Part shown: positions 1 to 64,000 of the stretch, piece after piece
How the letters are laid out: every line of letters begins with the position of its first letter
How positions within the stretch are numbered: the stretch's first letter is position 1
Assembly: GCA_963741205.1 (NCBI GenBank)
Contig: CAVUHW010000008.1
Location: 32,001 to 96,000 of the forward strand
Source of the DNA: Nitrospirota bacterium
GTDB lineage: Bacteria; Nitrospirota; UBA9217
DNA: 64,000 nt
Reading direction: 5' to 3'
Notes under the pieces: generated by a model
The model's database searches: none
Seen by the model: only the letters and a program-made list of their open reading frames with translations
What the model was told of the DNA's origin: nothing
Program-made: the position numbers and the translations under genes

Positions 1-31
1 GATTCCCGCTCAGAATCATTGCGGGAATGAC
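1..31. repeat. Right half of GTCATTCC..GGAATCC/GGATTCC..GGAATGAC REP-like element (cut by window edge)
   Basis: gattcccgc-tcagaatcatt-gcgggaatgac hairpin; same termini as the other copies in the window. Confidence 0.75.
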
Positions 32-99
32 AATTCATAATGCTGTTATTATTTTGAGACTGTAAATATTTGGCTGGACCGAAGGAAGTGAAAGGGTAT

Positions 100-363
100 A
101 TGAAGGACGATCAGAAAAAAGCCTCGACACTCAGGTATCGGCGCGGGAAGGACAGCGCGCCCACGGTCGTTGCCAAGGGCAGGGGCTTGGTGGCCAAGAA
201 GATCATCTCCTTGGCCAGAAAAAACGGCGTCCCTATCCATGAGGACCGGAACCTGGTCGAAATCCTCTCCACGATCGGCCTCTACGAGGAGATCCCGACA
301 GAGCTCTACAAGGCCGTCGCGGAGACCCTCGCTTATATCCACAAGATGAGCGGCAAACTGTGA
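100..363 (+). CDS. FlhB C-terminal-like (EscU/YscU/HrcU family) small cytoplasmic protein
   Basis: APTVVAKGRGLVAKKII...GVPIHED..LVEIL...EIPTELYKAVAE motif; ATG at 100. Confidence 0.85.
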   Translation: MKDDQKKASTLRYRRGKDSAPTVVAKGRGLVAKKIISLARKNGVPIHEDRNLVEILSTIGLYEEIPTELYKAVAETLAYIHKMSGKL

Positions 364-375
364 AAGGACGTGCGG

Positions 376-2529
376 TCAAATAGTGAGGGAGGTCCTCTGT
401 TTTGCGTCGAGGATTCGCCGAACCACCGAGAGCAGGTACGGCGATTCAAACGGTTTCTTCAGAAACCCGTCGATTTCTCTTATCCCGTCCTTGTCAGCGA
501 CATATTTCTCATGTCCCGACATGGCGATAATTTTTACTTCAGGCCTTATCTCTTTTATCTTCTTGATGAGCTCCTTGCCGTCCATCACCGGCATGGCCAT
601 GTCCGTGATGACGAGCGCTATCTCCTGGGGTATTTTCTTGAAGATGTTGAGCGCCTCGGGGGAAACGCTTATGGCGAATGTCTTGTAGCCGTGACTGGTC
701 AGGGCGTCCTGGATCGCGTCCAGCATCTCTTTCTCATCGTCGACAATAAGCAGCGTCTCGTCTCCGCCCAAGGAAGCGGATGCGTCTTTCGCCGGCGCGA
801 GCGCGGCCGAGCGAGCGGGGAGGAATACCGTAAAGGTCGTCCCTTGACCGACCGTGCTCTGGACGGTGATATACCCATTATGCTCCTTGACCGTTCCATA
901 CACCATGGACAAACCGAGCCCCGTGCCCTTTCCCCGCTCTTTCGTCGTGAAAAACGGCTCAAAAATCTTGTTCACGATATCATCGGGGATTCCCGTCCCG
1001 GTATCGGCGACCGTGAGCCGGACGTATTCTCCCGGCGCGATGTAGTTCGGGTAGTGCAGGCCCTCCTTGATATCGACGACAACCGTTTTGATAGTGATTT
1101 TTCCGCCCTTCGGCATGGCATCCCGCGCGTTGATGATGAGGTTCATGACGATCTGCTCGATATGGTTGGTATCACCCTGGATGTGCGGAATATGGCTGTC
1201 GAGCTCTACGTTTATTTCGATTTTTTTATCGATGACCCGCTCGAGGAGCTTGATCGTATCATACACCACATCGTTAAGATTGAGCGAGACGATCTCAAAC
1301 TTGCTCTTGCGCGCAAAGCCCAGCAGTTTTGAGATCATCCTTCCCGCCCTTCGCGAAGCGTCTTCGATCACGCCGAGGCTGTTTGTCGCCTTTACATCCA
1401 GTACAGAGGTCCTGCGAATGATCTCCGCGTGGCCGAGGATGGCAGTCAGAATGTTATTGAAATCATGGGCGATGCCGCCAGCGAGGACGCCGATGGAATC
1501 CATCTTCTGCGACTGGAACACGTGCTCCTGGAGTCTCTTTCTCTCCGTAATATCGCGGTAAAAGGATTGGATGAACGGTTCATCGCCGATGGTAATCGCT
1601 TTCGCGCTGATCTCGAGCTCGATGGGGGTGCCGTCCTTTTTATTATGTCTGATTTCGAACACGAGGGATTCGCCGCCTAAAATCTTGCGCATCCTCTCCG
1701 CCATTTTTTCTTTGTCACTGTCGCCTTCGAGCAGCTTTATATGCGCACCGACCAATGCATCCCTGCTGAAACCATGCATCTCGCATGCCTTCTCATTCGC
1801 GTTCACGATGACGCCGTTCCTGTCAAGGACGACGATGCCGTCTGTTGCGTTTTCAAAAAGCGACCGGTGCCACTGCTCGGACTTGTTCAGTTCTTTTGTT
1901 CGCTCTGAAACGAGATCTTCAAGTTGCAGAGAGTATTTTTCAAGTTGCTCTTTGTCTCTAGACAGGTCATATTCGAGGGAAAGTTTTTTAGTAAAAAGCT
2001 CATCATTATAATATCTCCATGAAATGGCGATGATCGCTGTTGCTATTAAAAAGACGTTACTGTTAATAAAGACAGGAACATTGGTAATATTATCAATAAT
2101 TAAGATGGGTAGCAGGTAAATTGAATATATTAAGGCACCCATGAATACAGTAAATTCAATGGAAAAAAGAGGAAGAAATCCGAGACAAAACATAAAAACA
2201 ATAATCATACCCACATAATAACTGGATTGATGGCCTCCAAAAGAAAGTATCATTAACTCGACCATAATTGATACAATAAGACCGGCAAAAACACTGGCAC
2301 TCAGTATAAGATAATGATTTGTCGTTAATCTATTTATAACAAATATGATTATGAACAAAAAAGCTGTTATTGATCTGTACATTAAGAATTTAGAGAAATT
2401 TTCAGGAGTGACAAAATAATCTAATACACTTAATGACATGATAACGACAGCTCCGGAAGCAATTGCGAACGAGCCCCAGTACTGGAGTAATTTGGTGGTT
2501 TCTTGTTCTATATACTGTTTTTTATTCAT
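376..2529 (-). CDS. Membrane hybrid sensor histidine kinase (multi-TM input, PAS, HisKA, HATPase, REC)
   Basis: Hydrophobic N-terminal ~175 aa; PAS (LFENATDGIVVLD); H-box AGGIAHDFNNIL; FEPFFTTK..GTGLGL; receiver LIVDDE..ITDMAMP. Confidence 0.95.
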   Translation of the reverse strand: MNKKQYIEQETTKLLQYWGSFAIASGAVVIMSLSVLDYFVTPENFSKFLMYRSITAFLFIIIFVINRLTTNHYLILSASVFAGLIVSIMVELMILSFGGHQSSYYVGMIIVFMFCLGFLPLFSIEFTVFMGALIYSIYLLPILIIDNITNVPVFINSNVFLIATAIIAISWRYYNDELFTKKLSLEYDLSRDKEQLEKYSLQLEDLVSERTKELNKSEQWHRSLFENATDGIVVLDRNGVIVNANEKACEMHGFSRDALVGAHIKLLEGDSDKEKMAERMRKILGGESLVFEIRHNKKDGTPIELEISAKAITIGDEPFIQSFYRDITERKRLQEHVFQSQKMDSIGVLAGGIAHDFNNILTAILGHAEIIRRTSVLDVKATNSLGVIEDASRRAGRMISKLLGFARKSKFEIVSLNLNDVVYDTIKLLERVIDKKIEINVELDSHIPHIQGDTNHIEQIVMNLIINARDAMPKGGKITIKTVVVDIKEGLHYPNYIAPGEYVRLTVADTGTGIPDDIVNKIFEPFFTTKERGKGTGLGLSMVYGTVKEHNGYITVQSTVGQGTTFTVFLPARSAALAPAKDASASLGGDETLLIVDDEKEMLDAIQDALTSHGYKTFAISVSPEALNIFKKIPQEIALVITDMAMPVMDGKELIKKIKEIRPEVKIIAMSGHEKYVADKDGIREIDGFLKKPFESPYLLSVVRRILDAKQRTSLTI

Positions 2530-2559
2530 AGTATGAATTATAGCACAATTGTCTTAAAA

Positions 2560-2767
2560 AACCCTATTCATATTGCTGCCTTCACGACAACTTCGGAGTG
2601 GGCAGCGGCAATCCGTTACTTTAAAAGGAAGTACAGTAGTTTACCGGCTTAGAATGTTGCTCGGCAAGAAGGATCTTCATCCCTGCCTTTGCAAGATAAC
2701 AACTGCATACCAGATCGATTACGCCAGCTATAATCACAGCATTATAATATTCCTTCATTTTTAACAT
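2560..2767 (-). pseudogene. Decayed N-terminus of a phytoene-dehydrogenase-like FAD oxidoreductase
   Basis: Hand translation MLKMKEYYNAVIIAGVIDLVCSCYLAKAGMKILLAEQHSKPVNYCTSF*, then AAAHS in another frame; GxGxxG eroded; rest of gene absent. Confidence 0.65.
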
Positions 2768-3017
2768 TTACGATTTTTGATTCAATAAATTATTTACGAG
2801 CTCTACGGCCTCTTTCACAGTAGTAATTTTAGGGACATCCTCATCTCTCATTGAAACTTTAAATTTTTTTTCAATTGCAACGGTGATTTCAATCGCTTTA
2901 ATAGAGTCTACTTCCAAGATCCTCAAAAAAATTTTTTTCCGGAGTTATTTCATCTTCATCAAATCCCGATACATCGGATATTATTGCAATTATTGATTTT
3001 TCTACAGTATCCACCAT
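2768..3017 (-). CDS. Acyl carrier protein (one 1-nt frameshift near 2920)
   Basis: Hand translation MVDTVEKSIIAIISDVSGFDEDEITPEKNFFED/LEVDSIKAIEITVAIEKKFKVSMRDEDVPKITTVKEAV; DS phosphopantetheine motif; missed by the ORF track. Confidence 0.88.
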
Positions 3018-3036
3018 TGTTTACACTTTCATCTCC

Positions 3037-4256
3037 TTAGCCAGTATATTTTTTTAGAACCAGACAGGCATTATTGCCGCCAAACGCATACGAGTTATTT
3101 AATGCGATCGTGACTGCATGTTTTCTTGCATGATTGGGCACACAGTCAATATCACATTCAGGGTCAGGTGTTTCATAGTTGATAGTTGGAGGTATAATAT
3201 CATTTTTAATGGCAAGTGCGCAAGCGATTGCTTCGATTGCTGAAGCTGCGCCCATAGTGTGGCCGAGCATGGATTTAATGGAACTGCGGGAATCTTTTTA
3301 TAGTGAGTCCCAAAAATCTCTTTGATGGCAGCAGATTCGTTCCTATCATTCGTAAGCGTTCCTGTTCCGTGAGCACTTATATAATCTACATGCTCGACCG
3401 TAATCCCTGTCTCCTGAATTGCTTTTTTCATACATGCTGCGATACCTTCTGTGGAGGAAGTGGTCATGTGAAATGCATCACAACTAAGACCATACCCCAG
3501 AACCTCGGCGTAAATGTTACGCGTTTCTCTGTCAATGCACTTTCAAGAGGTTCAAGAACCACTATTCCTGCGCCTTCGGCCACCATCATCCCTTTTCTGT
3601 TTTTATCAAAAGGCTGGCACTTTTCAGGAGCACGGCAGAGAATTGATTAAACCCCGTGAAGGCAACCTTCGAAAGCGGATCTGCGCCGCCTGCCAGCACG
3701 ACATCTGCCCACCAAACCTGATTAAATCAAACCCATACCCTATTGCATAATTACCTGCTGCAGCAGGCAGTAGAAAACATCATATTGGACCGCAAATGCC
3801 AAATTCCTTGGCGATTGCAGGAGGGGTTGAGTGTGTCGGTACCTGGCATAATAAATCATTATGCTGAAATCGTCTCTTTCTTCGTGTACAATGATTTCAT
3901 TAACTTATTTCACAGGACTGCACTGATCCCATAGTCGTTCCAACACAGGTAGCCAACCTTCATGTTTGAAATTTCATCTTTTGATAGTTGGGCATCTCTA
4001 ATTGCAAGCTTTGAGCCGCAAGTGCCATCTGTGATGCTCGGCTAAGGGATTTAAGTTTATCCTCTCGGAATAAAGTGTTCAGCCTTGAAATTTTTAACCT
4101 CGTCCACCGTTATGAGTAAAATGATTTGTCGTATCAAAAGATGACACTGGGCTTATTCCTGATTTGCCTTTAAGAAGGCCATCCCAGAATTCTTCCTTAC
4201 CGATACCAATGGATGATATGATCCCAAGTCCTGTTATGACTACTCGTCTTATTCAT
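3037..4256 (-). CDS. Beta-ketoacyl-ACP synthase (FabF-like KS), catalytic triad intact, multiple frameshifts
   Basis: [16 protein letters not shown] start; [29 protein letters not shown] motifs across frames. Confidence 0.88.
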
Positions 4257-4690
4257 CTCTTACACTAAATACAAGCTCTGCCTCTGCTATTTTTTTGTCG
4301 TCGACAAATGCCTCGCCCGACACATAGGCGCCGTTCGGCAGGGATTTGACATTTTCAACCTTTATCTTCAACTGGTCACCTGGTACCGCAGGGTGAAGAA
4401 ATCGCGCCTTGACCGATCCAAAATAATAAATCTGCTTTTTGTCTCCTTCTGTCTTTTTTTCTTACGTTGCAAAAAGGACGATGGCAGTCTGTGCCATTGC
4501 CTCGATTATGAAAGCACCGGGCATAACGGCCTTTTCAGGGAAATGGCCAAGGAAGACCATATCATTCCCTGAAATATTCTTCACTGCAACTGCGTGTTTC
4601 CCGGGTTCAATTTCCAAGACCCTGTCGATCATGATGAAGGGAAAACGCTGGGGAATGAGTCTTTTTTATTTCTTCGAAGTCAAGCTGCAT
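4249..4690 (-). CDS. fabZ: 3-hydroxyacyl-ACP dehydratase (FabZ-like), frameshifted
   Basis: [19 protein letters not shown]...[20 protein letters not shown] read by hand. Confidence 0.85.
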
Positions 4691-5934
4691 TCGTCACCTT
4701 TGTAGACGCCTACAACAACGGCTGTGTTCTGACCGTATGGGTCAGTTGAAGTTACGAGTACGTTCTTTACTGCTTTTTTGTCTCGCTTCATTCCGGGACA
4801 TAATCGAGATCGCACTCGGGGTCTCTTTCCTTATAGTTTACCGTGGGAGATATTAATCCATTCTGTAGTGCACCTACCCCAGCTGATAGGGAAAGAGCGC
4901 CGGAAGCTGAAAACGACTCGCCTACCATGGATTTTATCGAACTCACCGGGTACCGTGTAGGCATGCTTTCCGAAAATCTCTTTTATCACCTTTGTCTCCA
5001 TCCGGTCAAGACCGCTAGTCGAATTGGCACAGGCACAGATATAGTCTATGTCTTCCGGATTGAGAGAGGCGTCTTTTAATGCAAGGATAATGGCGTTCTT
5101 TAATCCTTGTCCTGCATGATTGAAGTGGTTTCCGGCAGAAGGATCAAAAGCATTGCCATATCCCAGAACCCTTGCAAGAATGGTGGCGCCTCTGTTTACA
5201 TGCATGATCCTCATCTTCAAGTACCAGCACTGCCGCGCCTTCAGAAAGCATTATTCCGTTCCTTCTTGCATCAAAGGGGCAGCAAATAGGCTCTGAGCTG
5301 TCCGTCCCCGATAAAAAACCAAGCTTATGAAAGCCCAAAAAAGTCTCCTCGCAAAGCTCTTCAACACCGCCTGCAAGTACAACATTCGCCCTGTTTAATC
5401 GTATGAAATCAGCAGCATAGGAGACGGCATCAAGGCTGGCGCAGAAGCCTGTGGATATGGTGGTATTGAACCCTTTGATCTTGATCGGATGGACACATGG
5501 CTTGCTGGAGAATTTATCACGGTGTTCGGAAAGTGCGAGGGATTGACAGAGCCGCGGACCTTCGATAAGGCCAGAGCGGTCAAATTGGGAGATGCTGTGG
5601 AGACTGCCGAAGGTCGTGCCGATAGAGACGCCTGTAGAATGGGCGTTTTCGTCGGTGATCTCGAGCCTGGCGTCATCAATGGCCAGTTTAGCGGCGGAGC
5701 ATATCAACCTTGTGCTTCTGTCGAGGTCCCGCAGCCCTTTCTTGCCGAGCAGAGAAAGAGGATCAAAGTCGACTATCTCGCCGGCGCGATGGACTTGAAA
5801 GGGCGTTGTATCGAAGAGGGATATTTCTCCAGAATCCCGTTTTCCCCTGGAATAGACCCGTCCCAGTAGTTATCCCTGCCGATACCGATGGGCGATAAGA
5901 CCCCTATGCCTGAGATTACGACCTTTCTCTGCAT
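4680..5934 (-). CDS. Ketosynthase-fold protein lacking catalytic residues (chain-length-factor-like), frameshifted; 3' end approximate
   Basis: RKVVISGIGVLSPIGIG start; STGFCASL in place of STAC, ICACANST in place of AHGTGT, VGESFS in place of GHxxG. Confidence 0.8.
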
Positions 5935-5940
5935 CGTCGT

Positions 5941-6694
5941 TTAGATCCCCAATCCTCCGTCTATCTGTATTACTTGTCCCGTGATGTACTGCGATGCATC
6001 GCTCGCCAGGAATACGACAGCCTGCGCCACTTCATCCGCGGATGCCGAATCTTCCAAGCGGGATCATTTTCATGGCTTTTTCCCTGAAGGTGTCGCTGAA
6101 GGCCGCTGTCATATCAGTGTCCACAAAACCGGGAGCGACGGCATTGACTCTGATGTTATACGGCGCCACTTCTTTTGCCAGCGACTTGGTAAAGCCGATT
6201 ACTCCGGCCTTTGCCGCCGCGTAATTGACCTGGCCGGGGAGGGGATGGATGCCGCTGACCGACGAGATATTGACAATGATTCCGCTCTTTTGCTTGAGAA
6301 AGGTGATGATGCATGCGCGGGTTGTATTGAAAACGCCGGTGAGATCGGTATCTATTACGTCGGACCAATCCTCTTTGCTCATCATCATAAGGGACTTGTC
6401 CCGCGTTATGCCGGCGTTATTGACGAGGATATCGAGCCGTCCGAATTCCTTTTTTACCTCTTCAATGAGCGTCTTTGCGCCCTCAAAATCCCTCACATCC
6501 AGTTGAAAAGGTGTTGCCCTCCTGCCCATTCCCTGAACTTCTTTTGCCAGCGATTCCGCTGCAGAAGGGTTTCTCGTATACGTGAATGCGCAGTCAGCGC
6601 CTTCACGACACAGGGCAAGAACGATCGAGCGGCCTATGCCCCTCGTCCCACCCGTTACGATCGCCACCTTATTGAGAAATAAATTTTTCTCCAT
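5941..6694 (-). CDS. fabG: 3-oxoacyl-ACP reductase (FabG-like), frameshift near 6035
   Basis: TGGTRGIG, NNAGITRD, YAAAK, C-terminal ITGQVIQIDGG in shifted frame. Confidence 0.92.
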
Positions 6695-7004
6695 GCTTTA
6701 AGCGTTCAATTTAACATAGCCTTGAACAGTAATCAAGAGTAATCACGTCAGGGGATGGGAATTACACGATGGGATGAGCAAAATCTTGCAAGCTGCATCG
6801 TTGCGTAGTGAATCACTGGATGCATAAAAAGATCACTACAGCGGGTGCAGGATTAGCACAGATAGTTTGATCGCAGCATGACCATATACGTGCGCAGGGT
6901 CAATTATGCGTACTTCCGGATTACCGCCTTGAGTGGTCTGGCTGGCTCAGGGTTATGGGGTCGAATGAGGGCAGGGTGTCATTAGCAAAGTTCAGTGCAT
7001 TCTC

Positions 7005-8056
7005 TTAATGCTTCGTTGCAATATAAAAAATTATCGAACCCGATTTTACTCGGGTCATTGTAATGCGCTGCTGGGGATTTCAGCGCGACGGAACAATCTT
7101 TCAAAATCATCATCAGTACGCTGCAAGAAACCATCCCAGTCAGCGAACCAGTGATAAAGTTGCGACCGGTAACGGTTTGCATCCTTGAAAGCCGCTATGA
7201 GCTTTCCGCCAGGGTTAAGCAGCATATAGAGGGTACTGAGCAGTTTCACGAGGAAATCATCGGCCAAGTAATCGAAGTATCCAACACTGTAAATGATATC
7301 CTGCATGCCGAATGCAGACACGGCGGTCTCGTAGTCGAACATTCTGAGGGCATTATATTGAATGAATTCTGCACGGTCTGCCGAGAGGCCGGCATATGAT
7401 AAACGATTGAGAGCGAAATCAAGGGCGTCGGAGTCTAAATCGATGCATTTGAAGTGGGCCCCGGACTTTTCAATTTCTGGTACTATTTCATGCAGCTCAC
7501 GGCATGAGCCGCAGGCGATGTCGAGGACTTTCGGATATTGTCTGTTAATCAGCTCTGTTTTCAGCAGCTCAGCCAGTTTTCGCATTCTTTCTCGCACCCC
7601 TACCGCAAGGGTTGCAGAAAGCACATATTTATCGAGATAATATCCTATCCCCTCCGACATCGGCGTATTTCTGTACATGAATTCTATTGTTTTATAATCT
7701 CCCTGGTATCCTTGAGGCCAAGTCCGGACCCGATTTGCACCGTAGCTTTTGGATACAATAGGTTCCGTCTTATCACGAAAGGCCACCTGTGCCGCCTTGA
7801 TTGCAGCCTTGTCATTTACCAACTTCTCAAATTGCTCGCATACCTGGAGCATCGAGTCATTCAGGACCGTAAGCTCCTGAAAGATGCTCTCGGGATCTCC
7901 TTCCTTGCTTATGCACCTTCGTTCAATGTCCCTGAGCGTATCCATATAGTGATCGGTCGTCGCTTCAAGGTAGCTGATATACTTCTCGCTCTCCTCGCTG
8001 ACGAGCAACGCATTTTCATTGATTTCTTCGTTATCATAACCCCAAGAATTTTGCAT
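7005..8056 (-). CDS. Class I SAM-dependent methyltransferase, PhcB-like (hydroxy-fatty-acid methyl ester synthase-like); frameshift near 7060
   Basis: WPQGYQGDYKTIEFMYRN..AVGVRER..VLDIACGSCRE..DIIYSVGYFDYL..LNPGG; PxGYxGD/YSxGxFDYL pattern recalled from PhcB-type proteins. Confidence 0.7.
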
Positions 8057-8407
8057 GACCCACCCTCCTGGACATTTTGCGTATTGTCAAAAGCCGCGAC
8101 AGCGATCACAGGAAAATCTTGTAATATTCAACTTTTTCACGTCATAGATTATCGTATCTACAAAGTTCTGTCAATATTTTTATAAAAAAGGATGTACGAT
8201 CTAAGTTGTATATATGCAGTTTTTTGCACCTTGATTGGAATCTGGAAATGGTGGTTTTTAAGACGATTCTACGACCTGGTTATATAATACGAATACGAGA
8301 GAGGGAAGTAACAGTTGCGACAATTCGCATCCCCATTTCACAATGCGATGGGATCCTGCTAATGCAAAGTAGCGTTGTAGGAATCGTGTGGTTAAGAAAA
8401 AGTGACA

Positions 8408-8944
8408 TCATTTTCTCTTGTAAAGTCCGATCAACTCGTTTTGAGCAACAATGTGCCCCTTCATTGCTTTTTCAAGCGCAGCCTTTGTTGTGTTCGCGCC
8501 GGGAGTGAGAGTAGCGTCGAGCGCATAAAGTTTAAAGTAATATCGGTGAGTGCCGGATGGGGGGCAGGGGCCGCCATAGTTGCGGTTCCTGAAGTCATTA
8601 ATGCCCTGTTGGGCCCCTGAAGGAACGGAATTTTCCTTGATAGTAGTAACCATGGGATCAATGTTCCAGACCACCCAATGCACCCACGTTCCCGCCGGCG
8701 CGTCCGGATCGTCGACGATCAGGGCAAGCGACTTTGCGTTTGCCGGAACGTTTTCGATGGCAAGGGCGGGGTTTACGTCCGCTCCATCGCAGGTAAACTT
8801 GGCCGGAATGTGCTCATTGTGTTTAAAGTTTGGGCTTGATATCTTCATCGTACTCATTTCACTAGCCTCCGTTCGAATGGGATGAAATGCGAGGGTGATG
8901 AATACAAACAAAAATGCCGTACTCCTCGTTATCCGCACGCACAA
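8408..8944 (-). CDS. YbhB/YbcL family PEBP (Raf kinase inhibitor-like) protein
   Basis: DDPDAPAGTWVHWVVWNI, YGGPCPPSGTHRYYFKLYALD. Confidence 0.93.
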   Translation of the reverse strand: MCVRITRSTAFLFVFITLAFHPIRTEASEMSTMKISSPNFKHNEHIPAKFTCDGADVNPALAIENVPANAKSLALIVDDPDAPAGTWVHWVVWNIDPMVTTIKENSVPSGAQQGINDFRNRNYGGPCPPSGTHRYYFKLYALDATLTPGANTTKAALEKAMKGHIVAQNELIGLYKRK

Positions 8945-9203
8945 TCCTCCGCTCAGGTTTTTCTATTAAGAATGATACCACAACTTCACGGCGCATGAGG
9001 ACCGTTAACCGGCCGCGCTGAAAATGAGGAGGGGATCGCAGGAAAACAATAAAACGAGTATACTAAATGGTATCCCGGCGCGTTCAACCATGCTGTCGTC
9101 CGCCGTGTCTCATGGTTATGCCGTCCTGCGGCGCGGAAGAGGGGGTGAAAAAAAGACAGTCCCGCGGACATTAAATTTATCCGGTTGCGAAAGGAGAGCA
9201 TCG

Positions 9204-9611
9204 ATGAGAAAAGCAAATGGAGGGAGAAGCAAGAGTATCAGATGGTCTGTTGTTTTGGTCGCGACCGCCGGTCTGGTCCTGTGGGCTTCCGCCGATATCT
9301 TCGCACAGGGGCGCGGGCCGTGCGCTGAAGACGCGGCCAAATACTGCAAGGATGTTCAGCCTGGCGGAGGCCGCATGGCACAGTGCCTGAAAGAGCACGA
9401 GAACGAGCTGTCCGCCGCCTGCAAGGAGCACATCGCGCAGATGAAGCAGAAGGGAAAGGAGATCCATGAGGCCTGCCAGGACGATGCCTTGAAGCTCTGC
9501 AAGGATGTGAAGCCGGGCGGTGGTAGGATCCTCAAGTGTCTCAAGGAACATGAGAGCGAGCTTTCCCCCGCGTGCAAGGAAAAGCTGCCGAAGGGTAGAA
9601 AGGGACAGTAA
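9204..9611 (+). CDS. Exported cysteine-rich repeat protein (two C-x6-C..GGGR...CLKEH..ELS..C repeats)
   Basis: Signal peptide-like N-terminus; internal tandem repeat; RBS aggag. Confidence 0.8.
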   Translation: MRKANGGRSKSIRWSVVLVATAGLVLWASADIFAQGRGPCAEDAAKYCKDVQPGGGRMAQCLKEHENELSAACKEHIAQMKQKGKEIHEACQDDALKLCKDVKPGGGRILKCLKEHESELSPACKEKLPKGRKGQ

Positions 9612-9701
9612 CGGCGCACTGTAGCCGGGCAGGGGAGATCGGTGTGATCATTGAGGGGCGGAGTGAATCAGGACCCAAGTGATTGAGATTGACAAAAGGC
9701 G

Positions 9702-9741
9702 TGCAAATGCAGGTCTGGATATCTCCGGGCCTGCATTTGTA
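9702..9741. terminator. Hairpin between convergent genes (probable terminator)
   Basis: tgcaaatgcaggtctgga-tatc-tccgggcctgcatttgta. Confidence 0.6.
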
Positions 9742-9752
9742 GACGGCCGCCG

Positions 9753-9962
9753 TTACGTTGATGTCTTTACCACATGCGCTGCCTTCGGGCCTTTGGGGCT
9801 ATCGACAACCTCGAACGTCACTTCGTCGCCCTCGGCCAAGGTCTTGTAGCCTTCACTCTCGATCTCGCTGTAGTGCACGAAGACATCTCCGCCGTCTTCC
9901 TTTGCAATGAACCCGAAGCCTTTGGACTCATTGAACCATTTGACTTTTCCTCTTGTTGCCAT
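9753..9962 (-). CDS. Cold-shock protein (Csp family)
   Basis: [25 protein letters not shown]1/RNP2 motifs. Confidence 0.96.
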
Positions 9963-10245
9963 GCTACGCGCCTCCTTTCCGTGGAATTGAAGATTACGGA
10001 AATGCCGCAACAAAAAAGCCGCGAAGCTACAGAGTCTTCGCGGCCTTTCGTACTGCAAAAAACTTCCGAACTTCTAATAATATGTTCACACTCCGGCCCT
10101 ATGAAGTCAAGGGCTAATTGACGCTGTGCAGTGCCCCTCCGCAACAGATATCAATGCATGCGCTCCATGGCCTTCTGCTTCATCCTCCTCCTCTTGTCCC
10201 GGATCAAACGACAGTTGTTCGCACAAAACGGGCGGATTTGTTTCC

Positions 10246-10275
10246 TTGACAAGTGAACAAATGTTCACCTATAAT
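10246..10275 (+). promoter_or_regulatory. Sigma70 promoter with LexA (SOS) box in the spacer
   Basis: TTGACA(10246)-18 bp-TATAAT(10270); palindrome gtGAAC-aaat-GTTCac at 10253-10268. Confidence 0.85.
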
Positions 10276-10331
10276 ATGTTCATCCGGAAAGCGCGCCTAA
10301 AGGTCCGATCCGGCAAGAAAAGAGGCGTGCC

Positions 10332-10877
10332 ATGCAAACAAGTACCGTTCACCTGAATGTAGTTCATCGCCTTGAAGACCTTGTCTTGCCTGCTGCAGGA
10401 GGTAGCGGCACGGGGGCTGTCCCGATCGACGAGCCCCACGCATACCGGGTCCTCGGTCTCGTGGAGGCGGGGTTTCCGAGCCCGGCCGAGGAGGAGATGC
10501 GGGACACGCTGTCCCTCGATGAATTCCTCGTTTCGAACCCGGAAGCATCCTTCCTGCTCAAGGTCTCCGGAGATTCCATGACCGGCGCCGGCATACTCCC
10601 CGGTGATTTGGTCATCGTGGACCGCGGTCAGACCGCGAAAAGCGGCGACATCGTGATCGCCGAGGTGGACGGCGAGTGGACCATGAAGTTCCTGAAAAAG
10701 AGCGGCGATACGGTCTACCTCGTGCCAGCGAACCCGAAGTACAAACCGATACGACCGCAGCGCGAACTCAGGATCACCGGCGTGGTGACGGCGGTGGTGA
10801 GGAAGTACCGGCAGGGACAAGGGGCGGGGGGCAAGGGCCAGGGGAGCAGGGTCGCCGCGCAGACGGACGGCGAGTAA
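10332..10877 (+). CDS. umuD: UmuD-like S24 peptidase (no DNA-binding HTH)
   Basis: VEAGFPSPA cleavage site, VSGDSM serine, TMK lysine; short N-terminus. Confidence 0.8.
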   Translation: MQTSTVHLNVVHRLEDLVLPAAGGSGTGAVPIDEPHAYRVLGLVEAGFPSPAEEEMRDTLSLDEFLVSNPEASFLLKVSGDSMTGAGILPGDLVIVDRGQTAKSGDIVIAEVDGEWTMKFLKKSGDTVYLVPANPKYKPIRPQRELRITGVVTAVVRKYRQGQGAGGKGQGSRVAAQTDGE

Positions 10878-10937
10878 GAAGGAAGGTCTCTCGTGTCGCC
10901 GAAGACATGCCTTGCGCTAAAAAACGGGCCGTGCTAG

Positions 10938-10958
10938 ATGCTATCATAATGAAAGCAT
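10938..10958. promoter_or_regulatory. Palindromic operator upstream of the antitoxin gene
   Basis: ATGCTATCAT-A-ATGAAAGCAT inverted repeat overlapping CATAAT. Confidence 0.6.
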
Positions 10959-10971
10959 GGGGAGGTCTTGT

Positions 10972-11202
10972 ATGCCCAACATTCTCATCCGTGACGTTTC
11001 CCAGAAGGCCGTCAATCAATTGAAAGCGCGGGCCAAACGGCACAACCGCTCGCTTCAGGCAGAGGTGAAGCGCCTCGTCGAGGAAACCGCGAAGACGACC
11101 GGGGAGGGCGCCCTTCTCCGCGCGCGAAAAATCCGCGCAAGCTTCGGCAAGACGACGTTTTCCGACAGCGCCGAACTGCTCCGCGAGGACCGAAACCGGT
11201 GA
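10972..11202 (+). CDS. FitA/VapB-like ribbon-helix-helix antitoxin
   Basis: MPNILIRDV..LKARAKRHNRSLQAEVKRLV..DSAELLREDR; GTGA overlap with PIN gene. Confidence 0.88.
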   Translation: MPNILIRDVSQKAVNQLKARAKRHNRSLQAEVKRLVEETAKTTGEGALLRARKIRASFGKTTFSDSAELLREDRNR

Positions 11203-11642
11203 CCCGTTTCGTTGTCGATGCCAGCGTGGCGATCAAATGGTATCTGCCGGAACCGCACAGCGCCGACGCCGACCGGCTGTTGGGCGGCGGTTTTCAACTT
11301 CTCGCCCCGGACCTGCTTGTCACCGAAGCGGGAAATATTCTCTGGAAGCGGGTCATGAGGTCGGAGCTGACCGTCCGAAAGGCGCAGGTCATCATGCGCG
11401 CCCTGGTAGCCCTGCCAATGACGCTGCACCCTGCAAGCGTTCTCGCGGAAAACGCAATGACCGTTGCCTGCGGCCTGAAGCGGTCCTTTTATGACAGCTT
11501 GTATCTGGCGCTCGCCCTGACAGCGGATTGCCGGCTGGTGACCGCCGACAGAAAGCTGTTCGATGCCGTACGAGACGCAGCGCCGGTCAGGAAGCACATT
11601 CTCTGGATAGAAGATGTGCCGGAAAAGAATGACCCTGATTGA
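11199..11642 (+). CDS. vapC: VapC PIN-domain toxin
   Basis: VVDASVAIKW, YDSLYLALA, LVTADRKL. Confidence 0.92.
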   Translation: MTRFVVDASVAIKWYLPEPHSADADRLLGGGFQLLAPDLLVTEAGNILWKRVMRSELTVRKAQVIMRALVALPMTLHPASVLAENAMTVACGLKRSFYDSLYLALALTADCRLVTADRKLFDAVRDAAPVRKHILWIEDVPEKNDPD

Positions 11643-11847
11643 CGTAATTAGGTCAGTGCGATGCCAGAGAAATCCGGATCGGAATGGACACCACCTCCGC
11701 CGCGATACGCTGCGGACGCCCTTGTTCCCCTGCGAATCGAAGCCGCGGATATGCCGATGCGGTTCTACAGGTAGATGCATGCAAATATATGTTGATGCCG
11801 GCTCCTAACGGCTCAATAACTGGTTGGGGAAAAACATAAGGACCATC

Positions 11848-12378
11848 ATGCTGTTCAAAAAAGCCATCATATTTGGAATCAGAGTTGTCATATTTGCTGC
11901 GATAATCGCTGTGATAATCGCTGCTGCTATTCCTGTGCTTCGCAAGCACAGCCCAGGCTTCAACTGGATATTTTCACCCACGGATCTTTATAAGCCGCTA
12001 TCAGTGAGCACTATCGATCTTGGGAAGGAAGGCCAGAGCTATCAGATAAGCTTCGAGAATAAGTACCCTGGGTTGCACTGGTTTGCCATCCAGGTTGCAA
12101 ACCCGCGATCAACTACCACAGCCTATGAAGGCGATTTTGTTCTTCGGCTGGAAATACTGCATGATCATAAGCCAGTGCTCTCAAAGCTTATACACGGGCC
12201 AAGCGACCCATATGGGAGCCAGAAAAGCGGCTTTGCCGTCCTCTGGTATCGAGCACCACTTGACCTGCCGCTTCGAGAACCTCTTGAGGCGGAGATAACG
12301 GTTGTGAAGGCAGATCAGGCGTTTGTAGCGAAGCATGGCATGCCCGAGCTGGTCGTAAGAAAGCTTTCGGATGAGTAA
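11848..12378 (+). CDS. Hypothetical membrane-anchored protein
   Basis: Open 176-codon frame with N-terminal TM helix; lower GC than the core genes. Confidence 0.65.
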   Translation: MLFKKAIIFGIRVVIFAAIIAVIIAAAIPVLRKHSPGFNWIFSPTDLYKPLSVSTIDLGKEGQSYQISFENKYPGLHWFAIQVANPRSTTTAYEGDFVLRLEILHDHKPVLSKLIHGPSDPYGSQKSGFAVLWYRAPLDLPLREPLEAEITVVKADQAFVAKHGMPELVVRKLSDE

Positions 12379-12469
12379 ATGAAAAGCTCGTAACGAGGCG
12401 CCTCAGCTAAAGACGAATAATGGCTTTTTCTACAGACTCGTTATACGTTCAAAACAGGATGAACAATCT

Positions 12470-13150
12470 ATGAAGATCAAAGCGATTATTTTCGGGGCTA
12501 CGGGCATGGTGGGGGAGGGCGTTCTCCACGTGGCACTCGGACATCGGGACGTAGAATCCGTTCTGGTCATCGGCAGAAAATCGTGCAATGTGAAACACCC
12601 CAAACTGAAGGAATTGATCCACAACGATTTCTACGACTATTCAGCCATTGAAAAGGAGCTTGCAGGCTATAACGCATGCTTCTTCTGTCTCGGCGTCTCT
12701 TCCGTGGGGATGAGTGAAAAAGCCTACACCCGCGTGACGTACGACCTGACGATGGAGGCTGCTAAAACCTTGTCAAGACTCAACCCTGATATGACCTTCT
12801 GCTATGTATCCGGTGCCGGGACCGACAGCACTGAGAAGGGCCGCATCATGTGGGCGCGCGTGAAGGGCAGGGTGGAAAATCGCCTGAAGGATTTTCCGTT
12901 CAAGTCCGTGTACCTGTTCAGGCCCGGATTTATCAAGCCCATCAAGGGCCTCAGGCATGCGCATACAATCTCCGAGGCGGTTGGAATGATGTATCCCCTC
13001 TTAAAAGTCATAAGCCCGAAGTATGTATGCACACTGGAAGATGTAGGCCTTGCAATGATACAGGCGGCCAAAGCAAGTCCTTCAAGACGGATCATCGAGA
13101 ACAAGGATATCGCCCTATTAGCCGGAACCGGCACAAGCAGCAAGACCTAA
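12470..13150 (+). CDS. NAD(P)-binding atypical SDR/epimerase family protein
   Basis: IFGATGMVGEGV Rossmann motif; CFFCLGVSS; YVSGAGTDS. Confidence 0.9.
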   Translation: MKIKAIIFGATGMVGEGVLHVALGHRDVESVLVIGRKSCNVKHPKLKELIHNDFYDYSAIEKELAGYNACFFCLGVSSVGMSEKAYTRVTYDLTMEAAKTLSRLNPDMTFCYVSGAGTDSTEKGRIMWARVKGRVENRLKDFPFKSVYLFRPGFIKPIKGLRHAHTISEAVGMMYPLLKVISPKYVCTLEDVGLAMIQAAKASPSRRIIENKDIALLAGTGTSSKT

Positions 13151-13200
13151 CTGACAATACTCAGAGCACCCTTAATTGTACCTGGGTTCTGACAAACCGG

Positions 13201-13267
13201 ATATAACGGATGTACCTTCCTTCGAGAGGGTCGCTGAAAACCGCGTCCCTCAGGCGAAGCGTTATTA
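13201..13267 (+). mobile_element. attC-like integron cassette recombination site (degenerate)
   Basis: ATAAC...ttcGAGAGGGtcgc-tgaaaacc-gcgtCCCTCaggcgaagc-GTTATTA; AAC/GTT outer cores with inner imperfect stem; next ORF starts 16 bp later. Confidence 0.5.
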
Positions 13268-13282
13268 CCAAGAGAGCTGATA

Positions 13283-13607
13283 ATGAAAAAGTGTCCTTTC
13301 TGCGCTGAAGATATTCAAGACGACGCTAAAAAGTGTAAACACTGCGGTGAATTTCTGGATGCCGCCCCCCCCACGTTTTGCAGAAAAAAAGATCCCATGG
13401 TATTTCCGAAAAACCTTTATTGTCATCGCAGTCTGCTCTGTGGGGCCTCTGGCGTTGCCCCTGATTTGGTGGCGTCCACAAACGACGCGGGGATGGAAGA
13501 TCGGACTCACCATAGGAATCCTTGTTCTCAGTTGGATGTTGTTCCAAACCACGATGGAATCCATTCGTACCATCAAGGAGTATTACACGTTCATTAAAGG
13601 ACTCTGA
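13283..13607 (+). CDS. Zinc-ribbon plus membrane protein (frameshift in poly-C near 13370)
   Basis: MKKCPFCAEDIQDDAKKCKHCGEF joined to KIPWYFRKTFIVIAVCSVGPLALPLIWW frame. Confidence 0.78.
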
Positions 13608-13663
13608 AATTATCTCCAGTAGTCGGCCATTTGAAAATAACGGCAAATCACGAGGATTGAGAC

Positions 13664-14026
13664 ATGGGACTGGTACACAAAAGAGACATGAAAAAAGCGG
13701 TGCGGCACGGACAGGCGCAGGAGGAGCAGCCGGTGCGTTTGAGCAAAACGCAGAAGAAAAAAGCGGCGCTGTCCTTGCAGGACCTGGGTGAACGACTTGT
13801 GAAGTTGTCGAACGAGCAGCTCAAACAAAGCGATCTGCCCGAGGACGTCCTGGCTGCCGTGAAAGCGGCAAAGACCATTACAAAACACCATCCCCTTAGC
13901 CGGCAGATACAGTATATCGGCTCGTTGATGAGGAAATACGATCCTGCGCCTGTCAGGGAATTCCTCGACGCCTTGGGGCAGGGGAACCGCCGGCAGACGC
14001 GAAGGTTAAGCAAAACGAATAAATGA
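13664..14026 (+). CDS. DarP/YjgA (DUF615) ribosome-associated family protein, C-terminally short
   Basis: SKTQKKK..LQDLGERLVKL..RQIQYIGSLMR. Confidence 0.8.
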   Translation: MGLVHKRDMKKAVRHGQAQEEQPVRLSKTQKKKAALSLQDLGERLVKLSNEQLKQSDLPEDVLAAVKAAKTITKHHPLSRQIQYIGSLMRKYDPAPVREFLDALGQGNRRQTRRLSKTNK

Positions 14027-14037
14027 CGCAATGCGAA

Positions 14038-14064
14038 TGGATTCCCGCTTTCGCGGTGAATGAC
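14038..14064. repeat. Half REP-like element
   Basis: tggattcccgctttcgcggtgaatgac. Confidence 0.65.
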
Positions 14065-14175
14065 AGAATCGGTCCCGGCAACGAGTGTATGAAGGCTATC
14101 AGAAGAGCGCTCAAACCGGAGCAATCCAGCGGGCGGCTGATATAGCATGGATCTCGTCATCAAAAAAGGATAGAC

Positions 14176-14421
14176 ATGAGCGACCAGCAACATAAAGATC
14201 CCCTTCACGGTGTCACGCTGGAAATGATGCTTACCCAGCTGGTGGAGCATCATGGATGGGAGAAAATGGGCCAGATCATCAATATAAGATGCTTTAATAA
14301 TGACCCGAGCATCAAGTCCAGCCTGCAGTTCCTGAGGAAAACCCCTTGGGCGAGAACAAAGGTCGAAGAGCTGTATCTGAAGTACAGAAGGAATGCTTTG
14401 AAAATGCCGAAACGCAGTTAA
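14176..14421 (+). CDS. VF530/DUF2132 family small DNA-binding protein
   Basis: [37 protein letters not shown]. Confidence 0.92.
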
Positions 14422-14583
14422 GATGGTCCACTGGATATTACAGGGGCTGCATGAACGATTATGGTCGCCCGTCGGTTTTAAAGATGGTGGGCCATTTCAA
14501 CTCAGACATACCACTGGAGTATCAACAGCTTCCCTTGGTCCGACCCGGCATTGGAGTTCGGTGACGTCGAACGTTACACACGT

Positions 14584-15489
14584 ATGAAATTTACCAAATA
14601 TCATGCCCTCGGTAACGACTATCTGGTCCTCGATCCGAAAGATTACGACCAGCCTTGGGCGCTTACGGCCGAGCAGATCAAGACCATCTGCGACCGACAC
14701 TATGGCATCGGGTCGGACGGAATACTTTTCGGCCCGCTGCCGTCTACAAAGGCTTCCTTCTCTCTTCGAATATTCAATCCTGATGGAAGTGAGGCGGAAA
14801 AAAGCGGCAATGGCCTTCGTATTTTTTGCCGCTATCTATGGGACGGGAAATTGGTCGGCGACAGCCTTTTTTCCGTAGAAACGAAAGGCGGCGTCATTCA
14901 GGCGCAGATACTGGATAGCGGCAAACTTGTCCGGGTAGAAATGGGCATGGTGAGTTTTCGAAGCGAGGACATCCCGGTTGCCGGCCCATCGCGCGAGGTT
15001 TTGCGCGAACAAGTCACCGTAGGCGACAGAACCTTTCAGTTCTGCGGTGCGACCATCGGCAATCCGCATTGCGTTATTTTGCTTGATGAGGTATCACCGT
15101 CACTGGCAAAACAGTATGGCCCGCTTTTGGAAGTTCATCCCTTATTTCCCAATCGGACGAATGTGCAGTTCGTAAAGGTTCTGGACCGAAGGAATATCCG
15201 GATCGAGATATGGGAGCGAGGCGCGGGGTATACCCTGGCATCGGGCAGCAGCAGTTGCGCATCAGCCGCCATTGCATACAAACTGGGTTTCTGCGATTCA
15301 ACTATGACCGTACATATGCCCGGCGGCAAGATCGAGGTATCCATGGACGCCGCGTTTCGCATCGTGATGACCGGTCCGGTGACGCGGGTGGCGAAAGGGC
15401 ATTTGTCGGGTGAGATGTTCGAGAGTGTTGAAAACCAGCTAATCGATCAACCCGCCAAGCGGATTAGCTCATTGTTGGCTACAACGTAA
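14584..15489 (+). CDS. dapF: Diaminopimelate epimerase, second (accessory) copy
   Basis: MKFTKYHALGNDY, NPDGSEAEKSGNG, GNPHC, ERGAGYTLASGSS; both canonical catalytic Cys appear as Ser. Confidence 0.85.
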   Translation: MKFTKYHALGNDYLVLDPKDYDQPWALTAEQIKTICDRHYGIGSDGILFGPLPSTKASFSLRIFNPDGSEAEKSGNGLRIFCRYLWDGKLVGDSLFSVETKGGVIQAQILDSGKLVRVEMGMVSFRSEDIPVAGPSREVLREQVTVGDRTFQFCGATIGNPHCVILLDEVSPSLAKQYGPLLEVHPLFPNRTNVQFVKVLDRRNIRIEIWERGAGYTLASGSSSCASAAIAYKLGFCDSTMTVHMPGGKIEVSMDAAFRIVMTGPVTRVAKGHLSGEMFESVENQLIDQPAKRISSLLATT

Positions 15490-15573
15490 GAACTCCAAAC
15501 AGTGGTCAAACAGTCTCCCTCAATGATATGGCGATGCCCGCTGACCTTTTTTATATTAATTCCGGAGGTATTC

Positions 15574-17233
15574 ATGTTTTCCTTGAACGCACACGATTAC
15601 GATCAGGCCCGAGCTCTCTTCAGGATCGAGGTGCCGGAGGAGTTCAACTTCGGGTTCGACGTGATCGACCGGCATGCCGCTGACCCGTCGAAACGGGCGC
15701 TGGTCTGGACCGACCCTGCGGGAAAGGAGGCCAGGGTATATACCTTCCGGGATATTTCCCGCCTCTCGAACCAGGCCGCGAACGCGCTCAAAGGCATCGG
15801 CGTCAAAAAGGGCGACCGCGTGTTCATCATGCTCGGCCGCGTCCCGGAATGGTACTTGCTGCTCGTGGCCTGCCATAAACTCGGTGCTGTCGTCGTGCCG
15901 GCGCCGGTCATCCTGCTTGCGTCCGACATCGAGTACCGGCTCATGAAAGGTAAAGCCAACATGTTGTCACGAACAGGGCGAACCATGCCAAGGTGGACGA
16001 GGCCGCGAGGAGCATCAGCGCTCCCTTTCTGCGAATAAGGCGCTGCTCGACGGAGATGCCGCGGGCTGGCACGACTTCGGAGCGAGCCATGGCCGCCGCG
16101 TCTCCCGCTCTGAGGGGCGACGTGGAGCCGAACCGGGCCTCTGATTCCTTCCTGATCTATTTCACCTCCGGAACCACCAGGTATCCCAAGATGGTCCATC
16201 ATCTCTGCTCCTATCCGCTGGGGCATCTCCGGACCGCCGGGTTGTGGCACGGGCTGACGGATAGAGACCTGATCTGGGTCGTGTCGGACACGGGCTGGGC
16301 CAAGTCGGCCTGGGGGCTCTATGGCCAATGGGCCATCGGCGCGGGATTCTTCGTTCATAATGCGGAAGGGCGGTTCAACGCCAAGCTGACCCTGGAACTG
16401 CTCACAACCAGGGGAGTGACCGCGTTCTGCGGACCGCCCACGGTCTACCGCATGCTGATCCTGGAAGATCTCGCAAAAGTACGATTACTCCGGGGTCAGG
16501 CATTTCACGTCCGCAGGCGAGCCGCTGAACCCCGAAGTGATCAGGGTCTGGCAGAAGGCAACGGGAAAGACGATCCACGAAGGCTACGGACAGACCGAAA
16601 GCTCGGTGCTGATCGCGAATTATCCCTTCATGAAGGTGAAGGCCGGGTCCATGGGCAAGCCCGTCCCGGACCTGACCATCGATATCCTGGACGAGAATTT
16701 CAAACCGGCATGCAGCCGGCGACGTCGGCTTCATCTGTGTCAAGGTGGACCCCGTGAAGCCCGTGGGCATCTTCGAAAGCTATCTTGAGGACCCTGACGA
16801 GAATGCGAAGGTCTTCCAGCAGGGCTGGTACAATACCGGCGACAAGGCAACGAAGGATGACGAAGGGTACTTCACCTTCGTGGGCCGGGGAGACGACATC
16901 ATCAAGGCCTCGGGCTACCGTATCGGGCCTTTCGAGGTCGAGAGCGTGATCCAGGAGCATCCGGCCGTGGCCGAGAATGCGGTGGTCGCCAGCCCCGATC
17001 CCGTCCGCGGCGAGATCATCAAGGCGTACATCGTGCTCGCGCCGGGCTTCAAGGCCTCAGACACCCTGGCGCACGAGATCCAGGAATTCGTAAAAGGCAG
17101 GACAGCGCCCTACAAGTATCCGCGGGAGATCGAGTTTATGACCGAACTGCCCAAGACCGTGAGCGGCAAGGTCAAACGCGCCGTGCTCCGGAGCCGCGAA
17201 GTGGAACGGAAGCTGGGGAAGCCAGGGTTGTAG
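15574..17233 (+). CDS. Short/medium-chain acyl-CoA synthetase (AMP-binding), several frameshifts
   Basis: YFTSGTT, EGYGQTE, TGD, GRGDDIIKASGYRIGPFEVE, LPKTVSGK. Confidence 0.88.
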
Positions 17234-17290
17234 GCGGACTCGAAGGTTTTCGAAAACCGATCCTTCCCGCAGCTAAAGGGAGGAGCAAAC

Positions 17291-17689
17291 ATGAATAGCG
17301 ACGAACAAGAGATCCGTCAGCTCGTTGCCACCTGGATGGCGGCGACAAGGGCGGGTGACATCGAAACGGTCTTAGGCTTGATGGCGGATGATGTTGTTTT
17401 TCTGATGCCGGGCCATCCGCCGATGATCGGAAAGTCGGGTTTCGCCGGAGCGGCGAATGCCCAGCGGGCCCAGGGAGCGCCCCGGTTCGACGGCACCAGC
17501 GAGATCCAGGAGATCCGGGTGCTCGGAGAGTGGGCGTTCATGTGGACAAAACTGACGGTCGTGGTTACCCCGCCGGGGGGCGTTCCGTCAATGACGCGTG
17601 CAGGGCATACCCTTTCCATTCTCAAGAAGCAAGGCGGCAAGTGGCTGCTTGCGCGCGATGCGAATATGCTGTCGCCAATATCAACGTGA
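17291..17689 (+). CDS. SnoaL/DUF4440 (SgcJ/EcaC-like) NTF2-fold protein
   Basis: WMAATRAGD..LMADDVVFL..GKWLLARDAN. Confidence 0.85.
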   Translation: MNSDEQEIRQLVATWMAATRAGDIETVLGLMADDVVFLMPGHPPMIGKSGFAGAANAQRAQGAPRFDGTSEIQEIRVLGEWAFMWTKLTVVVTPPGGVPSMTRAGHTLSILKKQGGKWLLARDANMLSPIST

Positions 17690-17696
17690 AGCGAAC

Positions 17697-19013
17697 ATGG
17701 ACAATCAATTCATCCAACTTACTTCCTGGCCGCGCGCCATCCTGCATCTGGACGCCGACGCGTTTTTTGCCTCCTGCGAGCAGGCGATCCATCCGGAGCT
17801 CCGGGGCAGGCCGGTGATCACGGGCAAGGAGCGCGGGATCGTGGCCGCGGCCTCCTACGAGGCCAAGGCGCGGGGCGTCTCGCGCGGGGTGCGGCTCTCG
17901 GAGGTGAAGAAGATCTGTCCCGACGCGGTCATCCTGCCGTCGGACTACGAGACCTACAGCCTGTTCTCGGTCAGGATGTTCGAGATCCTCAGGCGCTTCT
18001 CTCCTGACGTGGAGGAGTATTCCATCGACGAGGCCTTCGTTGATCTTACCGGCCTAAGGCGGAGCTTTCACGGCCCCTATGCATTGATCGCGCGAAAAAG
18101 ATGCAGGAGACCATCCAGAAGGAGCTGGGGCTCTCCGTGTCTGTGGGCGTCTCCCTCTCGAAGGTCCTGGCCAAGATCGGGTCGAAGCACAAGAAGCCGC
18201 ACGGGATCACCATGATCCCGGGCCGCGAGATCCATCTCTATCTTGAAAAACTTCCCGTGGAGAAGGTCTGGGGCATCGGACCGAACACCGCGGCGTATCT
18301 GAACAAGTGCGGCATTACCACAGCGCTCCAGTTCGCGCGGAAGGACGAGGAGTTTGTCAGGACGCATCTGTCAAAACCGTATCAGGAGATCTGGCACGAG
18401 CTGAACGGCAGGAGCGTGTACCCCGTCACGACGGAGACGAAGAGCAGCTACCAGTCCATCAGCAAGGCAAAGACCTTCACGCCCGCCTCGACTGACGAGA
18501 CCTTTGTGTTCGCCCAGCTCGCGAAGAACCTGGAGAACGCCTGCATCAAGGCCCGGCGCTACAAGCTCGCCGCCTCACGGGTGGTCATCTTTCTCCGGAA
18601 GCAGGACTTTACGGGCAGCGGCGTGGAGCTGAAGCTCAGCCGCCCTACCGCCTATCCCGTAGAGCTCTTCGAACTGTTACGGGAGGGCTTCCAGCATCTG
18701 TATCGAGCCCAAAGCCCTCTACCGCCAGACCGGGGCGGTGCTTGCCGGGCTGATCGAGGAAAAAAACGTGCAGTACTCACTTTTCGATGATACGACGAAG
18801 ATCGAGAAGATGGCGAGGATTTACGAGAGCATCGACCGCATATCCCAAAAGTTCGGCAAGCACACGATCCAGCACGCGGCGAGCCTGCCCACGAAGCTCC
18901 AGGCGCAGCACGAAGGGGAGCGGGGAGACGTGCCTGTGAGACGGGCGATCCTTTTCAAGGGAGAGAACAAGCGGCAAAGGCTGCGTCTGCCGATGCTGCA
19001 TGTTAAGGTGTAG
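17697..19013 (+). CDS. Y-family translesion DNA polymerase (DinB/UmuC-like), frameshifts near 18095 and 18720
   Basis: HLDADAFFASCE, AASYEAK, YSIDEAFVDL, VWGIG, QYSLF clamp-binding-like motif. Confidence 0.9.
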
Positions 19014-19058
19014 AGTTTGTTGCGGGGGCTGTTATGACGGCGAGGCAGAATGATAATA

Positions 19059-19371
19059 AAAAAGGCGTTTAGCTCGAACCCGTATCTTGGCTTTTCCGTT
19101 GAACCTCGGGAGAGATACAATAAAGATCAGTTTTACTTTTTCCCTCCGCTTTCGCAGACGTTAAAGTAATCCCTTCTCTTTTCCTGTATCTTCCTTCGGT
19201 CTTTAAGGCTTCAGCTTTCGAACTTCTACGATCCTGCGATCTGGGAGCAGCTGCGGATTTCTCCACTCTCTGCTTGCCGATCCGGATCATTTCCTTCCAA
19301 AGCTTACCGCCTTCAACGGAAATCAAAAATACTTGCGCGACTGCTGTTTCGGGTCCGCGCAACGCCTTTTT
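19059..19371 (-). ncRNA. Candidate structured ncRNA (~315 nt, unassigned family)
   Basis: Nested inverted repeats over the whole length, two GAAA-tetraloop arms, G-U pairs only on the minus strand, upstream promoter, 3' U-run. Confidence 0.7.
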
Positions 19372-19383
19372 AACTTCACAATT

Positions 19384-19412
19384 ATGATACCACTTCTTTT
19401 AAATTATGTCAT
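19384..19412 (-). promoter_or_regulatory. Sigma70-type promoter for the ncRNA candidate
   Basis: Minus strand aTGACA-17 bp-TATcAT with TG extended -10. Confidence 0.55.
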
Positions 19413-19581
19413 CAGTCAAGATGAATATTTTTTCTTTATCTGCTCTTCTTCCTAAGATACGAAAAAAGCCTTACCTCCGAAGGCGGCGCAAAGAATGGGG
19501 TACAATAATATAGTATTGAAAGGCCATTGGAGACATGTTCAGGGGGGACAAATAAAGGGCATCGGTTCACGGTTGAAAGAT

Positions 19582-20142
19582 ATGAATAAACAGCAGGCAT
19601 TACAAAAAATTGCTTCAGAAATCAGTGCATGCCGTCTCTGTAAAAAAGGAGGCACGGGAATGGCGGTTCCCGGGGAAGGCAATCCCGATGCAGAGGTGGT
19701 GTTCGTGGGCGAGGCGCCGGGGAAGGAAGAGGCAAAGAGCGGCAGGCCTTTTATCGGCAGGTCGGGCAGATTTCTGCGCCAGGAGATCCGAGAGCTCGGG
19801 CTCAACGAGGATGAAGTCTTCATCACCAGCCCCGGACACTATCTTCCGCTTCGCGGCACCCCTTCAAAAGAAACACTCATTCACGGCAGGGAGCATCTTT
19901 TCAAGCAGCTTTCAATCATCAAGCCCAGGATCATCGTGCTCCTTGGGAATTCGGCGTGCATTGCAATGCTTGACCGTAAGATGGAAATAACCAGGACGCA
20001 CGGAACGGTCATTGAAAAAGAGGGGAGGAAATATTTCATTACGTTTCATCCCGCTTATGCGATGCGGTTTCCGGAAGGGAAGAAACAGTTCATTCGGGAC
20101 TTCGCTCTCTTGAAAAAGATTATACAGGCCGGTCAAACATGA
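19582..20142 (+). CDS. Uracil-DNA glycosylase, family 4-like
   Basis: CRLC, VGEAPG..E..GRPFIGRSG, TFHPAY. Confidence 0.9.
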   Translation: MNKQQALQKIASEISACRLCKKGGTGMAVPGEGNPDAEVVFVGEAPGKEEAKSGRPFIGRSGRFLRQEIRELGLNEDEVFITSPGHYLPLRGTPSKETLIHGREHLFKQLSIIKPRIIVLLGNSACIAMLDRKMEITRTHGTVIEKEGRKYFITFHPAYAMRFPEGKKQFIRDFALLKKIIQAGQT

Positions 20143-20218
20143 TCCGGCCGTGTCCTGTGCTTTTGCGCTCCGAAAGACTCAGCAAAACCGTGGCATGACG
20201 ACGATTTCCTCTCATCAT

Positions 20219-21068
20219 TCATGAACTGGGCGCTTTCAACGATCGATGCTCCATCACCTGGGGGATAAGAATAACGCCGGGTTTTACCTTATCCTTGTGT
20301 TCAAGCTTATGCAGGAAGGCTCGAATCCGTTTTGCATTGGTCCCTACGTCGCTCAAGCCCACGCGTGAAACAGAACGAACATCAACCCTGCTTCCTTGCG
20401 GCGCGGGAAGAATCCTGACAACGACATCATCTTTGAACCCGAACCAGAGAGTGGTTGCCGTGGCCTCGATGCGCCCTTCGCGCGCGTTCGCATCAACGAT
20501 CTGCCATCCCATGTCATTCGCCGCGCGAAGCGCCCTTTCAAAAGCCGCGGTCTGCGGGACCGGCAGCTACGAGCGGTGCAATGTCCGGATACGCCGCTCG
20601 CTGCTGCGCGGCAACAACAGGACCGCCGTATTCCGCGGGATTGACGGCGTCTTTCCTCAATTGCAGAATTGCCGCGAACCGCGGCGGGTCCGCCGGATCG
20701 GTCGTGATGTCGTGGATCCGCGGCAGCTGCTGCGCCGTGCGCAACCATGACCAGGGTATGCCGGCCGCCAAGAGACCGATCAGAATTCCGGCCGCGGCCA
20801 TGAAGAGAGCCGCACGTCGATACGCGTGCTTCACGGCGATGCCGCCGGCCAGGGAGAGTACCGCAGCGGCTAGCCCGGCAACAGCAGCCCACCGAAGAAT
20901 AGCAAAACCGGTCGTGAAATGCCACCACGCCCACCTGGTTCCGAAGCCTGCAAAGGCTTCGGCAATGCCTGCAAACACAGCCACCACAAGACCAACTGGC
21001 GCGAGGTATGCGGTGAATGCGCCCACTGGCATAAATGTATGCTTCAGAGTATCCTGATGAGTAGTCAT
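20219..21068 (-). CDS. DUF1499 domain membrane protein (frameshifted)
   Basis: PRIHDITTD, AAYPDI, EATATTLWFGFKDDVVVR..VDVRSVSRVG..DVGTNAKRI. Confidence 0.85.
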
Positions 21069-21266
21069 GACAAATCTCCTTCGCCCGAAAACAAGCTCAA
21101 ATAAATCCTGTTTATATTCTAGCACGATCCTCGATTGTGGTTTACACAGAGCCGGCTGATCCTCAATTCGTATGCCCTTTGTATGAGAGATCGGTATGCT
21201 GTATAATAAGGAAGACGAAACGATCCAGTCCGGACGCAGTAAAGGCTGTAGAAAAGGAGAAATCGC

Positions 21267-22086
21267 GTGATTCCTTATCCTCACATAAATCCTGAAATCG
21301 TACGCATCGGCCCCGTTCGCCCTGCGATGGTACGGACTCATGTACGCGGCCGGGTTTGCAGCATCCTATGTGCTGGTCAGACGACAAATTAGTGAGCTGA
21401 ATCAAAGGACAGGGGGGAAGGGCCGTGAACAGAAAGGCGTCGTGTTCCCGGAAGCCTTTCTTGATTCTCTCTATACCTACCTGGTCCTCGGCCTCATCCT
21501 CGGCGCCAGGCTGGGATATGTGCTTTTTTACGATCTGGCGAGCTATGCGGGTAAACCTCTCGAGATATTCGCGGTCTGGCACGGCGGCATGTCCTTCCAC
21601 GGAGGCATGATCGGTACTCTCCTGGCGGGCTATCTGTGCTGCAGGAAATATCGTGTCGATTACTGGCTGGCCGCCGACCTCGTCGTCGTAACCGCTCCCA
21701 TCGGGCTCGGCCTGGGAAGGCTCGGGAACTTCATCAACGGAGAGCTCTACGGCAGGGTGACCGACGTGCCCTGGGCCATGGTGTTTCCCGGGGGAGGCCC
21801 GCTGCCGCGGCATCCGTCGCAACTCTATGAGTTCGGACTCGAGGGCGTGCTGCTGTTCACGATCCTCTGGATTGCCAAGGACAGACGACACGCGCCGGGG
21901 ATGATGACGGCCCTCATCCTCATGCTCTACGGCCTGTTCCGATTCCTGGTGGAGTTTTTCCGGGAACCTGATGCTCAGCTCGGTTTTATCGCAGGTCCTT
22001 TTACCATGGGGCAGGTCTTGAGCGCACTCACGGCGGCAGTCGGGATTGCCCTGTATTTCTTCCGGAAGAGAGCAGCCGCGGTCTGA
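21267..22086 (+). CDS. lgt: Prolipoprotein diacylglyceryl transferase (frameshift near 21315)
   Basis: GARLGYVLFY, GGMSFHGG, GRLGNFINGELYGR, RHPSQLYE. Confidence 0.95.
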
Positions 22087-22121
22087 GCTTTCCTTAATAT
22101 AAAACGAGGGAGGTCTGTGCA

Positions 22122-23253
22122 ATGAGCGAGGGTGGAGTCATTTCCTCGGAAGAGCTGAAAAAGAGGCTGGATGATAAGCAAGTGGACTTCCTGCTCGACC
22201 TCAGGAACGAGGACGAGTTCAAGTCCTGGCGTATCGAGGGGCGTGCGGATTTCGAGGCATTGAATATCCCCCAGGAAGAGTTCGTGGGTGAAGAGGAGCG
22301 TCATCTCGCCAAATTCCCGAAGGGAAAGGAAATCGTGACCGTTTGCGCCCATGGTGACTCGTCGAAGTATGCCGCAGAGCTGCTCCAGGGCCTTGGCATC
22401 AGCGCCGTCAGTCTCAAGGGCGGCATGGACGCCTGGAGCGGATTTTATGAGACGCACAAGATCGCCGATGACCCTACCATCTATCAGATCTATCGCGTGG
22501 CGCGAGGTTGCCTGGCCTATCTCGTAGTATCGCAAGGCGCCGCCGTCGTGATCGACGCGGCCCGCCATCTCGACCGCATCGAGAACCTCGCGGCCTCGCA
22601 GAACTTACGAATCGACAAAGTTTTCGACACCCACCTTCATGCAGACCACATCTCGGGAGGCCGGGAGCTTGCCGAAAAGTCAGGCGCTGCCTACTATCTG
22701 CATCCGGCTGACGCGCGATGGCGCACGATACCCCTATGTTCCCTTCGCGGACAATCAGATCTTCATTTTCGGAACGAACATCATCGAGGTAATCCATTCC
22801 CCCGGACATACACCCGGAAGCACGTCGTTCCTGCTGAACAACAGATATCTCTTCACCGGGGACACGATCATGAAAACCGGCATCGGGAGGCCGGACCTCG
22901 GGGGGAAGGCCGCCGAATGGGCTTCGCTTCTTTATGATACTCTCTTCAGGCGATTCAAGGGTCTTGACGACAGGGTCATCGTCCTGCCGAGTCATTCATC
23001 GTCAGTACGGGAGCAGGACGGCAGCGGCGTCATCATGACGACCATGGGCCGGGCGAGGAAGGAGCTGGACCTGTTTCAGATCCGGGATGAGGCAGCCTTC
23101 ATTCGATACATTCAGAAAAACCTGCTGGAGAACCCGGAGCGTTATCAGGACATTCGCAAGGCGAACCTCGGAATAGCGAGGTTCGATGAGGCCAGGCAAA
23201 AGGAACTGGAGATAGGCAAGAACGTCTGCGGGATGGCAACGAAGGGTGGATAG
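22122..23253 (+). CDS. Rhodanese plus MBL-fold hydrolase (persulfide dioxygenase-like), frameshift near 22715
   Basis: TVCAHG rhodanese loop; THLHADHISG; SPGHTPG; TGD; PSH. Confidence 0.87.
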
Positions 23254-23335
23254 TTTGGAGCATGGGGGCCTCAAGACCTGCGGGGATGACCGAGTCGGTC
23301 ATGTCGGGGAGGAATGAATACGATGGTTGTCCCGA

Positions 23336-24238
23336 TCATGAGCGATCTTTCGGAAAGGAAACGGCTGCGAGCGCGTTCATGGGGCCCACGGTCTTCAGCC
23401 GCTCAAGCTGATGTTCATTTCGCACGAAAAATGATCCGGCAAAGGCCAGAGAGTTGATTGAAATGTCTTCGAAAAATTCTTTGGACCTTGGCACGAGCAG
23501 CATCCAGTCCCGGGTCACCAGGAGACAATAGGGCAGGGATTGTCGTATGCGACCTGATAATTGCGGGGCCGTCATCCCGACGCTGGAAAGCATCGTACGG
23601 TAGAGCTCGAAGGTCATCCGAGCCGCCTTTGGCGGTGAGCCGGCTAAATCTCCGTCGAAGCGAATGAAAGAGTGGAGGAAGGGAAATCCGGGCGCCACAC
23701 TCACGCCGCTTTTTGGCGACTGCGAGATCATGGGCTCGACCGGGATTGCCGGACCATTCGGTGCGAGGGGAAGCGGGACAAGCTGGAGATGCTTGTGCTG
23801 CTGGCTCGCGCCGGCTTCGCGGCCGCCGTTGTAAAATCCGAGACTGTTGTATTCCGCCATGCACAGCCAGAGCGCCTCAAAGTCAGGGAGCGTCAGCAGC
23901 ATGTCCTGGTCTTCGAACTCGCGGGTAACGATCAGAAGGTGGTTCTCCACGACGTTGAATTTGTTTAAAAGCGCCAGGTGTGTCTCCGAAATATCCGCAA
24001 CCGTGAGGTCCTTTTCGGGCGGAAGGAAGGGATTTGCATTTTCCCCTTTCTTGGTTTCCGCCTCCTGTTTCTCCCGCGCCTCATCCTTGCGCTGCAGGTT
24101 GGCGAGCACTCTTACGAAGAACCGTACTCCCTGGTCTTCAATATAAGCATGGTCCGTGGGGATCGGCACGAGAGCGCCTGCGGAAAGCGCATGCTTCGTG
24201 GTCGCAACAACTCTTTCCCACAGAGATCCTTTTTCCAT
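23336..24238 (-). CDS. Ap4A phosphorylase / ATP adenylyltransferase family
   Basis: NPFLPPE, LLNKFNVVENHLL, FYNGGREAGASQQHKHLQ. Confidence 0.9.
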   Translation of the reverse strand: MEKGSLWERVVATTKHALSAGALVPIPTDHAYIEDQGVRFFVRVLANLQRKDEAREKQEAETKKGENANPFLPPEKDLTVADISETHLALLNKFNVVENHLLIVTREFEDQDMLLTLPDFEALWLCMAEYNSLGFYNGGREAGASQQHKHLQLVPLPLAPNGPAIPVEPMISQSPKSGVSVAPGFPFLHSFIRFDGDLAGSPPKAARMTFELYRTMLSSVGMTAPQLSGRIRQSLPYCLLVTRDWMLLVPRSKEFFEDISINSLAFAGSFFVRNEHQLERLKTVGPMNALAAVSFPKDRS

Positions 24239-24339
24239 TTTGCCCTTTCCTTGAAATTACGGCAAGATTATAACATATCGAGCGGGTAAAATCCGAACGC
24301 GGCCAGTGTCGCGAACGCCGAAGGGCGACGCCTGCGTGG

Positions 24340-24570
24340 TCAGGCTGCTTGATGTTTCAGCCGGTAGGTGATCCTTCCCCGGGTGAGATCGTAGGGGGAG
24401 AGCTCAACGGTGACGCGGTCGCCCGGCAGGATCTTGATATAGTGTATCCGGAGCTTTCCGGACAGGTGGGCCAGCACCATGTGGCCTCCCTCCATCTCGA
24501 CACGGAACATCGCATTGGGGAGCGCTTCAACGACCTGTCCCTGCACTTCTATGACATCTTCCTTGGCCAT
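24340..24570 (-). CDS. infA: Translation initiation factor IF-1
   Basis: [40 protein letters not shown]. Confidence 0.98.
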
Positions 24571-24728
24571 GCCGAAACCTCTTTATTCCCCCTGTCAGAC
24601 TCGGCGGAATAAGAGCGCTCTTGCGCTTATATCTAAATTATAGCTCAATTCAGCCGTATGATACGGATCATAGCGACGCGGCCCCTTTTCCCTTATACTG
24701 TCATTACAAAAAAACAAGGAGGTGCCCA

Positions 24729-25187
24729 ATGAGCACGAACCATACCGTTGATTGTCCATCCTGTTCCTCGATCAAGACCGCCCCATCCGCAAATGACAAG
24801 GATGTCCGGCTCACGCAATGGCCGATCCAAATCAAGCTGATCGGCACGGCCGCGCCCTTTCTCGAAGATGCCGATCTTCTCGTGGCGGCCGACTGCACGG
24901 CCTTCGCGACGCCGGGGTTCCACGAGAAGTTTCTGCCGGGCAGGAAGGTCCTGATCGGCTGCCCCAAGCTGGATGACGCCATGCAGTACCTGTCGAAGTT
25001 CACCGAAATTTTCGGTACTGTGCCCGTCAAGAGAGTGACCTGCTTGAGGATGGAAGTGCCCTGCTGTGGCGGGATGACGGCGGTCCTGAAAGAGGCGATC
25101 GTCCGCTCCGGGAGAAAAATACCCATGACGGAAACGATCGTGGGCGTGAAGGGCGACGTTCTTTCGGAAAAGAGTATTTTGGAATAA
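24729..25187 (+). CDS. Cys-rich putative Fe-S-binding protein (WPIQ..AADC..GCPKLD..EVPCC family)
   Basis: Conserved motif set usually seen C-terminal to a ferredoxin domain; RBS aggagg. Confidence 0.8.
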   Translation: MSTNHTVDCPSCSSIKTAPSANDKDVRLTQWPIQIKLIGTAAPFLEDADLLVAADCTAFATPGFHEKFLPGRKVLIGCPKLDDAMQYLSKFTEIFGTVPVKRVTCLRMEVPCCGGMTAVLKEAIVRSGRKIPMTETIVGVKGDVLSEKSILE

Positions 25188-25429
25188 GACAGAAAAGGGG
25201 AACGAGGTATGCTGGCTGTCAATCCTGCCAGAGATTGACGATGCAACCCTCCGTTCCCCGTTTTCTTCGCCGGACGATCACGTAGCAGCTCTTGTCGGAC
25301 TTCTTGGCGAGTTTTTTGAACCCTTCCACGACCACGGCCACCATTTTCGTGTACCGATCATGCGGCGCCCTCTTCGAGCACCTGATCAACCGTGTCGCAG
25401 TCCGGATTGACGACCCGGTGTGTGACTTT

Positions 25430-25594
25430 TCATTTCAACGTTAATAAATCTTCAGAACCGCCGCCCTCACCGAGGGACGCGAATATTTTTTCCCTTCGCT
25501 CATCCGCAAGTTTGGCCACAGTAAAGCAGGACATCAGGGTCACCGTGAAAAAACCGCCTGTTATAAATACCAATGCACCCACGATCAAACTCAT
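25430..25594 (-). CDS. Unannotated 54-aa single-TM microprotein
   Basis: MSLIVGALVFITGGFFTVTLMSCFTVAKLADERREKIFASLGEGGGSEDLLTLK; aagggg RBS-like upstream; follows a sigma54 promoter. Confidence 0.55.
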   Translation of the reverse strand: MSLIVGALVFITGGFFTVTLMSCFTVAKLADERREKIFASLGEGGGSEDLLTLK

Positions 25595-25647
25595 CACTGC
25601 ACCCCTTGTATTCGCGGATTGTTGTTGAACCTACCTGTTAATTATTA

Positions 25648-25663
25648 AGCAAAAAAGTTGCCA
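25648..25663 (-). promoter_or_regulatory. Sigma54 (-24/-12) promoter
   Basis: Minus strand TGGCAAC-TTTT-TTGCT (GG-N10-GC); IHF-like site ~25682-25694; TGT-N10-ACA sites at 25717 and 25801. Confidence 0.7.
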
Positions 25664-25884
25664 TCATGCATTTGCTTTATAGTTCAGTAAGTTGTCAAGC
25701 TGCGCATGCCTGAAACTGTCGAAATATGAACATTCTTTGTATGTGAATAAATAAATATTGATCGCAACATGTTGAAATATAGGGAAACTGCTTGCTGTTT
25801 TGTCGTAATTCCGACAGCGACAATAATATGTCGTCGATTGAGGGGTTGCAAAGCGGAGCTGGAAGACGTGCTTGCTTGGACCGA

Positions 25885-26865
25885 TCAGAAGTTTTCGATG
25901 ACTGCCGCAGCGAAGAGAGGAAACATGATCTCGTGGTGGCCGGTGAGCGCAAAACCCCTGCCGCCGCCCTGGGTGGGCCTGCGCACGACATTGGTGTTGG
26001 GCCGGTAGTGCTGGACAAAGTCCATGTTGACCGTGGTGAAGTGCCGAAGCGGCTGCCCAAGGTTCCGCGCGAGGGTCACTGCCTTGAGGAATATCTCGGG
26101 CAGGAGCACCGCGGAGCCGAGGTTGATGTACACGCCGCCCTCAAGGTCCGAGACGAGCGAACAAAAGGCCAGAAAATCCCGATGCGACGCCTCGCCGGTC
26201 GCTCTACCGTCGAAGGAAGGGTGCATGTGGATAATATCGGTCCCGATGGCGACATGGACCGTAACCGGCACGCCGAGCCGGTGCCCGGCCGCGAGCAGGC
26301 TGTTGCCCTTGTAGGGAAAGTCGCCTGAATGTATCATCCTGCCGACGGCGGCGCCGATGCCCTCGTCCGCTCCGGCTGAGCCGATCGCCTGATTCAGCAT
26401 GCTGCCGGTCTCTTCGGCCATGCCGAAGGCGCCGGACAGGATCTCCCGGTCGACGTCCTCCGACGTCCGCCCGACGAACGCAAGCTCGAAGTCGTGGATG
26501 ATCCCCGCGCCGTTGAGCGACAGGCTCGTGATGATCTTCCGCTCCATGAGGTCTATAATGACGGGGTTCAGGCCGACCTTGATGGAATGGGCGCCCATGC
26601 CGAGCATGACGGGCCGATCGTCCTTCCGGGCCTGGGTCACGGCGGCCACAACGTCCTTGAGGTGACGCGACGCGAGAATATTCGGGAGGGACGCGATGAA
26701 ATCCTGGAAGCTCCCGCCTTTCACATGGGGACGGGAAAAATCATCGATCCGGACCTTGCTTTCGCGGCCCTTGATCGAATATGTTTTTACGCGTGAGACG
26801 TCGATCTTTTTCACTTGTGTAGTTACCGGATTATTTGCTATGGCTGCCGAACAGTTCTTCGTCAA
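25885..26865 (-). CDS. Conserved hypothetical protein, deoxyhypusine-synthase-like fold (true start probably near 26815)
   Basis: GMGAHSIKVG, NGAGIIHDFE, VHVAIGTDIIH, NLGSAVLLPE, GHHEI. Confidence 0.75.
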   Translation of the reverse strand: MTKNCSAAIANNPVTTQVKKIDVSRVKTYSIKGRESKVRIDDFSRPHVKGGSFQDFIASLPNILASRHLKDVVAAVTQARKDDRPVMLGMGAHSIKVGLNPVIIDLMERKIITSLSLNGAGIIHDFELAFVGRTSEDVDREILSGAFGMAEETGSMLNQAIGSAGADEGIGAAVGRMIHSGDFPYKGNSLLAAGHRLGVPVTVHVAIGTDIIHMHPSFDGRATGEASHRDFLAFCSLVSDLEGGVYINLGSAVLLPEIFLKAVTLARNLGQPLRHFTTVNMDFVQHYRPNTNVVRRPTQGGGRGFALTGHHEIMFPLFAAAVIENF

Positions 26866-27412
26866 CCAGCTGGCAAATGGTATGTCCGAGGGTGATATGC
26901 GTTTCCTGGATCCTCGGCGTCATTTTGGTCGGCACGATGAACGTGAAATCCGCGAGGCCTGCCATTCTGCCGCCGGTGCCGCCGGTCAGGGCGATGGTCT
27001 TCATCCCGTTCTTTTTCGCGACCTCCAGGGCCTTGATGACATTGGGCGAATTGCCGCTGGTGCTGATGCCGATCACCACGTCTCCCTCGTGCCCCAGGGC
27101 GCTCAATTGCTTGGAAAAGACCTGCGAAAAGTCATAATCGTTGCTGATGCAGGTAAGAAGCGCCGCGTCGGAGTTCAGGGCGACAGCGGGAAGGGGGGGG
27201 CGCTCGATGAGGAAGCGGTTCATGAACTCTGCGGCGATGTGCGAGGCATCCATGGCGCTGCCCCCGTTGCCGAAGAGGATGACCTTTCTACCCTCACGAA
27301 AGGCCTGGGCGATCAACTGGACCACTTCCACGATTTTGTCCGCGTTTTCCCTGGCGAACTTGATCTTTATCTGGGCGCTTTCCTCGAATGCTTTTAGGAT
27401 TGTTTCTTTCAT
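26831..27412 (-). CDS. gmhA: D-sedoheptulose-7-phosphate isomerase
   Basis: FGNGGSAMDASHIAAE, ISTSGNS, RIQETH. Confidence 0.95.
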   Translation of the reverse strand: MKETILKAFEESAQIKIKFARENADKIVEVVQLIAQAFREGRKVILFGNGGSAMDASHIAAEFMNRFLIERPPLPAVALNSDAALLTCISNDYDFSQVFSKQLSALGHEGDVVIGISTSGNSPNVIKALEVAKKNGMKTIALTGGTGGRMAGLADFTFIVPTKMTPRIQETHITLGHTICQLVDEELFGSHSK

Positions 27413-27520
27413 GCCGCGCTCCTGGATCGGATATGAACATTTGCGCGTTCATTATATGGCAAGGGAGGGAAAAGTCAAGGCGAAAAGGCCGTCGTGAAAC
27501 GAGAGCGCCGCGTATCCGGA

Positions 27521-28309
27521 TCAGGAGCGCAGAAAATCTGCAAGTCTGCCGAATTCCTCGACGGAGAGGGTCTCCGCCCTGCGGCCGAGATCGATGCCCG
27601 TTTTCTCGGGTGCCGCGTCAAACTTCTCCCGGGGCAGGTCAAGTTGTCTCAGGGCGTTTTTGAGTGTTTTTCTGCGCTGGGAAAAGGCCGCCTTCACGAC
27701 GCGCAGGAAGAAGCCCTGATCCTGCACGGGAATCGCGGGCCCGCCGCGGACGAGAAGCGAGACGACCGCGGAATCCACGTCCGGCCTCGGCGTGAACGCG
27801 CCGGCAGGGACCGTGAATTCGATCCGCGGCTCCGTGTATAGTTGGACAAGCACCGAGAGATAGCCGTACTCCTTTCCCCCGGGGGGTGATGCGATGCGGT
27901 CCGCGACTTCCTTCTGGAGCATGAGCGTGAGGCTCACAAACTTGTCGCGGTGCGCTATGAGTACCTGGAGTACGGCGGTGGAAATGTAATAGGGCAGGTT
28001 GGCCACGACCTTCCAAGTGCCGGGGAGTGATTCGTAGGGATAGGCAAGGGCGTCCGCCTGGACGACTTCTACGTTCCGGCTCCCGCCGAATTCCTCGCGC
28101 AGACGGGGAATGAGTCTCTCATCCAACTCGATGGCGAGCACGTTTCCCGCCGAGGCGGACAATGCGCGGGTGAGGTGGCCGAGTCCCGGTCCGATCTCGA
28201 GGACCTTATCGCCGGTCTCCAGCCGGGCCGCGCTGACGATCTTGTGAATGTAGTGAGGGTCCTTGAGAAAATTCTGACCCAGAGACTTCTTCGCTCGAAT
28301 TGGATCCAT
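27521..28309 (-). CDS. rsmA: 16S rRNA m6,2A dimethyltransferase
   Basis: KKSLGQNFL, LEIGPGLG, ANLPYYI, FSQRRKTL. Confidence 0.97.
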   Translation of the reverse strand: MDPIRAKKSLGQNFLKDPHYIHKIVSAARLETGDKVLEIGPGLGHLTRALSASAGNVLAIELDERLIPRLREEFGGSRNVEVVQADALAYPYESLPGTWKVVANLPYYISTAVLQVLIAHRDKFVSLTLMLQKEVADRIASPPGGKEYGYLSVLVQLYTEPRIEFTVPAGAFTPRPDVDSAVVSLLVRGGPAIPVQDQGFFLRVVKAAFSQRRKTLKNALRQLDLPREKFDAAPEKTGIDLGRRAETLSVEEFGRLADFLRS

Positions 28310-28336
28310 GGGTTCGGGAATCCCGCGCGCCCGCCG

Positions 28337-28783
28337 TCAGCGAAAAGCGCCCTCTCCCGAAAAGTCGACGCTTCCGTCCTCCCGGTTTTTGAAATGGGCC
28401 ATCATCCTCGTAACGACCCCCTCCGGGTCCTGGAACGGTTCGTCAGGTTGTAACTGGCTCAGTCGCTGCCGAAGATATTGTTCTTCCGCCTGCATAAGGG
28501 AAACGAACTGGATGCCGCCCCGATACCGATCGCCGTTTTTTTTGCACCACACGAGAAACCCGCACTTCTGACCGTAGACATGCTCCATGAACCAGATGAT
28601 GCCCGGCGTGATCGGATGATCGACCTCAATTCCCAGGCCGATTACGCTGAGATCGACAATGGTGACATTATGCTCCGTCCATGCGAGATCTTGAAACGAA
28701 ATGACGCCCAGCCTGCAGTCGCGAGTCGGAGTGACAGGGTGCCGCATTACTCCTTGTCTTCGCGTATATCTTTTTTCGTTCAT
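28337..28783 (-). CDS. Hypothetical protein, PilZ-like
   Basis: N-terminal Arg-rich stretch, DLSVIGLG (DxSxxG), VWC..YRGGIQF. Confidence 0.55.
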   Translation of the reverse strand: MNEKRYTRRQGVMRHPVTPTRDCRLGVISFQDLAWTEHNVTIVDLSVIGLGIEVDHPITPGIIWFMEHVYGQKCGFLVWCKKNGDRYRGGIQFVSLMQAEEQYLRQRLSQLQPDEPFQDPEGVVTRMMAHFKNREDGSVDFSGEGAFR

Positions 28784-28804
28784 GATTCGAGCCGCCGCTT
28801 ACGA

Positions 28805-29239
28805 TCACCCGCTCTTCTTGGTCGCGTACATGAAGTCGACATAGCCGGCAATTTGCGTCTTGCCTTCATCTGAAACCTGACGGATCTTTCTCACCAGCTG
28901 GATCTCATCCATGCTCAAGAGCTTCGCAAGGTAGTTGCACTGTTCTTCCGAAAGGGGATAAATGCGTTTCTCACGTTTCAATTTCGATTGCGAGGGGGCG
29001 AGAAACAGGCCCTGCATCTCGGGGGGGACTTTCTCACGGTGCGCCGTCATGATCAGGATGGACTTGTCCAAGCCCAGCTTGTTGGCGATCACGATGAGGG
29101 TTTTGTCTTTCGGAACGTGCCGCCTGTTGATGGTGACTCTCAGGAGTTCGGGGCTTATGCCGAGAAACTTCGCTGCATCCTTCAGATTGTGGAACCCCTT
29201 CTTTTCGAGCGCCTGATTGATTATTTCGGCTATATTCAT
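28805..29239 (-). CDS. XRE-type HTH protein
   Basis: LKDAAKFLGISPELLRVTINRRHVP..IANKLG. Confidence 0.7.
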   Translation of the reverse strand: MNIAEIINQALEKKGFHNLKDAAKFLGISPELLRVTINRRHVPKDKTLIVIANKLGLDKSILIMTAHREKVPPEMQGLFLAPSQSKLKREKRIYPLSEEQCNYLAKLLSMDEIQLVRKIRQVSDEGKTQIAGYVDFMYATKKSG

Positions 29240-29383
29240 GGCACTGTTGTCCTCATATTGTTTTATTCAACCCGCGGTCTCTGTCACTCACTCGATGATG
29301 CTGATTTCAGGAGCACATCCCTTCGTCCAACTATAGCATAAGAATAAAAAAACATACAAGCTTTTTCAGAGGTCCACCGCCCG

Positions 29384-30253
29384 TTAGACCCGCATTCTGG
29401 GGTCCAGCTTGTCGCGCAGAAAATCTCCCAGGATGTTGAAGCTTATCACCGTGACGCTGATGGCCAGGCCGGGGAAGACCACCATCCAGGGCGCGGAGTT
29501 GATATAGGCCCGGTTCAGGCTGATCATCGAGCCCCAGGTTGGCGTAGGCGGCTGAACGCCAAGGCCCAAAAAGGAAAGCGCGGCCTCAAGCAGGATGAAC
29601 CCGCCGATGCGCAAGCTCCCTGCCACCAGAATGAGCGGCAGGGCGTTCGGCAGGATGTGGCGGTACAGGATGCGGGCAGGAGAGGCGCCGAGGGCGCGCG
29701 AAGCCTCTATGTAGGTCTGCTCTTTCAGGGTAAGGGTGATGCCACGCACTAGGCGCGCAAAGCCGGCCCATCCGACTAAGGTGATCGCGAGCATGGCAGA
29801 GGCGAGGCCCGGCGGCATGACCGCGCTGATGCCGATGGCGAGCAACAGGCTCGGAAAGGCCAGGAAGATGTCGAAAAACTGCGTAAGGACGGCGTCCGTC
29901 CTGCCGCCGAAGTAGCCTGAGATCAAGCCGAAAAAAATGCCGATACAGAGCGACAGGGCCGAAGCGATGATGCCCACCGCCAGGGAGATGCGCGACCCGT
30001 AAACCACGCGGGCAAGGACGTCCCGTCCCTTGCTGTCCGTGCCGAGCGGGTGGGCCTTGCTCGGCGGCTGCTTCAAACTGTCCAGATCCATGGCGAGCGG
30101 GTCTAATTTGGTGAGGTTCACAAGGGCCGGTCCGAGAATAGCGACAAGCGCAAGCGCGGCAATCACGATCACGGAGATCAGGGCCGGGACGTTGCCCTTA
30201 AAGTCCTTGAGAGAAAAAAGGTTTGTCATCCTTTTCGAATCCTCAATTGCCAC
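29384..30253 (-). CDS. Peptide ABC transporter permease (OppC/DppC family)
   Basis: HPLGTDSKGRDV, EASRALGAS, LSFLGLG. Confidence 0.93.
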   Translation of the reverse strand: MAIEDSKRMTNLFSLKDFKGNVPALISVIVIAALALVAILGPALVNLTKLDPLAMDLDSLKQPPSKAHPLGTDSKGRDVLARVVYGSRISLAVGIIASALSLCIGIFFGLISGYFGGRTDAVLTQFFDIFLAFPSLLLAIGISAVMPPGLASAMLAITLVGWAGFARLVRGITLTLKEQTYIEASRALGASPARILYRHILPNALPLILVAGSLRIGGFILLEAALSFLGLGVQPPTPTWGSMISLNRAYINSAPWMVVFPGLAISVTVISFNILGDFLRDKLDPRMRV

Positions 30254-31178
30254 CCTTGGTCCTCACGCGAGGATCAAGGAATTGGTACGAGATGTCAACC
30301 AGCAGGTTCATGGCAACAAAGACGACGGCTCCGAAGAGCACGACCCCCATGATGATCGGGTAATCGCGCTTGATGATCCCGTCGAGGGCGTAGCGGCCGA
30401 GGCCGTCCCAGCCGAAGATGGTCTCGGTCAAGACCGCCCCGTTCAGATAGGAGCCGAGGTCAAGGCCTATGAGTGTGATCACGGGGATGAGCGAGTTCCT
30501 GAGGGCGTGTTTCATTACGACGGTGGTTTCCGTCAGGCCCTTGGCCCGCGCAGCGGCGATGTAGGGTTGCGAAAGGGTCTCCAGCATGGAGGAACGCGTC
30601 ACGCGCACGATGTAGGACAGGGAAAACGTTCCCAGCGTCACGGCGGGCAAAACCAGGTAGACGGCGCCGCCGTCGCCCATGCCCGAGGGCGGGAGCCAGC
30701 GCAGATGGAAGGCGAAGATGAGCATCAGCGCGAGCCCCAGCCAGAACACGGGGATGGAAATACCGCCGACGGAGACGAGCGTGATCAGCCGGTCCCATAC
30801 GGTCCCTTTTTTGACCGCGGAAAATACGCCCATTCCGATGCCGAAGACCGAGGCAAAGAGCATGGCTGCCACGGCAAGCCTGAGCGTGTTGGGGAATTTC
30901 TGAAGAAGATCGTCCGAGATCCTTCTGTTGGTATAGTAGGACCGGCCGAGTTCGCCCGAGGCGATGAGCTTCAGGTAGCCGATATACTGGAGCGGAAGGG
31001 GCCTGTTCTGGCCGAGTTCCGCACGGATGCGCGCGACGGTCTCCGGGGAGGCGCGCTCTCCCGCCATGCCCGCTGCCGGGTCGCCGGGCAGTGCCTGCAT
31101 GAGGACAAAGGTAATGAGTGTGATGCCCAGGAGGGTGGGGATGAACAGAAGGACCCTTTTAAGGATATAGAGCGCCAT
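30243..31178 (-). CDS. Peptide ABC transporter permease (OppB/DppB family)
   Basis: LPGDPA, ARAKGL..KHALRN, ETIFGWDGLG, RDYP. Confidence 0.94.
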   Translation of the reverse strand: MALYILKRVLLFIPTLLGITLITFVLMQALPGDPAAGMAGERASPETVARIRAELGQNRPLPLQYIGYLKLIASGELGRSYYTNRRISDDLLQKFPNTLRLAVAAMLFASVFGIGMGVFSAVKKGTVWDRLITLVSVGGISIPVFWLGLALMLIFAFHLRWLPPSGMGDGGAVYLVLPAVTLGTFSLSYIVRVTRSSMLETLSQPYIAAARAKGLTETTVVMKHALRNSLIPVITLIGLDLGSYLNGAVLTETIFGWDGLGRYALDGIIKRDYPIIMGVVLFGAVVFVAMNLLVDISYQFLDPRVRTKGGN

Positions 31179-31259
31179 GTATCGTCGATCTTACACAATC
31201 CCCTGGGAAATCGCAACGGGAAAAAGTTTCCAGAGGCGCTCTTCACCATCCGGTCGTCA

Positions 31260-31922
31260 TTATTTCCGGGAAACCGGCACGTAATACTGGGTGCCCTGCT
31301 TCATGCCCAGGATCTGCTTCAAGAGATCGTCGAGGTCTTCGCGCCGGTGCACATAGTCGATGTCCGAGGTGTTGATGACGAGGAGCGGGGTGTCGCTGTA
31401 GCGGAAGAAGAAGTTGTTGTACGCCTCGTTGACCGCCGCGATGTACTCGCGGCTGACCTCTTTTTCGAAAGTCCGGCCCCGGCTTTTGATGCGGCGTAGC
31501 AGTGTGTCCGTGTCTGCCTGGAGAAAGATCACGAGGTCGGGCTTCACGATCTTGGGCTCCAGGACCCGGTAGACCTGCTCGTACAGCGGCAGCTCGTGCT
31601 CGTCGAGAGTGAGGTAGGCGAAGATCCGGTCCTTGTCGAAGAGATAGTCGCTGATTGTGACCCGCGTAAAAAGGTCTGGCTGGAGCATTTCCCGCTGCTG
31701 GCTGAAGCGGTTCAGAAGAAAGAACATCTGGGTCTGGAACCGGAAGCGCTGCGGGTCTTTGTAAAAATCGGTGAGGAAAGGGTTCTTTTCCGCCTGTTCA
31801 AGGACGAGGCGTGCGCCGAGTTCATCGGCCAGGAGGGAGGTGAGACTCGTTTTTCCGACACCGATGGGGCCTTCGGTGACAATGTATTTTGTATGAAGAT
31901 GGGGGCCTTTTTTTACGGTCAT
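31260..31922 (-). CDS. Deoxynucleoside kinase
   Basis: EGPIGVGKTS P-loop; FQTQMFFL; RIKSRGR. Confidence 0.92.
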   Translation of the reverse strand: MTVKKGPHLHTKYIVTEGPIGVGKTSLTSLLADELGARLVLEQAEKNPFLTDFYKDPQRFRFQTQMFFLLNRFSQQREMLQPDLFTRVTISDYLFDKDRIFAYLTLDEHELPLYEQVYRVLEPKIVKPDLVIFLQADTDTLLRRIKSRGRTFEKEVSREYIAAVNEAYNNFFFRYSDTPLLVINTSDIDYVHRREDLDDLLKQILGMKQGTQYYVPVSRK

Positions 31923-31993
31923 GATGACACACTTACGGCGCTTCTTTTCAACGCTTGATATGTTCGCGCGAATGTTTGCACAACTCTTTATGC

Positions 31994-32074
31994 CCATCCC
32001 CCTCTTAATCCCCCCTTGAAGGGGGAGAACATTAAAAGTTCCTCCCCTTCAAGGGGAGTTCAGGTGGGGATGGG
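31994..32074. repeat. Bipartite GC-rich palindromic REP-like element (related half copy ~47968-48001)
   Basis: cccatcccc..ccccttgaaggggga..tccccttcaagggga..ggggatggg. Confidence 0.65.
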
Positions 32075-32092
32075 TTCTATATTTTGGACGCG

Positions 32093-32578
32093 TTATGATT
32101 CGCACCTGACCACCCGGTGCGTATCGCCGAGTTCCTCCAACAGATGTGAGATGGTCTTTTTTGACACCGGGTGAACCGCCTGAGGCGCGATCTCGCACAG
32201 CGGGACAAGCACGAAACGCCTCGTTGCCATCAGCGGGTGTGGTACGATGAGCTCGCCGGTGTCGATTACCTGATCGCCGTACAGGAGGATGTCGAGATCG
32301 ATAATGCGCGGACCCCACCGGAACAGCCGGTACCGTCCCAGTTCGTCCTCGATCGCTTGACAGGCGGCCAAGAGGGCCAGCGGGGGAAGCTCCGTCTCGA
32401 TCTCCGCCACGGCGTTCAGGAAGGCTTCCTGGTCCGCGTATCCAACCGGCTCGGTGCAATAAAAGGACGACACCCGTGTGACGCGGCCTGCTCTGCCCAG
32501 GAGGTCAAGCGCACTGCGGCATGCAGCCATCTTGTCCCCCATGTTCGAGCCCAGCCCGATGTACGCGATGACCGGCAT
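32093..32578 (-). CDS. folK: 2-amino-4-hydroxy-6-hydroxymethyldihydropteridine diphosphokinase
   Basis: YIGLGSNMG, WGPRIIDLDIL, VPHP..RRFVLVPL. Confidence 0.97.
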   Translation of the reverse strand: MPVIAYIGLGSNMGDKMAACRSALDLLGRAGRVTRVSSFYCTEPVGYADQEAFLNAVAEIETELPPLALLAACQAIEDELGRYRLFRWGPRIIDLDILLYGDQVIDTGELIVPHPLMATRRFVLVPLCEIAPQAVHPVSKKTISHLLEELGDTHRVVRCES

Positions 32579-32684
32579 AAAATATTAGGACGCAGATTTG
32601 TAAACCGCATAGCGCCGAGCGCATGGCGCAGGATGCGTCATACAGGATTCCGCGCTATGCGCTTTGCTCCATGCTCTTTGCGAT

Positions 32685-33929
32685 TCAAAACTCGAACTGC
32701 AGCCCGCTCATCCGCTTTTTGAATTCGTCGAGCACCCGTTGTTCGTCCGCCCTGCCTCGGGACTCGAAGGTCGCCGAGAACCGGATGTACGACCCCGCAT
32801 CGTCCCACGGCACCGTGCTGATGAGCTTTTCGGCGATCAGGAACTCGGAGAACTCCTCGGCATTCGCAAAGGTCCTTCCGTTCCTGACGCCCTTGGGCAT
32901 CTTGACGTAGAGATAAAAAGTGCCTGCGGGCATTTTCGCATTAAAGCCCATGTCCGCCAGGACACCCGACATGGCCTGGAGTCTCCGCTCGTACTTGGCG
33001 ATGATTTCATCGGTGATCTCCGGATGTTCAAGGGCGTAGACGCCTGCCTTCTGGATGGCCTTGAACTGGCCCGAGTCGTAATTGTCCTTTACGTTCCCGT
33101 AGCCCGCTATCACGCGCTCGTTGCCCGCGACAAAGGCGAGGCGCCAGCCGGTCATGTTGAATGCCTTAGAAAGCGAATGGATCTCAATGCCCACGTCCTT
33201 CGCGCCGGGGACGGAGAGGAACGAAAGCGGCCTTGTCCCGTACGTAAGGGCGGCATAGGCCGCGTCATGCGCCACGACGACGTTGTTCGCCTTCGCGAAC
33301 CGAACGACCTTCTCGAAGAATGCCGGAGTCGCGCCCGCGCCCGTAGGATTGTTCGGATAATTGATGTAGAGCAGCTTCGCCCTCTTTTTCACGTCCGCGG
33401 AGAGCCCGTCGAGGTCCGGCAGGAAGCCGCTCTCCTCGCAAAGCGGCAGGTTCACGACCTCGCCGCCGTACCAGCGGGTATGGGTCGCCATGACCGGATA
33501 TCCCGGCGTCGTCATGAGCGTCACGTCGCCGGGATTGATAAAGATCGACGGGAGCATGGCGAGGACGGGCTTGCTGCCGATGCCGTGAAGCACCTCGGTC
33601 TCCGGGTTGATGCCGCCGACGCCGTAGACCTTCTGCAGGTACCGGGCCGCCGCGTCTTTGAATTCCTGGATACCGTTGTCCGCGTAACCCCGGTTCTCGG
33701 GCTTTTCCGCCTCGCGCTGGAGTTCCCGGACAACGCCGGGAAAGGCCATCTCGTCGGGCTCGCCGACGCCGAAGTCGATGAGTTCCTTTTCCGGGTTCGC
33801 AGCCAGGGCCGCGCGCTTCGCGCGCTTGATCTTCTCGAACTTGTAGATCTTCTGTTGTTTGCCGAACGTCCTGCCGCCGATGCGCTCGGCGAAGAGGGAT
33901 TGGATGTAGGTTTCGTTCAGTGTCGTCAA
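32685..33929 (-). CDS. dapL: LL-diaminopimelate aminotransferase
   Basis: NYPNNPTG, HDAAY, SLSKAFNMTGWR; within the dap cluster. Confidence 0.88.
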   Translation of the reverse strand: MTTLNETYIQSLFAERIGGRTFGKQQKIYKFEKIKRAKRAALAANPEKELIDFGVGEPDEMAFPGVVRELQREAEKPENRGYADNGIQEFKDAAARYLQKVYGVGGINPETEVLHGIGSKPVLAMLPSIFINPGDVTLMTTPGYPVMATHTRWYGGEVVNLPLCEESGFLPDLDGLSADVKKRAKLLYINYPNNPTGAGATPAFFEKVVRFAKANNVVVAHDAAYAALTYGTRPLSFLSVPGAKDVGIEIHSLSKAFNMTGWRLAFVAGNERVIAGYGNVKDNYDSGQFKAIQKAGVYALEHPEITDEIIAKYERRLQAMSGVLADMGFNAKMPAGTFYLYVKMPKGVRNGRTFANAEEFSEFLIAEKLISTVPWDDAGSYIRFSATFESRGRADEQRVLDEFKKRMSGLQFEF

Positions 33930-33959
33930 CTACGCGTCCTCCAGCAGAAAAATTTCAAA

Positions 33960-34712
33960 TCAGCGCACAATGTTCTTTAAGCTCCCAATCCCCTCGATCC
34001 GCACTTCAACCTCATCGCCGGGCCTCATCGGCCCGATGCCTGCCGGCGTCCCGGTGATGATGAGGTCCCCGGGCAACAGCGTCATGATCTGTGAAATGAA
34101 GCTCACGAGATGATGCACCGGAAAAATGAACTGAGTCGTTCGCGATGACTGCCGCCGCTCGCCGTTCAGAAAGGACTCGATGAGGAGATCGCCGGGGTCG
34201 AGCTCGGTCTCGATCCAGGGCCCGACGGGGCAAAAAGTGTCGAAGGATTTGGCCCGTGTCCACTGTCCGTCCCTCCGCTGGAGATCCCGGGCTGTCACAT
34301 CGTTCGCGCAGGTGTAGCCGAGGATATGGGCCTTTGCCTCATCCGGAGCGATGTCCTTCACCCGGTCCTTGATGACGACGCCCAGTTCCGCCTCGTAATC
34401 CACCTGCGCGCTCATGCGCGGATACCGGATCGCATCGCCCGGGCCTATCACCGTCGTGGAAGGTTTGAGGAATATAACGGGCTCAGCGGGGACCGCGAGC
34501 CCGATTTCCGCTGCGTGGTCCCGGTAATTGAGGCCCGCCGCAACGATCTTGCCCGGGCTGCACGGAGCCAGAAGCTTGACCGCGGCGCGCGCATGGCGTG
34601 TCTTCAGCGTCATTAAAGGGCCGATGACGTCGCCGTCAAGCTCCGTGATTTCGTCGCCGGTCAGGATGCCGGACGCCGTCCTGTCCCCGACCTGAAACCG
34701 TACCAGTCTCAT
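33960..34712 (-). CDS. Fumarylacetoacetate hydrolase family protein
   Basis: GLNYRDHA, DYEAELGVVI, NDVTARD, KSFDTF, TGTPAG. Confidence 0.94.
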   Translation of the reverse strand: MRLVRFQVGDRTASGILTGDEITELDGDVIGPLMTLKTRHARAAVKLLAPCSPGKIVAAGLNYRDHAAEIGLAVPAEPVIFLKPSTTVIGPGDAIRYPRMSAQVDYEAELGVVIKDRVKDIAPDEAKAHILGYTCANDVTARDLQRRDGQWTRAKSFDTFCPVGPWIETELDPGDLLIESFLNGERRQSSRTTQFIFPVHHLVSFISQIMTLLPGDLIITGTPAGIGPMRPGDEVEVRIEGIGSLKNIVR

Positions 34713-34727
34713 ACGGCGCTCCGGGCG

Positions 34728-35498
34728 TTATTGTTTCTGATCGATCCATTCCATGAGCTTGTCTTCCGGGAGAAAGCCGGAAAGCACGGTGCCGTCGTCC
34801 CGCACAAGGGTCGGCGTGCCGTTAAATTCCATCGTCTTCGCGAGGGCCTTGTTCTTCTCGATGACATCGGGCGTGCAACTTGCCGGCGGCTCGGGCACCG
34901 TTTTGCCGGAGAAGCCGTCATCCAGCATTTCGAGTGACTTTGAGCACTGGATTGCCTGCGCCTTCTTGTAGGCGTCCTTATGCATCGGAAGGGGATTAAG
35001 GATCAGCTCAAAGGCGATATCGTGCCGCTTGTCAGTCACCTGTTTGATGATCGTGTGGAGTTGCCTGCAATAGGGGCAGTCCGGGTCGGTGAAGACGATC
35101 ACCTTTTTCGCGGCATCTTTGGGGCCGACGACGATGGCGTCACCGAGGGGGATCTTCGAGACATCGACCTTTTTGGCCGGCGGCTGCTTGCCGAGGTTCT
35201 CGACCGGAACGATCTGCCCGGCGATAAGGTTTTTCTTCGAGAAGTCCAGATATAACGCTCCGCGTTTGCCCTCGCCGGCGTCGACGTCAATCTGCCAGAC
35301 ACCTTTGATCGGCGACTGCTTGATATCAGTTATCGTCCCGGTGGGCACGATCTTCTTCACGATTACCTCGGCGTCTTTCTTGTCCAGCTTGTGGCACTCG
35401 ATGCAGTCCTTGTCGCCCTTTTTCGTCGGGAAGGCCTGCGCCGTGAGCGGCAGGACCAGCATGAGGCTTATCAACATCACTCCATAATTCTTTTTCAC
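34728..35498 (-). CDS. DsbC-like thiol:disulfide protein with N-terminal CxxCH
   Basis: Signal peptide, CIECH, FTDPDCPYC, GTPT cis-Pro loop; GTG start after aggag. Confidence 0.88.
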   Translation of the reverse strand: MKKNYGVMLISLMLVLPLTAQAFPTKKGDKDCIECHKLDKKDAEVIVKKIVPTGTITDIKQSPIKGVWQIDVDAGEGKRGALYLDFSKKNLIAGQIVPVENLGKQPPAKKVDVSKIPLGDAIVVGPKDAAKKVIVFTDPDCPYCRQLHTIIKQVTDKRHDIAFELILNPLPMHKDAYKKAQAIQCSKSLEMLDDGFSGKTVPEPPASCTPDVIEKNKALAKTMEFNGTPTLVRDDGTVLSGFLPEDKLMEWIDQKQ

Positions 35499-35590
35499 TG
35501 TAGTCTCCTTTATGAGGTGTAAGGGTCCGGGTCCAGGGGCCGGGTCCAGAAAACCCTGACCCTTGACCCTGACGCCGGTCCCTGAAGTTA

Positions 35591-36400
35591 TTACTTCAAT
35601 CCCAGCACGTCCTGCATGTCGTAGAGGCCGGGCTTTTTGCCGACGACCCATTTCGCCGCACGAACAGCGCCGCGGGCGAACATGTCGCGGGTATGCGCCC
35701 GGTGGGTGAGCTCGATCCGCTCTCCCATTCCGATGAAATATACCGTGTGTTCTCCCACAATATCTCCGCCGCGAATGGTTTGCATGCCGATCTCTTCTTT
35801 CGTCCGCTCCCCGGTAATCCCCTCGCGGTGATATTTGGCTACCTGCCGGTAGTCGCGCCCGAGGGCGCCGGCCACAACCTCTCCCATTCGCACGGCGGTG
35901 CCGGACGGCGCGTCCTTCTTCATCCGGTGGTGCGACTCGACGATCTCCACGTCAAAGTCGTGTCCGAGCGTTTTTGCGATGTCGGCGAGGATCTTGAAGC
36001 ACACATTCACCCCGACGCTCATGTTCGGCGAAAGGACGCAGGGTATCTTTTGAACGAGCTTGCCGGCTTCTGCGAGCTGTTCCTTGGAAAAACCGGTCGA
36101 TCCGATGACCGCAGGTTTGCCGAGTTCCGCACAGATCCTGAGATTCGCGAGGCTGATCTCCGGGAACGTAAAATCAATGAGCACATCGCCGGTCTTGAGC
36201 GCGGCGGCAAGGTCATCCGTGATGACCGTCAGCGTCCCTCCTGCAGGAAGTCCTGCGGGGCCGCAGGAATCCTGGCCCACGAGCGGATGACCTTTCCGTT
36301 CAACGGCCCCCGAGAGACGGACGCCTTCCGAGGTAGAGAGCACGTTGATGATGCGCGAGCCCATCCTGCCGGCTGCGCCGGTGACTATTGCTTTGATCAT
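35591..36400 (-). CDS. dapB: 4-hydroxy-tetrahydrodipicolinate reductase
   Basis: GAAGRMG, ESHHRMKKDAPSGTA, RGGDIVGEH. Confidence 0.97.
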   Translation of the reverse strand: MIKAIVTGAAGRMGSRIINVLSTSEGVRLSGAVERKGHPLVGQDSCGPAGLPAGGTLTVITDDLAAALKTGDVLIDFTFPEISLANLRICAELGKPAVIGSTGFSKEQLAEAGKLVQKIPCVLSPNMSVGVNVCFKILADIAKTLGHDFDVEIVESHHRMKKDAPSGTAVRMGEVVAGALGRDYRQVAKYHREGITGERTKEEIGMQTIRGGDIVGEHTVYFIGMGERIELTHRAHTRDMFARGAVRAAKWVVGKKPGLYDMQDVLGLK

Positions 36401-36531
36401 AAAAGCTCCTTTATTACCACGAAGACAACACTCGCGGAACAACGCTGGGCGCAGCGAAGGCACGAAGTAAATCAGGTAGCAATACCGGGTGTTGCTTTCT
36501 TTGTGTTTTGGTGCCTTTGTGGTGAATAGAT

Positions 36532-37404
36532 CTAAATCAACCCGTAGTCCTTGAGCGCCTTCTTCAGCTTTTCCTTGTTCGCATCAGCCATGGGGCAGAG
36601 CGGGAGCCGGAACTCCTCGTTGATCCTGCCCATGAGCGCAAGAGATGTCTTGACCGGGATAGGATTCGTTTCGATGAACATGGGACCATGCAGGGGCTCG
36701 AGCTTATAGTGGAGCTTGAGCGCCTCGGCGGTCTTGCCTGCAAAATAGGCGTCGAACAGGGCAGCGCAGTCAGCGGGCGCGATATTGGCAGTCACCGATA
36801 TGGCGCCCACGCCGCCTAAGGCGAGGAGCGGCAAGGTGGTGAAGTCGTCTCCGGAGATCACATCGAAGTCCCTGCCGCAGAGCCGGAGGACCTCGCTCAC
36901 CTGCTTCATGTCCCCCGTGGCCTCCTTGATGCCGACGATGTTCTTCTTTTCGCGGAGCCGCGCGACCGTGGCGGGCAGCATGTTGACGCTCGTCCGGCCC
37001 GGTACGTTATAGAGGACGATCGGGATGTCCGACGAGTCGGCGATCTTGGAGAAGTGGCGGAACAGTCCTTCCTGTGTGGGCTTGTTGTAGTAGGGGGTGA
37101 TGAGCAGAACGCCGTCGGCCCCCGCCTTCTGAGCGTACCCCGTGAGTTCCAGCGTTTCGGACGTCGAGTTCGAGCCCGCGCCGGCAATGACGGGGACGCG
37201 CTTGTTCACCGTCTTCACCGTGAACTCCACGACGCGGTGGTGCTCCTCGTGCGAGAGCGTCGCCGACTCGCCGGTCGTCCCGCAGGGCACGATGACGTCC
37301 GTGCCGCTCTTGATGTGAAACTCGATCAAATCGCCTAAGGCCTTTTCGTCGACCTTTCCGTTTTTGAAGGGCGTTACGATCGCAACCATCGAACCTTTAA
37401 ACAT
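36532..37404 (-). CDS. dapA: 4-hydroxy-tetrahydrodipicolinate synthase
   Basis: CGTTGES, YNVPGRT, IKEATG, ETNPIPVK. Confidence 0.98.
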   Translation of the reverse strand: MFKGSMVAIVTPFKNGKVDEKALGDLIEFHIKSGTDVIVPCGTTGESATLSHEEHHRVVEFTVKTVNKRVPVIAGAGSNSTSETLELTGYAQKAGADGVLLITPYYNKPTQEGLFRHFSKIADSSDIPIVLYNVPGRTSVNMLPATVARLREKKNIVGIKEATGDMKQVSEVLRLCGRDFDVISGDDFTTLPLLALGGVGAISVTANIAPADCAALFDAYFAGKTAEALKLHYKLEPLHGPMFIETNPIPVKTSLALMGRINEEFRLPLCPMADANKEKLKKALKDYGLI

Positions 37405-37538
37405 GGAAACCTCCTTCTTGAACCAGATACGAAATTCGAATATCTACATCCTCAATACATTCAAAATGTGAATGGCCGCCTCTTTCTCTTATTGACCATT
37501 TGATATTGTTTAAAATTCAGGATTCCGAGCTTCGTAGT

Positions 37539-38351
37539 TTATATATACAGCGTCCCTTCACAGATGACTTCCGCCCCTCCTTCAAGGTGGATGTTATCGA
37601 ACCCATCGGCAATGCGGTCGAACGAGACCACAAGCCGTTCCCCGCCCGAGGTCAGCACCTCAACCGGCGGAGAGACGACGCCGAGCGCCCCAGCGACCAG
37701 GGCCGCGGCGACCGAACCCGTGCCGCAGGCCAGGGTCTCGCCCTCAACCCCCCGTTCATATGTCCTGATGCTGAGTTTGTTCCTGCCCTGGATCTGGACG
37801 AAGTTCACATTCGTGCCGGCCGGCTTGAACAACTCGTGATACCGAGTGGTCCTGCCGATCCGATCCACGTCTTCGTTCTCGATGTTCTTCGAAAGATAGA
37901 CCAGGTGCGGGACGCCGGTATTGATGAAGTGACCCATGCGCAGGCCGCTGTCGAGCGGTACCGCGATGTTCGCACGCAGGCCGGAAGCGCTGGGCAACTG
38001 GACCTTCACCCGGCCGTTCTTGACCTGGGCGTGGATGATGCCCGCGAGCGTCTCGAAGGACATGTCCTTCTTCGCGATCTTTCTGAGGAAGGCAAACCGC
38101 GCGGCGCACCGCGAGCCGTTGCCGCACATCTCGGCCTCGCTCCCGTCGGCGTTGAAGAACCGCCACTTGAAGTCCGCTTTCCGGGAAGGAACGATTACGA
38201 TCAGGCCGTCGGCGCCCACCGAAAAATGCCGGCGGCAAACGGTCACCGCCATCTCCCTCAGGTTCATTCCCTTGAGCGCTGCCCTGCGGTTGTCGATCAG
38301 GATAAAATCGTTCCCGCTCCCCTGCATCTTATAGAAAGGAATCTTTTTCAT
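37539..38351 (-). CDS. dapF: Diaminopimelate epimerase (core copy)
   Basis: KMQGSGNDF, EMCGNG, GVPH, ERGVEGETLACGTG. Confidence 0.97.
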   Translation of the reverse strand: MKKIPFYKMQGSGNDFILIDNRRAALKGMNLREMAVTVCRRHFSVGADGLIVIVPSRKADFKWRFFNADGSEAEMCGNGSRCAARFAFLRKIAKKDMSFETLAGIIHAQVKNGRVKVQLPSASGLRANIAVPLDSGLRMGHFINTGVPHLVYLSKNIENEDVDRIGRTTRYHELFKPAGTNVNFVQIQGRNKLSIRTYERGVEGETLACGTGSVAAALVAGALGVVSPPVEVLTSGGERLVVSFDRIADGFDNIHLEGGAEVICEGTLYI

Positions 38352-38445
38352 AGAAACACCGCATGGCGCAGAATACGATAGGGCATAGCGCAGAGCGGAA
38401 AGGCTTAACGCCATGCCCATATCGCGCTATGCGAATGCTCTGCCG

Positions 38446-39705
38446 TTATCCTTCCAGCCACGCCGGGATCTTCTCCCCTCTGACAAGGTCGTCGTACGTC
38501 TCCCGCTCCCGGACAACAACGTACTCGCCTCCCCGGACCATGACTTCAGCGGCCCTCGGCCGGGAATTGTAGTTCGAGGCCATGGAGAACCCATAGGCGC
38601 CGGCGCTCATGACGGCAAGAAGTTCCCCCTTTTTTACGACGGGAATCTCGCGGTCCTTCGCCAAAAAATCGCCTGACTCGCAGATGGGCCCGACCACGTC
38701 GAACACCGCATGCTCCGCGGCCTCCGTTTTCACGACTGGTTTGATCTCGTGGTAGGCCTCGTAGAGGCTGGGGCGGATCAGATCGTTCATTCCGGCATCG
38801 ACGATCAGGAAGCGCTTTGCGCCGCTGTCCTTCCTGTATAACGCGGTCGTCACAAGGACGCCGGCATTGCCGACGATCGCCCGACCCGGCTCGAGGACGA
38901 GCGTGCAGTCTCCGGGAATGCGCGACCGGATGGCCGATGCAAGATCGCGTGGCTGGGGCGGGGTCTCGTCCTTATACGTGATGCCGAGGCCGCCCCCGAT
39001 GTCGATGTACTTTATATTCATGCCCTCGGCGCGAAGCTCCGTTACGAGCCCTGCGACCTTCTCGATGGCCTCCACGAACGGCCCGACTTCGGTGATCTGC
39101 GAGCCGATGTGATGGTGCACTCCGACAATCTCCACGTGAGCCAGTGCCCTGGCCGTCTGGTAGTGCTCCAGCGCCTCCTCGATCGGGATGCCGAACTTGT
39201 TTTCCTTGAGTCCCGTGGAAATGTAGGCGTGGGTCCTGGGGTCGATGTTCGGGTTGACCCGCAGCGCGATCCGCGCCTTGACGCGCATCTCTCCTGCGAC
39301 CTCGTTTAAGGCCTGAAGTTCCTCCCCCGACTCGACGTTGAACATAAGGATGCCGGTCCGGAGGGCGTATTCGATCTCGTCCCGCCGTTTGCCCACGCCT
39401 GCGTAGACGATCTTTCCGGGAGCGACCCCCGCGCGAAGGGCGCGAAACAGCTCGCCCCCGGACACGATGTCAGCGCCCGCACCTTCCCGCCCGAGCAGTC
39501 TCAGCAAGGCGCCGTTCGAGTTGGATTTGAGCGCGTAACAGATGATCCGGGGAACACCGGAAAAAGCGCTGTCAAAGGCCCGAAAGTGGTTTACGAGCGT
39601 GTTGCTGCTGTAGACGTAGAACGGCGTCCCCACCCGCCGGGCGATGCCGCTGAGCGGGACGTCCTCGCAACAGAGCTCTCCGTTCTTATACTGAAAATCA
39701 TGCAT
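38446..39705 (-). CDS. lysA: Diaminopimelate decarboxylase
   Basis: YALKSNSN, HIGSQ, EPGR, GPICESGD, SNYNSRP. Confidence 0.97.
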   Translation of the reverse strand: MHDFQYKNGELCCEDVPLSGIARRVGTPFYVYSSNTLVNHFRAFDSAFSGVPRIICYALKSNSNGALLRLLGREGAGADIVSGGELFRALRAGVAPGKIVYAGVGKRRDEIEYALRTGILMFNVESGEELQALNEVAGEMRVKARIALRVNPNIDPRTHAYISTGLKENKFGIPIEEALEHYQTARALAHVEIVGVHHHIGSQITEVGPFVEAIEKVAGLVTELRAEGMNIKYIDIGGGLGITYKDETPPQPRDLASAIRSRIPGDCTLVLEPGRAIVGNAGVLVTTALYRKDSGAKRFLIVDAGMNDLIRPSLYEAYHEIKPVVKTEAAEHAVFDVVGPICESGDFLAKDREIPVVKKGELLAVMSAGAYGFSMASNYNSRPRAAEVMVRGGEYVVVRERETYDDLVRGEKIPAWLEG

Positions 39706-39735
39706 AATTGTTCCCGCAGCCGCAACCAAAATATC

Positions 39736-39820
39736 GTCATCCCCGAATGGTTCTATCGGGGATCCATTTTGAATTTAGTCTTGAAAAAAGACCATGGATT
39801 CCCGCTTTCGCGGGAATGAC
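39736..39820. repeat. REP-like double-hairpin element
   Basis: gtcatccccga..tcggggatcca ... tggattcccgctttcgcgggaatgac. Confidence 0.85.
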
Positions 39821-39845
39821 ACCTGAGTGGTTACAAAAATACTTT

Positions 39846-40910
39846 TTACCTCAGCTTCTCGACAGAAGCCTTTTGTTCTTCCGACCGGGAGCTTTCGTTG
39901 CCCGAAAGGTCCACTGCGGTGACAACATAGTGATAGACGACCCCGCTCTTTACGTTTTCGTCCGAAAACGTCGTCCGGTTGAGCGGCTTTCCCGTCAATC
40001 GCACGTAATCTCTGCCGCTCTTGATCGAGCGGTACACGTAATATCCGGCGAGGTCGGCCTCCTGGTTTTCGTTCCAGGTCAGGAACACCCGTTCCACGCC
40101 CGCTACAACGGTAAGACCCGTGGGCCTGGCCGGCGGGGTCAAGTCCCTCGGCATGGCCGATACTTCCTCGGAATCCGGGCCTTCCAGCCAGGGAGGCGCG
40201 GGGCTGTCCACGGCGCGGACGATATAGTAATACGTAGTATTGTTTACCGCCGATGCGTCCTTATACGATGCGGCCTGTAATGGTTCCTTGTTCAGAGGTG
40301 TTTCGTCGTGGAACCCCTTCTCAGTGCCGCGATATATATTGTATCCAACGAAACCCTCGACAGGCCTTCCATCCATCCATGTGTTTACCGGCTTCCACGT
40401 GAGCCGATTATTACTGTCTCCAGCCTTGGCCGCCAACCCCTTCGGCGCGGATAAGGCTATCTGCGGCGTGACCCGGACTTCCTCGGACCACGGACTGACC
40501 CCGCCCCGTGCACTTTCTGCCCTAATCCGGTATCCGTACGTTTGGCCATACCTGACTTGATCGTCAGTCCAGGTTACTACGTTGTTCCGCATGACGGCCG
40601 GCGCCGGGCTCTTCATGTCTATCTCTGCGTACCGCTTATAGCGCGTCATTTTGCGGTCCCGCCCGAGTTCAGCGCGGTATATCCTTATCTTCCGAATATC
40701 CGACGGAGCGATGCCCTTGCCCTCGACGTTCCTCGTCGGCAGCGGCCATGAGAGAGACACGACGGCGCCCCGCGCCACGGCCTCGGTAGCGCTCATCGCC
40801 TCAGGCCTCGGGCTGTCGGGAACGAGCGGTATCGTTTTTCTGCCGCAGGCAGAGGCGGCCATGAGCGCAAGCAGGCAGGCCGCTACACACCACCGGAAAC
40901 GGTTGTTCAT
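39846..40910 (-). CDS. Lipoprotein with fibronectin type III repeats
   Basis: Lipobox ASAC-GRK; repeated L.W..GY.IYR..YYY.V.AVD. Confidence 0.85.
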
Positions 40911-42337
40911 TTCATCGTCTTCTTCAGAAACTCAAGCCGCTTTCCCAGATTGACGGGAGCGGTGCCGCCGTATGATCTTCTCCTGCCCACCGATGTTTCC
41001 ACGGAAATGGCCTGGAACACGTCCTTGTTGATATGCGGCGAAAGCTTCCTGTATTCCGCAAGCGGCATGTCTTGGAGACCGCAGCCCAGTTCCGTCGCGC
41101 GCAGAACGGCCTTGCCCACGACCTCATGCGCCTGCCGGAAGGGCGTGCCTTTTCTGACCAGGTAATCGGCAAGGTCGGTTGCCGTGATGAATCCATCGCC
41201 CGCCGCCCGCCGCATGGCCTCCTTGTGGACCTTGACGCTTTTGAGCATTTCGGCGACGACGGAGAGCGAAAGGGTGACCGTGTCTCCTGCGTCGAAGAGG
41301 GGCTCCTTGTCCTCCTGCATGTCGCGGTTGTAGGCGAGCGGGAGGCCTTTCATGAGCGTCAGAAGCGCCACGAGGCTGCCGTACACCCTGCCGGTCTTGC
41401 CACGCGCGAGCTCCGCCACGTCGGGGTTTTTTTTCTGCGGCATGATGGAGGAACCGGTGGTAAAGGCATCCGACAAGGTGATGAAGCCGAATTCCGCCGA
41501 TGACCAGATGACGAGTTCCTCGGACAGACGGGAAAGGTGCATCATGATCTGGGCGCAGTCCGCGACGAATTCAATCGCGAAATCCCGGTCCGAGACCGCG
41601 TCCATGCTGTTCTCGCACAGGCCGCTGAAGCCGAGTTGCCTCGCCACGAACCGGCGGTCGATGGGGAGCACCGTGCCGGCCAGCGCCCCCGCACCCAGGG
41701 GAAGAATGTTTACACGTCTGAAACAATCCTTGAGCCGGCCCCGGTCGCGCTCGAACATCTCGTAGTAGGCGAGCAGGTGATGGCCGAGGAGCACGGGCTG
41801 CGCCCGCTGCAGGTGAGTGTAGCCGGGAAGAATCACGTCGCGGTGTGCGTCGGCAAGGTGCACGAGCGTCTTCTGGAGCGCGCCCAACAGATCGTGGATC
41901 TCGGCGATCTCGTCCCGCAGGTACATGCGGATGTCGAGGGCCACCTGGTCGTTCCTGCTTCGGGCGGTGTGGAGCTTGCCGCCCACGGGGCCGATCTTTT
42001 CGATCAGACGGCTCTCGATGTTCATGTGGATGTCTTCGAGCGCTATGCTGAACGAAAAGGTGCCCGCGGCCAGCTCCCTCAGGATCTCGTCCAGTCCGCG
42101 GGTGATGCGGGCCGCCTCTTTTTTCGTGATGATCCCGGTCTTGGCGAGCATGGCCGCATGCGCCCTGCTGCCGGCGATATCATACGGATACAGCCGCCAG
42201 TCGTAAGGGATCGAAGCGGTAAACTCCTCGACGAGCCGGTTCGTGGCCTCCGTGAACCGTCCGCCCCAGGGCTTGGAGGTTTTCTGAGGCTTTTTCGCCC
42301 GATGGGTCTTCGTTGCTATTTTGCTTTTCTTCGGCAT
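40907..42337 (-). CDS. argH: Argininosuccinate lyase
   Basis: [32 protein letters not shown]. Confidence 0.98.
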
Positions 42338-42391
42338 AGGTGTCACATGAAATTCTAAATCCCAAGCACCAAATCACCACTCCCTTAAGCC

Positions 42392-42485
42392 GTCATTCCA
42401 GCATGACTCTGGCCGGAATCCAGTGGCTTCTGGTTTTTTCTATCTTGAGAATTTTGGATTCCCGACAGAAGCATTCGGGAATGAC
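42392..42485. repeat. REP-like double-hairpin element
   Basis: gtcattccagc..ccggaatcca ... tggattcccga..tcgggaatgac. Confidence 0.85.
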
Positions 42486-42519
42486 GAAAAAAGGTCGCCT
42501 TAGCGTTATTGGGAATTTG

Positions 42520-43726
42520 TTATTTGGCTATTGCCTTCTTTTCTATCCTCAGCCGGAGCGCGTTCAGCCGGATAAAGCCTTCCGCATCCTTCTGATTGTA
42601 TACCGCGTCCGCCTCGAAGGTGGCGAGTTCGGGGTTGTAGAGAGACACCGCGGACTTGCGGCCCACGGTGTCGCAGTTTCCCTTGTATAATTTGATCCTC
42701 GCCGTGCCCGTCACGTTCTTTTGCGATTCGTCCACCATCGCCTGGAGCATGGTACGCTCGGGCGCGAACCAGTACCCGTAATAGACCAGCTCGGCGTAGC
42801 GCGGCGACGAGGCTGTCTCGCAAGTGCATGGCCTCGCGGTCCATGGTGATGGACTCGACGGCCCGGTGCGCGGCGTGCAGGAGCGTGCCGCCTGGCGTCT
42901 CGTAGACGCCGCGGGACTTCATGCCGACGTAGCGGTTTTCCACGAGGTCGACGCGGCCTACGCCGTGCGCTCCCGCGATCCGGTTCGCTTCGGCAAGGAG
43001 CACGGCGGGGGAAAGCTTTTTTCCGTTAAGGGCAACGGGGTCGCCCTCCTCGTACTCCACCTCGACGTACTCGGATTTGTCCGGCGCCTTCTCAACCGGC
43101 ACCGCCATCGTGTACATGTCGTCCGTCGATTCGCGCCAGGGGTCTTCCAGGATGCCTCCTTCATAGCTGATGTGCAGGAGGTTCCTGTCCGTGGAATAGG
43201 GCTTCGACGCGGTCGCCGTCACCGGAATCCTGTGTTTCGCTGCATAGGCGATGAGCTCCTCGCGGCCCTTCATGGTCCACTCGCGCCAGGGGGCGACGAT
43301 CTTCACGTCCGGCTTGAGCGCAAAGTAGGTGAGCTCGAAACGGACCTGGTCGTTCCCCTTGCCCGTGGCGCCGTGACAGACCGCGTCTGCGCCTTCCCGG
43401 ACGGCGATCTCGATCTGCCGCTTCGCGATGAGCGGGCGGGCGATCGACGTGCCCAGAAGATAGCGGCCTTCATACACGGCGTTCGCACGCAGAAGCGGGA
43501 ACACGAAGTCGCGGACGAACTCTTCGCGGAGGTCGTCGATGTAGATCCTGCTCGCCCCGGTCTTGACGGCCTTCTCACGGAGGGGCTCCAGTTCCTCGCC
43601 CTGGCCGATGTCCGCGGTAAAGGCGATCACCTCGCAGCCGTAGGTTTCCCTGAGCCAGGTGATGATGACCGACGTGTCGAGTCCGCCGGAGTAGGCGACA
43701 ACGATTTTCTTGATATCCTGCTTCAA
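42520..43726 (-). CDS. argG: Argininosuccinate synthase (frameshift near 42805)
   Basis: [31 protein letters not shown]; C-terminus [10 protein letters not shown] in another frame. Confidence 0.96.
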
Positions 43727-43754
43727 ACAAAAACTCCTACTGACAACTTAGGTC

Positions 43755-43909
43755 GTCATTCCCGCCCCTGCTTGAATCATGCTGGGGCAGGCTCCAGCGG
43801 GAATCCGTTGGCTTTTCTAAGGACTAAATTCAAAATGGATTCCCGATAAAACCATTCGCCCTGCACTCGCGTTTCCGCACTCGTAAACGCTGGGTGCAGG
43901 CGGAATGAC
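43755..43909. repeat. REP-like element carrying nested insertions
   Basis: gtcattccc...gggaatcc...ggattccc...ggaatgac interrupted by cctgc..gcaggc modules. Confidence 0.8.
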
Positions 43910-43958
43910 AGTTTGGTTGTTAGATGGACCGTTCAGTGGCATCGGCGGTCGATCTAAG

Positions 43959-44558
43959 TTATTTCCCTTCCACGATCTTCACTTTCATCTCGATGCGGTC
44001 GTTCGGGTTGTCGGCCTGGTCGCGGGGTTGTGCAACGATCTTGTCGACGGCCTCGATCCCGCTCACGACTTCGCCGAAGACCGTGTACTGCCGGTCAAGA
44101 AACGGCGAATCCTTCACGCAGATGAAGAACTGGGACCCGGCGCTGTCGGGGCTGGCGGCCCTGGCCATGGAGAGCGTGCCGCGCTTGTGCGGCTTTTCGT
44201 TGAATTCGGCCTTGATGGTGTACCCCGGCCCGCCCTGGCCGTGCCTGCTCCTGTCCGTGTTCTTCGTGTTCGGGTCGCCGCCCTGGATCATGAATCCGGG
44301 AATCACGCGGTGAAACGTCGTCCCGTCATAAAAGCCTTTCTTTGCCAGATCAATGAAGTTCTTGACATGCCCCGGCGCCACGTCGGGGAAAAATTTGAGC
44401 GTGATGCTGCCGAATTTCGTTTCGATGATTGCCGTGGTTTCCGCCATTTTTTTGATCTCCTGTGGTGTGAATTTTTGCGGCTGCTGCTGGGCGAACGACG
44501 CCGAGGCGACGAGTGCGCCAATAGCCAGAATCATGAGAACAAGGACCGTTTTTTTCAT
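43959..44558 (-). CDS. Exported cyclophilin-type peptidyl-prolyl isomerase
   Basis: FHRVIPGFMIQGGDP, AGSQFFI, YTVFG; signal peptide. Confidence 0.96.
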   Translation of the reverse strand: MKKTVLVLMILAIGALVASASFAQQQPQKFTPQEIKKMAETTAIIETKFGSITLKFFPDVAPGHVKNFIDLAKKGFYDGTTFHRVIPGFMIQGGDPNTKNTDRSRHGQGGPGYTIKAEFNEKPHKRGTLSMARAASPDSAGSQFFICVKDSPFLDRQYTVFGEVVSGIEAVDKIVAQPRDQADNPNDRIEMKVKIVEGK

Positions 44559-44774
44559 GGACCATAACCTCCTGTGCCGGGGAATAGGCCTGGAATGTGC
44601 ATTGGCAGGCAAAGATATACAGTTTTACCAGAAAGCCGGAAGGTTGTCAAACAAAACCAGAGGCTTGCGCGTTTCCCGGTCCTGGATTCGGCGCTTCCCA
44701 TTTCGGAGTTTTTCTGATATTATTTTTCCATCGTCAAGGAGCAGACTGCCGCATCACGAAAGGGGTAAGCGATC

Positions 44775-45200
44775 ATGGTACAGAAAGCAACGAGCGCGTT
44801 AACTGATATGATGAACAGGGCGATCGCCCGCGAGATCCAGGTGAGCGTCCAGTATATGTGGCAGCACGTCATGGCAAAAGGGCTGGACTCGGCGGCGATT
44901 TCGGACGTGTTCGAGGACGTCGCGATAGCCGAGATGAAACACGCGGAAAAGATTGCGGAACGGATTTTCTATTTCGACGTAGTCCCCACGATCAAACCCG
45001 ATGCCATCAAGGTCGGCGGTTCAATCAAGGAGATGCTCGAATTTGACGCGAAGGCCGAGGAAGAGGCCATCGAGCTTTACAAGAAAATCATCAAACAGGC
45101 CGGGTCAGAAGGCGACTCGACAACCAGGCTTCTCTTCGAGGAGATCCTCGCGGACGAGGAAGACCATCACGATACGTTTACGACGCTGCTGGGGAAATAA
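44775..45200 (+). CDS. Ferritin-like (bacterioferritin-related) protein
   Basis: E..Y, EMKH, EEEA, EEDH ferroxidase ligands. Confidence 0.9.
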   Translation: MVQKATSALTDMMNRAIAREIQVSVQYMWQHVMAKGLDSAAISDVFEDVAIAEMKHAEKIAERIFYFDVVPTIKPDAIKVGGSIKEMLEFDAKAEEEAIELYKKIIKQAGSEGDSTTRLLFEEILADEEDHHDTFTTLLGK

Positions 45201-45224
45201 CCCACCTTCGTCAACCTCGGTAAC

Positions 45225-45388
45225 GTCATTCCCGAAATCCTCAATCGGGAATTCAGCGGTTTTGGTTCATCGGTAAAGGAAACGAAGACACACCCTGCAC
45301 TCGCGCTATAGGCACTCATAAACGCTGGCCGCAGGCTCATAACCGTTGGGTGCAGGCTGGATTCCCGATGGAACCGTTCGGGAATGAC
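45225..45388. repeat. REP-like element carrying nested insertion
   Basis: gtcattcccga..tcgggaattc ... ccctgcac..gtgcagg ... tggattcccga..tcgggaatgac. Confidence 0.8.
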
Positions 45389-45415
45389 GAATAATAAATG
45401 TTCGGCGCTCCACCC

Positions 45416-46261
45416 ATGCAAATCATAACCACCATCTCCGAAATGCAGTCACTCGCTGAATCACAGCGGCGGCAGGGAAAGACCATCGGCCTGGTGCCCA
45501 CCATGGGCTTTCTGCACGAAGGCCACCTCTCGCTCATGCGGCGGGCGCGGCAGGAGTGCGACACCGTTGTCGCCAGCATCTTCGTGAACCCGACGCAGTT
45601 CGGGCCCCAGGAGGATTTCGACCGCTATCCCCGCGATGACGAAGGCGACCGGGCGAAGTGCGGGTCCGCCGGCGTCGATATCCTGTTCATGCCGAAGGCC
45701 TCCGAGATGTATCCGGAAAAGCCTTCCGTGTTCGTCGACGTGGAGGGGATATCGGACATCCTCGAAGGCGCGGCCAGGCCAGGGCATTTCCGCGGCGTGG
45801 CCACGGTAGTCTCCAAGCTCTTCCACATCGTCAAACCGCACACGGCCTATTTCGGCCAGAAGGATTACCAGCAATGCGCAGTGATCAGGCGCATGGCGAA
45901 GTGCCTGAACATGGATGTGAAGATCGCGGTGCTCCCGACGGTCCGCGAACAGGACGGCCTCGCGATGAGCTCGCGCAACAGCTATCTCAGCACCGAGGAG
46001 CGGCGCGCCGCCGCGGCGATTTATCGCGCTCTTTCGTCCGCCGGGCAGCTCGTCAAGGCCGGTGTGAAAGAGCCGGAGAAGCTCAAGAACAAGATGCAGG
46101 CGGTTTTGCAGGAGGAGCGGGGGATCTCTATCGACTATATCGAGATCGCAGACTGCGAGAGCCTCGCCCCGCTCGCGGTCGTCCAGGAAAACATGGTGGT
46201 GTTGGTTGCGGTTCGTCTCGGACGCACAAGACTGATTGACAATCTCCCGGTACTATGCTAA
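45416..46261 (+). CDS. panC: Pantoate--beta-alanine ligase
   Basis: VPTMGFLHEGH, FVNPTQF, RPGHFRGV, GQKD, AMSSRN, RLIDN. Confidence 0.98.
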   Translation: MQIITTISEMQSLAESQRRQGKTIGLVPTMGFLHEGHLSLMRRARQECDTVVASIFVNPTQFGPQEDFDRYPRDDEGDRAKCGSAGVDILFMPKASEMYPEKPSVFVDVEGISDILEGAARPGHFRGVATVVSKLFHIVKPHTAYFGQKDYQQCAVIRRMAKCLNMDVKIAVLPTVREQDGLAMSSRNSYLSTEERRAAAAIYRALSSAGQLVKAGVKEPEKLKNKMQAVLQEERGISIDYIEIADCESLAPLAVVQENMVVLVAVRLGRTRLIDNLPVLC

Positions 46262-46353
46262 TTAGTGCATCGGCCTGAAGCATTGTTCGGATGTTGCCTC
46301 GAGTCGCAAGCGTCCTTTGTGGAAGCATACTCCCTGCAGCTTTCCCCCTCCGC

Positions 46354-46385
46354 TTGACAATGAGGTCACTTTCAGTTACTATGAC
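46354..46385 (+). promoter_or_regulatory. Sigma70 promoter/operator of the TA operon
   Basis: TTGACA(46354)-17 bp-TACTAT(46377) with GTCA..TGAC dyad. Confidence 0.7.
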
Positions 46386-46388
46386 TAC

Positions 46389-46682
46389 ATGCAAACGAAA
46401 ACCATTGGCATTCGTGAAATGAAAGCCCATCTGAGCGGCTATCTGAGGGACGTGAAGCGGGGCGAGGAACTGCTCATCTCGGAGCGGGGCAAGGCCATCG
46501 CCCGCCTTGTGCCGGCAGGCGCTCCGGCGGAGGCAGGCAAGCTGCATTCCGCGCTCGTCAAAATGGCGCTCGCGGGCGCGATCATCCTTCCGCCGTCGTA
46601 CAAACCGCCGCGCCGGCCGAAATTCAGAAAAAAAGTAAAAGGTTCTCTCTTCTCCAAGGCGATCATCGAGGACCGGCGATGA
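46389..46682 (+). CDS. Phd/YefM family antitoxin
   Basis: IGIREMKAHLSGYLRDVKRGEELLISERGKAIARLVP; ATGA overlap with toxin. Confidence 0.92.
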   Translation: MQTKTIGIREMKAHLSGYLRDVKRGEELLISERGKAIARLVPAGAPAEAGKLHSALVKMALAGAIILPPSYKPPRRPKFRKKVKGSLFSKAIIEDRR

Positions 46683-47104
46683 TGCTCTATCTCGATACGT
46701 CCGCGCTCATCAAGCGTTACGTGGACGAGGACGGGTCCGGGCGCGTGAATGAGCTGTGGGACGGGGCAACGGGGATCGCGACATCGGTCGTCGCCTTTGC
46801 GGAAATGATCGCCGCGCTGAACCGCAAGCTTCGGGAAGGCGTCTTGTCAGCCCGTGAGTATTCCCGAACGGCAACTTCCTTCAAGAGCGACTATCGCCGG
46901 ATCATTCTCATTCCCGTCAATGCAGGACTGAATGAACGCATTGAATCGCTGGCGCGGAAATATGCACTGAGGGGGTTTGATGCAATTCACCTGGCATCGG
47001 CGCTTGTGATTCGAAGCAACGGCAAGGTGGACACGGGTTTCGCCTGCTACGACCGCGTGCTGAATGAAGCGGCAATGAAGGAAGGCTTTCCATCAATCCT
47101 CTAA
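46679..47104 (+). CDS. vapC: VapC PIN-domain toxin
   Basis: YLDTSALIKRY, LRGFDAIHLASAL, FACYD. Confidence 0.92.
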   Translation: MMLYLDTSALIKRYVDEDGSGRVNELWDGATGIATSVVAFAEMIAALNRKLREGVLSAREYSRTATSFKSDYRRIILIPVNAGLNERIESLARKYALRGFDAIHLASALVIRSNGKVDTGFACYDRVLNEAAMKEGFPSIL

Positions 47105-47277
47105 CTATCCTCGTCCCACAACCCCGTCGGGTGAACATCTTAGGCAGAACGCCGTCGTTAAAGCCGGTAGGTTGAGCAATGGGCATCATCTTGCCCAATA
47201 GAATTCAAAAGATGTTGTACTGTGATTCGTAGCTAACCTGCAATCTGCGTACTTTATCATGGAAGGAGCAAACCACT

Positions 47278-47616
47278 ATGATCAACCCTCAGTTCGTCAC
47301 TACCGCGTTTGACCTTCCGGGCCATCGCATCGTGAAGAATCTCGGCGTGGTGCGGGGCATCGTGGTCCGGTCGCGCAGCATCATCGGGAACGTCGGGGCC
47401 GTAATCCAGATGCTCTTCGGCGGGAACATCACGCTCTACACCGCCCTGTGCGAGAAGGCCCGATCCGATGCCTATAATTTGATGCTGGAACACGCGGAGG
47501 AGCACGGCGCGAACGCACTCATCGGCATGCGCTACGACGCCAACGAGGTTACAGCGGGAGTCACCGAGGTGCTGGCTTACGGGACTGCCGTGATGGTAGA
47601 ACAATCACCGCGTTAG
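47278..47616 (+). CDS. YbjQ/UPF0145 family protein
   Basis: [30 protein letters not shown]. Confidence 0.93.
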
Positions 47617-48012
47617 TAGGGGCTTCACGCCGGGATGAACAAACTTTACTTTTCGGGGATTTGGGGAAACCATGGGGGCAGATCAGCGACGTGATCCGCA
47701 GGACGATGCGGACTCGCGAGCGGTAGAGTGGCCGCCCTTTTTTCTTGATCGCCTGTACGCCTTGGGCAATACGCCATGGACGCCTTCGATGGCAGTGGAC
47801 GTGGAAACCGACTGCAAAAGAGCAGATTTGAGGTCGGCGGCTTCTCTCAGAAAGGGATCGGATTTTACCGGGGGAAGTTTAGCATGAGAAAATAACCATA
47901 AACGGCAGGGATGATCATTGCGAAACTTTGCACCAGATCGTCAGGATGAATGGCACGCCGGATATTTCACCCTCCCCAACCCCTCCTATCAAGGGAGGGG
48001 CTACGTAAGTTC

Positions 48013-49518
48013 CTACACCATCACGACCTCGTACTGCTCCTGGTGCAGGTTGGGATCGGCCTTGATCACGACCTTTTTCTGAAATTCCTTCTCCAGTTCC
48101 TCCACGCCCTGCCGTTCCTCGTCGTACAGCATGTCGGCGACAACGGAATTGACGGTAACGAGCGCCTTCTTCTCGTCCGCCTTTGAGAAGGCCCTGCGGA
48201 TTTCCCGAAGGACCTCGTAGCACACAGTCCGGCTCGACTTGATGTACCCGCGGCCGTCGCAGTACGGGCAGGGCTCGCACAGCGTGCGGCCCAGGCTCTC
48301 CCGGATTCTCTTCCTGGTCATCTCGATCAAGCCGATCGGAGAGATGTGCGAGATTGTGGTTTTCGCCTTGTCGGAGGCGAGCGCCTCCTGAAGCGCCGAA
48401 TAGACCTTCCTGCGGTTGTCCTCCCGTTCCATGTCGATGAAGTCCAGGATGATGATGCCGCCGATGTTCCGGAGCCGGAGCTGGTAGGCGATTTCGCGCA
48501 AAGCCTCGAGGTTGGTTTTGAGGATGGTATCCTCGAGGGTCCGCTTGCCCACGTACCTGCCGGTGTTCACGTCGATGGCGGTAAGCGCCTCGGTCTGGTC
48601 TACGATGATGTATCCGCCCGATTTGAGCCAGACCTTCCTGCCGAGGGCGCGTGAGATTTCTATCTCCACGCCGTAATGGTCGAAGACAGGCTCGTCACCC
48701 TCAAAGGGTTTCACGCGCCGGGAAAGCTGCGGGATGTAGGAGTCCACGAACTCCCTGACCCGCTGGTATTCATCGGGTGAATCGATGACCATCCTGTCCA
48801 CGTCGCGGGTGAAGACGTCCCGGATGACGCGGAAGACCAGGTCAAGCTCGTTGTGCATCAGGGCCGGGGCCGAGGTGCGCTCCTTTTTTTTCTGGATGTT
48901 GTCCCACAGTCTTCCCAGGAATTCGATGTCGGCGGTGAAGTCGTCCTCGCTCCTGCCCTGGCTTGCGGTCCGGATGATGTAGCCCGTGTTCGGCCTCCGG
49001 AGGCGGCTCACGATCTCGCGCAGGCGCTTCCGCTCCTCGCCGTTCTCGATGCGGCGCGAGACGCCGATGTGGTTCACGCCGGGCATCATGACGAGATAGC
49101 GTCCGGGGATGCTGATGTAGGTCGTGACACGCGCACCCTTGGTGCTGATCGGCTCTTTCGAAACCTGGACGAGAATCTCCTGGCCCTCCTGCAAAAGGTC
49201 CTCGATCTGGTTGGAGTGGGAACGCTTCCGTTTGGTTTCGACCTCCAGCTCCAGGCCCTCGTCGTCCATCATGGGCGTGTATTCCGACGTGCTGTCGAAG
49301 ACGTCGCCGACGTAGAGGAAGGCGGATTTTTCCAGGCCGATGTCAACGAAGGCCGCCTGCATGCCGGGAAGGACCTTCATGACCCTGCCTTTGTACACAT
49401 TCCCCGCGATGCCGCGGTCTTTCTTGCGGTCGATATAGATTTCCGTGACAAGTCCGTTCTCAAGAAGCGCCACGCGGGTTTCCTCCCGGCCGGCGTTTAC
49501 GATGATCTCAGATGGCAT
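48013..49518 (-). CDS. rng: Rne/Rng family ribonuclease (RNase G-like)
   Basis: GNVYKGRV..PGMQAAFVDIG, IDVNTG, GGIIILDFIDM, CPYC. Confidence 0.95.
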   Translation of the reverse strand: MPSEIIVNAGREETRVALLENGLVTEIYIDRKKDRGIAGNVYKGRVMKVLPGMQAAFVDIGLEKSAFLYVGDVFDSTSEYTPMMDDEGLELEVETKRKRSHSNQIEDLLQEGQEILVQVSKEPISTKGARVTTYISIPGRYLVMMPGVNHIGVSRRIENGEERKRLREIVSRLRRPNTGYIIRTASQGRSEDDFTADIEFLGRLWDNIQKKKERTSAPALMHNELDLVFRVIRDVFTRDVDRMVIDSPDEYQRVREFVDSYIPQLSRRVKPFEGDEPVFDHYGVEIEISRALGRKVWLKSGGYIIVDQTEALTAIDVNTGRYVGKRTLEDTILKTNLEALREIAYQLRLRNIGGIIILDFIDMEREDNRRKVYSALQEALASDKAKTTISHISPIGLIEMTRKRIRESLGRTLCEPCPYCDGRGYIKSSRTVCYEVLREIRRAFSKADEKKALVTVNSVVADMLYDEERQGVEELEKEFQKKVVIKADPNLHQEQYEVVMV

Positions 49519-49723
49519 ACAGTCTCCTTGGCGGAATGGATGTGATGATTAATGCATTTTATAATAAGTGGGGTTGCTAATACAAGGACAAAAAGGAAGT
49601 GGGGGTGCGTGTTGCGGGTTGCGATGTTACGAGGAGGCGTGGTAAAACTCGCAACGGAACCTTGCTTTGGCAGGACAGATTAACGTTATAATCATTGCAA
49701 ACGCAATGACAAACACGCTCGAG

Positions 49724-50395
49724 TTACACGGCCTCCAGGGGACTTTTCCATTGGTCGCCGTCCCGGTAGAATAGGCCCGTACGCCTGACACGGAACAGGG
49801 CGGATTGCTCCGGTCCGATGCCGAACAACTGCCCGATAACGTCCTGCACCCGCGGCCTTACTTCGCCATGGTCAACGAGCGTGACGATCAGTCCGCCGGT
49901 ATTGGCAGAGCCCTGGGGCTCGATCGATTCTATGCAAGGACGGATGTCCCTCTCTTTTCCCTCTTTTGAAACGATAAGAGAGGTACGTGCCAGCAGGGCC
50001 GCGATCTTTGTTGTCAGCTCTCCCCGGGGCGCCGGCTCGTGGACTTCGTACACATACCTTCCGATGCAGCCGGAAATGGACGGCGCCTTCTTCGGAATGA
50101 CCCCGGACTCGAGTATCCGTACTCCCTCAGGCAGGACTGCGTTCAGGTCCTTCGTCAGCTGAAGCAGATCGACGAATGGATCGGTCTCCATATCGAGAAA
50201 TTCCGTCTCGCTTTCCATGCCCACGGAGAGTGCGGGACCGAAGGCGATCCTGGGATGGGGGTTAAACCCCTGGGACCACGCGATGGGTATACCTGCGCGG
50301 ACCGCGGCCCGATGAATGAGCGTCATGAAATCGAGATGAGACAGAAACCTGATGCGGCCCGCCTTGGTGTATCTCATTCTGATGCGCGTGGTCAT
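49724..50395 (-). CDS. Radical SAM-linked protein (TIGR03936-like)
   Basis: RFLSHLD..SQGFNPHPRIAFGPALSVG. Confidence 0.9.
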   Translation of the reverse strand: MTTRIRMRYTKAGRIRFLSHLDFMTLIHRAAVRAGIPIAWSQGFNPHPRIAFGPALSVGMESETEFLDMETDPFVDLLQLTKDLNAVLPEGVRILESGVIPKKAPSISGCIGRYVYEVHEPAPRGELTTKIAALLARTSLIVSKEGKERDIRPCIESIEPQGSANTGGLIVTLVDHGEVRPRVQDVIGQLFGIGPEQSALFRVRRTGLFYRDGDQWKSPLEAV

Positions 50396-50423
50396 GCCCG
50401 GAAGTCCCTCAGGCCTCCCGCGG

Positions 50424-52226
50424 TCAGGGACCGGCTCCTGCCGGTGTGATTCGGTCGGCGCCGTCTGTGATCGACGGCAGCCCCAGAAGGTCCGTTCCAC
50501 CGTCCGTACACCCGATGCCGCAATGCCCGCAATCCACCCTGCAGTTTTCGGTGATTTCCGATGCCGCGGCCCTCCGGTACTCTTGCTTCAGAAATTCCTT
50601 CGACACGCCGCTTTTTACATGGTCCCAGGGAAGCTCATCGTCAGGGCTGTAGGCCCGGGAGGCGCAGGAGGCAGGGTCGATGCCGCAGCTCGCAAAGGCA
50701 TCCATCCACTTTTTGAAGTCGAACCATTCCGTCCATCCGTCCAGGCGGCAGCCGAGACGCACCGCTTCCGCGATGACTTGTCCGAGCGCGCGGTCGCCGC
50801 GGGCGAAGGCGGCCTCGAGCAGGCTCGTCTCGGGGTTGTGTGCCTTGAACGCGATGCCGCGTCTCCTGAGTCCTCCGCTGAGGTAAGCCTGCTTCCTGCG
50901 GACCTCTTCGATCCGCGCCTGGCCCATCCACTGAAAGGGGGTGTGGGGCTTGGGCACGAAGGTCGATACGCTGATGTTGAGCTGGATGTGCCGTCTTGAG
51001 GCGCGCTTGCCCACGGCAAGGAGTTCGTTTGCGAGTCTGATAATGCCGTCCAGGTCCTCGTCGGTTTCGGTAGGAAGGCCGATCATGAAGTAGAGCTTGA
51101 GCACGCTCCAGCCGTTTTTAAATACGGTCTCCGCGGCCTCCATGAGGTCCCGATCGGAGACGGGCTTGTTGATGACCCTGCGGAGGCGTTCGGTCCCGGC
51201 CTCCGGCGCCAGGGTAAAGCCGGTCTTCCGCGTCCCGGCGATCGCCTCGATCATCTCCGGCGTGAGCGTGCCGACGCGCAGCGACGGGAGGGAGACCGAG
51301 ACGCGGCCCTCCCGGTACTTCTTCATGAGCTCGATGACGAGCGGCTGGATGCCGGAATGATCGCCGGAGGAGAGCGACGCGAGGGACAACTCCTCGTAGC
51401 CGGTGCAGGCAAGCGACTCGTGCAAGAGCTCTTTGATCCGTTCGGCGCTCCGCTCCCGGTACGGCCGGTAGATGATCCCGGCCTGGCAGAAACGGCAGCC
51501 GCGGATACACCCGCGCGCCACCTCGACGGTCACGCGGTCGTGGATGGGTTTCATGAGCGGCACGAGGGGCCTGTCGGGATAGGGCGCTGTGTCGATCTCC
51601 CGGATAAATCTCCTGCGCACCGCTTTTTTCCCGAGCGCGGGAACGTAGAAGCCGTCTCGCCGGGAAATGGCTTCGAGGAAGCCTTCCCGGGTACCCTCCG
51701 CCTGCCTCGCTTCAATGACTTCATGAATCGCCTCTTCCGCTTCGCCGATGAAAAAGACGTCGACGAAATCAGAGAGCGGCTCCGGGTTAACGGCGCAGGG
51801 TCCGCCTGCGACGATCACGGGATGGCTGTCGTCTCTGTCCGAAGAACGAAGCGGTATGCCGGCGAGTTCCAGTCCCGTCAGTATGTTGGAATAGGACAGC
51901 TCGTACTGAAGCGTGACGCCGATGATATCGAACAGGGCAAGGGGGAGACCTGACTCGAGACTTTTAAGCGGCCGTCCTGACGCCCGCAGTCTTTCCTCGT
52001 AATCCGGCCAGGGGGAGAAGACCCTCTCGCAGACCGTGTCCGGCCTGTTGTTCAGGATATGGTAGAGGATGCGCAGGCCCAGGTGCGACATGCCGACCTC
52101 ATAGGTGTCCGGAAAGAAGAGGCAGACCTTCGTCGCGACCCGCGAGTGGTCCTTATGGACCGCGTTGATTTCGTTGTTGATGTACCTGCCCGGTTTCGTT
52201 ACGAGCGGTAGAAAGTCTTCGAGCAT
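50424..52226 (-). CDS. Radical SAM protein (TIGR03960-like)
   Basis: FPDTYEVGMSHLG, RGCIRGCRFCQAG, APEAG, YFMIGLP. Confidence 0.93.
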   Translation of the reverse strand: MLEDFLPLVTKPGRYINNEINAVHKDHSRVATKVCLFFPDTYEVGMSHLGLRILYHILNNRPDTVCERVFSPWPDYEERLRASGRPLKSLESGLPLALFDIIGVTLQYELSYSNILTGLELAGIPLRSSDRDDSHPVIVAGGPCAVNPEPLSDFVDVFFIGEAEEAIHEVIEARQAEGTREGFLEAISRRDGFYVPALGKKAVRRRFIREIDTAPYPDRPLVPLMKPIHDRVTVEVARGCIRGCRFCQAGIIYRPYRERSAERIKELLHESLACTGYEELSLASLSSGDHSGIQPLVIELMKKYREGRVSVSLPSLRVGTLTPEMIEAIAGTRKTGFTLAPEAGTERLRRVINKPVSDRDLMEAAETVFKNGWSVLKLYFMIGLPTETDEDLDGIIRLANELLAVGKRASRRHIQLNISVSTFVPKPHTPFQWMGQARIEEVRRKQAYLSGGLRRRGIAFKAHNPETSLLEAAFARGDRALGQVIAEAVRLGCRLDGWTEWFDFKKWMDAFASCGIDPASCASRAYSPDDELPWDHVKSGVSKEFLKQEYRRAAASEITENCRVDCGHCGIGCTDGGTDLLGLPSITDGADRITPAGAGP

Positions 52227-52325
52227 GGGACTCCTTGGGGATGCATAGCGCATAGGGCAGTGGCGTTTGAATCTTTTACGCTATGCGCTTTGCCCCATGC
52301 TCTTTACGATGCGTGCTTTGAGCAA

Positions 52326-53456
52326 TCAATAGAACAGCTGAAACCGTCGCGTCTGGATGTTCAAGAGCAATCCGAGGGCCAGGAAGGTGGCGATGATGGA
52401 AGTGCCGCCGTAGCTGACGAGGGGGAGCGGGACGCCCACGACGGGCACGATGCCTACGGCCATTCCCACGTTGATGAATACATAGAGCGAGATCATGGAT
52501 ACAATGCCTCCGGCCATGAGAACGCCGAGCCGGTCCTTTGCGTTCTTGGCGGTGTCGACGCCGACCAGCAGCAGGACCAGGTAAAGGAAAATAACAACGC
52601 TGGATCCGACGAGGCCTGTCTCCTCGGCGATGACGGCAAAAATGAAGTCTGTATGGCGTTCCGGCAAAAAGGCCATCTGGCTCTGTGTCCCTTTGCGGTA
52701 CCCCTTGCCGGAGATCTGGCCCGAGCCCACCGCGATCTTCGACTGGTTCGCATGATAGCCGCTGCCGAGCGGATCGGATCCGGGGTCTACGAACGCCTTG
52801 ATCCTGTTCTGCTGATACGGCTTGAGCGAACCCCAGATCTTAGTCCGGACTGGCGCAACCAGGAAGATCAGCGATATGATGACCGCGACGGCGAGCAGGA
52901 CGACCGTGAGGGACCGCAGCTGGATGCCTGCCATCATGGCTATCAGCAAGGATGTCAGGAGCAGCATGATCGCTGTGCCGAGGTCCGGCTGTTTCAGCAC
53001 CAGCAGGAGGGGGACCAGGACCATGGCGCCGGGTACGGCGAGGTCCTTCAGTTCATAGCCTCCACGCTTGGGGTCTTCGGCGAAGAACCTCGCGAGGGCC
53101 AGGGTGAGCGAGAGTTTGGCTAACTCGGACGGCTGGAACACGAAGGGGCCGATGGCGAGCCAGCGCTGCGCGCCCATGCCGGTGCGTCCGATTACCATGA
53201 CGAGAATCAGGAGCAGGAGCGAACAGGCATATAAGATGTAGGCATAGCGGCCGACGGTATGATAATCGGGAATGAGCGCGAGGAACATAATGACGATGCC
53301 GACGGAGATCCAGATTATTTGCTTATAAAAGAGCGGCGACGGACCGCGCGACGTGTACGTAGCGCTGTATACAGCGGCAAGTCCGATGCACGCGATGCCG
53401 AATATGAGGCCGATCATGCCCCAGGGCAGTTTAATGAACCAGCGTTTGCTGAACAT
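52326..53456 (-). CDS. rodA: Rod shape-determining protein RodA
   Basis: GAQRW, QPSE, QPDLGT, PERHTDFIF, SYGGTS. Confidence 0.96.
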   Translation of the reverse strand: MFSKRWFIKLPWGMIGLIFGIACIGLAAVYSATYTSRGPSPLFYKQIIWISVGIVIMFLALIPDYHTVGRYAYILYACSLLLLILVMVIGRTGMGAQRWLAIGPFVFQPSELAKLSLTLALARFFAEDPKRGGYELKDLAVPGAMVLVPLLLVLKQPDLGTAIMLLLTSLLIAMMAGIQLRSLTVVLLAVAVIISLIFLVAPVRTKIWGSLKPYQQNRIKAFVDPGSDPLGSGYHANQSKIAVGSGQISGKGYRKGTQSQMAFLPERHTDFIFAVIAEETGLVGSSVVIFLYLVLLLVGVDTAKNAKDRLGVLMAGGIVSMISLYVFINVGMAVGIVPVVGVPLPLVSYGGTSIIATFLALGLLLNIQTRRFQLFY

Positions 53457-55242
53457 TCTTCAAATACTCCTCGATGACTCTTTTGGCTATGGGCGCCGCA
53501 ACAGACCCTCCGTGGCCGCCGTGCTCGACGACCACCGCAACGGCGATCTTCGGGTTCTCTACGGGCGCGTAGGCGACGAACCACGCATGGTCCCCTGTAT
53601 TCGCGGAAAGTCTCCTGCCCGCCACCTTTTGCGCGATGACCTGGGCGGTCCCGGTCTTTCCGGCCACGGTCGCGAGCGGCGTGTGGGCGGCATGGCCGGT
53701 GCCGCCGGGCTCGGCAACGACGCCCGCCAGCGCCTGTCGCACCTCCTCGAGCGCCTTGGCGTCAATGGTGATTTTGCCGTTCAGGTCGGTGGAGTACGTT
53801 TTGACCTCGCCGGTTTCGCGGTTCCGGGATTGTTTGAGCAGGGTGGGACGATAGAAATATCCCCCGTTCGCGACGACGCTCATCAACTGGCACGCCTGAA
53901 TCGGGCTGACGAGAACGAAGCCCTGGCCGATCGAGTTGATGAAAGTGTCACCGCCGCGCCAGATATCGCCGGTCCTCTTCTTCTTCCACTCCGTCGTGGG
54001 AATGAGGCCCGGCTTCTCGTCGGGCATCTGGATGCCGGTCAAGGTCCCGTATCCGAGCCTTTTTGCATATGCGGCGACACGGTCCCAGCCGATGCGTTCT
54101 CCCATGGTATAAAAGTAAACGTCGCAGGATTCGACGATGGCCCGGTGGAGCGAGATGGGGCCATGCCCTTTCTTTTGCCAGCACCGGAAACTGTGCTTGC
54201 CGCTGGCGAGAGAGCCGTGGCAGATGATCTTTTCATCGGGATCGATGACGCCGTATTCAAGGCCGGCCAGCGCAACGACGATCTTGAAGGTCGACCCGGG
54301 GGGATAGACGCTTTGGATAGCCCGATTGTACATGGGGTGAGACGGGTCGTCCATCAGACGGACCCAGTCTTGCGGTGAAATCCCGCGCGGAAACATGTTG
54401 GGGTCAAAGTTGGGGTGGCTTGCCATGGCGAGGATTTCGCCGGAGTTCGGGTCCATGGCGACGACGGCGCCGGCGCGCTCGCCGAGCCCCTCCTCGGCGG
54501 CCTTCTGGGCATCGAGGTCGATCGTGAGGTACATATCCGTACCGGGCCGGGGCTCCTCGATCCCCAGGTCCTTGACCTTCCTCCCCCCGGCATTCACCTG
54601 TATCATCCGGCGGCCCGGCGTACCGCGCAGGAGCTTGTCGTAGATCTTTTCGAGACCGCTCTGGCCTGCGAGCATGCCGATATCGGTCTGCTCCAGCTTG
54701 CGCTGGGACTGCGACACCTTGCCGATGTAGCCGAGTTGCTGCGAGGCGAGTCCGTCGTAGGGGTAATGCCTGCGGTGTTCCGGCTCGATGATGGTCCCTG
54801 CAAGGTCCTCCTGGTGCGCTTCCACGAGCGCCACTTCATCCCACGTCGCTTCTTCCCGTATCTTCACCGGTTCGTACTTCGTCCTGCCAGCCGCGGCCTC
54901 GTCCAGGGCCTTGCGGATCGAGGCCTCGTCGATTTTTACGATCGAGGACATTTTCCGGATCGTACTCTCAAGGTTCTGCGCGTCTTCCGGCACGAGCGAG
55001 ATATCGAAGGTCAGCGCGTTCTCGACGATGGGCCTGCCCATGCGGTCATAGATGACGCCCCGCGGAGGTCTGATTTTCACGGGCCGGATGCGGTTGCTTT
55101 CAGCCTGTTCATAATAATAGTCTCCCTTTACCGCCTGGAGATACCAGAGGCGGATAAAGAGAACCAGGGTGAACGCAATGATAAAGACCGCTAAAAGGGG
55201 GAGTCTTCTCTGAATATCGGTTGGGATGTCCTGCCGGTCCAT
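53431..55242 (-). CDS. mrdA: Penicillin-binding protein 2
   Basis: STFK, SCD, KTGT motifs; operon position. Confidence 0.97.
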   Translation of the reverse strand: MDRQDIPTDIQRRLPLLAVFIIAFTLVLFIRLWYLQAVKGDYYYEQAESNRIRPVKIRPPRGVIYDRMGRPIVENALTFDISLVPEDAQNLESTIRKMSSIVKIDEASIRKALDEAAAGRTKYEPVKIREEATWDEVALVEAHQEDLAGTIIEPEHRRHYPYDGLASQQLGYIGKVSQSQRKLEQTDIGMLAGQSGLEKIYDKLLRGTPGRRMIQVNAGGRKVKDLGIEEPRPGTDMYLTIDLDAQKAAEEGLGERAGAVVAMDPNSGEILAMASHPNFDPNMFPRGISPQDWVRLMDDPSHPMYNRAIQSVYPPGSTFKIVVALAGLEYGVIDPDEKIICHGSLASGKHSFRCWQKKGHGPISLHRAIVESCDVYFYTMGERIGWDRVAAYAKRLGYGTLTGIQMPDEKPGLIPTTEWKKKRTGDIWRGGDTFINSIGQGFVLVSPIQACQLMSVVANGGYFYRPTLLKQSRNRETGEVKTYSTDLNGKITIDAKALEEVRQALAGVVAEPGGTGHAAHTPLATVAGKTGTAQVIAQKVAGRRLSANTGDHAWFVAYAPVENPKIAVAVVVEHGGHGGSVAAPIAKRVIEEYLKNVQQTLVH

Positions 55243-55755
55243 TTACAGCTCCTTCTGAACGTCGTGTCTTTTCAGCATGGGGAGGACGTTTTTCCTGGTG
55301 ACCACCCGCAGTACCAGGAGGCCCAGCAGGCTGGTATATATCGCCTGAGGAAGGAGTCGGCCCGTTATGATGCTGAGAAACGGCACCTCGCCGTAGATCA
55401 CCTGCAGGAACAGTGAAATCAGTATGCCTTCGACCAGGCTGAAGGCCGCCAGAAATGGAACGACGGTGGGGCTGGTAGTGTCGATCATCCTTAATCCGAG
55501 CAGTCCGGCAGTGAGACCGGCCAGCCCTCGCGTGAGGCCGGAGAACCCAAGGAGGCTGGCGGAGGCAATGTCCTGGACCAGGCCGATGCCCATCCCCGCC
55601 ATTGCCGCTTCAGCCGGGCCGGTGAGCAGACCGATGACGAAAATGAGGGCCAGGGCAAGATCAGGCTTGATGCCGCCCAGAGAAAACATGTCGAGAAGGC
55701 TGGCTTGGAAAGGGATGATCAACAGGAGCAAAATGACGTAGACGTGGGGTTTCAT
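55243..55755 (-). CDS. mreD: Rod shape-determining protein MreD
   Basis: Hydrophobic, KPDL, GLVQD; between mreC and mrdA. Confidence 0.88.
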   Translation of the reverse strand: MKPHVYVILLLLIIPFQASLLDMFSLGGIKPDLALALIFVIGLLTGPAEAAMAGMGIGLVQDIASASLLGFSGLTRGLAGLTAGLLGLRMIDTTSPTVVPFLAAFSLVEGILISLFLQVIYGEVPFLSIITGRLLPQAIYTSLLGLLVLRVVTRKNVLPMLKRHDVQKEL

Positions 55756-56597
55756 GGCAAAAGCACCAGTGCCTCTTCCAGGCGGCTCAGTTGCACGGAG
55801 GGCTCGGCAACGACGGTTTGAAACGCGACCGCTTCATGCTTCGTTACCTTTTTGACCGTTGCTACGGGGATACCTTTGGGGTAGATGCCGTCGAGTCCCG
55901 AAGTGACCAGCAAATCGCCTTCCTGAATGTCCGAGTAAAAGGAAACAAATTTGAGGGCGCAGTTGATGAGTTTGCCCTCGAGCAGGCCCTCTTCCCGATT
56001 GCGCTGGACCCTGACCGCCACCGTGCTGCCGGGATCCGTGAGGAGTATGACCTTCGCGGTGCCGGGGAGCGCCGCTTGTATCTTTCCCACCACGCCTTCG
56101 GAGGTGATGACCGGCATGTCCTTGCGGATGCCGTCCTTGGAGCCTTTGTTGATCGTGATGGTGCTCGAGGCGGGCGACATGTTTTTGCTGATGATCTGGA
56201 CGGCGATCGAGGTCCAGGGCCGGGACTTCTTGAAGTCGAGCGCATCCCTCAACCGTTCATTCTCCAGGAGAAGTTCATTTTCGACTGAATTTTCGATCCT
56301 CAGCCGGTCGATCTCCTCCTTGAGCCGCTGGTTTTCCTGCACGGTTCCTACGAGAAACACGTACCCTTTTCCGATCGACAATGCCGTGTTGAACGGCCAA
56401 ATGATGATGCGCTCAAGGAACCCGGAGACGGCAAGGACCGGTTTTTCCAGCAGCGTGAACCTTCCGTTCTTGACCTGGATGGTGAGGAGCCAGAACAGGA
56501 CCGTAAAGAGGACGAAAATGAAAATAGATTTTTTGTATTTTGTGATAAACCCGGGCATCTCGGGAAGCCGCTTTCCGTTTACCCCGTCAAAGATCAT
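55752..56597 (-). CDS. mreC: Rod shape-determining protein MreC
   Basis: ENERLR, INKGSKDG, TSGLDGIYPKG. Confidence 0.95.
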   Translation of the reverse strand: MIFDGVNGKRLPEMPGFITKYKKSIFIFVLFTVLFWLLTIQVKNGRFTLLEKPVLAVSGFLERIIIWPFNTALSIGKGYVFLVGTVQENQRLKEEIDRLRIENSVENELLLENERLRDALDFKKSRPWTSIAVQIISKNMSPASSTITINKGSKDGIRKDMPVITSEGVVGKIQAALPGTAKVILLTDPGSTVAVRVQRNREEGLLEGKLINCALKFVSFYSDIQEGDLLVTSGLDGIYPKGIPVATVKKVTKHEAVAFQTVVAEPSVQLSRLEEALVLLP

Positions 56598-56691
56598 CCG
56601 GTGCCTCCACGTCCCCGCGCTCTCGCCGCGGAGATGTTCGCCACACTATTTCATCATGGTGAATCAGCACGCCAGGTGATATCTCACGGAC

Positions 56692-57717
56692 TTACATCAT
56701 GACCTTTTTCAGAAATTCCTCGTCATCTAGGACCTTGCCCGCGCCGAGCGCCACGCAGGTCAGCGGGTTCTCCGCGATGATGATGGGGAGCGACGTTTCC
56801 TCGCGCAGGAAGACGTCCATGCCCCGCAGCAGGGCGCCGCCGCCTGCAAGAACGATCCCCTTGTCCACGATGTCGGCCGAGAGTTCAGGCGGTGTGTTCT
56901 CGAGGGCCAGCTTGATGCCGTTCAGGATCTGGCTTACGGGCTCCGCGAGCGACTCGCGCACCTCGTCGTCATCGAGGATAAGCGTCTTGGGTATGCCGGA
57001 AACAAGGTCGCGGCCCTTGATTTCCATGGTCAGTCGCTGGCTGTCCGTTTTGTAGGCGGAGCCGAGCTCCATCTTAATCGATTCGGCCATCATTTCGCCG
57101 ATGAGGAGATTGTATTTCCGCTTGATATAGTTGATGATCGCCTCGTCCATCTTGTCACCGCCGACACGGATAGCCTTGCTGTATACTACGCCGTTCATCG
57201 AGATGACGGCGATGTCCGTCGTTCCACCGCCGATGTCCACGATCATATTGCCCGACGGCTCAGAGATCGGCAGCCCCGTGCCGATGGCCGCCGCCACAGG
57301 TTCCTCGATCAGGAAGACGCCGCGTCCGCCCGAGGAGATTGCCGCGTCCTTGACGGCTCGCTGCTCCACCTGGGTGATCCCCGATGGTACGCCAATGACG
57401 ATGCGCGGCCGCATGAAGGACTTCCGGTTGTGGACGCGCTGGATGAAATACTTGAGCATTTCGCCGGTATAGTCGAAGTCGGAGATCACGCCATCCTTGA
57501 TCGGACGGATCGTCTGGACGTCGCCGGGGGTCCGTCCGAGCATCCTCTTTGCGTCGGAGCCGACAGCGAGGACCTTGCCGGACTTCTTAGAAATAGCCAC
57601 GACGGACGGTTCATTGCAGACGATCCCCTTGCCCTTGACGTAGACGAGGGTGTTCGCCGTTCCGAGGTCGATGGCCATGTCGTTCGAAAACCAGCCCATG
57701 ATGGAATTGATAAACAT
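56692..57717 (-). CDS. mreB: Actin-like MreB
   Basis: [21 protein letters not shown]. Confidence 0.98.
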
Positions 57718-57791
57718 TGTCGGAAGAAGCTCCTTTCGAATACCGGATAGAGTGCCGTCTCTCCGCGGCAGTGTGTGAATGCCGCCAAACG

Positions 57792-58280
57792 CTAAGGCTT
57801 CACGGCGTCCTGCGGTTCCTCCGCGGCGGGTTGCCGCCCGGGAGGTTGCTGCGTCCGAACAAACGCGGGAACAGCCGGGATCACCACGGTCCGCGCCAGC
57901 AGATCACCGATACGCATGCCCCGCTCATCACCGAGAGCGGCCAGGCATTCCAGACCAACAGCCACGGCGCAGAGCGCCCAGCCCGCGTAGGGTATCAGGA
58001 AGAGAAGGTACGCAACCGCAAACGGCGTATTTCTGATGATTGATTCCCGGTAGGTCGCCTCCGGCGCGGCGTCGTCCGCTGCTATCACGCGGAGACCTAT
58101 CAGTTTTTTCCCGATGCTGCGGCGGTCGAATAGACCGTCGCGGATAAGAATGTAGCCTGAGGCGAACAAGAACCCGAGTACGTCCGGCAACCTGGCCAGG
58201 CCGATGATGATCAGAAGATCGACAAATCCCGCAACCGCTCTGGTTGTAAGGTCCGCGCGCGGCAAGGAGCCTCCTAGCAT
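57792..58280 (-). CDS. RDD family membrane protein
   Basis: [28 protein letters not shown]. Confidence 0.88.
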
Positions 58281-58570
58281 AAATTCCCTAAAACCTATTC
58301 ATAGTAACAGAATAACAAAGCGATTTCAAGCGCAAAAAGGCGCGGAGCGCCCGAATGAAATATGAGCCCCCAGGGTAGGCGATCAGGGTCTTCCGGTTTG
58401 TCCGGCTGCTCAGGGTAAGGGAAAATGAATTAGAGCTTTTCTCCTTCAAATGGTGTATAATAGCATGTTTGAATTACAGGCCGGGTCCCGATTGCCGATG
58501 CCGCGGACCATCCGGCCAGCGCTCCGAAGTCCGTGGGCGAAAAACTCTAAGCCTCAAAAAGGAGATTTCC

Positions 58571-58972
58571 ATGCTTGAAAAGTGTTCAGCCGGCGACAAT
58601 ATCGCCGCCTACTGTACAAAATGCAAATTGGGTCTTGACCATGTTGTCGTGGCCATGGATGGGGAGACGATCGTCAAGGTAAAATGCAAGACCTGCGGCA
58701 GCGCGCACAAATTCAGGGACCCCGCGGACGTAAAAAAGCCGCGGGCCGCGAAGAAAAAAGAAGACGCGGATAAGGCAGCCGAAACGCTTTGGGAAAGCTG
58801 TCTTGCGACGACAAAAGGCAAGGAGCGCGCCTACGACATGGGGTGCAAGTTCCGCATCGGCGACGTCGTAATGCACAACACCTTCGGCAAGGGCGTCGTG
58901 CGGAAGCTCTATATGAACAAATGCGACGTGCTTTTCAAGGACAAGGAACGCCTGATGGCATCGGCGAACTGA
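58571..58972 (+). CDS. Conserved hypothetical Zn-ribbon protein
   Basis: CTKC..CKTC..H; HNTFGKGVV C-terminal domain; RBS aggag. Confidence 0.78.
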   Translation: MLEKCSAGDNIAAYCTKCKLGLDHVVVAMDGETIVKVKCKTCGSAHKFRDPADVKKPRAAKKKEDADKAAETLWESCLATTKGKERAYDMGCKFRIGDVVMHNTFGKGVVRKLYMNKCDVLFKDKERLMASAN

Positions 58973-59112
58973 GGAAAGAAACGAAGGACGAGAAATGAGC
59001 GACGACGGACGAAAATGGAAAAGACATTGCGTCCGTCGTTTTTGTTAGCAAATCAAACGGCCGTCTCTCGCCAGTCACTAGCTTCCCTCTCCGCAGCGAT
59101 CCTTCCTCTCAT

Positions 59113-60285
59113 ATGCATAAATCCCCTATTCTCATCACCTGCCCCAAGGGCATTCCTCCTTTTCTCAGGCAAGAACTGACCGCCATGAACTTCCCGGTGC
59201 TGTCCGAGCACGTGGCCGCTGTCGGGACCGAGGGGACCTATGACGACGCCCTCCGTCTCAACCTGCGACTTCGCACGGCCCACCGCGTGCTCGTGCAGCT
59301 TCAGGAGTTCAGCGCGAAAGATGCAGAAGAACTCTACGCGCGGATCGCGGCGATAAACTGGGAAGAGTACATTCCCGAAGACGGCTATGTCTGCGTGACT
59401 TCGAGCGTGGAGAACCCGAGCATCAGGGACACGCGCTTCGCGACCCTGCGGTGCAAGGACGCCATTGTGGATCGGATCAAGGAGAAGAAAGGAAGGCGGC
59501 CCGATTCCGGCCCGGAGAGGGACCGGAGCGTCGTTCACCTCTACTGGAAGGGCGACCGCGGATCCGTGTACTTCGACACCTCGGGAGAGCCGCTCTCCCG
59601 CCGCGGCTACCGGAAAATTCCTCTCGCGGCCCCCATGCAAGAGACGCTCGCCGCCGCAGTCGCCCTCGCTACAGACTGGGACGGGAGCGGCGCCTTCGTC
59701 AATCCCATGTGCGGAAGCGGAACGCTTGCCATCGAGGCGGCGCAGATTGCCCTTGACCGGGCGCCGGGGCTTTTGCGGAGCAACTTTGGATTCATGCATT
59801 TAAAAGGTTTTAATGCCGCCCTCTGGCGCGAACTTCGCGAAGAGGCAAGGAAAGAATCGAGGAAAAGTCCGGCGGGGCGGATCATCGCCACGGACTCGAG
59901 CCCCGAAGCAGTCGAGGCGGCCCGAAAGAACGCCACAACAGCGGGCGTGGACCATCTCATCGAATTTGGCGTCTGCGATTTCGTTGACACACCGGTGCCC
60001 GAAGGAGGCGGGGTCGTCGTCATGAACCCCGCGTACGGCGAGCGCATGGGAGAGATCGCAAAACTTGAAGAGACGTATAAAAGAATCGGAGACTTTCTCA
60101 AGCAGAAGTGCAAAGGATATACCGGGTACGTGTTTACGGGAAACCCCGGCCTTGCCAAAAAGGTGAGCCTCAAGCCGAAGCAGAGCTTTCAGTTCTTCAA
60201 CAGCGGCATCGAATGCCGTCTGCTTGAATACGACCTCTACGAAGGGACCAGAAAGATCAAGAAACCCAAGTCACAGCCCGCCTGA
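59113..60285 (+). CDS. THUMP-domain RNA methyltransferase (RlmL-like)
   Basis: DTSGEPLSRRGYR, APMQETLAA, PMCGSGT, NPAYGER. Confidence 0.92.
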   Translation: MHKSPILITCPKGIPPFLRQELTAMNFPVLSEHVAAVGTEGTYDDALRLNLRLRTAHRVLVQLQEFSAKDAEELYARIAAINWEEYIPEDGYVCVTSSVENPSIRDTRFATLRCKDAIVDRIKEKKGRRPDSGPERDRSVVHLYWKGDRGSVYFDTSGEPLSRRGYRKIPLAAPMQETLAAAVALATDWDGSGAFVNPMCGSGTLAIEAAQIALDRAPGLLRSNFGFMHLKGFNAALWRELREEARKESRKSPAGRIIATDSSPEAVEAARKNATTAGVDHLIEFGVCDFVDTPVPEGGGVVVMNPAYGERMGEIAKLEETYKRIGDFLKQKCKGYTGYVFTGNPGLAKKVSLKPKQSFQFFNSGIECRLLEYDLYEGTRKIKKPKSQPA

Positions 60286-60352
60286 AGCCAATCTCGCGAC
60301 CAAGCCCATTTCGCCTTTTGCGCTACACGCTCTATACTCATCTTCAAACTCC

Positions 60353-60380
60353 TTGACAAAAACAGACCGCGTACTATAAT
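60353..60380 (+). promoter_or_regulatory. Sigma70 promoter
   Basis: TTGACA-16 bp-TATAAT upstream of 60416. Confidence 0.6.
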
Positions 60381-60415
60381 CGGCCAGTCTCATATCGGTC
60401 GGACAGGGGAGGAGC

Positions 60416-61221
60416 ATGACTGCTTTATGCAAAGGCGCGCCAAGGTCACCGGGAGTTCGCTGTTCCCCAATCAGAAGAGCGCTCAAGCAATTGGTGCTTT
60501 TCTTGGCGCTCCTCGCGCCCCTCGCATCCTGCAGCCTGCGCACACCGCCGCAGGCTGAAGACCTCAGAGACAAGGTGTTCAACGCATACGGGGGACGAGA
60601 GCGCCTCTCGCAGATCCATTCCATAGCGGCAGAGGGGCGTATAACAGCACTGGTCCGGGGCGACAGCGGCGTCTACCATCGCGCCCTGCGCAGGGACGGC
60701 AAGCTGTTCGTGGACATCCAGTACACCCGGTCCCGGGAAACGCGCATCCTGAACGGGACACAGGCTCTCCGCGGTGTCGACGGAAAGGTGGAGCAGGCAA
60801 GCGGCCCCGGCTATCTCGCCATGGTATACCAGTACAACGAGCTGAGCATGCCGTTTGCCCTGCTCGACGACACCTTTACCGTGAAGGACCTGGGACGCGA
60901 ATCCCGGGACGGCGCCGCTGTCCGCGTTCTCCATGCACGGACCGGGCCGGAAACAGCATGGACGTGTTCGTGGACGAGCTCACCTACCGGATCGTCAAAA
61001 CGCTCGGCCTTTTTTCAGTGGGTGACAAGACAACGAGCCTGAGCTCCGAGTTCGGCGAATTCAGATTTTTCGAAGGCGTGCTTGTCCCCTTTAAGATCGT
61101 CAATTACGCCGGAGGGACGAGAATCAGCGAAACGATCATCGATGACTATCTCTTTAACGCGCCAATGAGCGATGCACTGTTCGATCTCCACGGCCATACT
61201 CAGAACTATTCAGGGGATTGA
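60416..61221 (+). CDS. Hypothetical lipoprotein (frameshift near 60940)
   Basis: Lipobox LASC; NAYGG; C-terminus continues in frame 60958-61221. Confidence 0.7.
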
Positions 61222-61338
61222 GGCTGGGCCCACAGTCCGGTGGAATATCCGGCTAACATCGGCATGGCTTGGAAATCAAGATTTACCCGAAGAAGAAAAA
61301 GAAATTCAATGAGGTCGTGCTTTTTCAAGTAGTTTCCG

Positions 61339-62076
61339 CTAACTCATATACCTCCCGCCGTTTACATTGATAGTCTGTCCGGTAATGAAGCCGTTACAGG
61401 CAAGCAGCACGGCGACCGCGGCGACTTCTTCGGGCTCTCCGAAGCGGCCGAGCGGCACCATGCTCACGTTCAACTGCGGGAGGTTCGCCGACATATCGGA
61501 CCGAATCGGCCCCGGGGCGATGGTATTCGCGGTGATTCCTTCCTTTGCAAGCTGTGACGCGTAGTAGTGCGTGAGCCCGATGAGCCCCGCTTTTGAGGCG
61601 GCATAATGGGGACCGACGACGCCTCCGAGCTGGGCCGCGGTAGATGAAATATTGATGATCCTGCCCCAACGCGCGGTCCTCATGCCGGAAACGACCGCCT
61701 GGGTAACGAGAAAAGGTGCCCTCAAATTGACGTTCACGAGGGCGTCCCAGTCCTGTTCGGTGATAGTATCGAGGGTCTGCGTCCGTGCAATGCCTGCATT
61801 GTTTACCAGGATGGTCACCGTCCCGAGCTCGCGTCGAACGGTTTCCACCAGCCTTGTAACGTCCGGTGCCGATGAGACGTCCGCCCGCACTGCTGTGCAA
61901 TGTCTGCCAAGGTCCTTGATCTTACCGCAAACGTCCTGCGCTTCTTGTTCGTGTGCCCAATAGTTTATTGCGACATCCGCGCCTGCCTCCGCGAGGGCCA
62001 GGGCGATGGCCTTGCCGATGCCGCGGCTTGACCCAGTCACGAGGGCTGTTTTCCCGCTCAACTCCTGTGAACCCAT
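61339..62076 (-). CDS. SDR family oxidoreductase (FabG-like)
   Basis: TGSSRGIG, NNAG, YAASK. Confidence 0.93.
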   Translation of the reverse strand: MGSQELSGKTALVTGSSRGIGKAIALALAEAGADVAINYWAHEQEAQDVCGKIKDLGRHCTAVRADVSSAPDVTRLVETVRRELGTVTILVNNAGIARTQTLDTITEQDWDALVNVNLRAPFLVTQAVVSGMRTARWGRIINISSTAAQLGGVVGPHYAASKAGLIGLTHYYASQLAKEGITANTIAPGPIRSDMSANLPQLNVSMVPLGRFGEPEEVAAVAVLLACNGFITGQTINVNGGRYMS

Positions 62077-62348
62077 GGCAATTGACCTCCTTGATGTTCG
62101 ATGCCGATCATTCGTTCTATTCTATCACCATCGAGCGGCCGGAGTTTTCAGTTCAGCAGATCGGACAACGCTTCCGAGCCTATCATCGAGATATCCTACT
62201 TTGGTAGGATAAATATATTTTGTAATTTCTCTTCTCGCGGCCCTTGCCAACGCAGTTTTCCCGCACTAAACTTATTTTGTATCTTTTGCTCTTGCCCTAA
62301 ATTCTGCTGCACTACAGCAAACTTTTTTGCACACGTATCCAGTTATCC

Positions 62349-62468
62349 GTCATTCCGGCAAGGTTCTAGCCGGAATCCAGTGGCTTTGATTTTGCTTTTT
62401 CTTGAAAACTTGGATTCCCGATAGAACCATTGCCTGCATGACAACGTAAAGTGGGGAGCGGGAATGAC
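62349..62468. repeat. REP-like element with insertion in right hairpin
   Basis: gtcattccggc..gccggaatcca ... tggattcccg..gcgggaatgac. Confidence 0.8.
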
Positions 62469-62493
62469 AAAAGTGTCAAGGAGGAATCCCTGC

Positions 62494-63132
62494 ATGGAAA
62501 AAGAAGACCATAAAGAAAAAAAGTCCCCGGATGACCCGGAGATGAAAGGCATGACCCGCCGCGGATTTCTTACGAGTGTGGGCGCGAGCGCCGCGGGTCT
62601 GGCCCTCTCCGAACGGCTCGGGGTGAAGCCCGCCGAAGCCGTGGAAGTGACTGAGCCGGGTCAGGCTTCCCGGATCGAGCTCACGATCAACGGCAGAAAA
62701 CACCGGCTCCTGGTCGAGCCTCGGTGGTCGCTGCTGTTCGTGCTCCGGGAACACCTGGGGTTTACGGGCACGAAGGTGGGATGCGAACGGGGCGAGTGCG
62801 GCGCCTGCACGGTCCTGATAAACGGCGTCCCGCGCTATGCCTGCATGACCCTGGCGGTCGAGGCGGACGGAAGAGAGATCACGACCGTTGAGGGCCTCAT
62901 GCGCGGCGAGGAACTGGGGCCTGTGCAGCAGGCATTCCTTGAAAAGGACGCATACCAGTGCGGTTACTGCACGCCGGGACAGATCATGGCCGTGGAGGGG
63001 CTGCTTCGAAAGACCCCATCTCCCACGCAGGACGAGGTGAGAGAGGGCGTGAGCGGGAACCTCTGCAGGTGCGGCGCTTACGTGAACATCTTCAAGGCCG
63101 CGCAGAGAGCGGCGGAACTCAAGAAGGCATAG
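62494..63132 (+). CDS. Xanthine-dehydrogenase-family 2Fe-2S subunit with Tat signal
   Basis: TRRGFL; GCERGECGAC; QCGYC; NLCRC. Confidence 0.94.
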   Translation: MEKEDHKEKKSPDDPEMKGMTRRGFLTSVGASAAGLALSERLGVKPAEAVEVTEPGQASRIELTINGRKHRLLVEPRWSLLFVLREHLGFTGTKVGCERGECGACTVLINGVPRYACMTLAVEADGREITTVEGLMRGEELGPVQQAFLEKDAYQCGYCTPGQIMAVEGLLRKTPSPTQDEVREGVSGNLCRCGAYVNIFKAAQRAAELKKA

Positions 63133-63163
63133 TGAGAGGTTCAATTGTAAAACCTTATGTTTT

Positions 63164-63236
63164 GTCATTCCCGCGAAAGCGGGAATCCATTCTCGTATTG
63201 AAAAGCCAATGGATTCCGGGTCAAGCCCGGAATGAC
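63164..63236. repeat. REP-like double-hairpin element
   Basis: gtcattcccgcgaaagcgggaatcca ... tggattccgggtcaagcccggaatgac. Confidence 0.88.
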
Positions 63237-63285
63237 AGCGCGTGGATATGAGGCTTTACTGATGGCCTTAAATGCGAGGTGAGGC

Positions 63286-64000
63286 ATGAACAAGGATGAT
63301 AAGAAAGATTACTACGTCAAGGGGATCCCGGTTCCGGAAACTCCGGAGCCTGACGTAACCGCCGAGCCCTGGAAGAAAACAAAGATCGTGGGCAAGGCCC
63401 TGCCGCGGGTCGACGGCTATGACCGGGTGAGCGGCTCGGCGATCTACGCCTCGGACATTACCATGCCCGAAATGCTCTACGGAGCGATCCTCCGAAGTCC
63501 CCATCCTCATGCGATCGTCAAGGCCGTCGATACAAAGGAAGCGGAGAAGATGCCGGGTGTTCGCGCCGTAATCTCCGGATCGAGCCCCGAGGCCGATCTT
63601 CTGTGGCCGTACGCGAAAGATATGAGCATGAAGCTTTTCGATCCCCACTGTCGCTATGAGGGAGAGGTAGTGGCCGCGGTGGCCGCTGAAACTCCGTACC
63701 ACGCGTGGGACGCGCTCAAGGCCATCAGGGTGGACTATGAGGTGTTGCCCTATATTGCCGATGAGCGGAAGTCGCTCGCTGCCGGCGCCCCACAGATCCA
63801 CGAGGGTGGAAACAAGGTCAAGACCGATACCTACGAAAGGGGAGACGTGAAGAAGGGGTTTGCCGAGGCGGACGTTGTTCTCGAGCAGACGTACCGCACG
63901 GCCTGCGAAATCCACACACCCATGGAGCTGCACGGCTCTGCGGCGAAGTGGGACGGCGACAGTCTCACGATCTGGGAGTCCACCCAGGGAGTATACTCGA
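63286..64000 (+). CDS. Xanthine-dehydrogenase-family molybdopterin-binding subunit (partial, runs off window)
   Basis: VGKALPRVDGYDRVSG.A.Y..D, LRSPHPHA, HTPMELHG, WESTQG. Confidence 0.9.
   Translation, partial: MNKDDKKDYYVKGIPVPETPEPDVTAEPWKKTKIVGKALPRVDGYDRVSGSAIYASDITMPEMLYGAILRSPHPHAIVKAVDTKEAEKMPGVRAVISGSSPEADLLWPYAKDMSMKLFDPHCRYEGEVVAAVAAETPYHAWDALKAIRVDYEVLPYIADERKSLAAGAPQIHEGGNKVKTDTYERGDVKKGFAEADVVLEQTYRTACEIHTPMELHGSAAKWDGDSLTIWESTQGVYS

Follow-up and report, generated by a model that had tools for sequence, protein, structure and literature searches.

Does the run of genes at positions 376-8056 of the window (the whole 64,000-nucleotide stretch analysed here) encode a lipid signal together with its own sensor? 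Eight elements, all on the minus strand, can be recognized in it by Pfam matches and by tblastn with the intact proteins of L001, the nearest intact relative (87% nucleotide identity to the window locus), which served as the reference for intactness: a methyltransferase (MT), FabG, a dead ketosynthase (CLF), FabZ, a second ketosynthase (KS), an acyl carrier protein (ACP), an oxidoreductase remnant and a histidine kinase (HK). The first-pass annotation had described eight co-oriented genes in this order; the order and the strand stand, but the genes are not eight intact ones, as the ORF listings and the alignment with L001 leave HK as the sole intact ORF, with FabG, CLF, FabZ, KS and ACP each split into 2 to ~9 frame pieces. 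The cluster contains no thioesterase, acyltransferase or starter enzyme.

The arrangement is strongly conserved across Nitrospirota/Thermodesulfovibrionia MAGs. Of 25 related loci, 17 show the order MT-KR-CLF-DH-KS-ACP-(OX)-HK, where KR and DH are FabG and FabZ and OX the oxidoreductase, and the kinase lies directly downstream of the cluster in 18 of the 20 loci whose sequence is long enough to be informative. In L013, and probably in L017, the cassette is present and HK absent. Conversely, in four loci (L016, L020, L021 and L022) MT directly adjoins HK without any fab genes, and in the MT tree the cassette loci form a single clade (19 rows, SH-aLRT 99) that is nested among the loci with MT and HK only. 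Thus, the MT-HK pair can be considered the conserved core, arranged like phcB-phcS, and the fab cassette appears, from these sequence comparisons, to be one later insertion between MT and HK. This type of cluster is characteristic of Nitrospirota and may have a role in lipid signalling.

MT (7005..8056) is, by Pfam, a class I SAM-dependent methyltransferase with a helical N-terminal domain (Methyltransf_12/20) and shares 88% of its residues with the L001 MT in tblastn. Its ORF covers 7055-8056: in the DNA alignment with L001, a 1-nt deletion at 7061 ends it prematurely, and a shifted-frame tail reaches ~7005. The missing last 17 residues include the nearly invariant R336 and F344 and comprise the last two predicted beta-strands (332-336 and 342-348). 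Matches to NCBIfam are weak and sub-threshold; the CheR family was considered and is ruled out by the Pfam and NCBIfam results. The Foldseek neighbours of the MT model are generic methyltransferases that modify C or O of small molecules (3ocj, SgvM/MrsA, the CurJ C-MT and CFA synthase), with TM scores of only 0.4-0.55; a carboxyl group would be a hypothetical target of MT. A profile search collects 5509 family members at E<=1e-3, and 661 remain at E<=1e-30. Among 32 representatives picked by hand (29 for extra length and three because they are rich in Gly, Ala, Arg and Pro), 23 have a PilZ domain, two cNMP_binding and two a receiver domain, in line with control of the enzyme by second messengers. 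Both longer homologues inspected for further domains consist of MT followed by two FabZ-like hotdog repeats (E=5e-6 and 7e-3 to PDB FabZ), with the frame open across the junction on contig L008, and such fusions tie MT to 3-hydroxyacyl-thioester chemistry. The JGI name 'extracellular factor (EF) 3-hydroxypalmitic acid methyl ester biosynthesis protein' is attached to 9 among the 120 close homologues listed, and a phcB-type JGI label to 1 among the 120 in a second list; the source assigned this label automatically, and other, equally close homologues are called simply 'SAM-dependent methyltransferase'.

The cassette between MT and HK starts with a FabG-type 3-oxoacyl-ACP reductase (5941..6694; adh_short, 7e-66, and TIGR01830), which has one frameshift (6039) near the C-terminus and whose intact L001 counterpart clears the TIGR01830 cut-off. 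The CLF-like ketosynthase (4693..5934), traced by Ketoacyl-synt matches on fragments and by tblastn in several frames, carries 9 frame-breaking indels (5861-4696); in the four of ten aligned locus pairs that were inspected and in the window fragments, the Cys/His/His columns of KS are occupied in CLF by Phe (with a Cys adjacent), Asn and Glu, so that its earlier description as dead is confirmed. The FabZ-like 3-hydroxyacyl-ACP dehydratase (4249..4690), with FabA/FabZ matches in both halves, has one frameshift (4667) and, upon direct reading, an in-frame TAA at 4462-4464, explicable by two compensating indels next to an A-run. The FabF-like KS (3037..4256; Ketoacyl-synt N/C on fragments, tblastn in three frames) belongs to a group whose intact members keep the catalytic Cys/His/His triad, and the L001 protein clears the subfamily model NF005589 and fails the fabF equivalog cut-off; the window copy, previously taken for active, is not so as assembled, having 13 frame-breaking indels (4248-3286), including an insertion at 3762, immediately after the catalytic Cys codon. 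ACP (2768..3020), with PP-binding matches in both pieces, is split into two frames (-3 and -1 in tblastn) by a 1-nt insertion at 2917, and the L001 ACP is under every ACP model cut-off. Finally, ~50 codons (2609..2767, start approximate) are, by tblastn, the remnant of a CrtI/phytoene-desaturase-like FAD oxidoreductase, corresponding at 66% identity to residues 6-55 of the intact 473-aa L001 protein; ~1175 bp of the L001 gene have no counterpart in the window, with 10-nt and 4-nt deletions at the edge. The L001 protein matches the phytoene dehydrogenase 4dgk at 3e-26 and stays under the cut-off of the crtI_fam model.

HK (376..2529) is an intact hybrid sensor histidine kinase of 717 aa, as judged from Pfam, hydropathy, Atlas and L001 comparisons (79% amino acid identity to the L001 HK, 719 residues, in tblastn). 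Its N-terminus has ~6 TM helices (residues 18-171) with short loops by hydropathy, followed by PAS, HisKA, HATPase_c and receiver domains. A Pfam match to MASE8 falls short of the threshold (24.5 vs 26.2 bits), and MASE8 clusters are the named Atlas clusters closest to HK; we know of no ligand for MASE8.

Are the broken frames real? In the alignment with L001, the cassette stretch shows 31 indel events in 4.2 kb, 28 of them not multiples of 3 (one upstream of FabG, one in FabG, 9 in CLF, one in FabZ, 13 in KS, one in ACP and two in the oxidoreductase remnant). These are 18 insertions, one of which lies in a run of at least four identical bases, and 10 deletions; HK has no frame-breaking indel over 2.2 kb. 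The substitutions look purifying (dN/dS 0.07-0.19, third-position bias kept), so that the breaks would be either assembly errors or very recent, and the coding stretches of this copy contain no unambiguous nonsense substitution. Because indels alone disrupt the cassette and the MT tail, while HK is intact and the substitutions are still purifying, we believe that sequence or assembly errors probably account for the breaks; very recent real inactivation has a substantial chance, somewhat short of even. As assembled, the window could run the circuit only if the breaks are sequencing errors. If the indels are real, the strain might have recently lost the production of a signal or lipid and kept the kinase, listening without producing, a scenario that we regard as conceivable and rather doubtful. 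It fits the limitation of the breaks to the cassette and MT tail (at equal rates, ~14 would be expected in HK, whose dN/dS is 0.16), the 1.2 kb deletion that leaves the oxidoreductase as a remnant, the broken cluster genes of L009 and L023, where the flanks have long ORFs, and the complete absence of the oxidoreductase and FabG at other loci, indicative of repeated loss of cassette parts. However, first- and second-position substitutions are not in excess (152/472 here vs 266/798 in the intact L005), a clear nonsense substitution is absent, and insertions outnumber deletions, whereas bacterial pseudogenes are usually deletion-biased. Furthermore, of the 11 loci titled with the isolate prefix 'MFD', which we take to be long-read assemblies, 5 contain split genes, and of the 10 other loci none does, a confinement that suggests a data-type effect.

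For the locus type as such, we tentatively propose, with a probability of about 0.45, a lipid signal system of a synthase and its cognate sensor, namely an MT-HK core with an inserted acyl cassette. In this core, a SAM methyltransferase of small molecules would be partnered by a hybrid histidine kinase embedded in the membrane, and one clade would have gained in addition a type II FAS/PKS-like cassette (FabG ketoreductase, KS plus CLF, FabZ, a separate ACP and, in most cases, a CrtI-like flavoenzyme). The cassette would use this ACP of its own to assemble a dedicated acyl chain, 3-hydroxylated or unsaturated, MT would convert this chain to a methylated, membrane-permeant lipid, and the 6-TM kinase would detect the lipid and relay the signal by phosphorelay; the product, its diffusibility and its sensing by the kinase are what we infer. 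If so, the two proteins would be an autoinducer synthase/receptor pair working like PhcB/PhcS or CqsA/CqsS. The signal-circuit interpretation of the first-pass annotation is thus retained in part: synteny, the MT-HK core, the JGI labels and the FabZ-like fusions speak for it, and the non-PhcS architecture of HK, the absence of PhcR/PhcQ and the biosynthetic half broken as assembled speak against it.

A different, in our opinion unlikely, role of the cluster would be to make a specialised membrane lipid or pigment (a polyene-like or methyl-modified chain), with MT as a tailoring enzyme and the kinase regulating expression without sensing the product. Highly reducing type II PKS-like systems consist of a KS/CLF pair with KR, DH and ACP and lack an enoyl reductase (ER), and this set is found here; the FlxB (flexirubin) model gives the L001 FabG 270.7 bits, short of the cut-off of 340. 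PKS C-methyltransferases and cyclopropane fatty acid synthase are among the structural neighbours of MT, a domain homologous to MT occurs in a plasmid 'type I polyketide synthase' (28.6% identity, E=7e-15), the cassette of L011 encloses a second, CMAS/BioC-like MT, and that of L013 has no kinase. Yet the four cassette-free loci unite MT and HK, an arrangement that is the older one by the MT tree, the PilZ, cNMP-binding and REC fusions would be unusual for a pigment-tailoring enzyme, and aryl-starter, thioesterase, lipid-transfer and export genes of the aryl-polyene type were not seen in the loci scanned. It is very improbable that MT methylates a protein or another non-lipid substrate in the kinase pathway, in an adaptation-type reaction, with the fab cassette as an unrelated insertion: the cassette-independent MT-HK pairing, the signalling-domain fusions and a weak, under-cut-off match of the L020 MT to the CheR SAM-binding domain (E=5e-5) would agree with this, but MT is outside the CheR family, its closest structural neighbours act on small molecules, fusions to FabZ-like domains occur naturally, and the retention of the cassette between MT and HK through the whole clade suggests that acyl chemistry is functionally connected.

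Among the known systems, the housekeeping plsX-fabH-fabD-fabG-acpP-fabF operon resembles the cluster in that FabG, FabZ and KS are near FAS enzymes, and the L001 FabG and FabZ clear NCBIfam FAS cut-offs. It differs in context, as plsX, fabH, fabD and rpmF were, in accord with the earlier claim, not seen in the ORFs scanned across the window, in the presence of a dead KS partner, and in the KS and ACP, whose L001 versions fail the fabF equivalog and the ACP cut-offs, respectively. Aryl polyene, flexirubin and ishigamide-type PKSs share with the cluster discrete KS and CLF-like subunits, the FabG KR, the FabZ DH, an own ACP and the lack of an enoyl reductase; unlike them, the loci scanned showed no aryl-starter, thioesterase or lipid-anchoring/export genes, FlxB similarity is under the cut-off, and the window cluster is flanked by MT and a sensor kinase, partners older than the cassette. 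In the alpha-hydroxyketone systems CqsA/CqsS and LqsA/LqsS, a synthase gene likewise lies beside that of a 6-TM kinase sensing a hydrophobic acyl-derived signal, and CqsS, like HK, belongs to the hybrid kinases, having a receiver domain; their synthase is a PLP-dependent acyl transferase rather than a methyltransferase and has no dedicated ACP/KS machinery.

As in the Phc system of Ralstonia, a SAM-dependent methyltransferase gene adjoins a co-oriented gene of a multi-TM sensor histidine kinase, some MT-family members bear the phcB-type product name (from one source, JGI), and the FabZ-like fusions point to 3-hydroxyacyl substrates. Both MT and PhcB have a non-catalytic N-terminal region, R22 of PhcB being outside the MT domain (PMC6989110). 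HK, with its MASE8-like 6-TM part, PAS, HisKA/HATPase and REC, departs from PhcS, at least as drawn in one supplementary figure, without PAS and REC domains (PMC6989110 Fig. S1). PhcR/PhcQ-like genes are absent from the window locus, none following the kinase downstream, and the lineages are distinct, Nitrospirota here and Burkholderiaceae for Phc. Finally, the acyl chain of Ralstonia Phc is drawn from general metabolism, whereas in the window locus MT and HK enclose a KS/CLF-KR-DH-ACP cassette of their own together with a CrtI-like enzyme.

The eight minus-strand elements at 376-8056 of the window were identified with Pfam, NCBIfam and tblastn, the last using the intact proteins of L001, the closest of 25 related loci fetched with the methyltransferase as query. 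They follow the order given in the first-pass annotation: a SAM methyltransferase (MT, 7055-8056), a ketoreductase of the FabG type (5941-6694), a ketosynthase homologue that lacks the catalytic residues (CLF, ~4693-5934), a FabZ-type dehydratase (4249-4690), a FabF-like ketosynthase (KS, 3037-4256), an acyl carrier protein (ACP, 2768-3020), what is left of a CrtI-like flavoenzyme (50 codons, ~2609-2767) and a hybrid histidine kinase of 717 residues (HK, 376-2529). The genes are not all intact: the ORF listings resolve FabG, CLF, FabZ, KS and ACP into short pieces in shifting frames. In L001, all eight genes are intact and the oxidoreductase has 473 residues. Directly upstream of the MT lies a gene for a PEBP/YbhB-family protein with a signal-like N-terminus (8408-8944, minus strand); L001 has such a gene directly upstream of its MT as well (9001-9549, plus strand). 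It may belong to the locus. No Rfam family was found within the window, promoter-like sites were not enriched (13 vs 13.3 in shuffles), and terminator-like sites (15 vs 9.2) were treated as uninformative. The cluster averages ~47% GC in a window of 56%; horizontal transfer, once considered on this ground, was dropped, as GC within the cluster itself ranges between 34% and 54% and is low where TM-rich segments or the ACP are encoded.

The related loci all derive from uncultured bacteria, with titles mostly of Nitrospirota or Thermodesulfovibrionia and one each of Nitrospinota, 'Deltaproteobacteria', an unclassified 'bacterium' and a (distant) member of Desulfobacterales. The cluster is intact in L001, L003, L005, L006 and L024, and the cassette, that is, the enzymes from FabG to ACP and usually the oxidoreductase, is present in 17 of the 25, with FabG missing in five loci (L011, L013, L014, L017, L018), the oxidoreductase in four (L004, L011, L012, L015) and FabZ in one (L015). 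The kinase is conserved beside the cluster: of the 20 loci that extend far enough, 18 have an orthologous HK, alignable from the first TM helix to the end, downstream in the same orientation. It is missing from L013 and, as far as the available 1.3 kb show, from the related L017. In four loci (L016, L020, L021, L022), MT and HK are directly adjacent and fab genes are absent; in the window, the cassette separates the two. In a maximum likelihood tree of the MT (40 rows, midpoint root, quick search, with the partial L017 and the stop-containing L023 left out), all cassette-bearing loci form one clade (19 rows, SH-aLRT 99), which is nested among the loci with only MT and HK and the outgroups in which the MT carries a PilZ domain. 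The simplest history is that of an older MT-HK pair that received the cassette in a single insertion. Individual loci carry further genes: L011 has a second methyltransferase between FabZ and KS (6662-7540; Methyltransf_11 and CMAS matches, weak matches to the DVU_1556 family and BioC), as probably does L012 (13478-14365), and a FabH-type KS III just downstream of the kinase on the opposite strand. L021 encodes a TOTE conflict-system primase-helicase (AEP-TOTE and ResIII; 15841-18252, minus strand) a few kb from its MT-HK pair.

The MT scores 38.5 bits against Methyltransf_12 (cut-off 30) and 32.4 bits against Methyltransf_20 (cut-off 21), and the AF2 model of the L001 protein (pLDDT 86.6) shows a class I sheet; it is a class I SAM-dependent methyltransferase, whose final two strands are missing from the copy in the window. 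Searched against 1.84 billion cluster representatives, a profile of 23 MT sequences matched 5509 proteins at E<=1e-3, of which 661 reached E<=1e-30; 56 among the 150 matches listed are at least 420 residues long with the match at the C-terminal end. Among 32 representatives, 29 chosen for extra length and three for a high Gly/Ala/Arg/Pro share, 23 have an N-terminal PilZ domain (two under the Pfam cut-off), two a cyclic-nucleotide-binding domain and two a receiver. The PilZ-MT form also occurs in L021 and L013, and in L025 a hybrid kinase gene and a REC-GGDEF gene are immediately followed by a cNMP-MT; the MT form of the window has a three-helix region at the N-terminus instead, according to the structure model. 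A search for longer homologues yielded two proteins, P0383 (749 aa) and P0384 (742 aa), each with two FabZ-like hotdog repeats C-terminal to the MT; these match FabZ of the PDB at E=5e-6 and 7e-3, the first repeat keeping the GH(F/Y)PG motif. In L008 (4668-5797), the fusion is in frame, with the reading frame running beyond the usual MT end. At the sequence level, this fusion is the most direct link of the MT to 3-hydroxyacyl-thioester chemistry.

Database comparisons of the MT are less specific. Foldseek with the model returned small-molecule methyltransferases and no specific match, the best being 3ocj and the alpha-keto-acid C-methyltransferases SgvM/MrsA at TM 0.4-0.55; a PDB sequence search gave no match better than E=0.021, and an Atlas search no cluster named PhcB. 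The JGI label 'extracellular factor (EF) 3-hydroxypalmitic acid methyl ester biosynthesis protein', the product text used for phcB, is attached to 9 among the 120 close homologues listed, and many equally close homologues in the same listing are plain 'SAM-dependent methyltransferase'; this label is the only indirect pointer to a kinship with PhcB. On plasmids, tblastn with the MT found 133 records below 60% identity, mostly from Rhizobium, with neither Ralstonia nor Cupriavidus among the named genera, and a search from a PilZ-MT representative (P0231) found relatives in Omnitrophota only.

A dead ketosynthase paired with an active one, as initially proposed, is indeed what the catalytic positions of the intact relatives display: in the four inspected of ten aligned pairs, KS has Cys/His/His (motifs TACAAG, HGTGT, GHTMG), and the same columns of CLF are occupied by Phe, which has a Cys beside it, Asn and Glu (TGFCAS, ANST, GES). 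Both genes are frameshifted in the window. Of the L001 proteins, FabG scores above the cut-off of the 3-oxoacyl-ACP reductase equivalog and FabZ above that of a FabZ model; KS passes a subfamily model only (fabF equivalog 423.5 vs cut-off 493.75), and CLF, ACP and the oxidoreductase stay under every NCBIfam cut-off, the oxidoreductase matching phytoene dehydrogenase 4dgk at 3e-26. An enoyl reductase, an acyltransferase, a thioesterase and a starter enzyme are all missing from the cluster. With the plsX, fabH, fabD and acpP context absent from the ORFs scanned across the window, KS below the fabF equivalog and ACP below the ACP cut-offs, the cassette is a dedicated KS/CLF-type chain builder and not the housekeeping fab operon, in agreement with the first-pass annotation.

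In the HK, about six TM helices occupy the N-terminal 171 residues, and PAS, HisKA, HATPase and receiver domains come after them (Pfam, hydropathy). Residues 36-169 score 24.5 bits against MASE8 (PF20968; cut-off 26.2), and the named Atlas clusters nearest to the kinase are also MASE8 (scores 0.95-0.96), so that the TM region can be described, as judged from these matches, as MASE8-like. Convergent with the HK, a small ORF (70-363, plus strand) encodes an FlhB/YscU-type C-terminal domain alone (Bac_export_2 positions 264-335).

The sequences establish the parts with their catalytic residues, the conserved pairing of MT and HK, the order of acquisition on the MT tree and the fusion partners of the MT; the mechanism is inferred, and the likeliest is as follows. 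The cassette would build a bespoke 3-hydroxy or unsaturated acyl-ACP; the MT would methylate the acyl-ACP, or the acid released from it, to give a neutral, membrane-permeant lipid; and the 6-TM kinase would detect this lipid inside the membrane and convert it into a phosphorelay signal. The main rival to this view is that the cluster makes a lipid or pigment and that the kinase does no more than regulate it; it is weakened both by the MT-HK pairs that occur without any cassette and by the fusions of the MT to signalling domains. The match to aryl polyene or flexirubin clusters fails on the FlxB model (270.7 bits vs cut-off 340) and on the aryl starter, thioesterase and lipid-transfer genes of such clusters, none of which was found in the neighbourhoods scanned.

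Compared with L001, the 4.2-kb stretch of the window from FabG to ACP (87.3% nucleotide identity) shows 31 indel events, of which 28 are frame-breaking (18 insertions, 10 deletions), among them, by gene position, 13 in KS, nine in CLF and one each in FabG, FabZ and ACP; only 1 of the 18 insertions lies inside a run of at least four identical bases. The 2.2-kb kinase (81.0%) differs by three indel events of 3 nt each, none frame-breaking, and the MT (89.1%) by a single, frame-breaking 1-nt deletion at 7061, which costs it the final 17 residues, including the nearly invariant R336 and F344 (L001 numbering), and thereby the last two strands of the predicted fold. In addition, ~1175 bp of the oxidoreductase are absent relative to L001. 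When the window is projected onto the reading frames of L001, dN/dS is 0.07 for FabG, 0.19 for CLF, 0.09 for FabZ and 0.16 for each of KS, ACP and the kinase, the same range as for the intact orthologues L005 and L003 vs L001 (0.04-0.20). The broken genes keep a strong third-position bias, and first- and second-position changes account for 152 of 472 substitutions in the window cassette genes vs 266 of 798 in L005; the cassette genes show no sign of a neutral phase. Three apparent stops were considered as proof of decay; two are artefacts, one lying upstream of the true FabG start and the other being the FabZ stop that overlaps the KS start, and the third (TAA 4462-4464, FabZ codon 76) is explicable by two compensating indels beside an A-run, so that all disruptions are of the indel type.

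Natural pseudogene decay with 28 indels should be accompanied by many neutral substitutions and some nonsense mutations, and deletions are usually favoured. The breaks are, however, sharply local: the kinase has none, against about 14 expected there if rates were equal. Like the window, L009 and L023 have indel-broken cluster genes between flanks that retain ORFs of 600-750 aa, with frame-breaking indels at ~10000-19000 in OX (9), HK (6) and KS (4) of L009 and in MT (6), OX (11) and HK (7) of L023, OX being the oxidoreductase. Split cluster genes occur in 5 of 11 loci with the isolate prefix 'MFD' in the title, which we take to be long-read assemblies, and in 0 of the 10 other loci. The window copy is either damaged or badly assembled; an error of assembly or consensus, in a stretch with poor local support, appears to us somewhat the likelier cause, with a very recent, real inactivation as a serious second candidate. 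The oxidoreductase deletion may be real, because four other loci lack that gene. A practical consequence is that gene callers will miss the cluster, or call pseudogenes, wherever it is peppered with indels, as in some metagenome assemblies.

The rest of the window is mostly intact housekeeping DNA, with a few further genes that are split. A gene for an AMP-binding enzyme of the acyl/aryl-CoA ligase type (15502-17233, plus strand) is represented by three overlapping ORFs that span successive parts of AMP-binding and AMP-binding_C, and therefore at least two frameshifts lie outside the cluster. A DinB/IMS-family translesion polymerase (17598-18790, plus) is divided between two overlapping ORFs, one with IMS and the other with IMS_HHH and IMS_C, and an ORF at 22122-22937 (plus) that joins a rhodanese domain to metallo-beta-lactamase model positions 4-80 of 196 has probably been truncated too. 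Overlapping ORFs at 49724-52253 (minus) encode a radical SAM protein of 609 aa and a DUF2344 protein of 258 aa; a single 907-aa protein of L025 holds both parts, and the window ORFs represent one gene that has been split or else a form in which two genes are natural. There are two diaminopimelate epimerase genes (14551-15489, plus, and 37539-38420, minus), the second in an intact lysine/arginine block (35591-43726) with dapB, dapA, a lysA-type decarboxylase, argH and argG, as well as a pair of Phd/YefM-like antitoxin and PIN-domain toxin (46317-47104, plus) and a second, solitary PIN-domain ORF (11199-11642, plus).

Taken together, these observations allow a wider reading, to which we assign a probability of roughly one in five. 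Phc-like methylated fatty-acyl signalling would extend beyond Ralstonia and its kin; the module of MT and membrane kinase would be widespread in Nitrospirota, with relatives in Omnitrophota, Planctomycetota and other phyla; the synthase would be gated by c-di-GMP (via PilZ), cyclic nucleotides or phosphorylation; one Nitrospirota clade would have added its own KS/CLF factory for a private signal; and copies like that of the window, whose factory is broken and whose kinase is intact, would be natural listeners that no longer produce. We know of no cell-to-cell signal characterised in Nitrospirota or Thermodesulfovibrionia. Should the signalling interpretation be right, Nitrospirota would gain its first candidate autoinducer system, methyl-ester lipid signalling would have a wider range, signal synthesis would be tied to input domains for c-di-GMP and cNMP, and a compact operon would be at hand for testing. 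Full-text literature searches found no mention of PF12147 and, in the excerpts returned, no link of phcB-like genes to Nitrospirota and no report of a PilZ-PhcB fusion; the excerpts of the best matches held no domain-family treatment of the phcB methyltransferase, and those of the matches listed for biosynthetic gene clusters nothing specific.

Among known systems, CqsA/CqsS works in a fashion similar to the proposed mechanism. So does PhcB/PhcS. As described in excerpts of the published accounts, the MT gene of that system adjoins the gene of the sensor kinase, and a methyl 3-hydroxy fatty acid is made (PMC8578825, PMC6989110, PMC9102662), with PhcS consisting of a TM domain, a dimerisation/phosphoacceptor domain and a kinase domain, and the regulators PhcR and PhcQ following (PMC6989110 Fig. 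S1). Unlike PhcS as drawn in that figure, the window HK has additional PAS and receiver domains, and no PhcR/PhcQ-like genes come after it, the next ORF being the convergent FlhB-C-like gene. As in PhcB/PhcS, the MT gene is co-oriented with the gene of a membrane sensor kinase, and in four loci directly adjacent to it. The likeness is one of gene layout and of a proposed mode of action, by which the cluster, at most a candidate member of the Phc family, may work in the way that PhcB/PhcS does.

Follow-up and report, generated by a model that had tools for sequence, protein, structure and literature searches.

Evidence for an undescribed family of structured, abundant RNA, present as a dispersed paralogue between two DNA-repair genes of a Nitrospirota bacterium

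On the minus strand of the window, by which we mean the whole 64,000-nucleotide stretch of Nitrospirota DNA that was analysed, a gene of about 320 nt (19371-19059) most probably encodes a real, expressed and structured RNA of an undescribed family, present here as a paralogue; we put the probability of this reading at about 0.8. As an earlier note on this DNA had stated, the RNA gene is located between two DNA-repair genes, one for a Y-family polymerase, which falls into three overlapping ORFs in the window, and one for a UDG-superfamily glycosylase, whose start at 19582 was taken from the congener alignment (the open frame itself starts at 19495). The features of the locus are as follows, in window coordinates.

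17598-19013, plus strand: left neighbour, a Y-family DNA polymerase gene (dinB-like, IMS domains), identified by its Pfam domains
19014-19581, no strand: spacer between the dinB-like and glycosylase genes, 568 nt long, where four same-genus genomes have roughly 70 nt
19055-19377, minus strand: primary transcript as predicted from sequence, fold and promoter, starting about 7 nt past the -10 and ending with the U-run
19059-19073, minus strand: 3' strand of the closing stem P1, GC-UA-AACGCCUUUUU, overlapping the six-U run at 19063-19058
19072-19359, minus strand: span of the metatranscriptome contigs and probably of the mature RNA (about 280-288 nt), in which little of either P1 strand is left
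19075-19357, minus strand: helix P1b (19357-19351 with 19081-19075), from the minimum free energy (MFE) fold
19082-19332, minus strand: second stem, a rod of P1c and P2 (strands 19332-19314 and 19101-19082), from the MFE fold
19102-19201, minus strand: arm 2, built of stacked helices, with the cap UCUGC-GAAA-GCGGA and its loop at 19153-19150, from the MFE fold
19205-19313, minus strand: arm 1, built of stacked helices, with the cap GUGGA-GAAA-UCCGC and its loop at 19261-19258, from the MFE fold
19359-19371, minus strand: 5' strand of P1, AAAAAGGCGUUGC, pairing with 19073-19059
19384-19412, minus strand: promoter-like site, ATGACA, 17 nt, TATCAT, with a TG before the -10
19468-19484, minus strand: terminator-like hairpin and U-run upstream of the RNA promoter, within the inserted block and missing in four congeners
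19582-20142, plus strand: right neighbour, a UDG-superfamily glycosylase gene pointing away from the RNA gene

The RNA gene carries its own transcription signals. The promoter that the earlier note had placed just upstream corresponds to the site at 19412-19384, which has an extended -10 motif, and the U-run with which the gene was said to end is present as six U after P1. Two promoter-like sites were found in 18500-20000, where 0.9 would be expected, and related copies carry TGnTATAnT at the position that matches the window promoter. Judged by eye, most of the family's 23 dispersed copies have a TGnTATAnT that precedes P1 by 6-12 nt. A/T runs flank P1 on either side in the window copy.

When we folded the minus strand of 19375-19055, we obtained an MFE of -127.6 kcal/mol; 100 dinucleotide shuffles came to -85.3 +/- 5.4, which gives z -7.88, and none of them was as stable. 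The MFE and consensus folds agree on a rod with a three-way junction and two long arms; all the stems that had been drawn before recur in the MFE fold, including both GAAA-capped arms. P1, the core of which (GGCGUUGC) is almost invariant throughout the family, would act with the six-U run as a terminator-like closing stem, and the mature RNA would end in P1b. In the rod, P1c pairs 19332-19326 with 19088-19082 and P2 pairs 19322-19314 with 19101-19093, and its CCGUUG/CAACGG core is kept across the family. The tip of arm 1 is the family's most variable part. A search by eye for a K-turn or an 11-nt tetraloop receptor gave no convincing match. A candidate pseudoknot in the core form, joining its conserved arm-1 loop to the 3' strand of P2, was rejected, as inspection by eye showed one matching double change and two sequences that break the pairing; an all-against-all column scan was dominated by phylogenetic noise.

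The window copy is not alone. A first model built from 2 sequences (R1) gave full-length matches in 26 of the 64 family genomes. A second model (R2), made from 15 core copies only and thus with the window copy left out, matched the window copy over its full length (72.3 bits, E 1.6e-21). Of the 64 genomes of the window's order, 62 had a family match (32/32 of the high-quality ones), 59 at E<=8e-44, and matches per genome numbered 1-5. In a sample of the phylum, all 27 genomes of family f1 were positive, and 123 genomes from 21 other families gave a single match of 67 nt and 20 bits. Metagenome stretches chosen by a strict sequence pattern were model matches in 44 of 45 cases; a looser pattern applied to genome contigs picked out 120 stretches, for the most part in genomes rich in GC, with 1 model match among the 80 listed. 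More than 120 natural variants of the family are now in hand. The family has two forms. The core form is single-copy and order-wide, and at 37 of 38 loci its neighbour is a trpE gene in head-to-head orientation; the dispersed form occurs at other places. Beyond trpE at the core copies, neither form was found to have a conserved neighbour. The window's genome gave one BLAST match and two model matches, which are the window copy and a core copy. Judging from sequence, the copy in the window is one of the dispersed paralogues of the order-wide core gene, and it lacks the leader box described below.

Homologues covary, as the earlier note's reading of the element called for. In a same-genus homologue with 70% identity the fold is kept by compensatory changes. 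Among 32 mixed copies, 89.3% of cells were paired (77.5% in shuffles), 68 of 79 pairs changed on both sides, and the covariation score was 0.345 against 0.176, a value reached by 0/500 shuffles, with slid controls at 0.075 or below. Among 40 core copies, 95.2% of cells were paired (88.8% in shuffles), compensatory changes affected 43 of 76 pairs, and the score was 0.256 against 0.141 (0/500 shuffles; slid controls <=0.076). All of these counts are inflated, since they were made on model-fitted alignments of kin sequences, and they lie far above both shuffled and slid controls. A joint MAFFT alignment of core and dispersed forms was discarded because it was misaligned (RNAalifold recovered 27 pairs only), and model-based and single-form alignments were used instead. 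The helix equivalent to P1b covaries in the core set (AU 30, GC 9). P1 and P2, on the other hand, show no covariation in the core copies, the GGCG/CGCC and UGC/GCA of P1 being identical in 40/40 with zero covariation, so that for these two helices it is complementarity alone that points to pairing; their invariance could equally reflect a role at the DNA level or in protein binding. The minus strand was assigned on the tetraloops, on the U-runs, which in the core copies occur on this strand only, and on the non-canonical pairs, G-U and U-G together amounting to 214 in 40 core copies against 51 for A-C and C-A.

The earlier note had suggested that the element might be an unannotated, independently transcribed structured ncRNA of a new class, and this is upheld by its absence from Rfam, by its covarying homologues and by RNA contigs. 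No Rfam 15 family matched at gathering scores anywhere in the 64-kb window. At E<=10, the region 18700-19800 gave four unrelated matches only (12-20 bits), and at E<=0.1, 18 related loci gave one unrelated match only. We also agree that it is not RNase P, tmRNA, SRP or 6S RNA, all four of which were found elsewhere in the genome: RNase P RNA (RF00010) scored 274.7 bits in G000, the window's genome, with a second match at 232.5, SRP RNA (RF00169) 74.7 bits, tmRNA (RF00023) 194.2 bits, and 6S RNA (RF00013) 105.6 bits at G000:C26:226924-227105. A divergent RNase P, SRP RNA or tmRNA was rejected because canonical copies are already present. Among the papers that literature searches listed, none deals with this RNA, although the motif lists accompanying earlier discovery work (PMC8632094, PMC11109978, PMC6429828 and PMC2864571) may include it.

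The element is represented in RNA libraries of four studies, on soil and paddy metatranscriptomes, by contigs that span 19072-19359 only. The transcription that the earlier note had expected is borne out by these contigs, which carry no strand information. In three studies whole contigs of 280, 287 and 277 nt correspond to 19078-19357, 19072-19357 and 19075-19351, while in the fourth adapter letters directly follow at 19079 and 19356 and stand 12-19 letters past matches ending at 19078 and 19087. Contig depth was zero at 18938-19039 and 19380-19549, a weak hint of the transcript limits. In X2, depth was 200-1600 on the RNA against 4 on the neighbouring gene, and together with the sharp limits at the RNA body this disfavours DNA carry-over. 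The contig ends at 19072-19078 and 19351-19359 lie inside P1, although contigs cannot prove true ends. Because the cover is restricted to 19072-19359, the RNA is abundant and its closing stem probably lost, and we regard 19072-19359 as the probable mature RNA.

The core gene suggests how such an RNA could be made. A leader box of the form G-N-TCTTT... lies 14-28 nt before P1 in 36 of 40 core loci, and TGnTATAnT lies 45-72 nt before P1 in 39 of 40; the leader box was found in 0 of 23 dispersed copies, the window copy included. The box is of the same type as one 123 nt upstream of the 16S gene of this genome, and it resembles the published gamma-proteobacterial consensus GYTCTTTAANA (PMC5725501). 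The core gene runs from a promoter through a leader of about 50 nt with the boxA-like box to the upstream strand of the invariant closing stem, about 17 nt on, and then through the RNA body and the downstream strand to a U-run. On sequence grounds this layout is like that of a small rRNA gene, a likeness from which the window copy is excluded by its missing leader box. In a model of rRNA maturation by Nus factors, boxA and RNase III, boxA-bound Nus factors aid formation of the 16S leader-trailer stem (PMC4807359). The likeness extends to a leader box of the genome's 16S type before a long-range closing helix, and to an abundant RNA whose contigs lack the strands of that helix. In contrast to rRNA genes, the family has no LSU, SSU or 5S match and lies outside the rRNA operon, the window copy has no leader box, and Nus binding or RNase III cleavage would here be putative.

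We therefore propose, conditionally, the following scheme. P1 would close the nascent RNA and, in the window copy, terminate transcription together with the U-run; it would then be removed, in the manner of rRNA leader-trailer helices cut by RNase III, and the remaining Y of about 285 nt would build up in the cell to a high level. We lean towards this processing step, by which P1 is cut off, with some reserve. Our best guess for the product is a stable RNA-protein particle. The RNA might act in trans as part of a lineage-specific, housekeeping-type ribonucleoprotein, its invariant junctions and loops serving as protein or RNA contact sites and its paralogues as variant or competing forms, and this function is put forward tentatively. 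More speculative again is the whole picture, in which the order makes an extra rRNA-style stable RNA, with a boxA-type leader and a stalk that is cut off, very abundant and possibly the RNA subunit of a housekeeping particle linked to the ribosome or to RNA processing, and in which mobile paralogue cassettes such as the window copy yield variant particles. A search for targets of the arm-1 loop brought up its 9-nt complement 12 times in the genome and not at all in the rRNA operon, and pointed to no target.

A different trans-acting role would be that of a global regulator that binds RNA polymerase and sequesters it in slow growth, like 6S RNA or Ms1, a mycobacterial RNA of about 300 nt of this polymerase-binding kind. 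The abundance in soil and paddy metatranscriptomes, the paired 5' and 3' ends, the own promoter and an order-wide, single-copy core form would all suit such a regulator, and an abundant stand-alone RNA with paired termini is indeed what 6S RNA is. However, 60 of 64 genomes, this one included, already have a canonical 6S gene elsewhere, and the present RNA is a branched Y, about 100 nt longer, in which the rod-like fold with a large central bubble was not found and which has no 6S match in Rfam even at E<=10. We consider this reading unlikely.

We rate just as low the idea of a large ribozyme whose active site is formed by invariant junction and loop nucleotides. Many invariant nucleotides do stand unpaired at junctions and internal loops while the rest of the scaffold covaries, GNRA-type loops, typical of tertiary docking, cap both arms, and size and complexity are on a par with those of known orphan large RNAs. 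Yet we can propose no substrate, cleavage site or chemistry, protein nucleases would explain discrete ends equally well, and the dispersed copies vary chiefly in the tip of arm 1, the arm that holds the best-conserved loop of the core form.

The dispersed copies also raise the question of mobility. The spacer of 568 nt, compared with roughly 70 nt in four congeners, indicates that about 500 nt with the RNA gene are an insertion; the inserted block runs from ~19014 to ~19560, and its flanks align poorly with the congeners. No genome has more than four dispersed copies or more than five family matches overall, and the window's genome has one dispersed copy; the surroundings of these copies are unrelated, and three copies have IS110, IS605 OrfB HTH or HicB-like genes next to them. 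Sequence shared across genera extends for about 85 nt on the upstream side of the dispersed copies and for about 90 nt on the downstream side, and a direct-repeat-like motif was seen on both flanks. Their cross-genus identity is 72-86%, compared with 65-78% for core copies of the same genomes, and the likeness among them is independent of genus. Changing contexts around a conserved block of about 500 nt make a selfish or mobile component possible. Taken further, these facts, together with the invariance of the 9-bp P1 ends, could describe a selfish non-coding cassette, MITE-like or borne by recombination, in which the closing repeat is a terminal repeat and the RNA fold incidental; MITEs, too, would show invariant inverted repeats ending a unit of about 320 nt, changing contexts and an insertion such as the window copy. 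Against this, the helices are kept by compensatory changes with a strong one-strand G-U excess, so that structure is under selection, copies are few, RNA is abundant, and the core copy is fixed beside trpE. Moreover, P1 is not the end of the element, since the inserted DNA goes on beyond it for 45 nt on one side and about 190 nt on the other. No blastn match was found in plasmids or phages, and the 80 viral pattern stretches listed of 112 held 0 model matches. The earlier note had named a MITE as an outcome that would undo its reading; with few copies per genome and insertion ends outside the inverted repeats the element would hardly be a MITE, and a purely selfish cassette seems improbable to us.

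We consider it very improbable that the element is a plus-strand cis-acting leader (riboswitch, T-box or attenuator) for the glycosylase gene here and for trpE at the core copies. Such a leader would explain why the element always lies just upstream of an opposite-strand gene and why, in the window copy, A/T runs stand on either side of P1. But the excess of G-U and U-G over A-C and C-A pairs holds for the assigned strand, the plus-strand fold is weaker (-100, z -5.83), and the structured strand is opposite to both the glycosylase gene and trpE, with GNRA loops and U-runs that fit the minus strand only. In addition, trpE has a promoter-like site of its own, its start codon lying about 17 nt past the -10 (by eye), the RNA contigs end short of the glycosylase gene, and no riboswitch or T-box family matched.

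The protein-sponge role that the earlier note had floated on account of the GGA motifs, if meant for a protein of the CsrA/RsmA type, has next to no chance of being right: several GGA triplets are present, some in conserved single-stranded stretches, but of the order's 64 genomes just 1 gave a match to the CsrA family (PF02599), and of the 32 high-quality ones 0, with E. coli, B. subtilis and T. maritima as positive controls, and a covarying branched fold is no string of short GGA hairpins. We give as little credit to a small protein from the 97-codon frame that spans the element (19362-19069, minus strand), which has no Pfam match, meets gaps of 1 and 3 nt in the same-genus homologue and would belong to a family in which 40 core copies stay free of stops for at most 40 codons in some and 108 in others and substitutions are pairwise compensatory.

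The family is best compared with OLE, the raiA motif, ROOL and GOLLD, which likewise (PMC10861870, PMC10898510, PMC12286853) combine a large, ornate and covarying fold with many invariant unpaired nucleotides, and are lineage-restricted yet consistent, independently transcribed and of orphan function. It differs from them in that no match exists (Rfam 15 is negative at E<=10), in its smaller size of about 285-320 nt, in its restriction to one order of Nitrospirota, and in having a core gene with an rRNA-style leader box and closing stalk as well as dispersed paralogues.

To our knowledge, very few RNA classes are universal in an order and abundant, yet of orphan function. Each such class that has been solved (6S, tmRNA and OLE among others) opened new cell biology. 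The present family lends itself to such work: at about 285-320 nt it suits probing and cryo-EM, it offers >120 natural variants with rich covariation, its expression is strong enough for assembly from soil and paddy metatranscriptomes, and a core gene at a fixed locus together with naturally varying paralogues makes a favourable setting for study. The two models from this analysis would give a label to this gene, which at present is left blank in all genomes of the order. If confirmed, an rRNA-style leader on a non-ribosomal RNA would widen the reach of RNA folding assisted by Nus factors.

The element at window positions 19371-19059 on the minus strand is a real gene for a conserved, structured and abundant RNA, and its family is new. 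When the minus strand of 19375-19055 was folded, we obtained an energy of -127.6 kcal/mol against -85.3 +/- 5.4 in 100 dinucleotide shuffles, none of them equally stable (z -7.88), and recovered the stem architecture with two GAAA-capped arms that an earlier note had drawn from the sequence alone. The plus strand gave a weaker fold (-100 kcal/mol, z -5.83). The upstream promoter and terminal U-run claimed in that note are also present, as a promoter-like site whose TG-extended -10 ends about 13 nt ahead of the closing stem P1 and as six U directly after P1, and the gene does lie between two DNA-repair genes, both on the plus strand.

Features of the window copy and its setting (window coordinates; stems from the predicted fold)
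ends at 19013, plus strand: Y-family polymerase gene, left neighbour
19371-19359 with 19073-19059, minus strand: closing stem P1
19357-19351 with 19081-19075, minus strand: second terminal helix P1b
19332-19314 with 19101-19082, minus strand: rod
19313-19205, minus strand: arm 1, GAAA cap at 19261-19258
19201-19102, minus strand: arm 2, GAAA cap at 19153-19150
19412-19384, minus strand: promoter-like site with TG-extended -10
right neighbour, plus strand: UDG-superfamily glycosylase gene

On the minus strand, UUGCGCG (19362-19356) could also pair with CGCGCAA (19339-19333), a pairing that would rival P1 and P1b in the precursor and that trimming of the 5′ end near 19357 would make impossible. 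The polymerase gene (17598-19013, plus strand), uninterrupted in congeners, is split here into three overlapping ORFs (17598-18215, 18101-18790 and 18738-19013), and an AMP-binding enzyme gene (15993-17233, plus strand) is also broken in two (15993-16757 and 16745-17233); these are either assembly frameshift errors or real pseudogenes.

Searched at the DNA level, 61 related genomes gave one clear homologue, from the same genus and 70% identical over positions 48-282, which likewise adjoins the glycosylase gene and shows double changes at 7 of the 79 predicted pairs. We combined the two into a covariance model (R1), which matched over its full length in 26 of the 64 family genomes, up to four times per genome. 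Weaker R1 matches have a distinctive arm-1 loop in common and adjoin anthranilate synthase component I (trpE), and from 15 of them we made a second model, R2, for what we call the core form. The core form is nearly universal in the order, which here comprises the same 64 genomes as the family: R2 matched in 62, including all 32 of high quality (59 genomes at E<=8e-44, three with weaker matches only), and the two genomes that it missed have completeness values of 71% and 68%. The core copy of the window's own genome (G000) lies at G000:C13:71109-71435 and scores 255 bits. Although neither the window copy nor its close relatives were used in training, R2 also matches the window copy over its full length (72.3 bits, E 1.6e-21). 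In a sample of the phylum, all 27 further family members matched, while 123 genomes of 21 other families yielded a single 67-nt match of 20 bits. Of 45 stretches that a strict pattern picked out of public metagenome contigs, 44 were model matches, and the one named record with a copy is labelled a Nitrospiria bacterium of phylum Nitrospirota, the label being the source of this placement. Genome G015 carries three tandem copies on one strand beside trpE (G015:C90:11680-12896; one dispersed-type, two core-type) and a fourth 7 kb away, and pairs of copies 1-8 kb apart occur on G009:C145, G026:C3, G019:C12 and G016:C67.

Covariation among these relatives was pronounced. Thirty-two of the R1 matches have 89.3% of cells paired (77.5% when shuffled), changes on both sides at 68 of 79 pairs and a covariation score of 0.345 (0.176 shuffled), and the 40 core copies have 95.2% (88.8%), double changes at 43 of 76 pairs and a score of 0.256 (0.141); such figures are generous, the alignments being model-fitted and the sequences kin, but neither score was reached in 500 shuffles and the gap to controls with partners slid by 1-3 columns is still large (at most 0.075 for the R1 matches; slid-partner controls for the core copies reach at most 0.076). 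Since the core copies hold 214 G-U and U-G pairs against 51 A-C and C-A pairs, the RNA strand is fixed. In the 40 core copies, covariation is absent from P1 (GGCGUUGCC paired to GGCAACGCC) and from the core of P2; the bases of P1 differ only through wobble, at three positions, and all 40 share an identical G-C core. Such invariance suits a signal read by its sequence better than a simple clamp. Many unpaired nucleotides are invariant at junctions and loops.

As far as Rfam 15 and the literature searches tell, this family is undescribed. No Rfam 15 model matched the 64-kb window at gathering scores; at E<=10 only four unrelated matches (12-20 bits) fell around the element, and at E<=0.1 a single unrelated one fell on 18 related loci. 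Full-text literature searches brought up no account of such an RNA, although the supplementary motif tables of large discovery papers may list it under another name. With relatives in 62 of 64 genomes and covariation among the copies aligned, the new class suspected in the earlier note is borne out. The RNAs whose hallmark motifs the note had found lacking (RNase P, tmRNA, SRP and 6S) are encoded elsewhere: 6S RNA is separately encoded in 60 of the 64 genomes, including that of the window, where RNase P RNA, small SRP RNA and tmRNA were each located elsewhere. G000 has two RNase P RNA matches above the Rfam cut-off (C10:64992-65363 and C15:24401-24835; 274.7 and 232.5 bits), the second being either a second gene or contamination, which is rated at 4.94% for this genome.

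RNA of the window-copy type is abundant. Among 20 entries from 11 studies listed in the run index for 18900-19500, 13 were RNA, each containing 14-25% of the sampled words. When contigs of RNA runs from four different studies (one run each; soil, outdoor and rice-paddy labels) were aligned to 18700-19700, cover was limited to about 19072-19359 and absent from 18938-19039 and 19380-19549. Three contigs align in full, one of 280 nt over 19078-19357, one of 287 nt over 19072-19357 and one of 277 nt over 19075-19351, although contigs reveal neither strand nor true ends. In one of these runs (X2), most of the RNA has a depth of about 200-1600, dropping to 22-69 near the 5′ end, and the glycosylase gene has a depth of 4; these values come from RNA runs only and are not expression levels. 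Illumina adapter letters immediately adjoin X2 matches at 19079 and 19356, and follow those at 19078 and 19087 after 12 and 19 more letters of a variant copy. The ends of the RNA seem to lie a short way within P1; the mature form, about 280-288 nt long, would probably have lost the 5′ strand of P1 and most of the 3′ one.

The layout of the core gene is like that of a small rRNA gene. A TGnTATAnT element lies 45-72 nt ahead of P1 in 39 of 40 core loci, and in 36 of 40 a box G-N-TCTTT, mostly followed by GAA, stands 14-28 nt (median 17) ahead of P1. This box occurs 15 times in the window's genome, where about 4.5 are expected, once 123 nt upstream of the 16S gene, and it resembles the gamma-proteobacterial boxA consensus GYTCTTTAANA (PMC5725501). 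In the published model (PMC4807359), NusB/NusE on boxA stay tethered to the polymerase, helping the distant 16S leader and trailer strands to meet before RNase III cuts. The succession of box, upstream P1 strand, 300 nt of RNA, downstream strand and U-run has the same geometry; by this analogy, Nus binding and RNase III cutting are putative steps for the core gene. In the window copy, P1 and the U-run would end transcription, P1 would then be cut away and the RNA would act in trans. Several core leaders (e.g. L174, L178, L192) have, by eye, a short hairpin immediately 5′ of the box, the placement of boxB in rRNA leaders.

At 37 of 38 core loci trpE stands head-to-head with the RNA gene. On the trpE side (e.g. 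L175 1380-1480), a promoter-like pair of hexamers, TTGACC and TAGAAT 17 nt apart, is conserved, and its -10 precedes the start codon by a mere 17 nt or so. An imperfect palindrome (AATTGT, 4 nt, ACAATT type) occurs there twice and looks like an operator through which a DNA-binding protein might repress trpE. Nothing pointing to tryptophan was found in the RNA, and the very tight link may be only a retained bidirectional promoter region.

The window copy itself is a dispersed paralogue on an inserted block. Polymerase and glycosylase genes are adjacent in five congeners. In four of these the spacer measures about 70 nt; that of the window (19014-19581) has 568 nt, so some 500 nt, containing an upstream hairpin, promoter and RNA gene, are an insertion. 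The inserted DNA reaches past P1 on both sides, by 45 nt and by about 190 nt, and P1 therefore does not mark where it ends. In the fifth congener (G006, locus L228), about 200 nt of other, unrelated DNA are inserted there, and insertions seem to recur in this spacer. None of 23 dispersed copies examined has the leader box, and in most of them, as read by eye, TGnTATAnT lies 6-12 nt ahead of P1. The main group has about 85 nt upstream and 90 nt downstream in common, including a separate terminator hairpin after P1, with a motif of about 13 nt (CGTT-CCCT-CATC type) on either side of the unit, a pattern that could reflect tandem duplication or a recombination site. These flanks are conserved across genera at loci L011-L023, and a similar hairpin, T-run and CGTATC lie upstream of the window copy (19484-19455). 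Across genera, dispersed copies are 72-86% identical against 65-78% for core copies of the same genomes, and their likeness is independent of genus, which points to spread by transfer or recombination. The plasmid and phage records searched held no family copy, nor did the 80 viral pattern matches listed of 112. Identity between the window copy and its partner in the same genus is 67.8%, against 81.2% for the core copies of the two genomes; this subtype evolves faster, yet has kept its helices.

The function that we favour, with a probability of about one third, is that of the RNA part of a lineage-specific housekeeping ribonucleoprotein, in view of order-wide presence, abundance, rRNA-style production and the many invariant unpaired junction and loop nucleotides. 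Two alternatives of equal rank are a regulator that binds polymerase and a ribozyme. The protein sponge that the earlier note had imagined from GGA motifs fails for CsrA, a protein present in only 1 of 64 genomes, and that role is rejected or nearly so, as is a cis-leader on the opposite strand, in view of the weaker plus-strand fold and the 214 against 51 pair counts. A plain MITE fares no better, given the insertion limits beyond P1 and the covariation at 68 of 79 pairs, nor does a small protein product. This is an orphan RNA class, nearly universal in one order, abundant in nature and readily open to experiment, and the rRNA-like layout of its core gene is unexpected.
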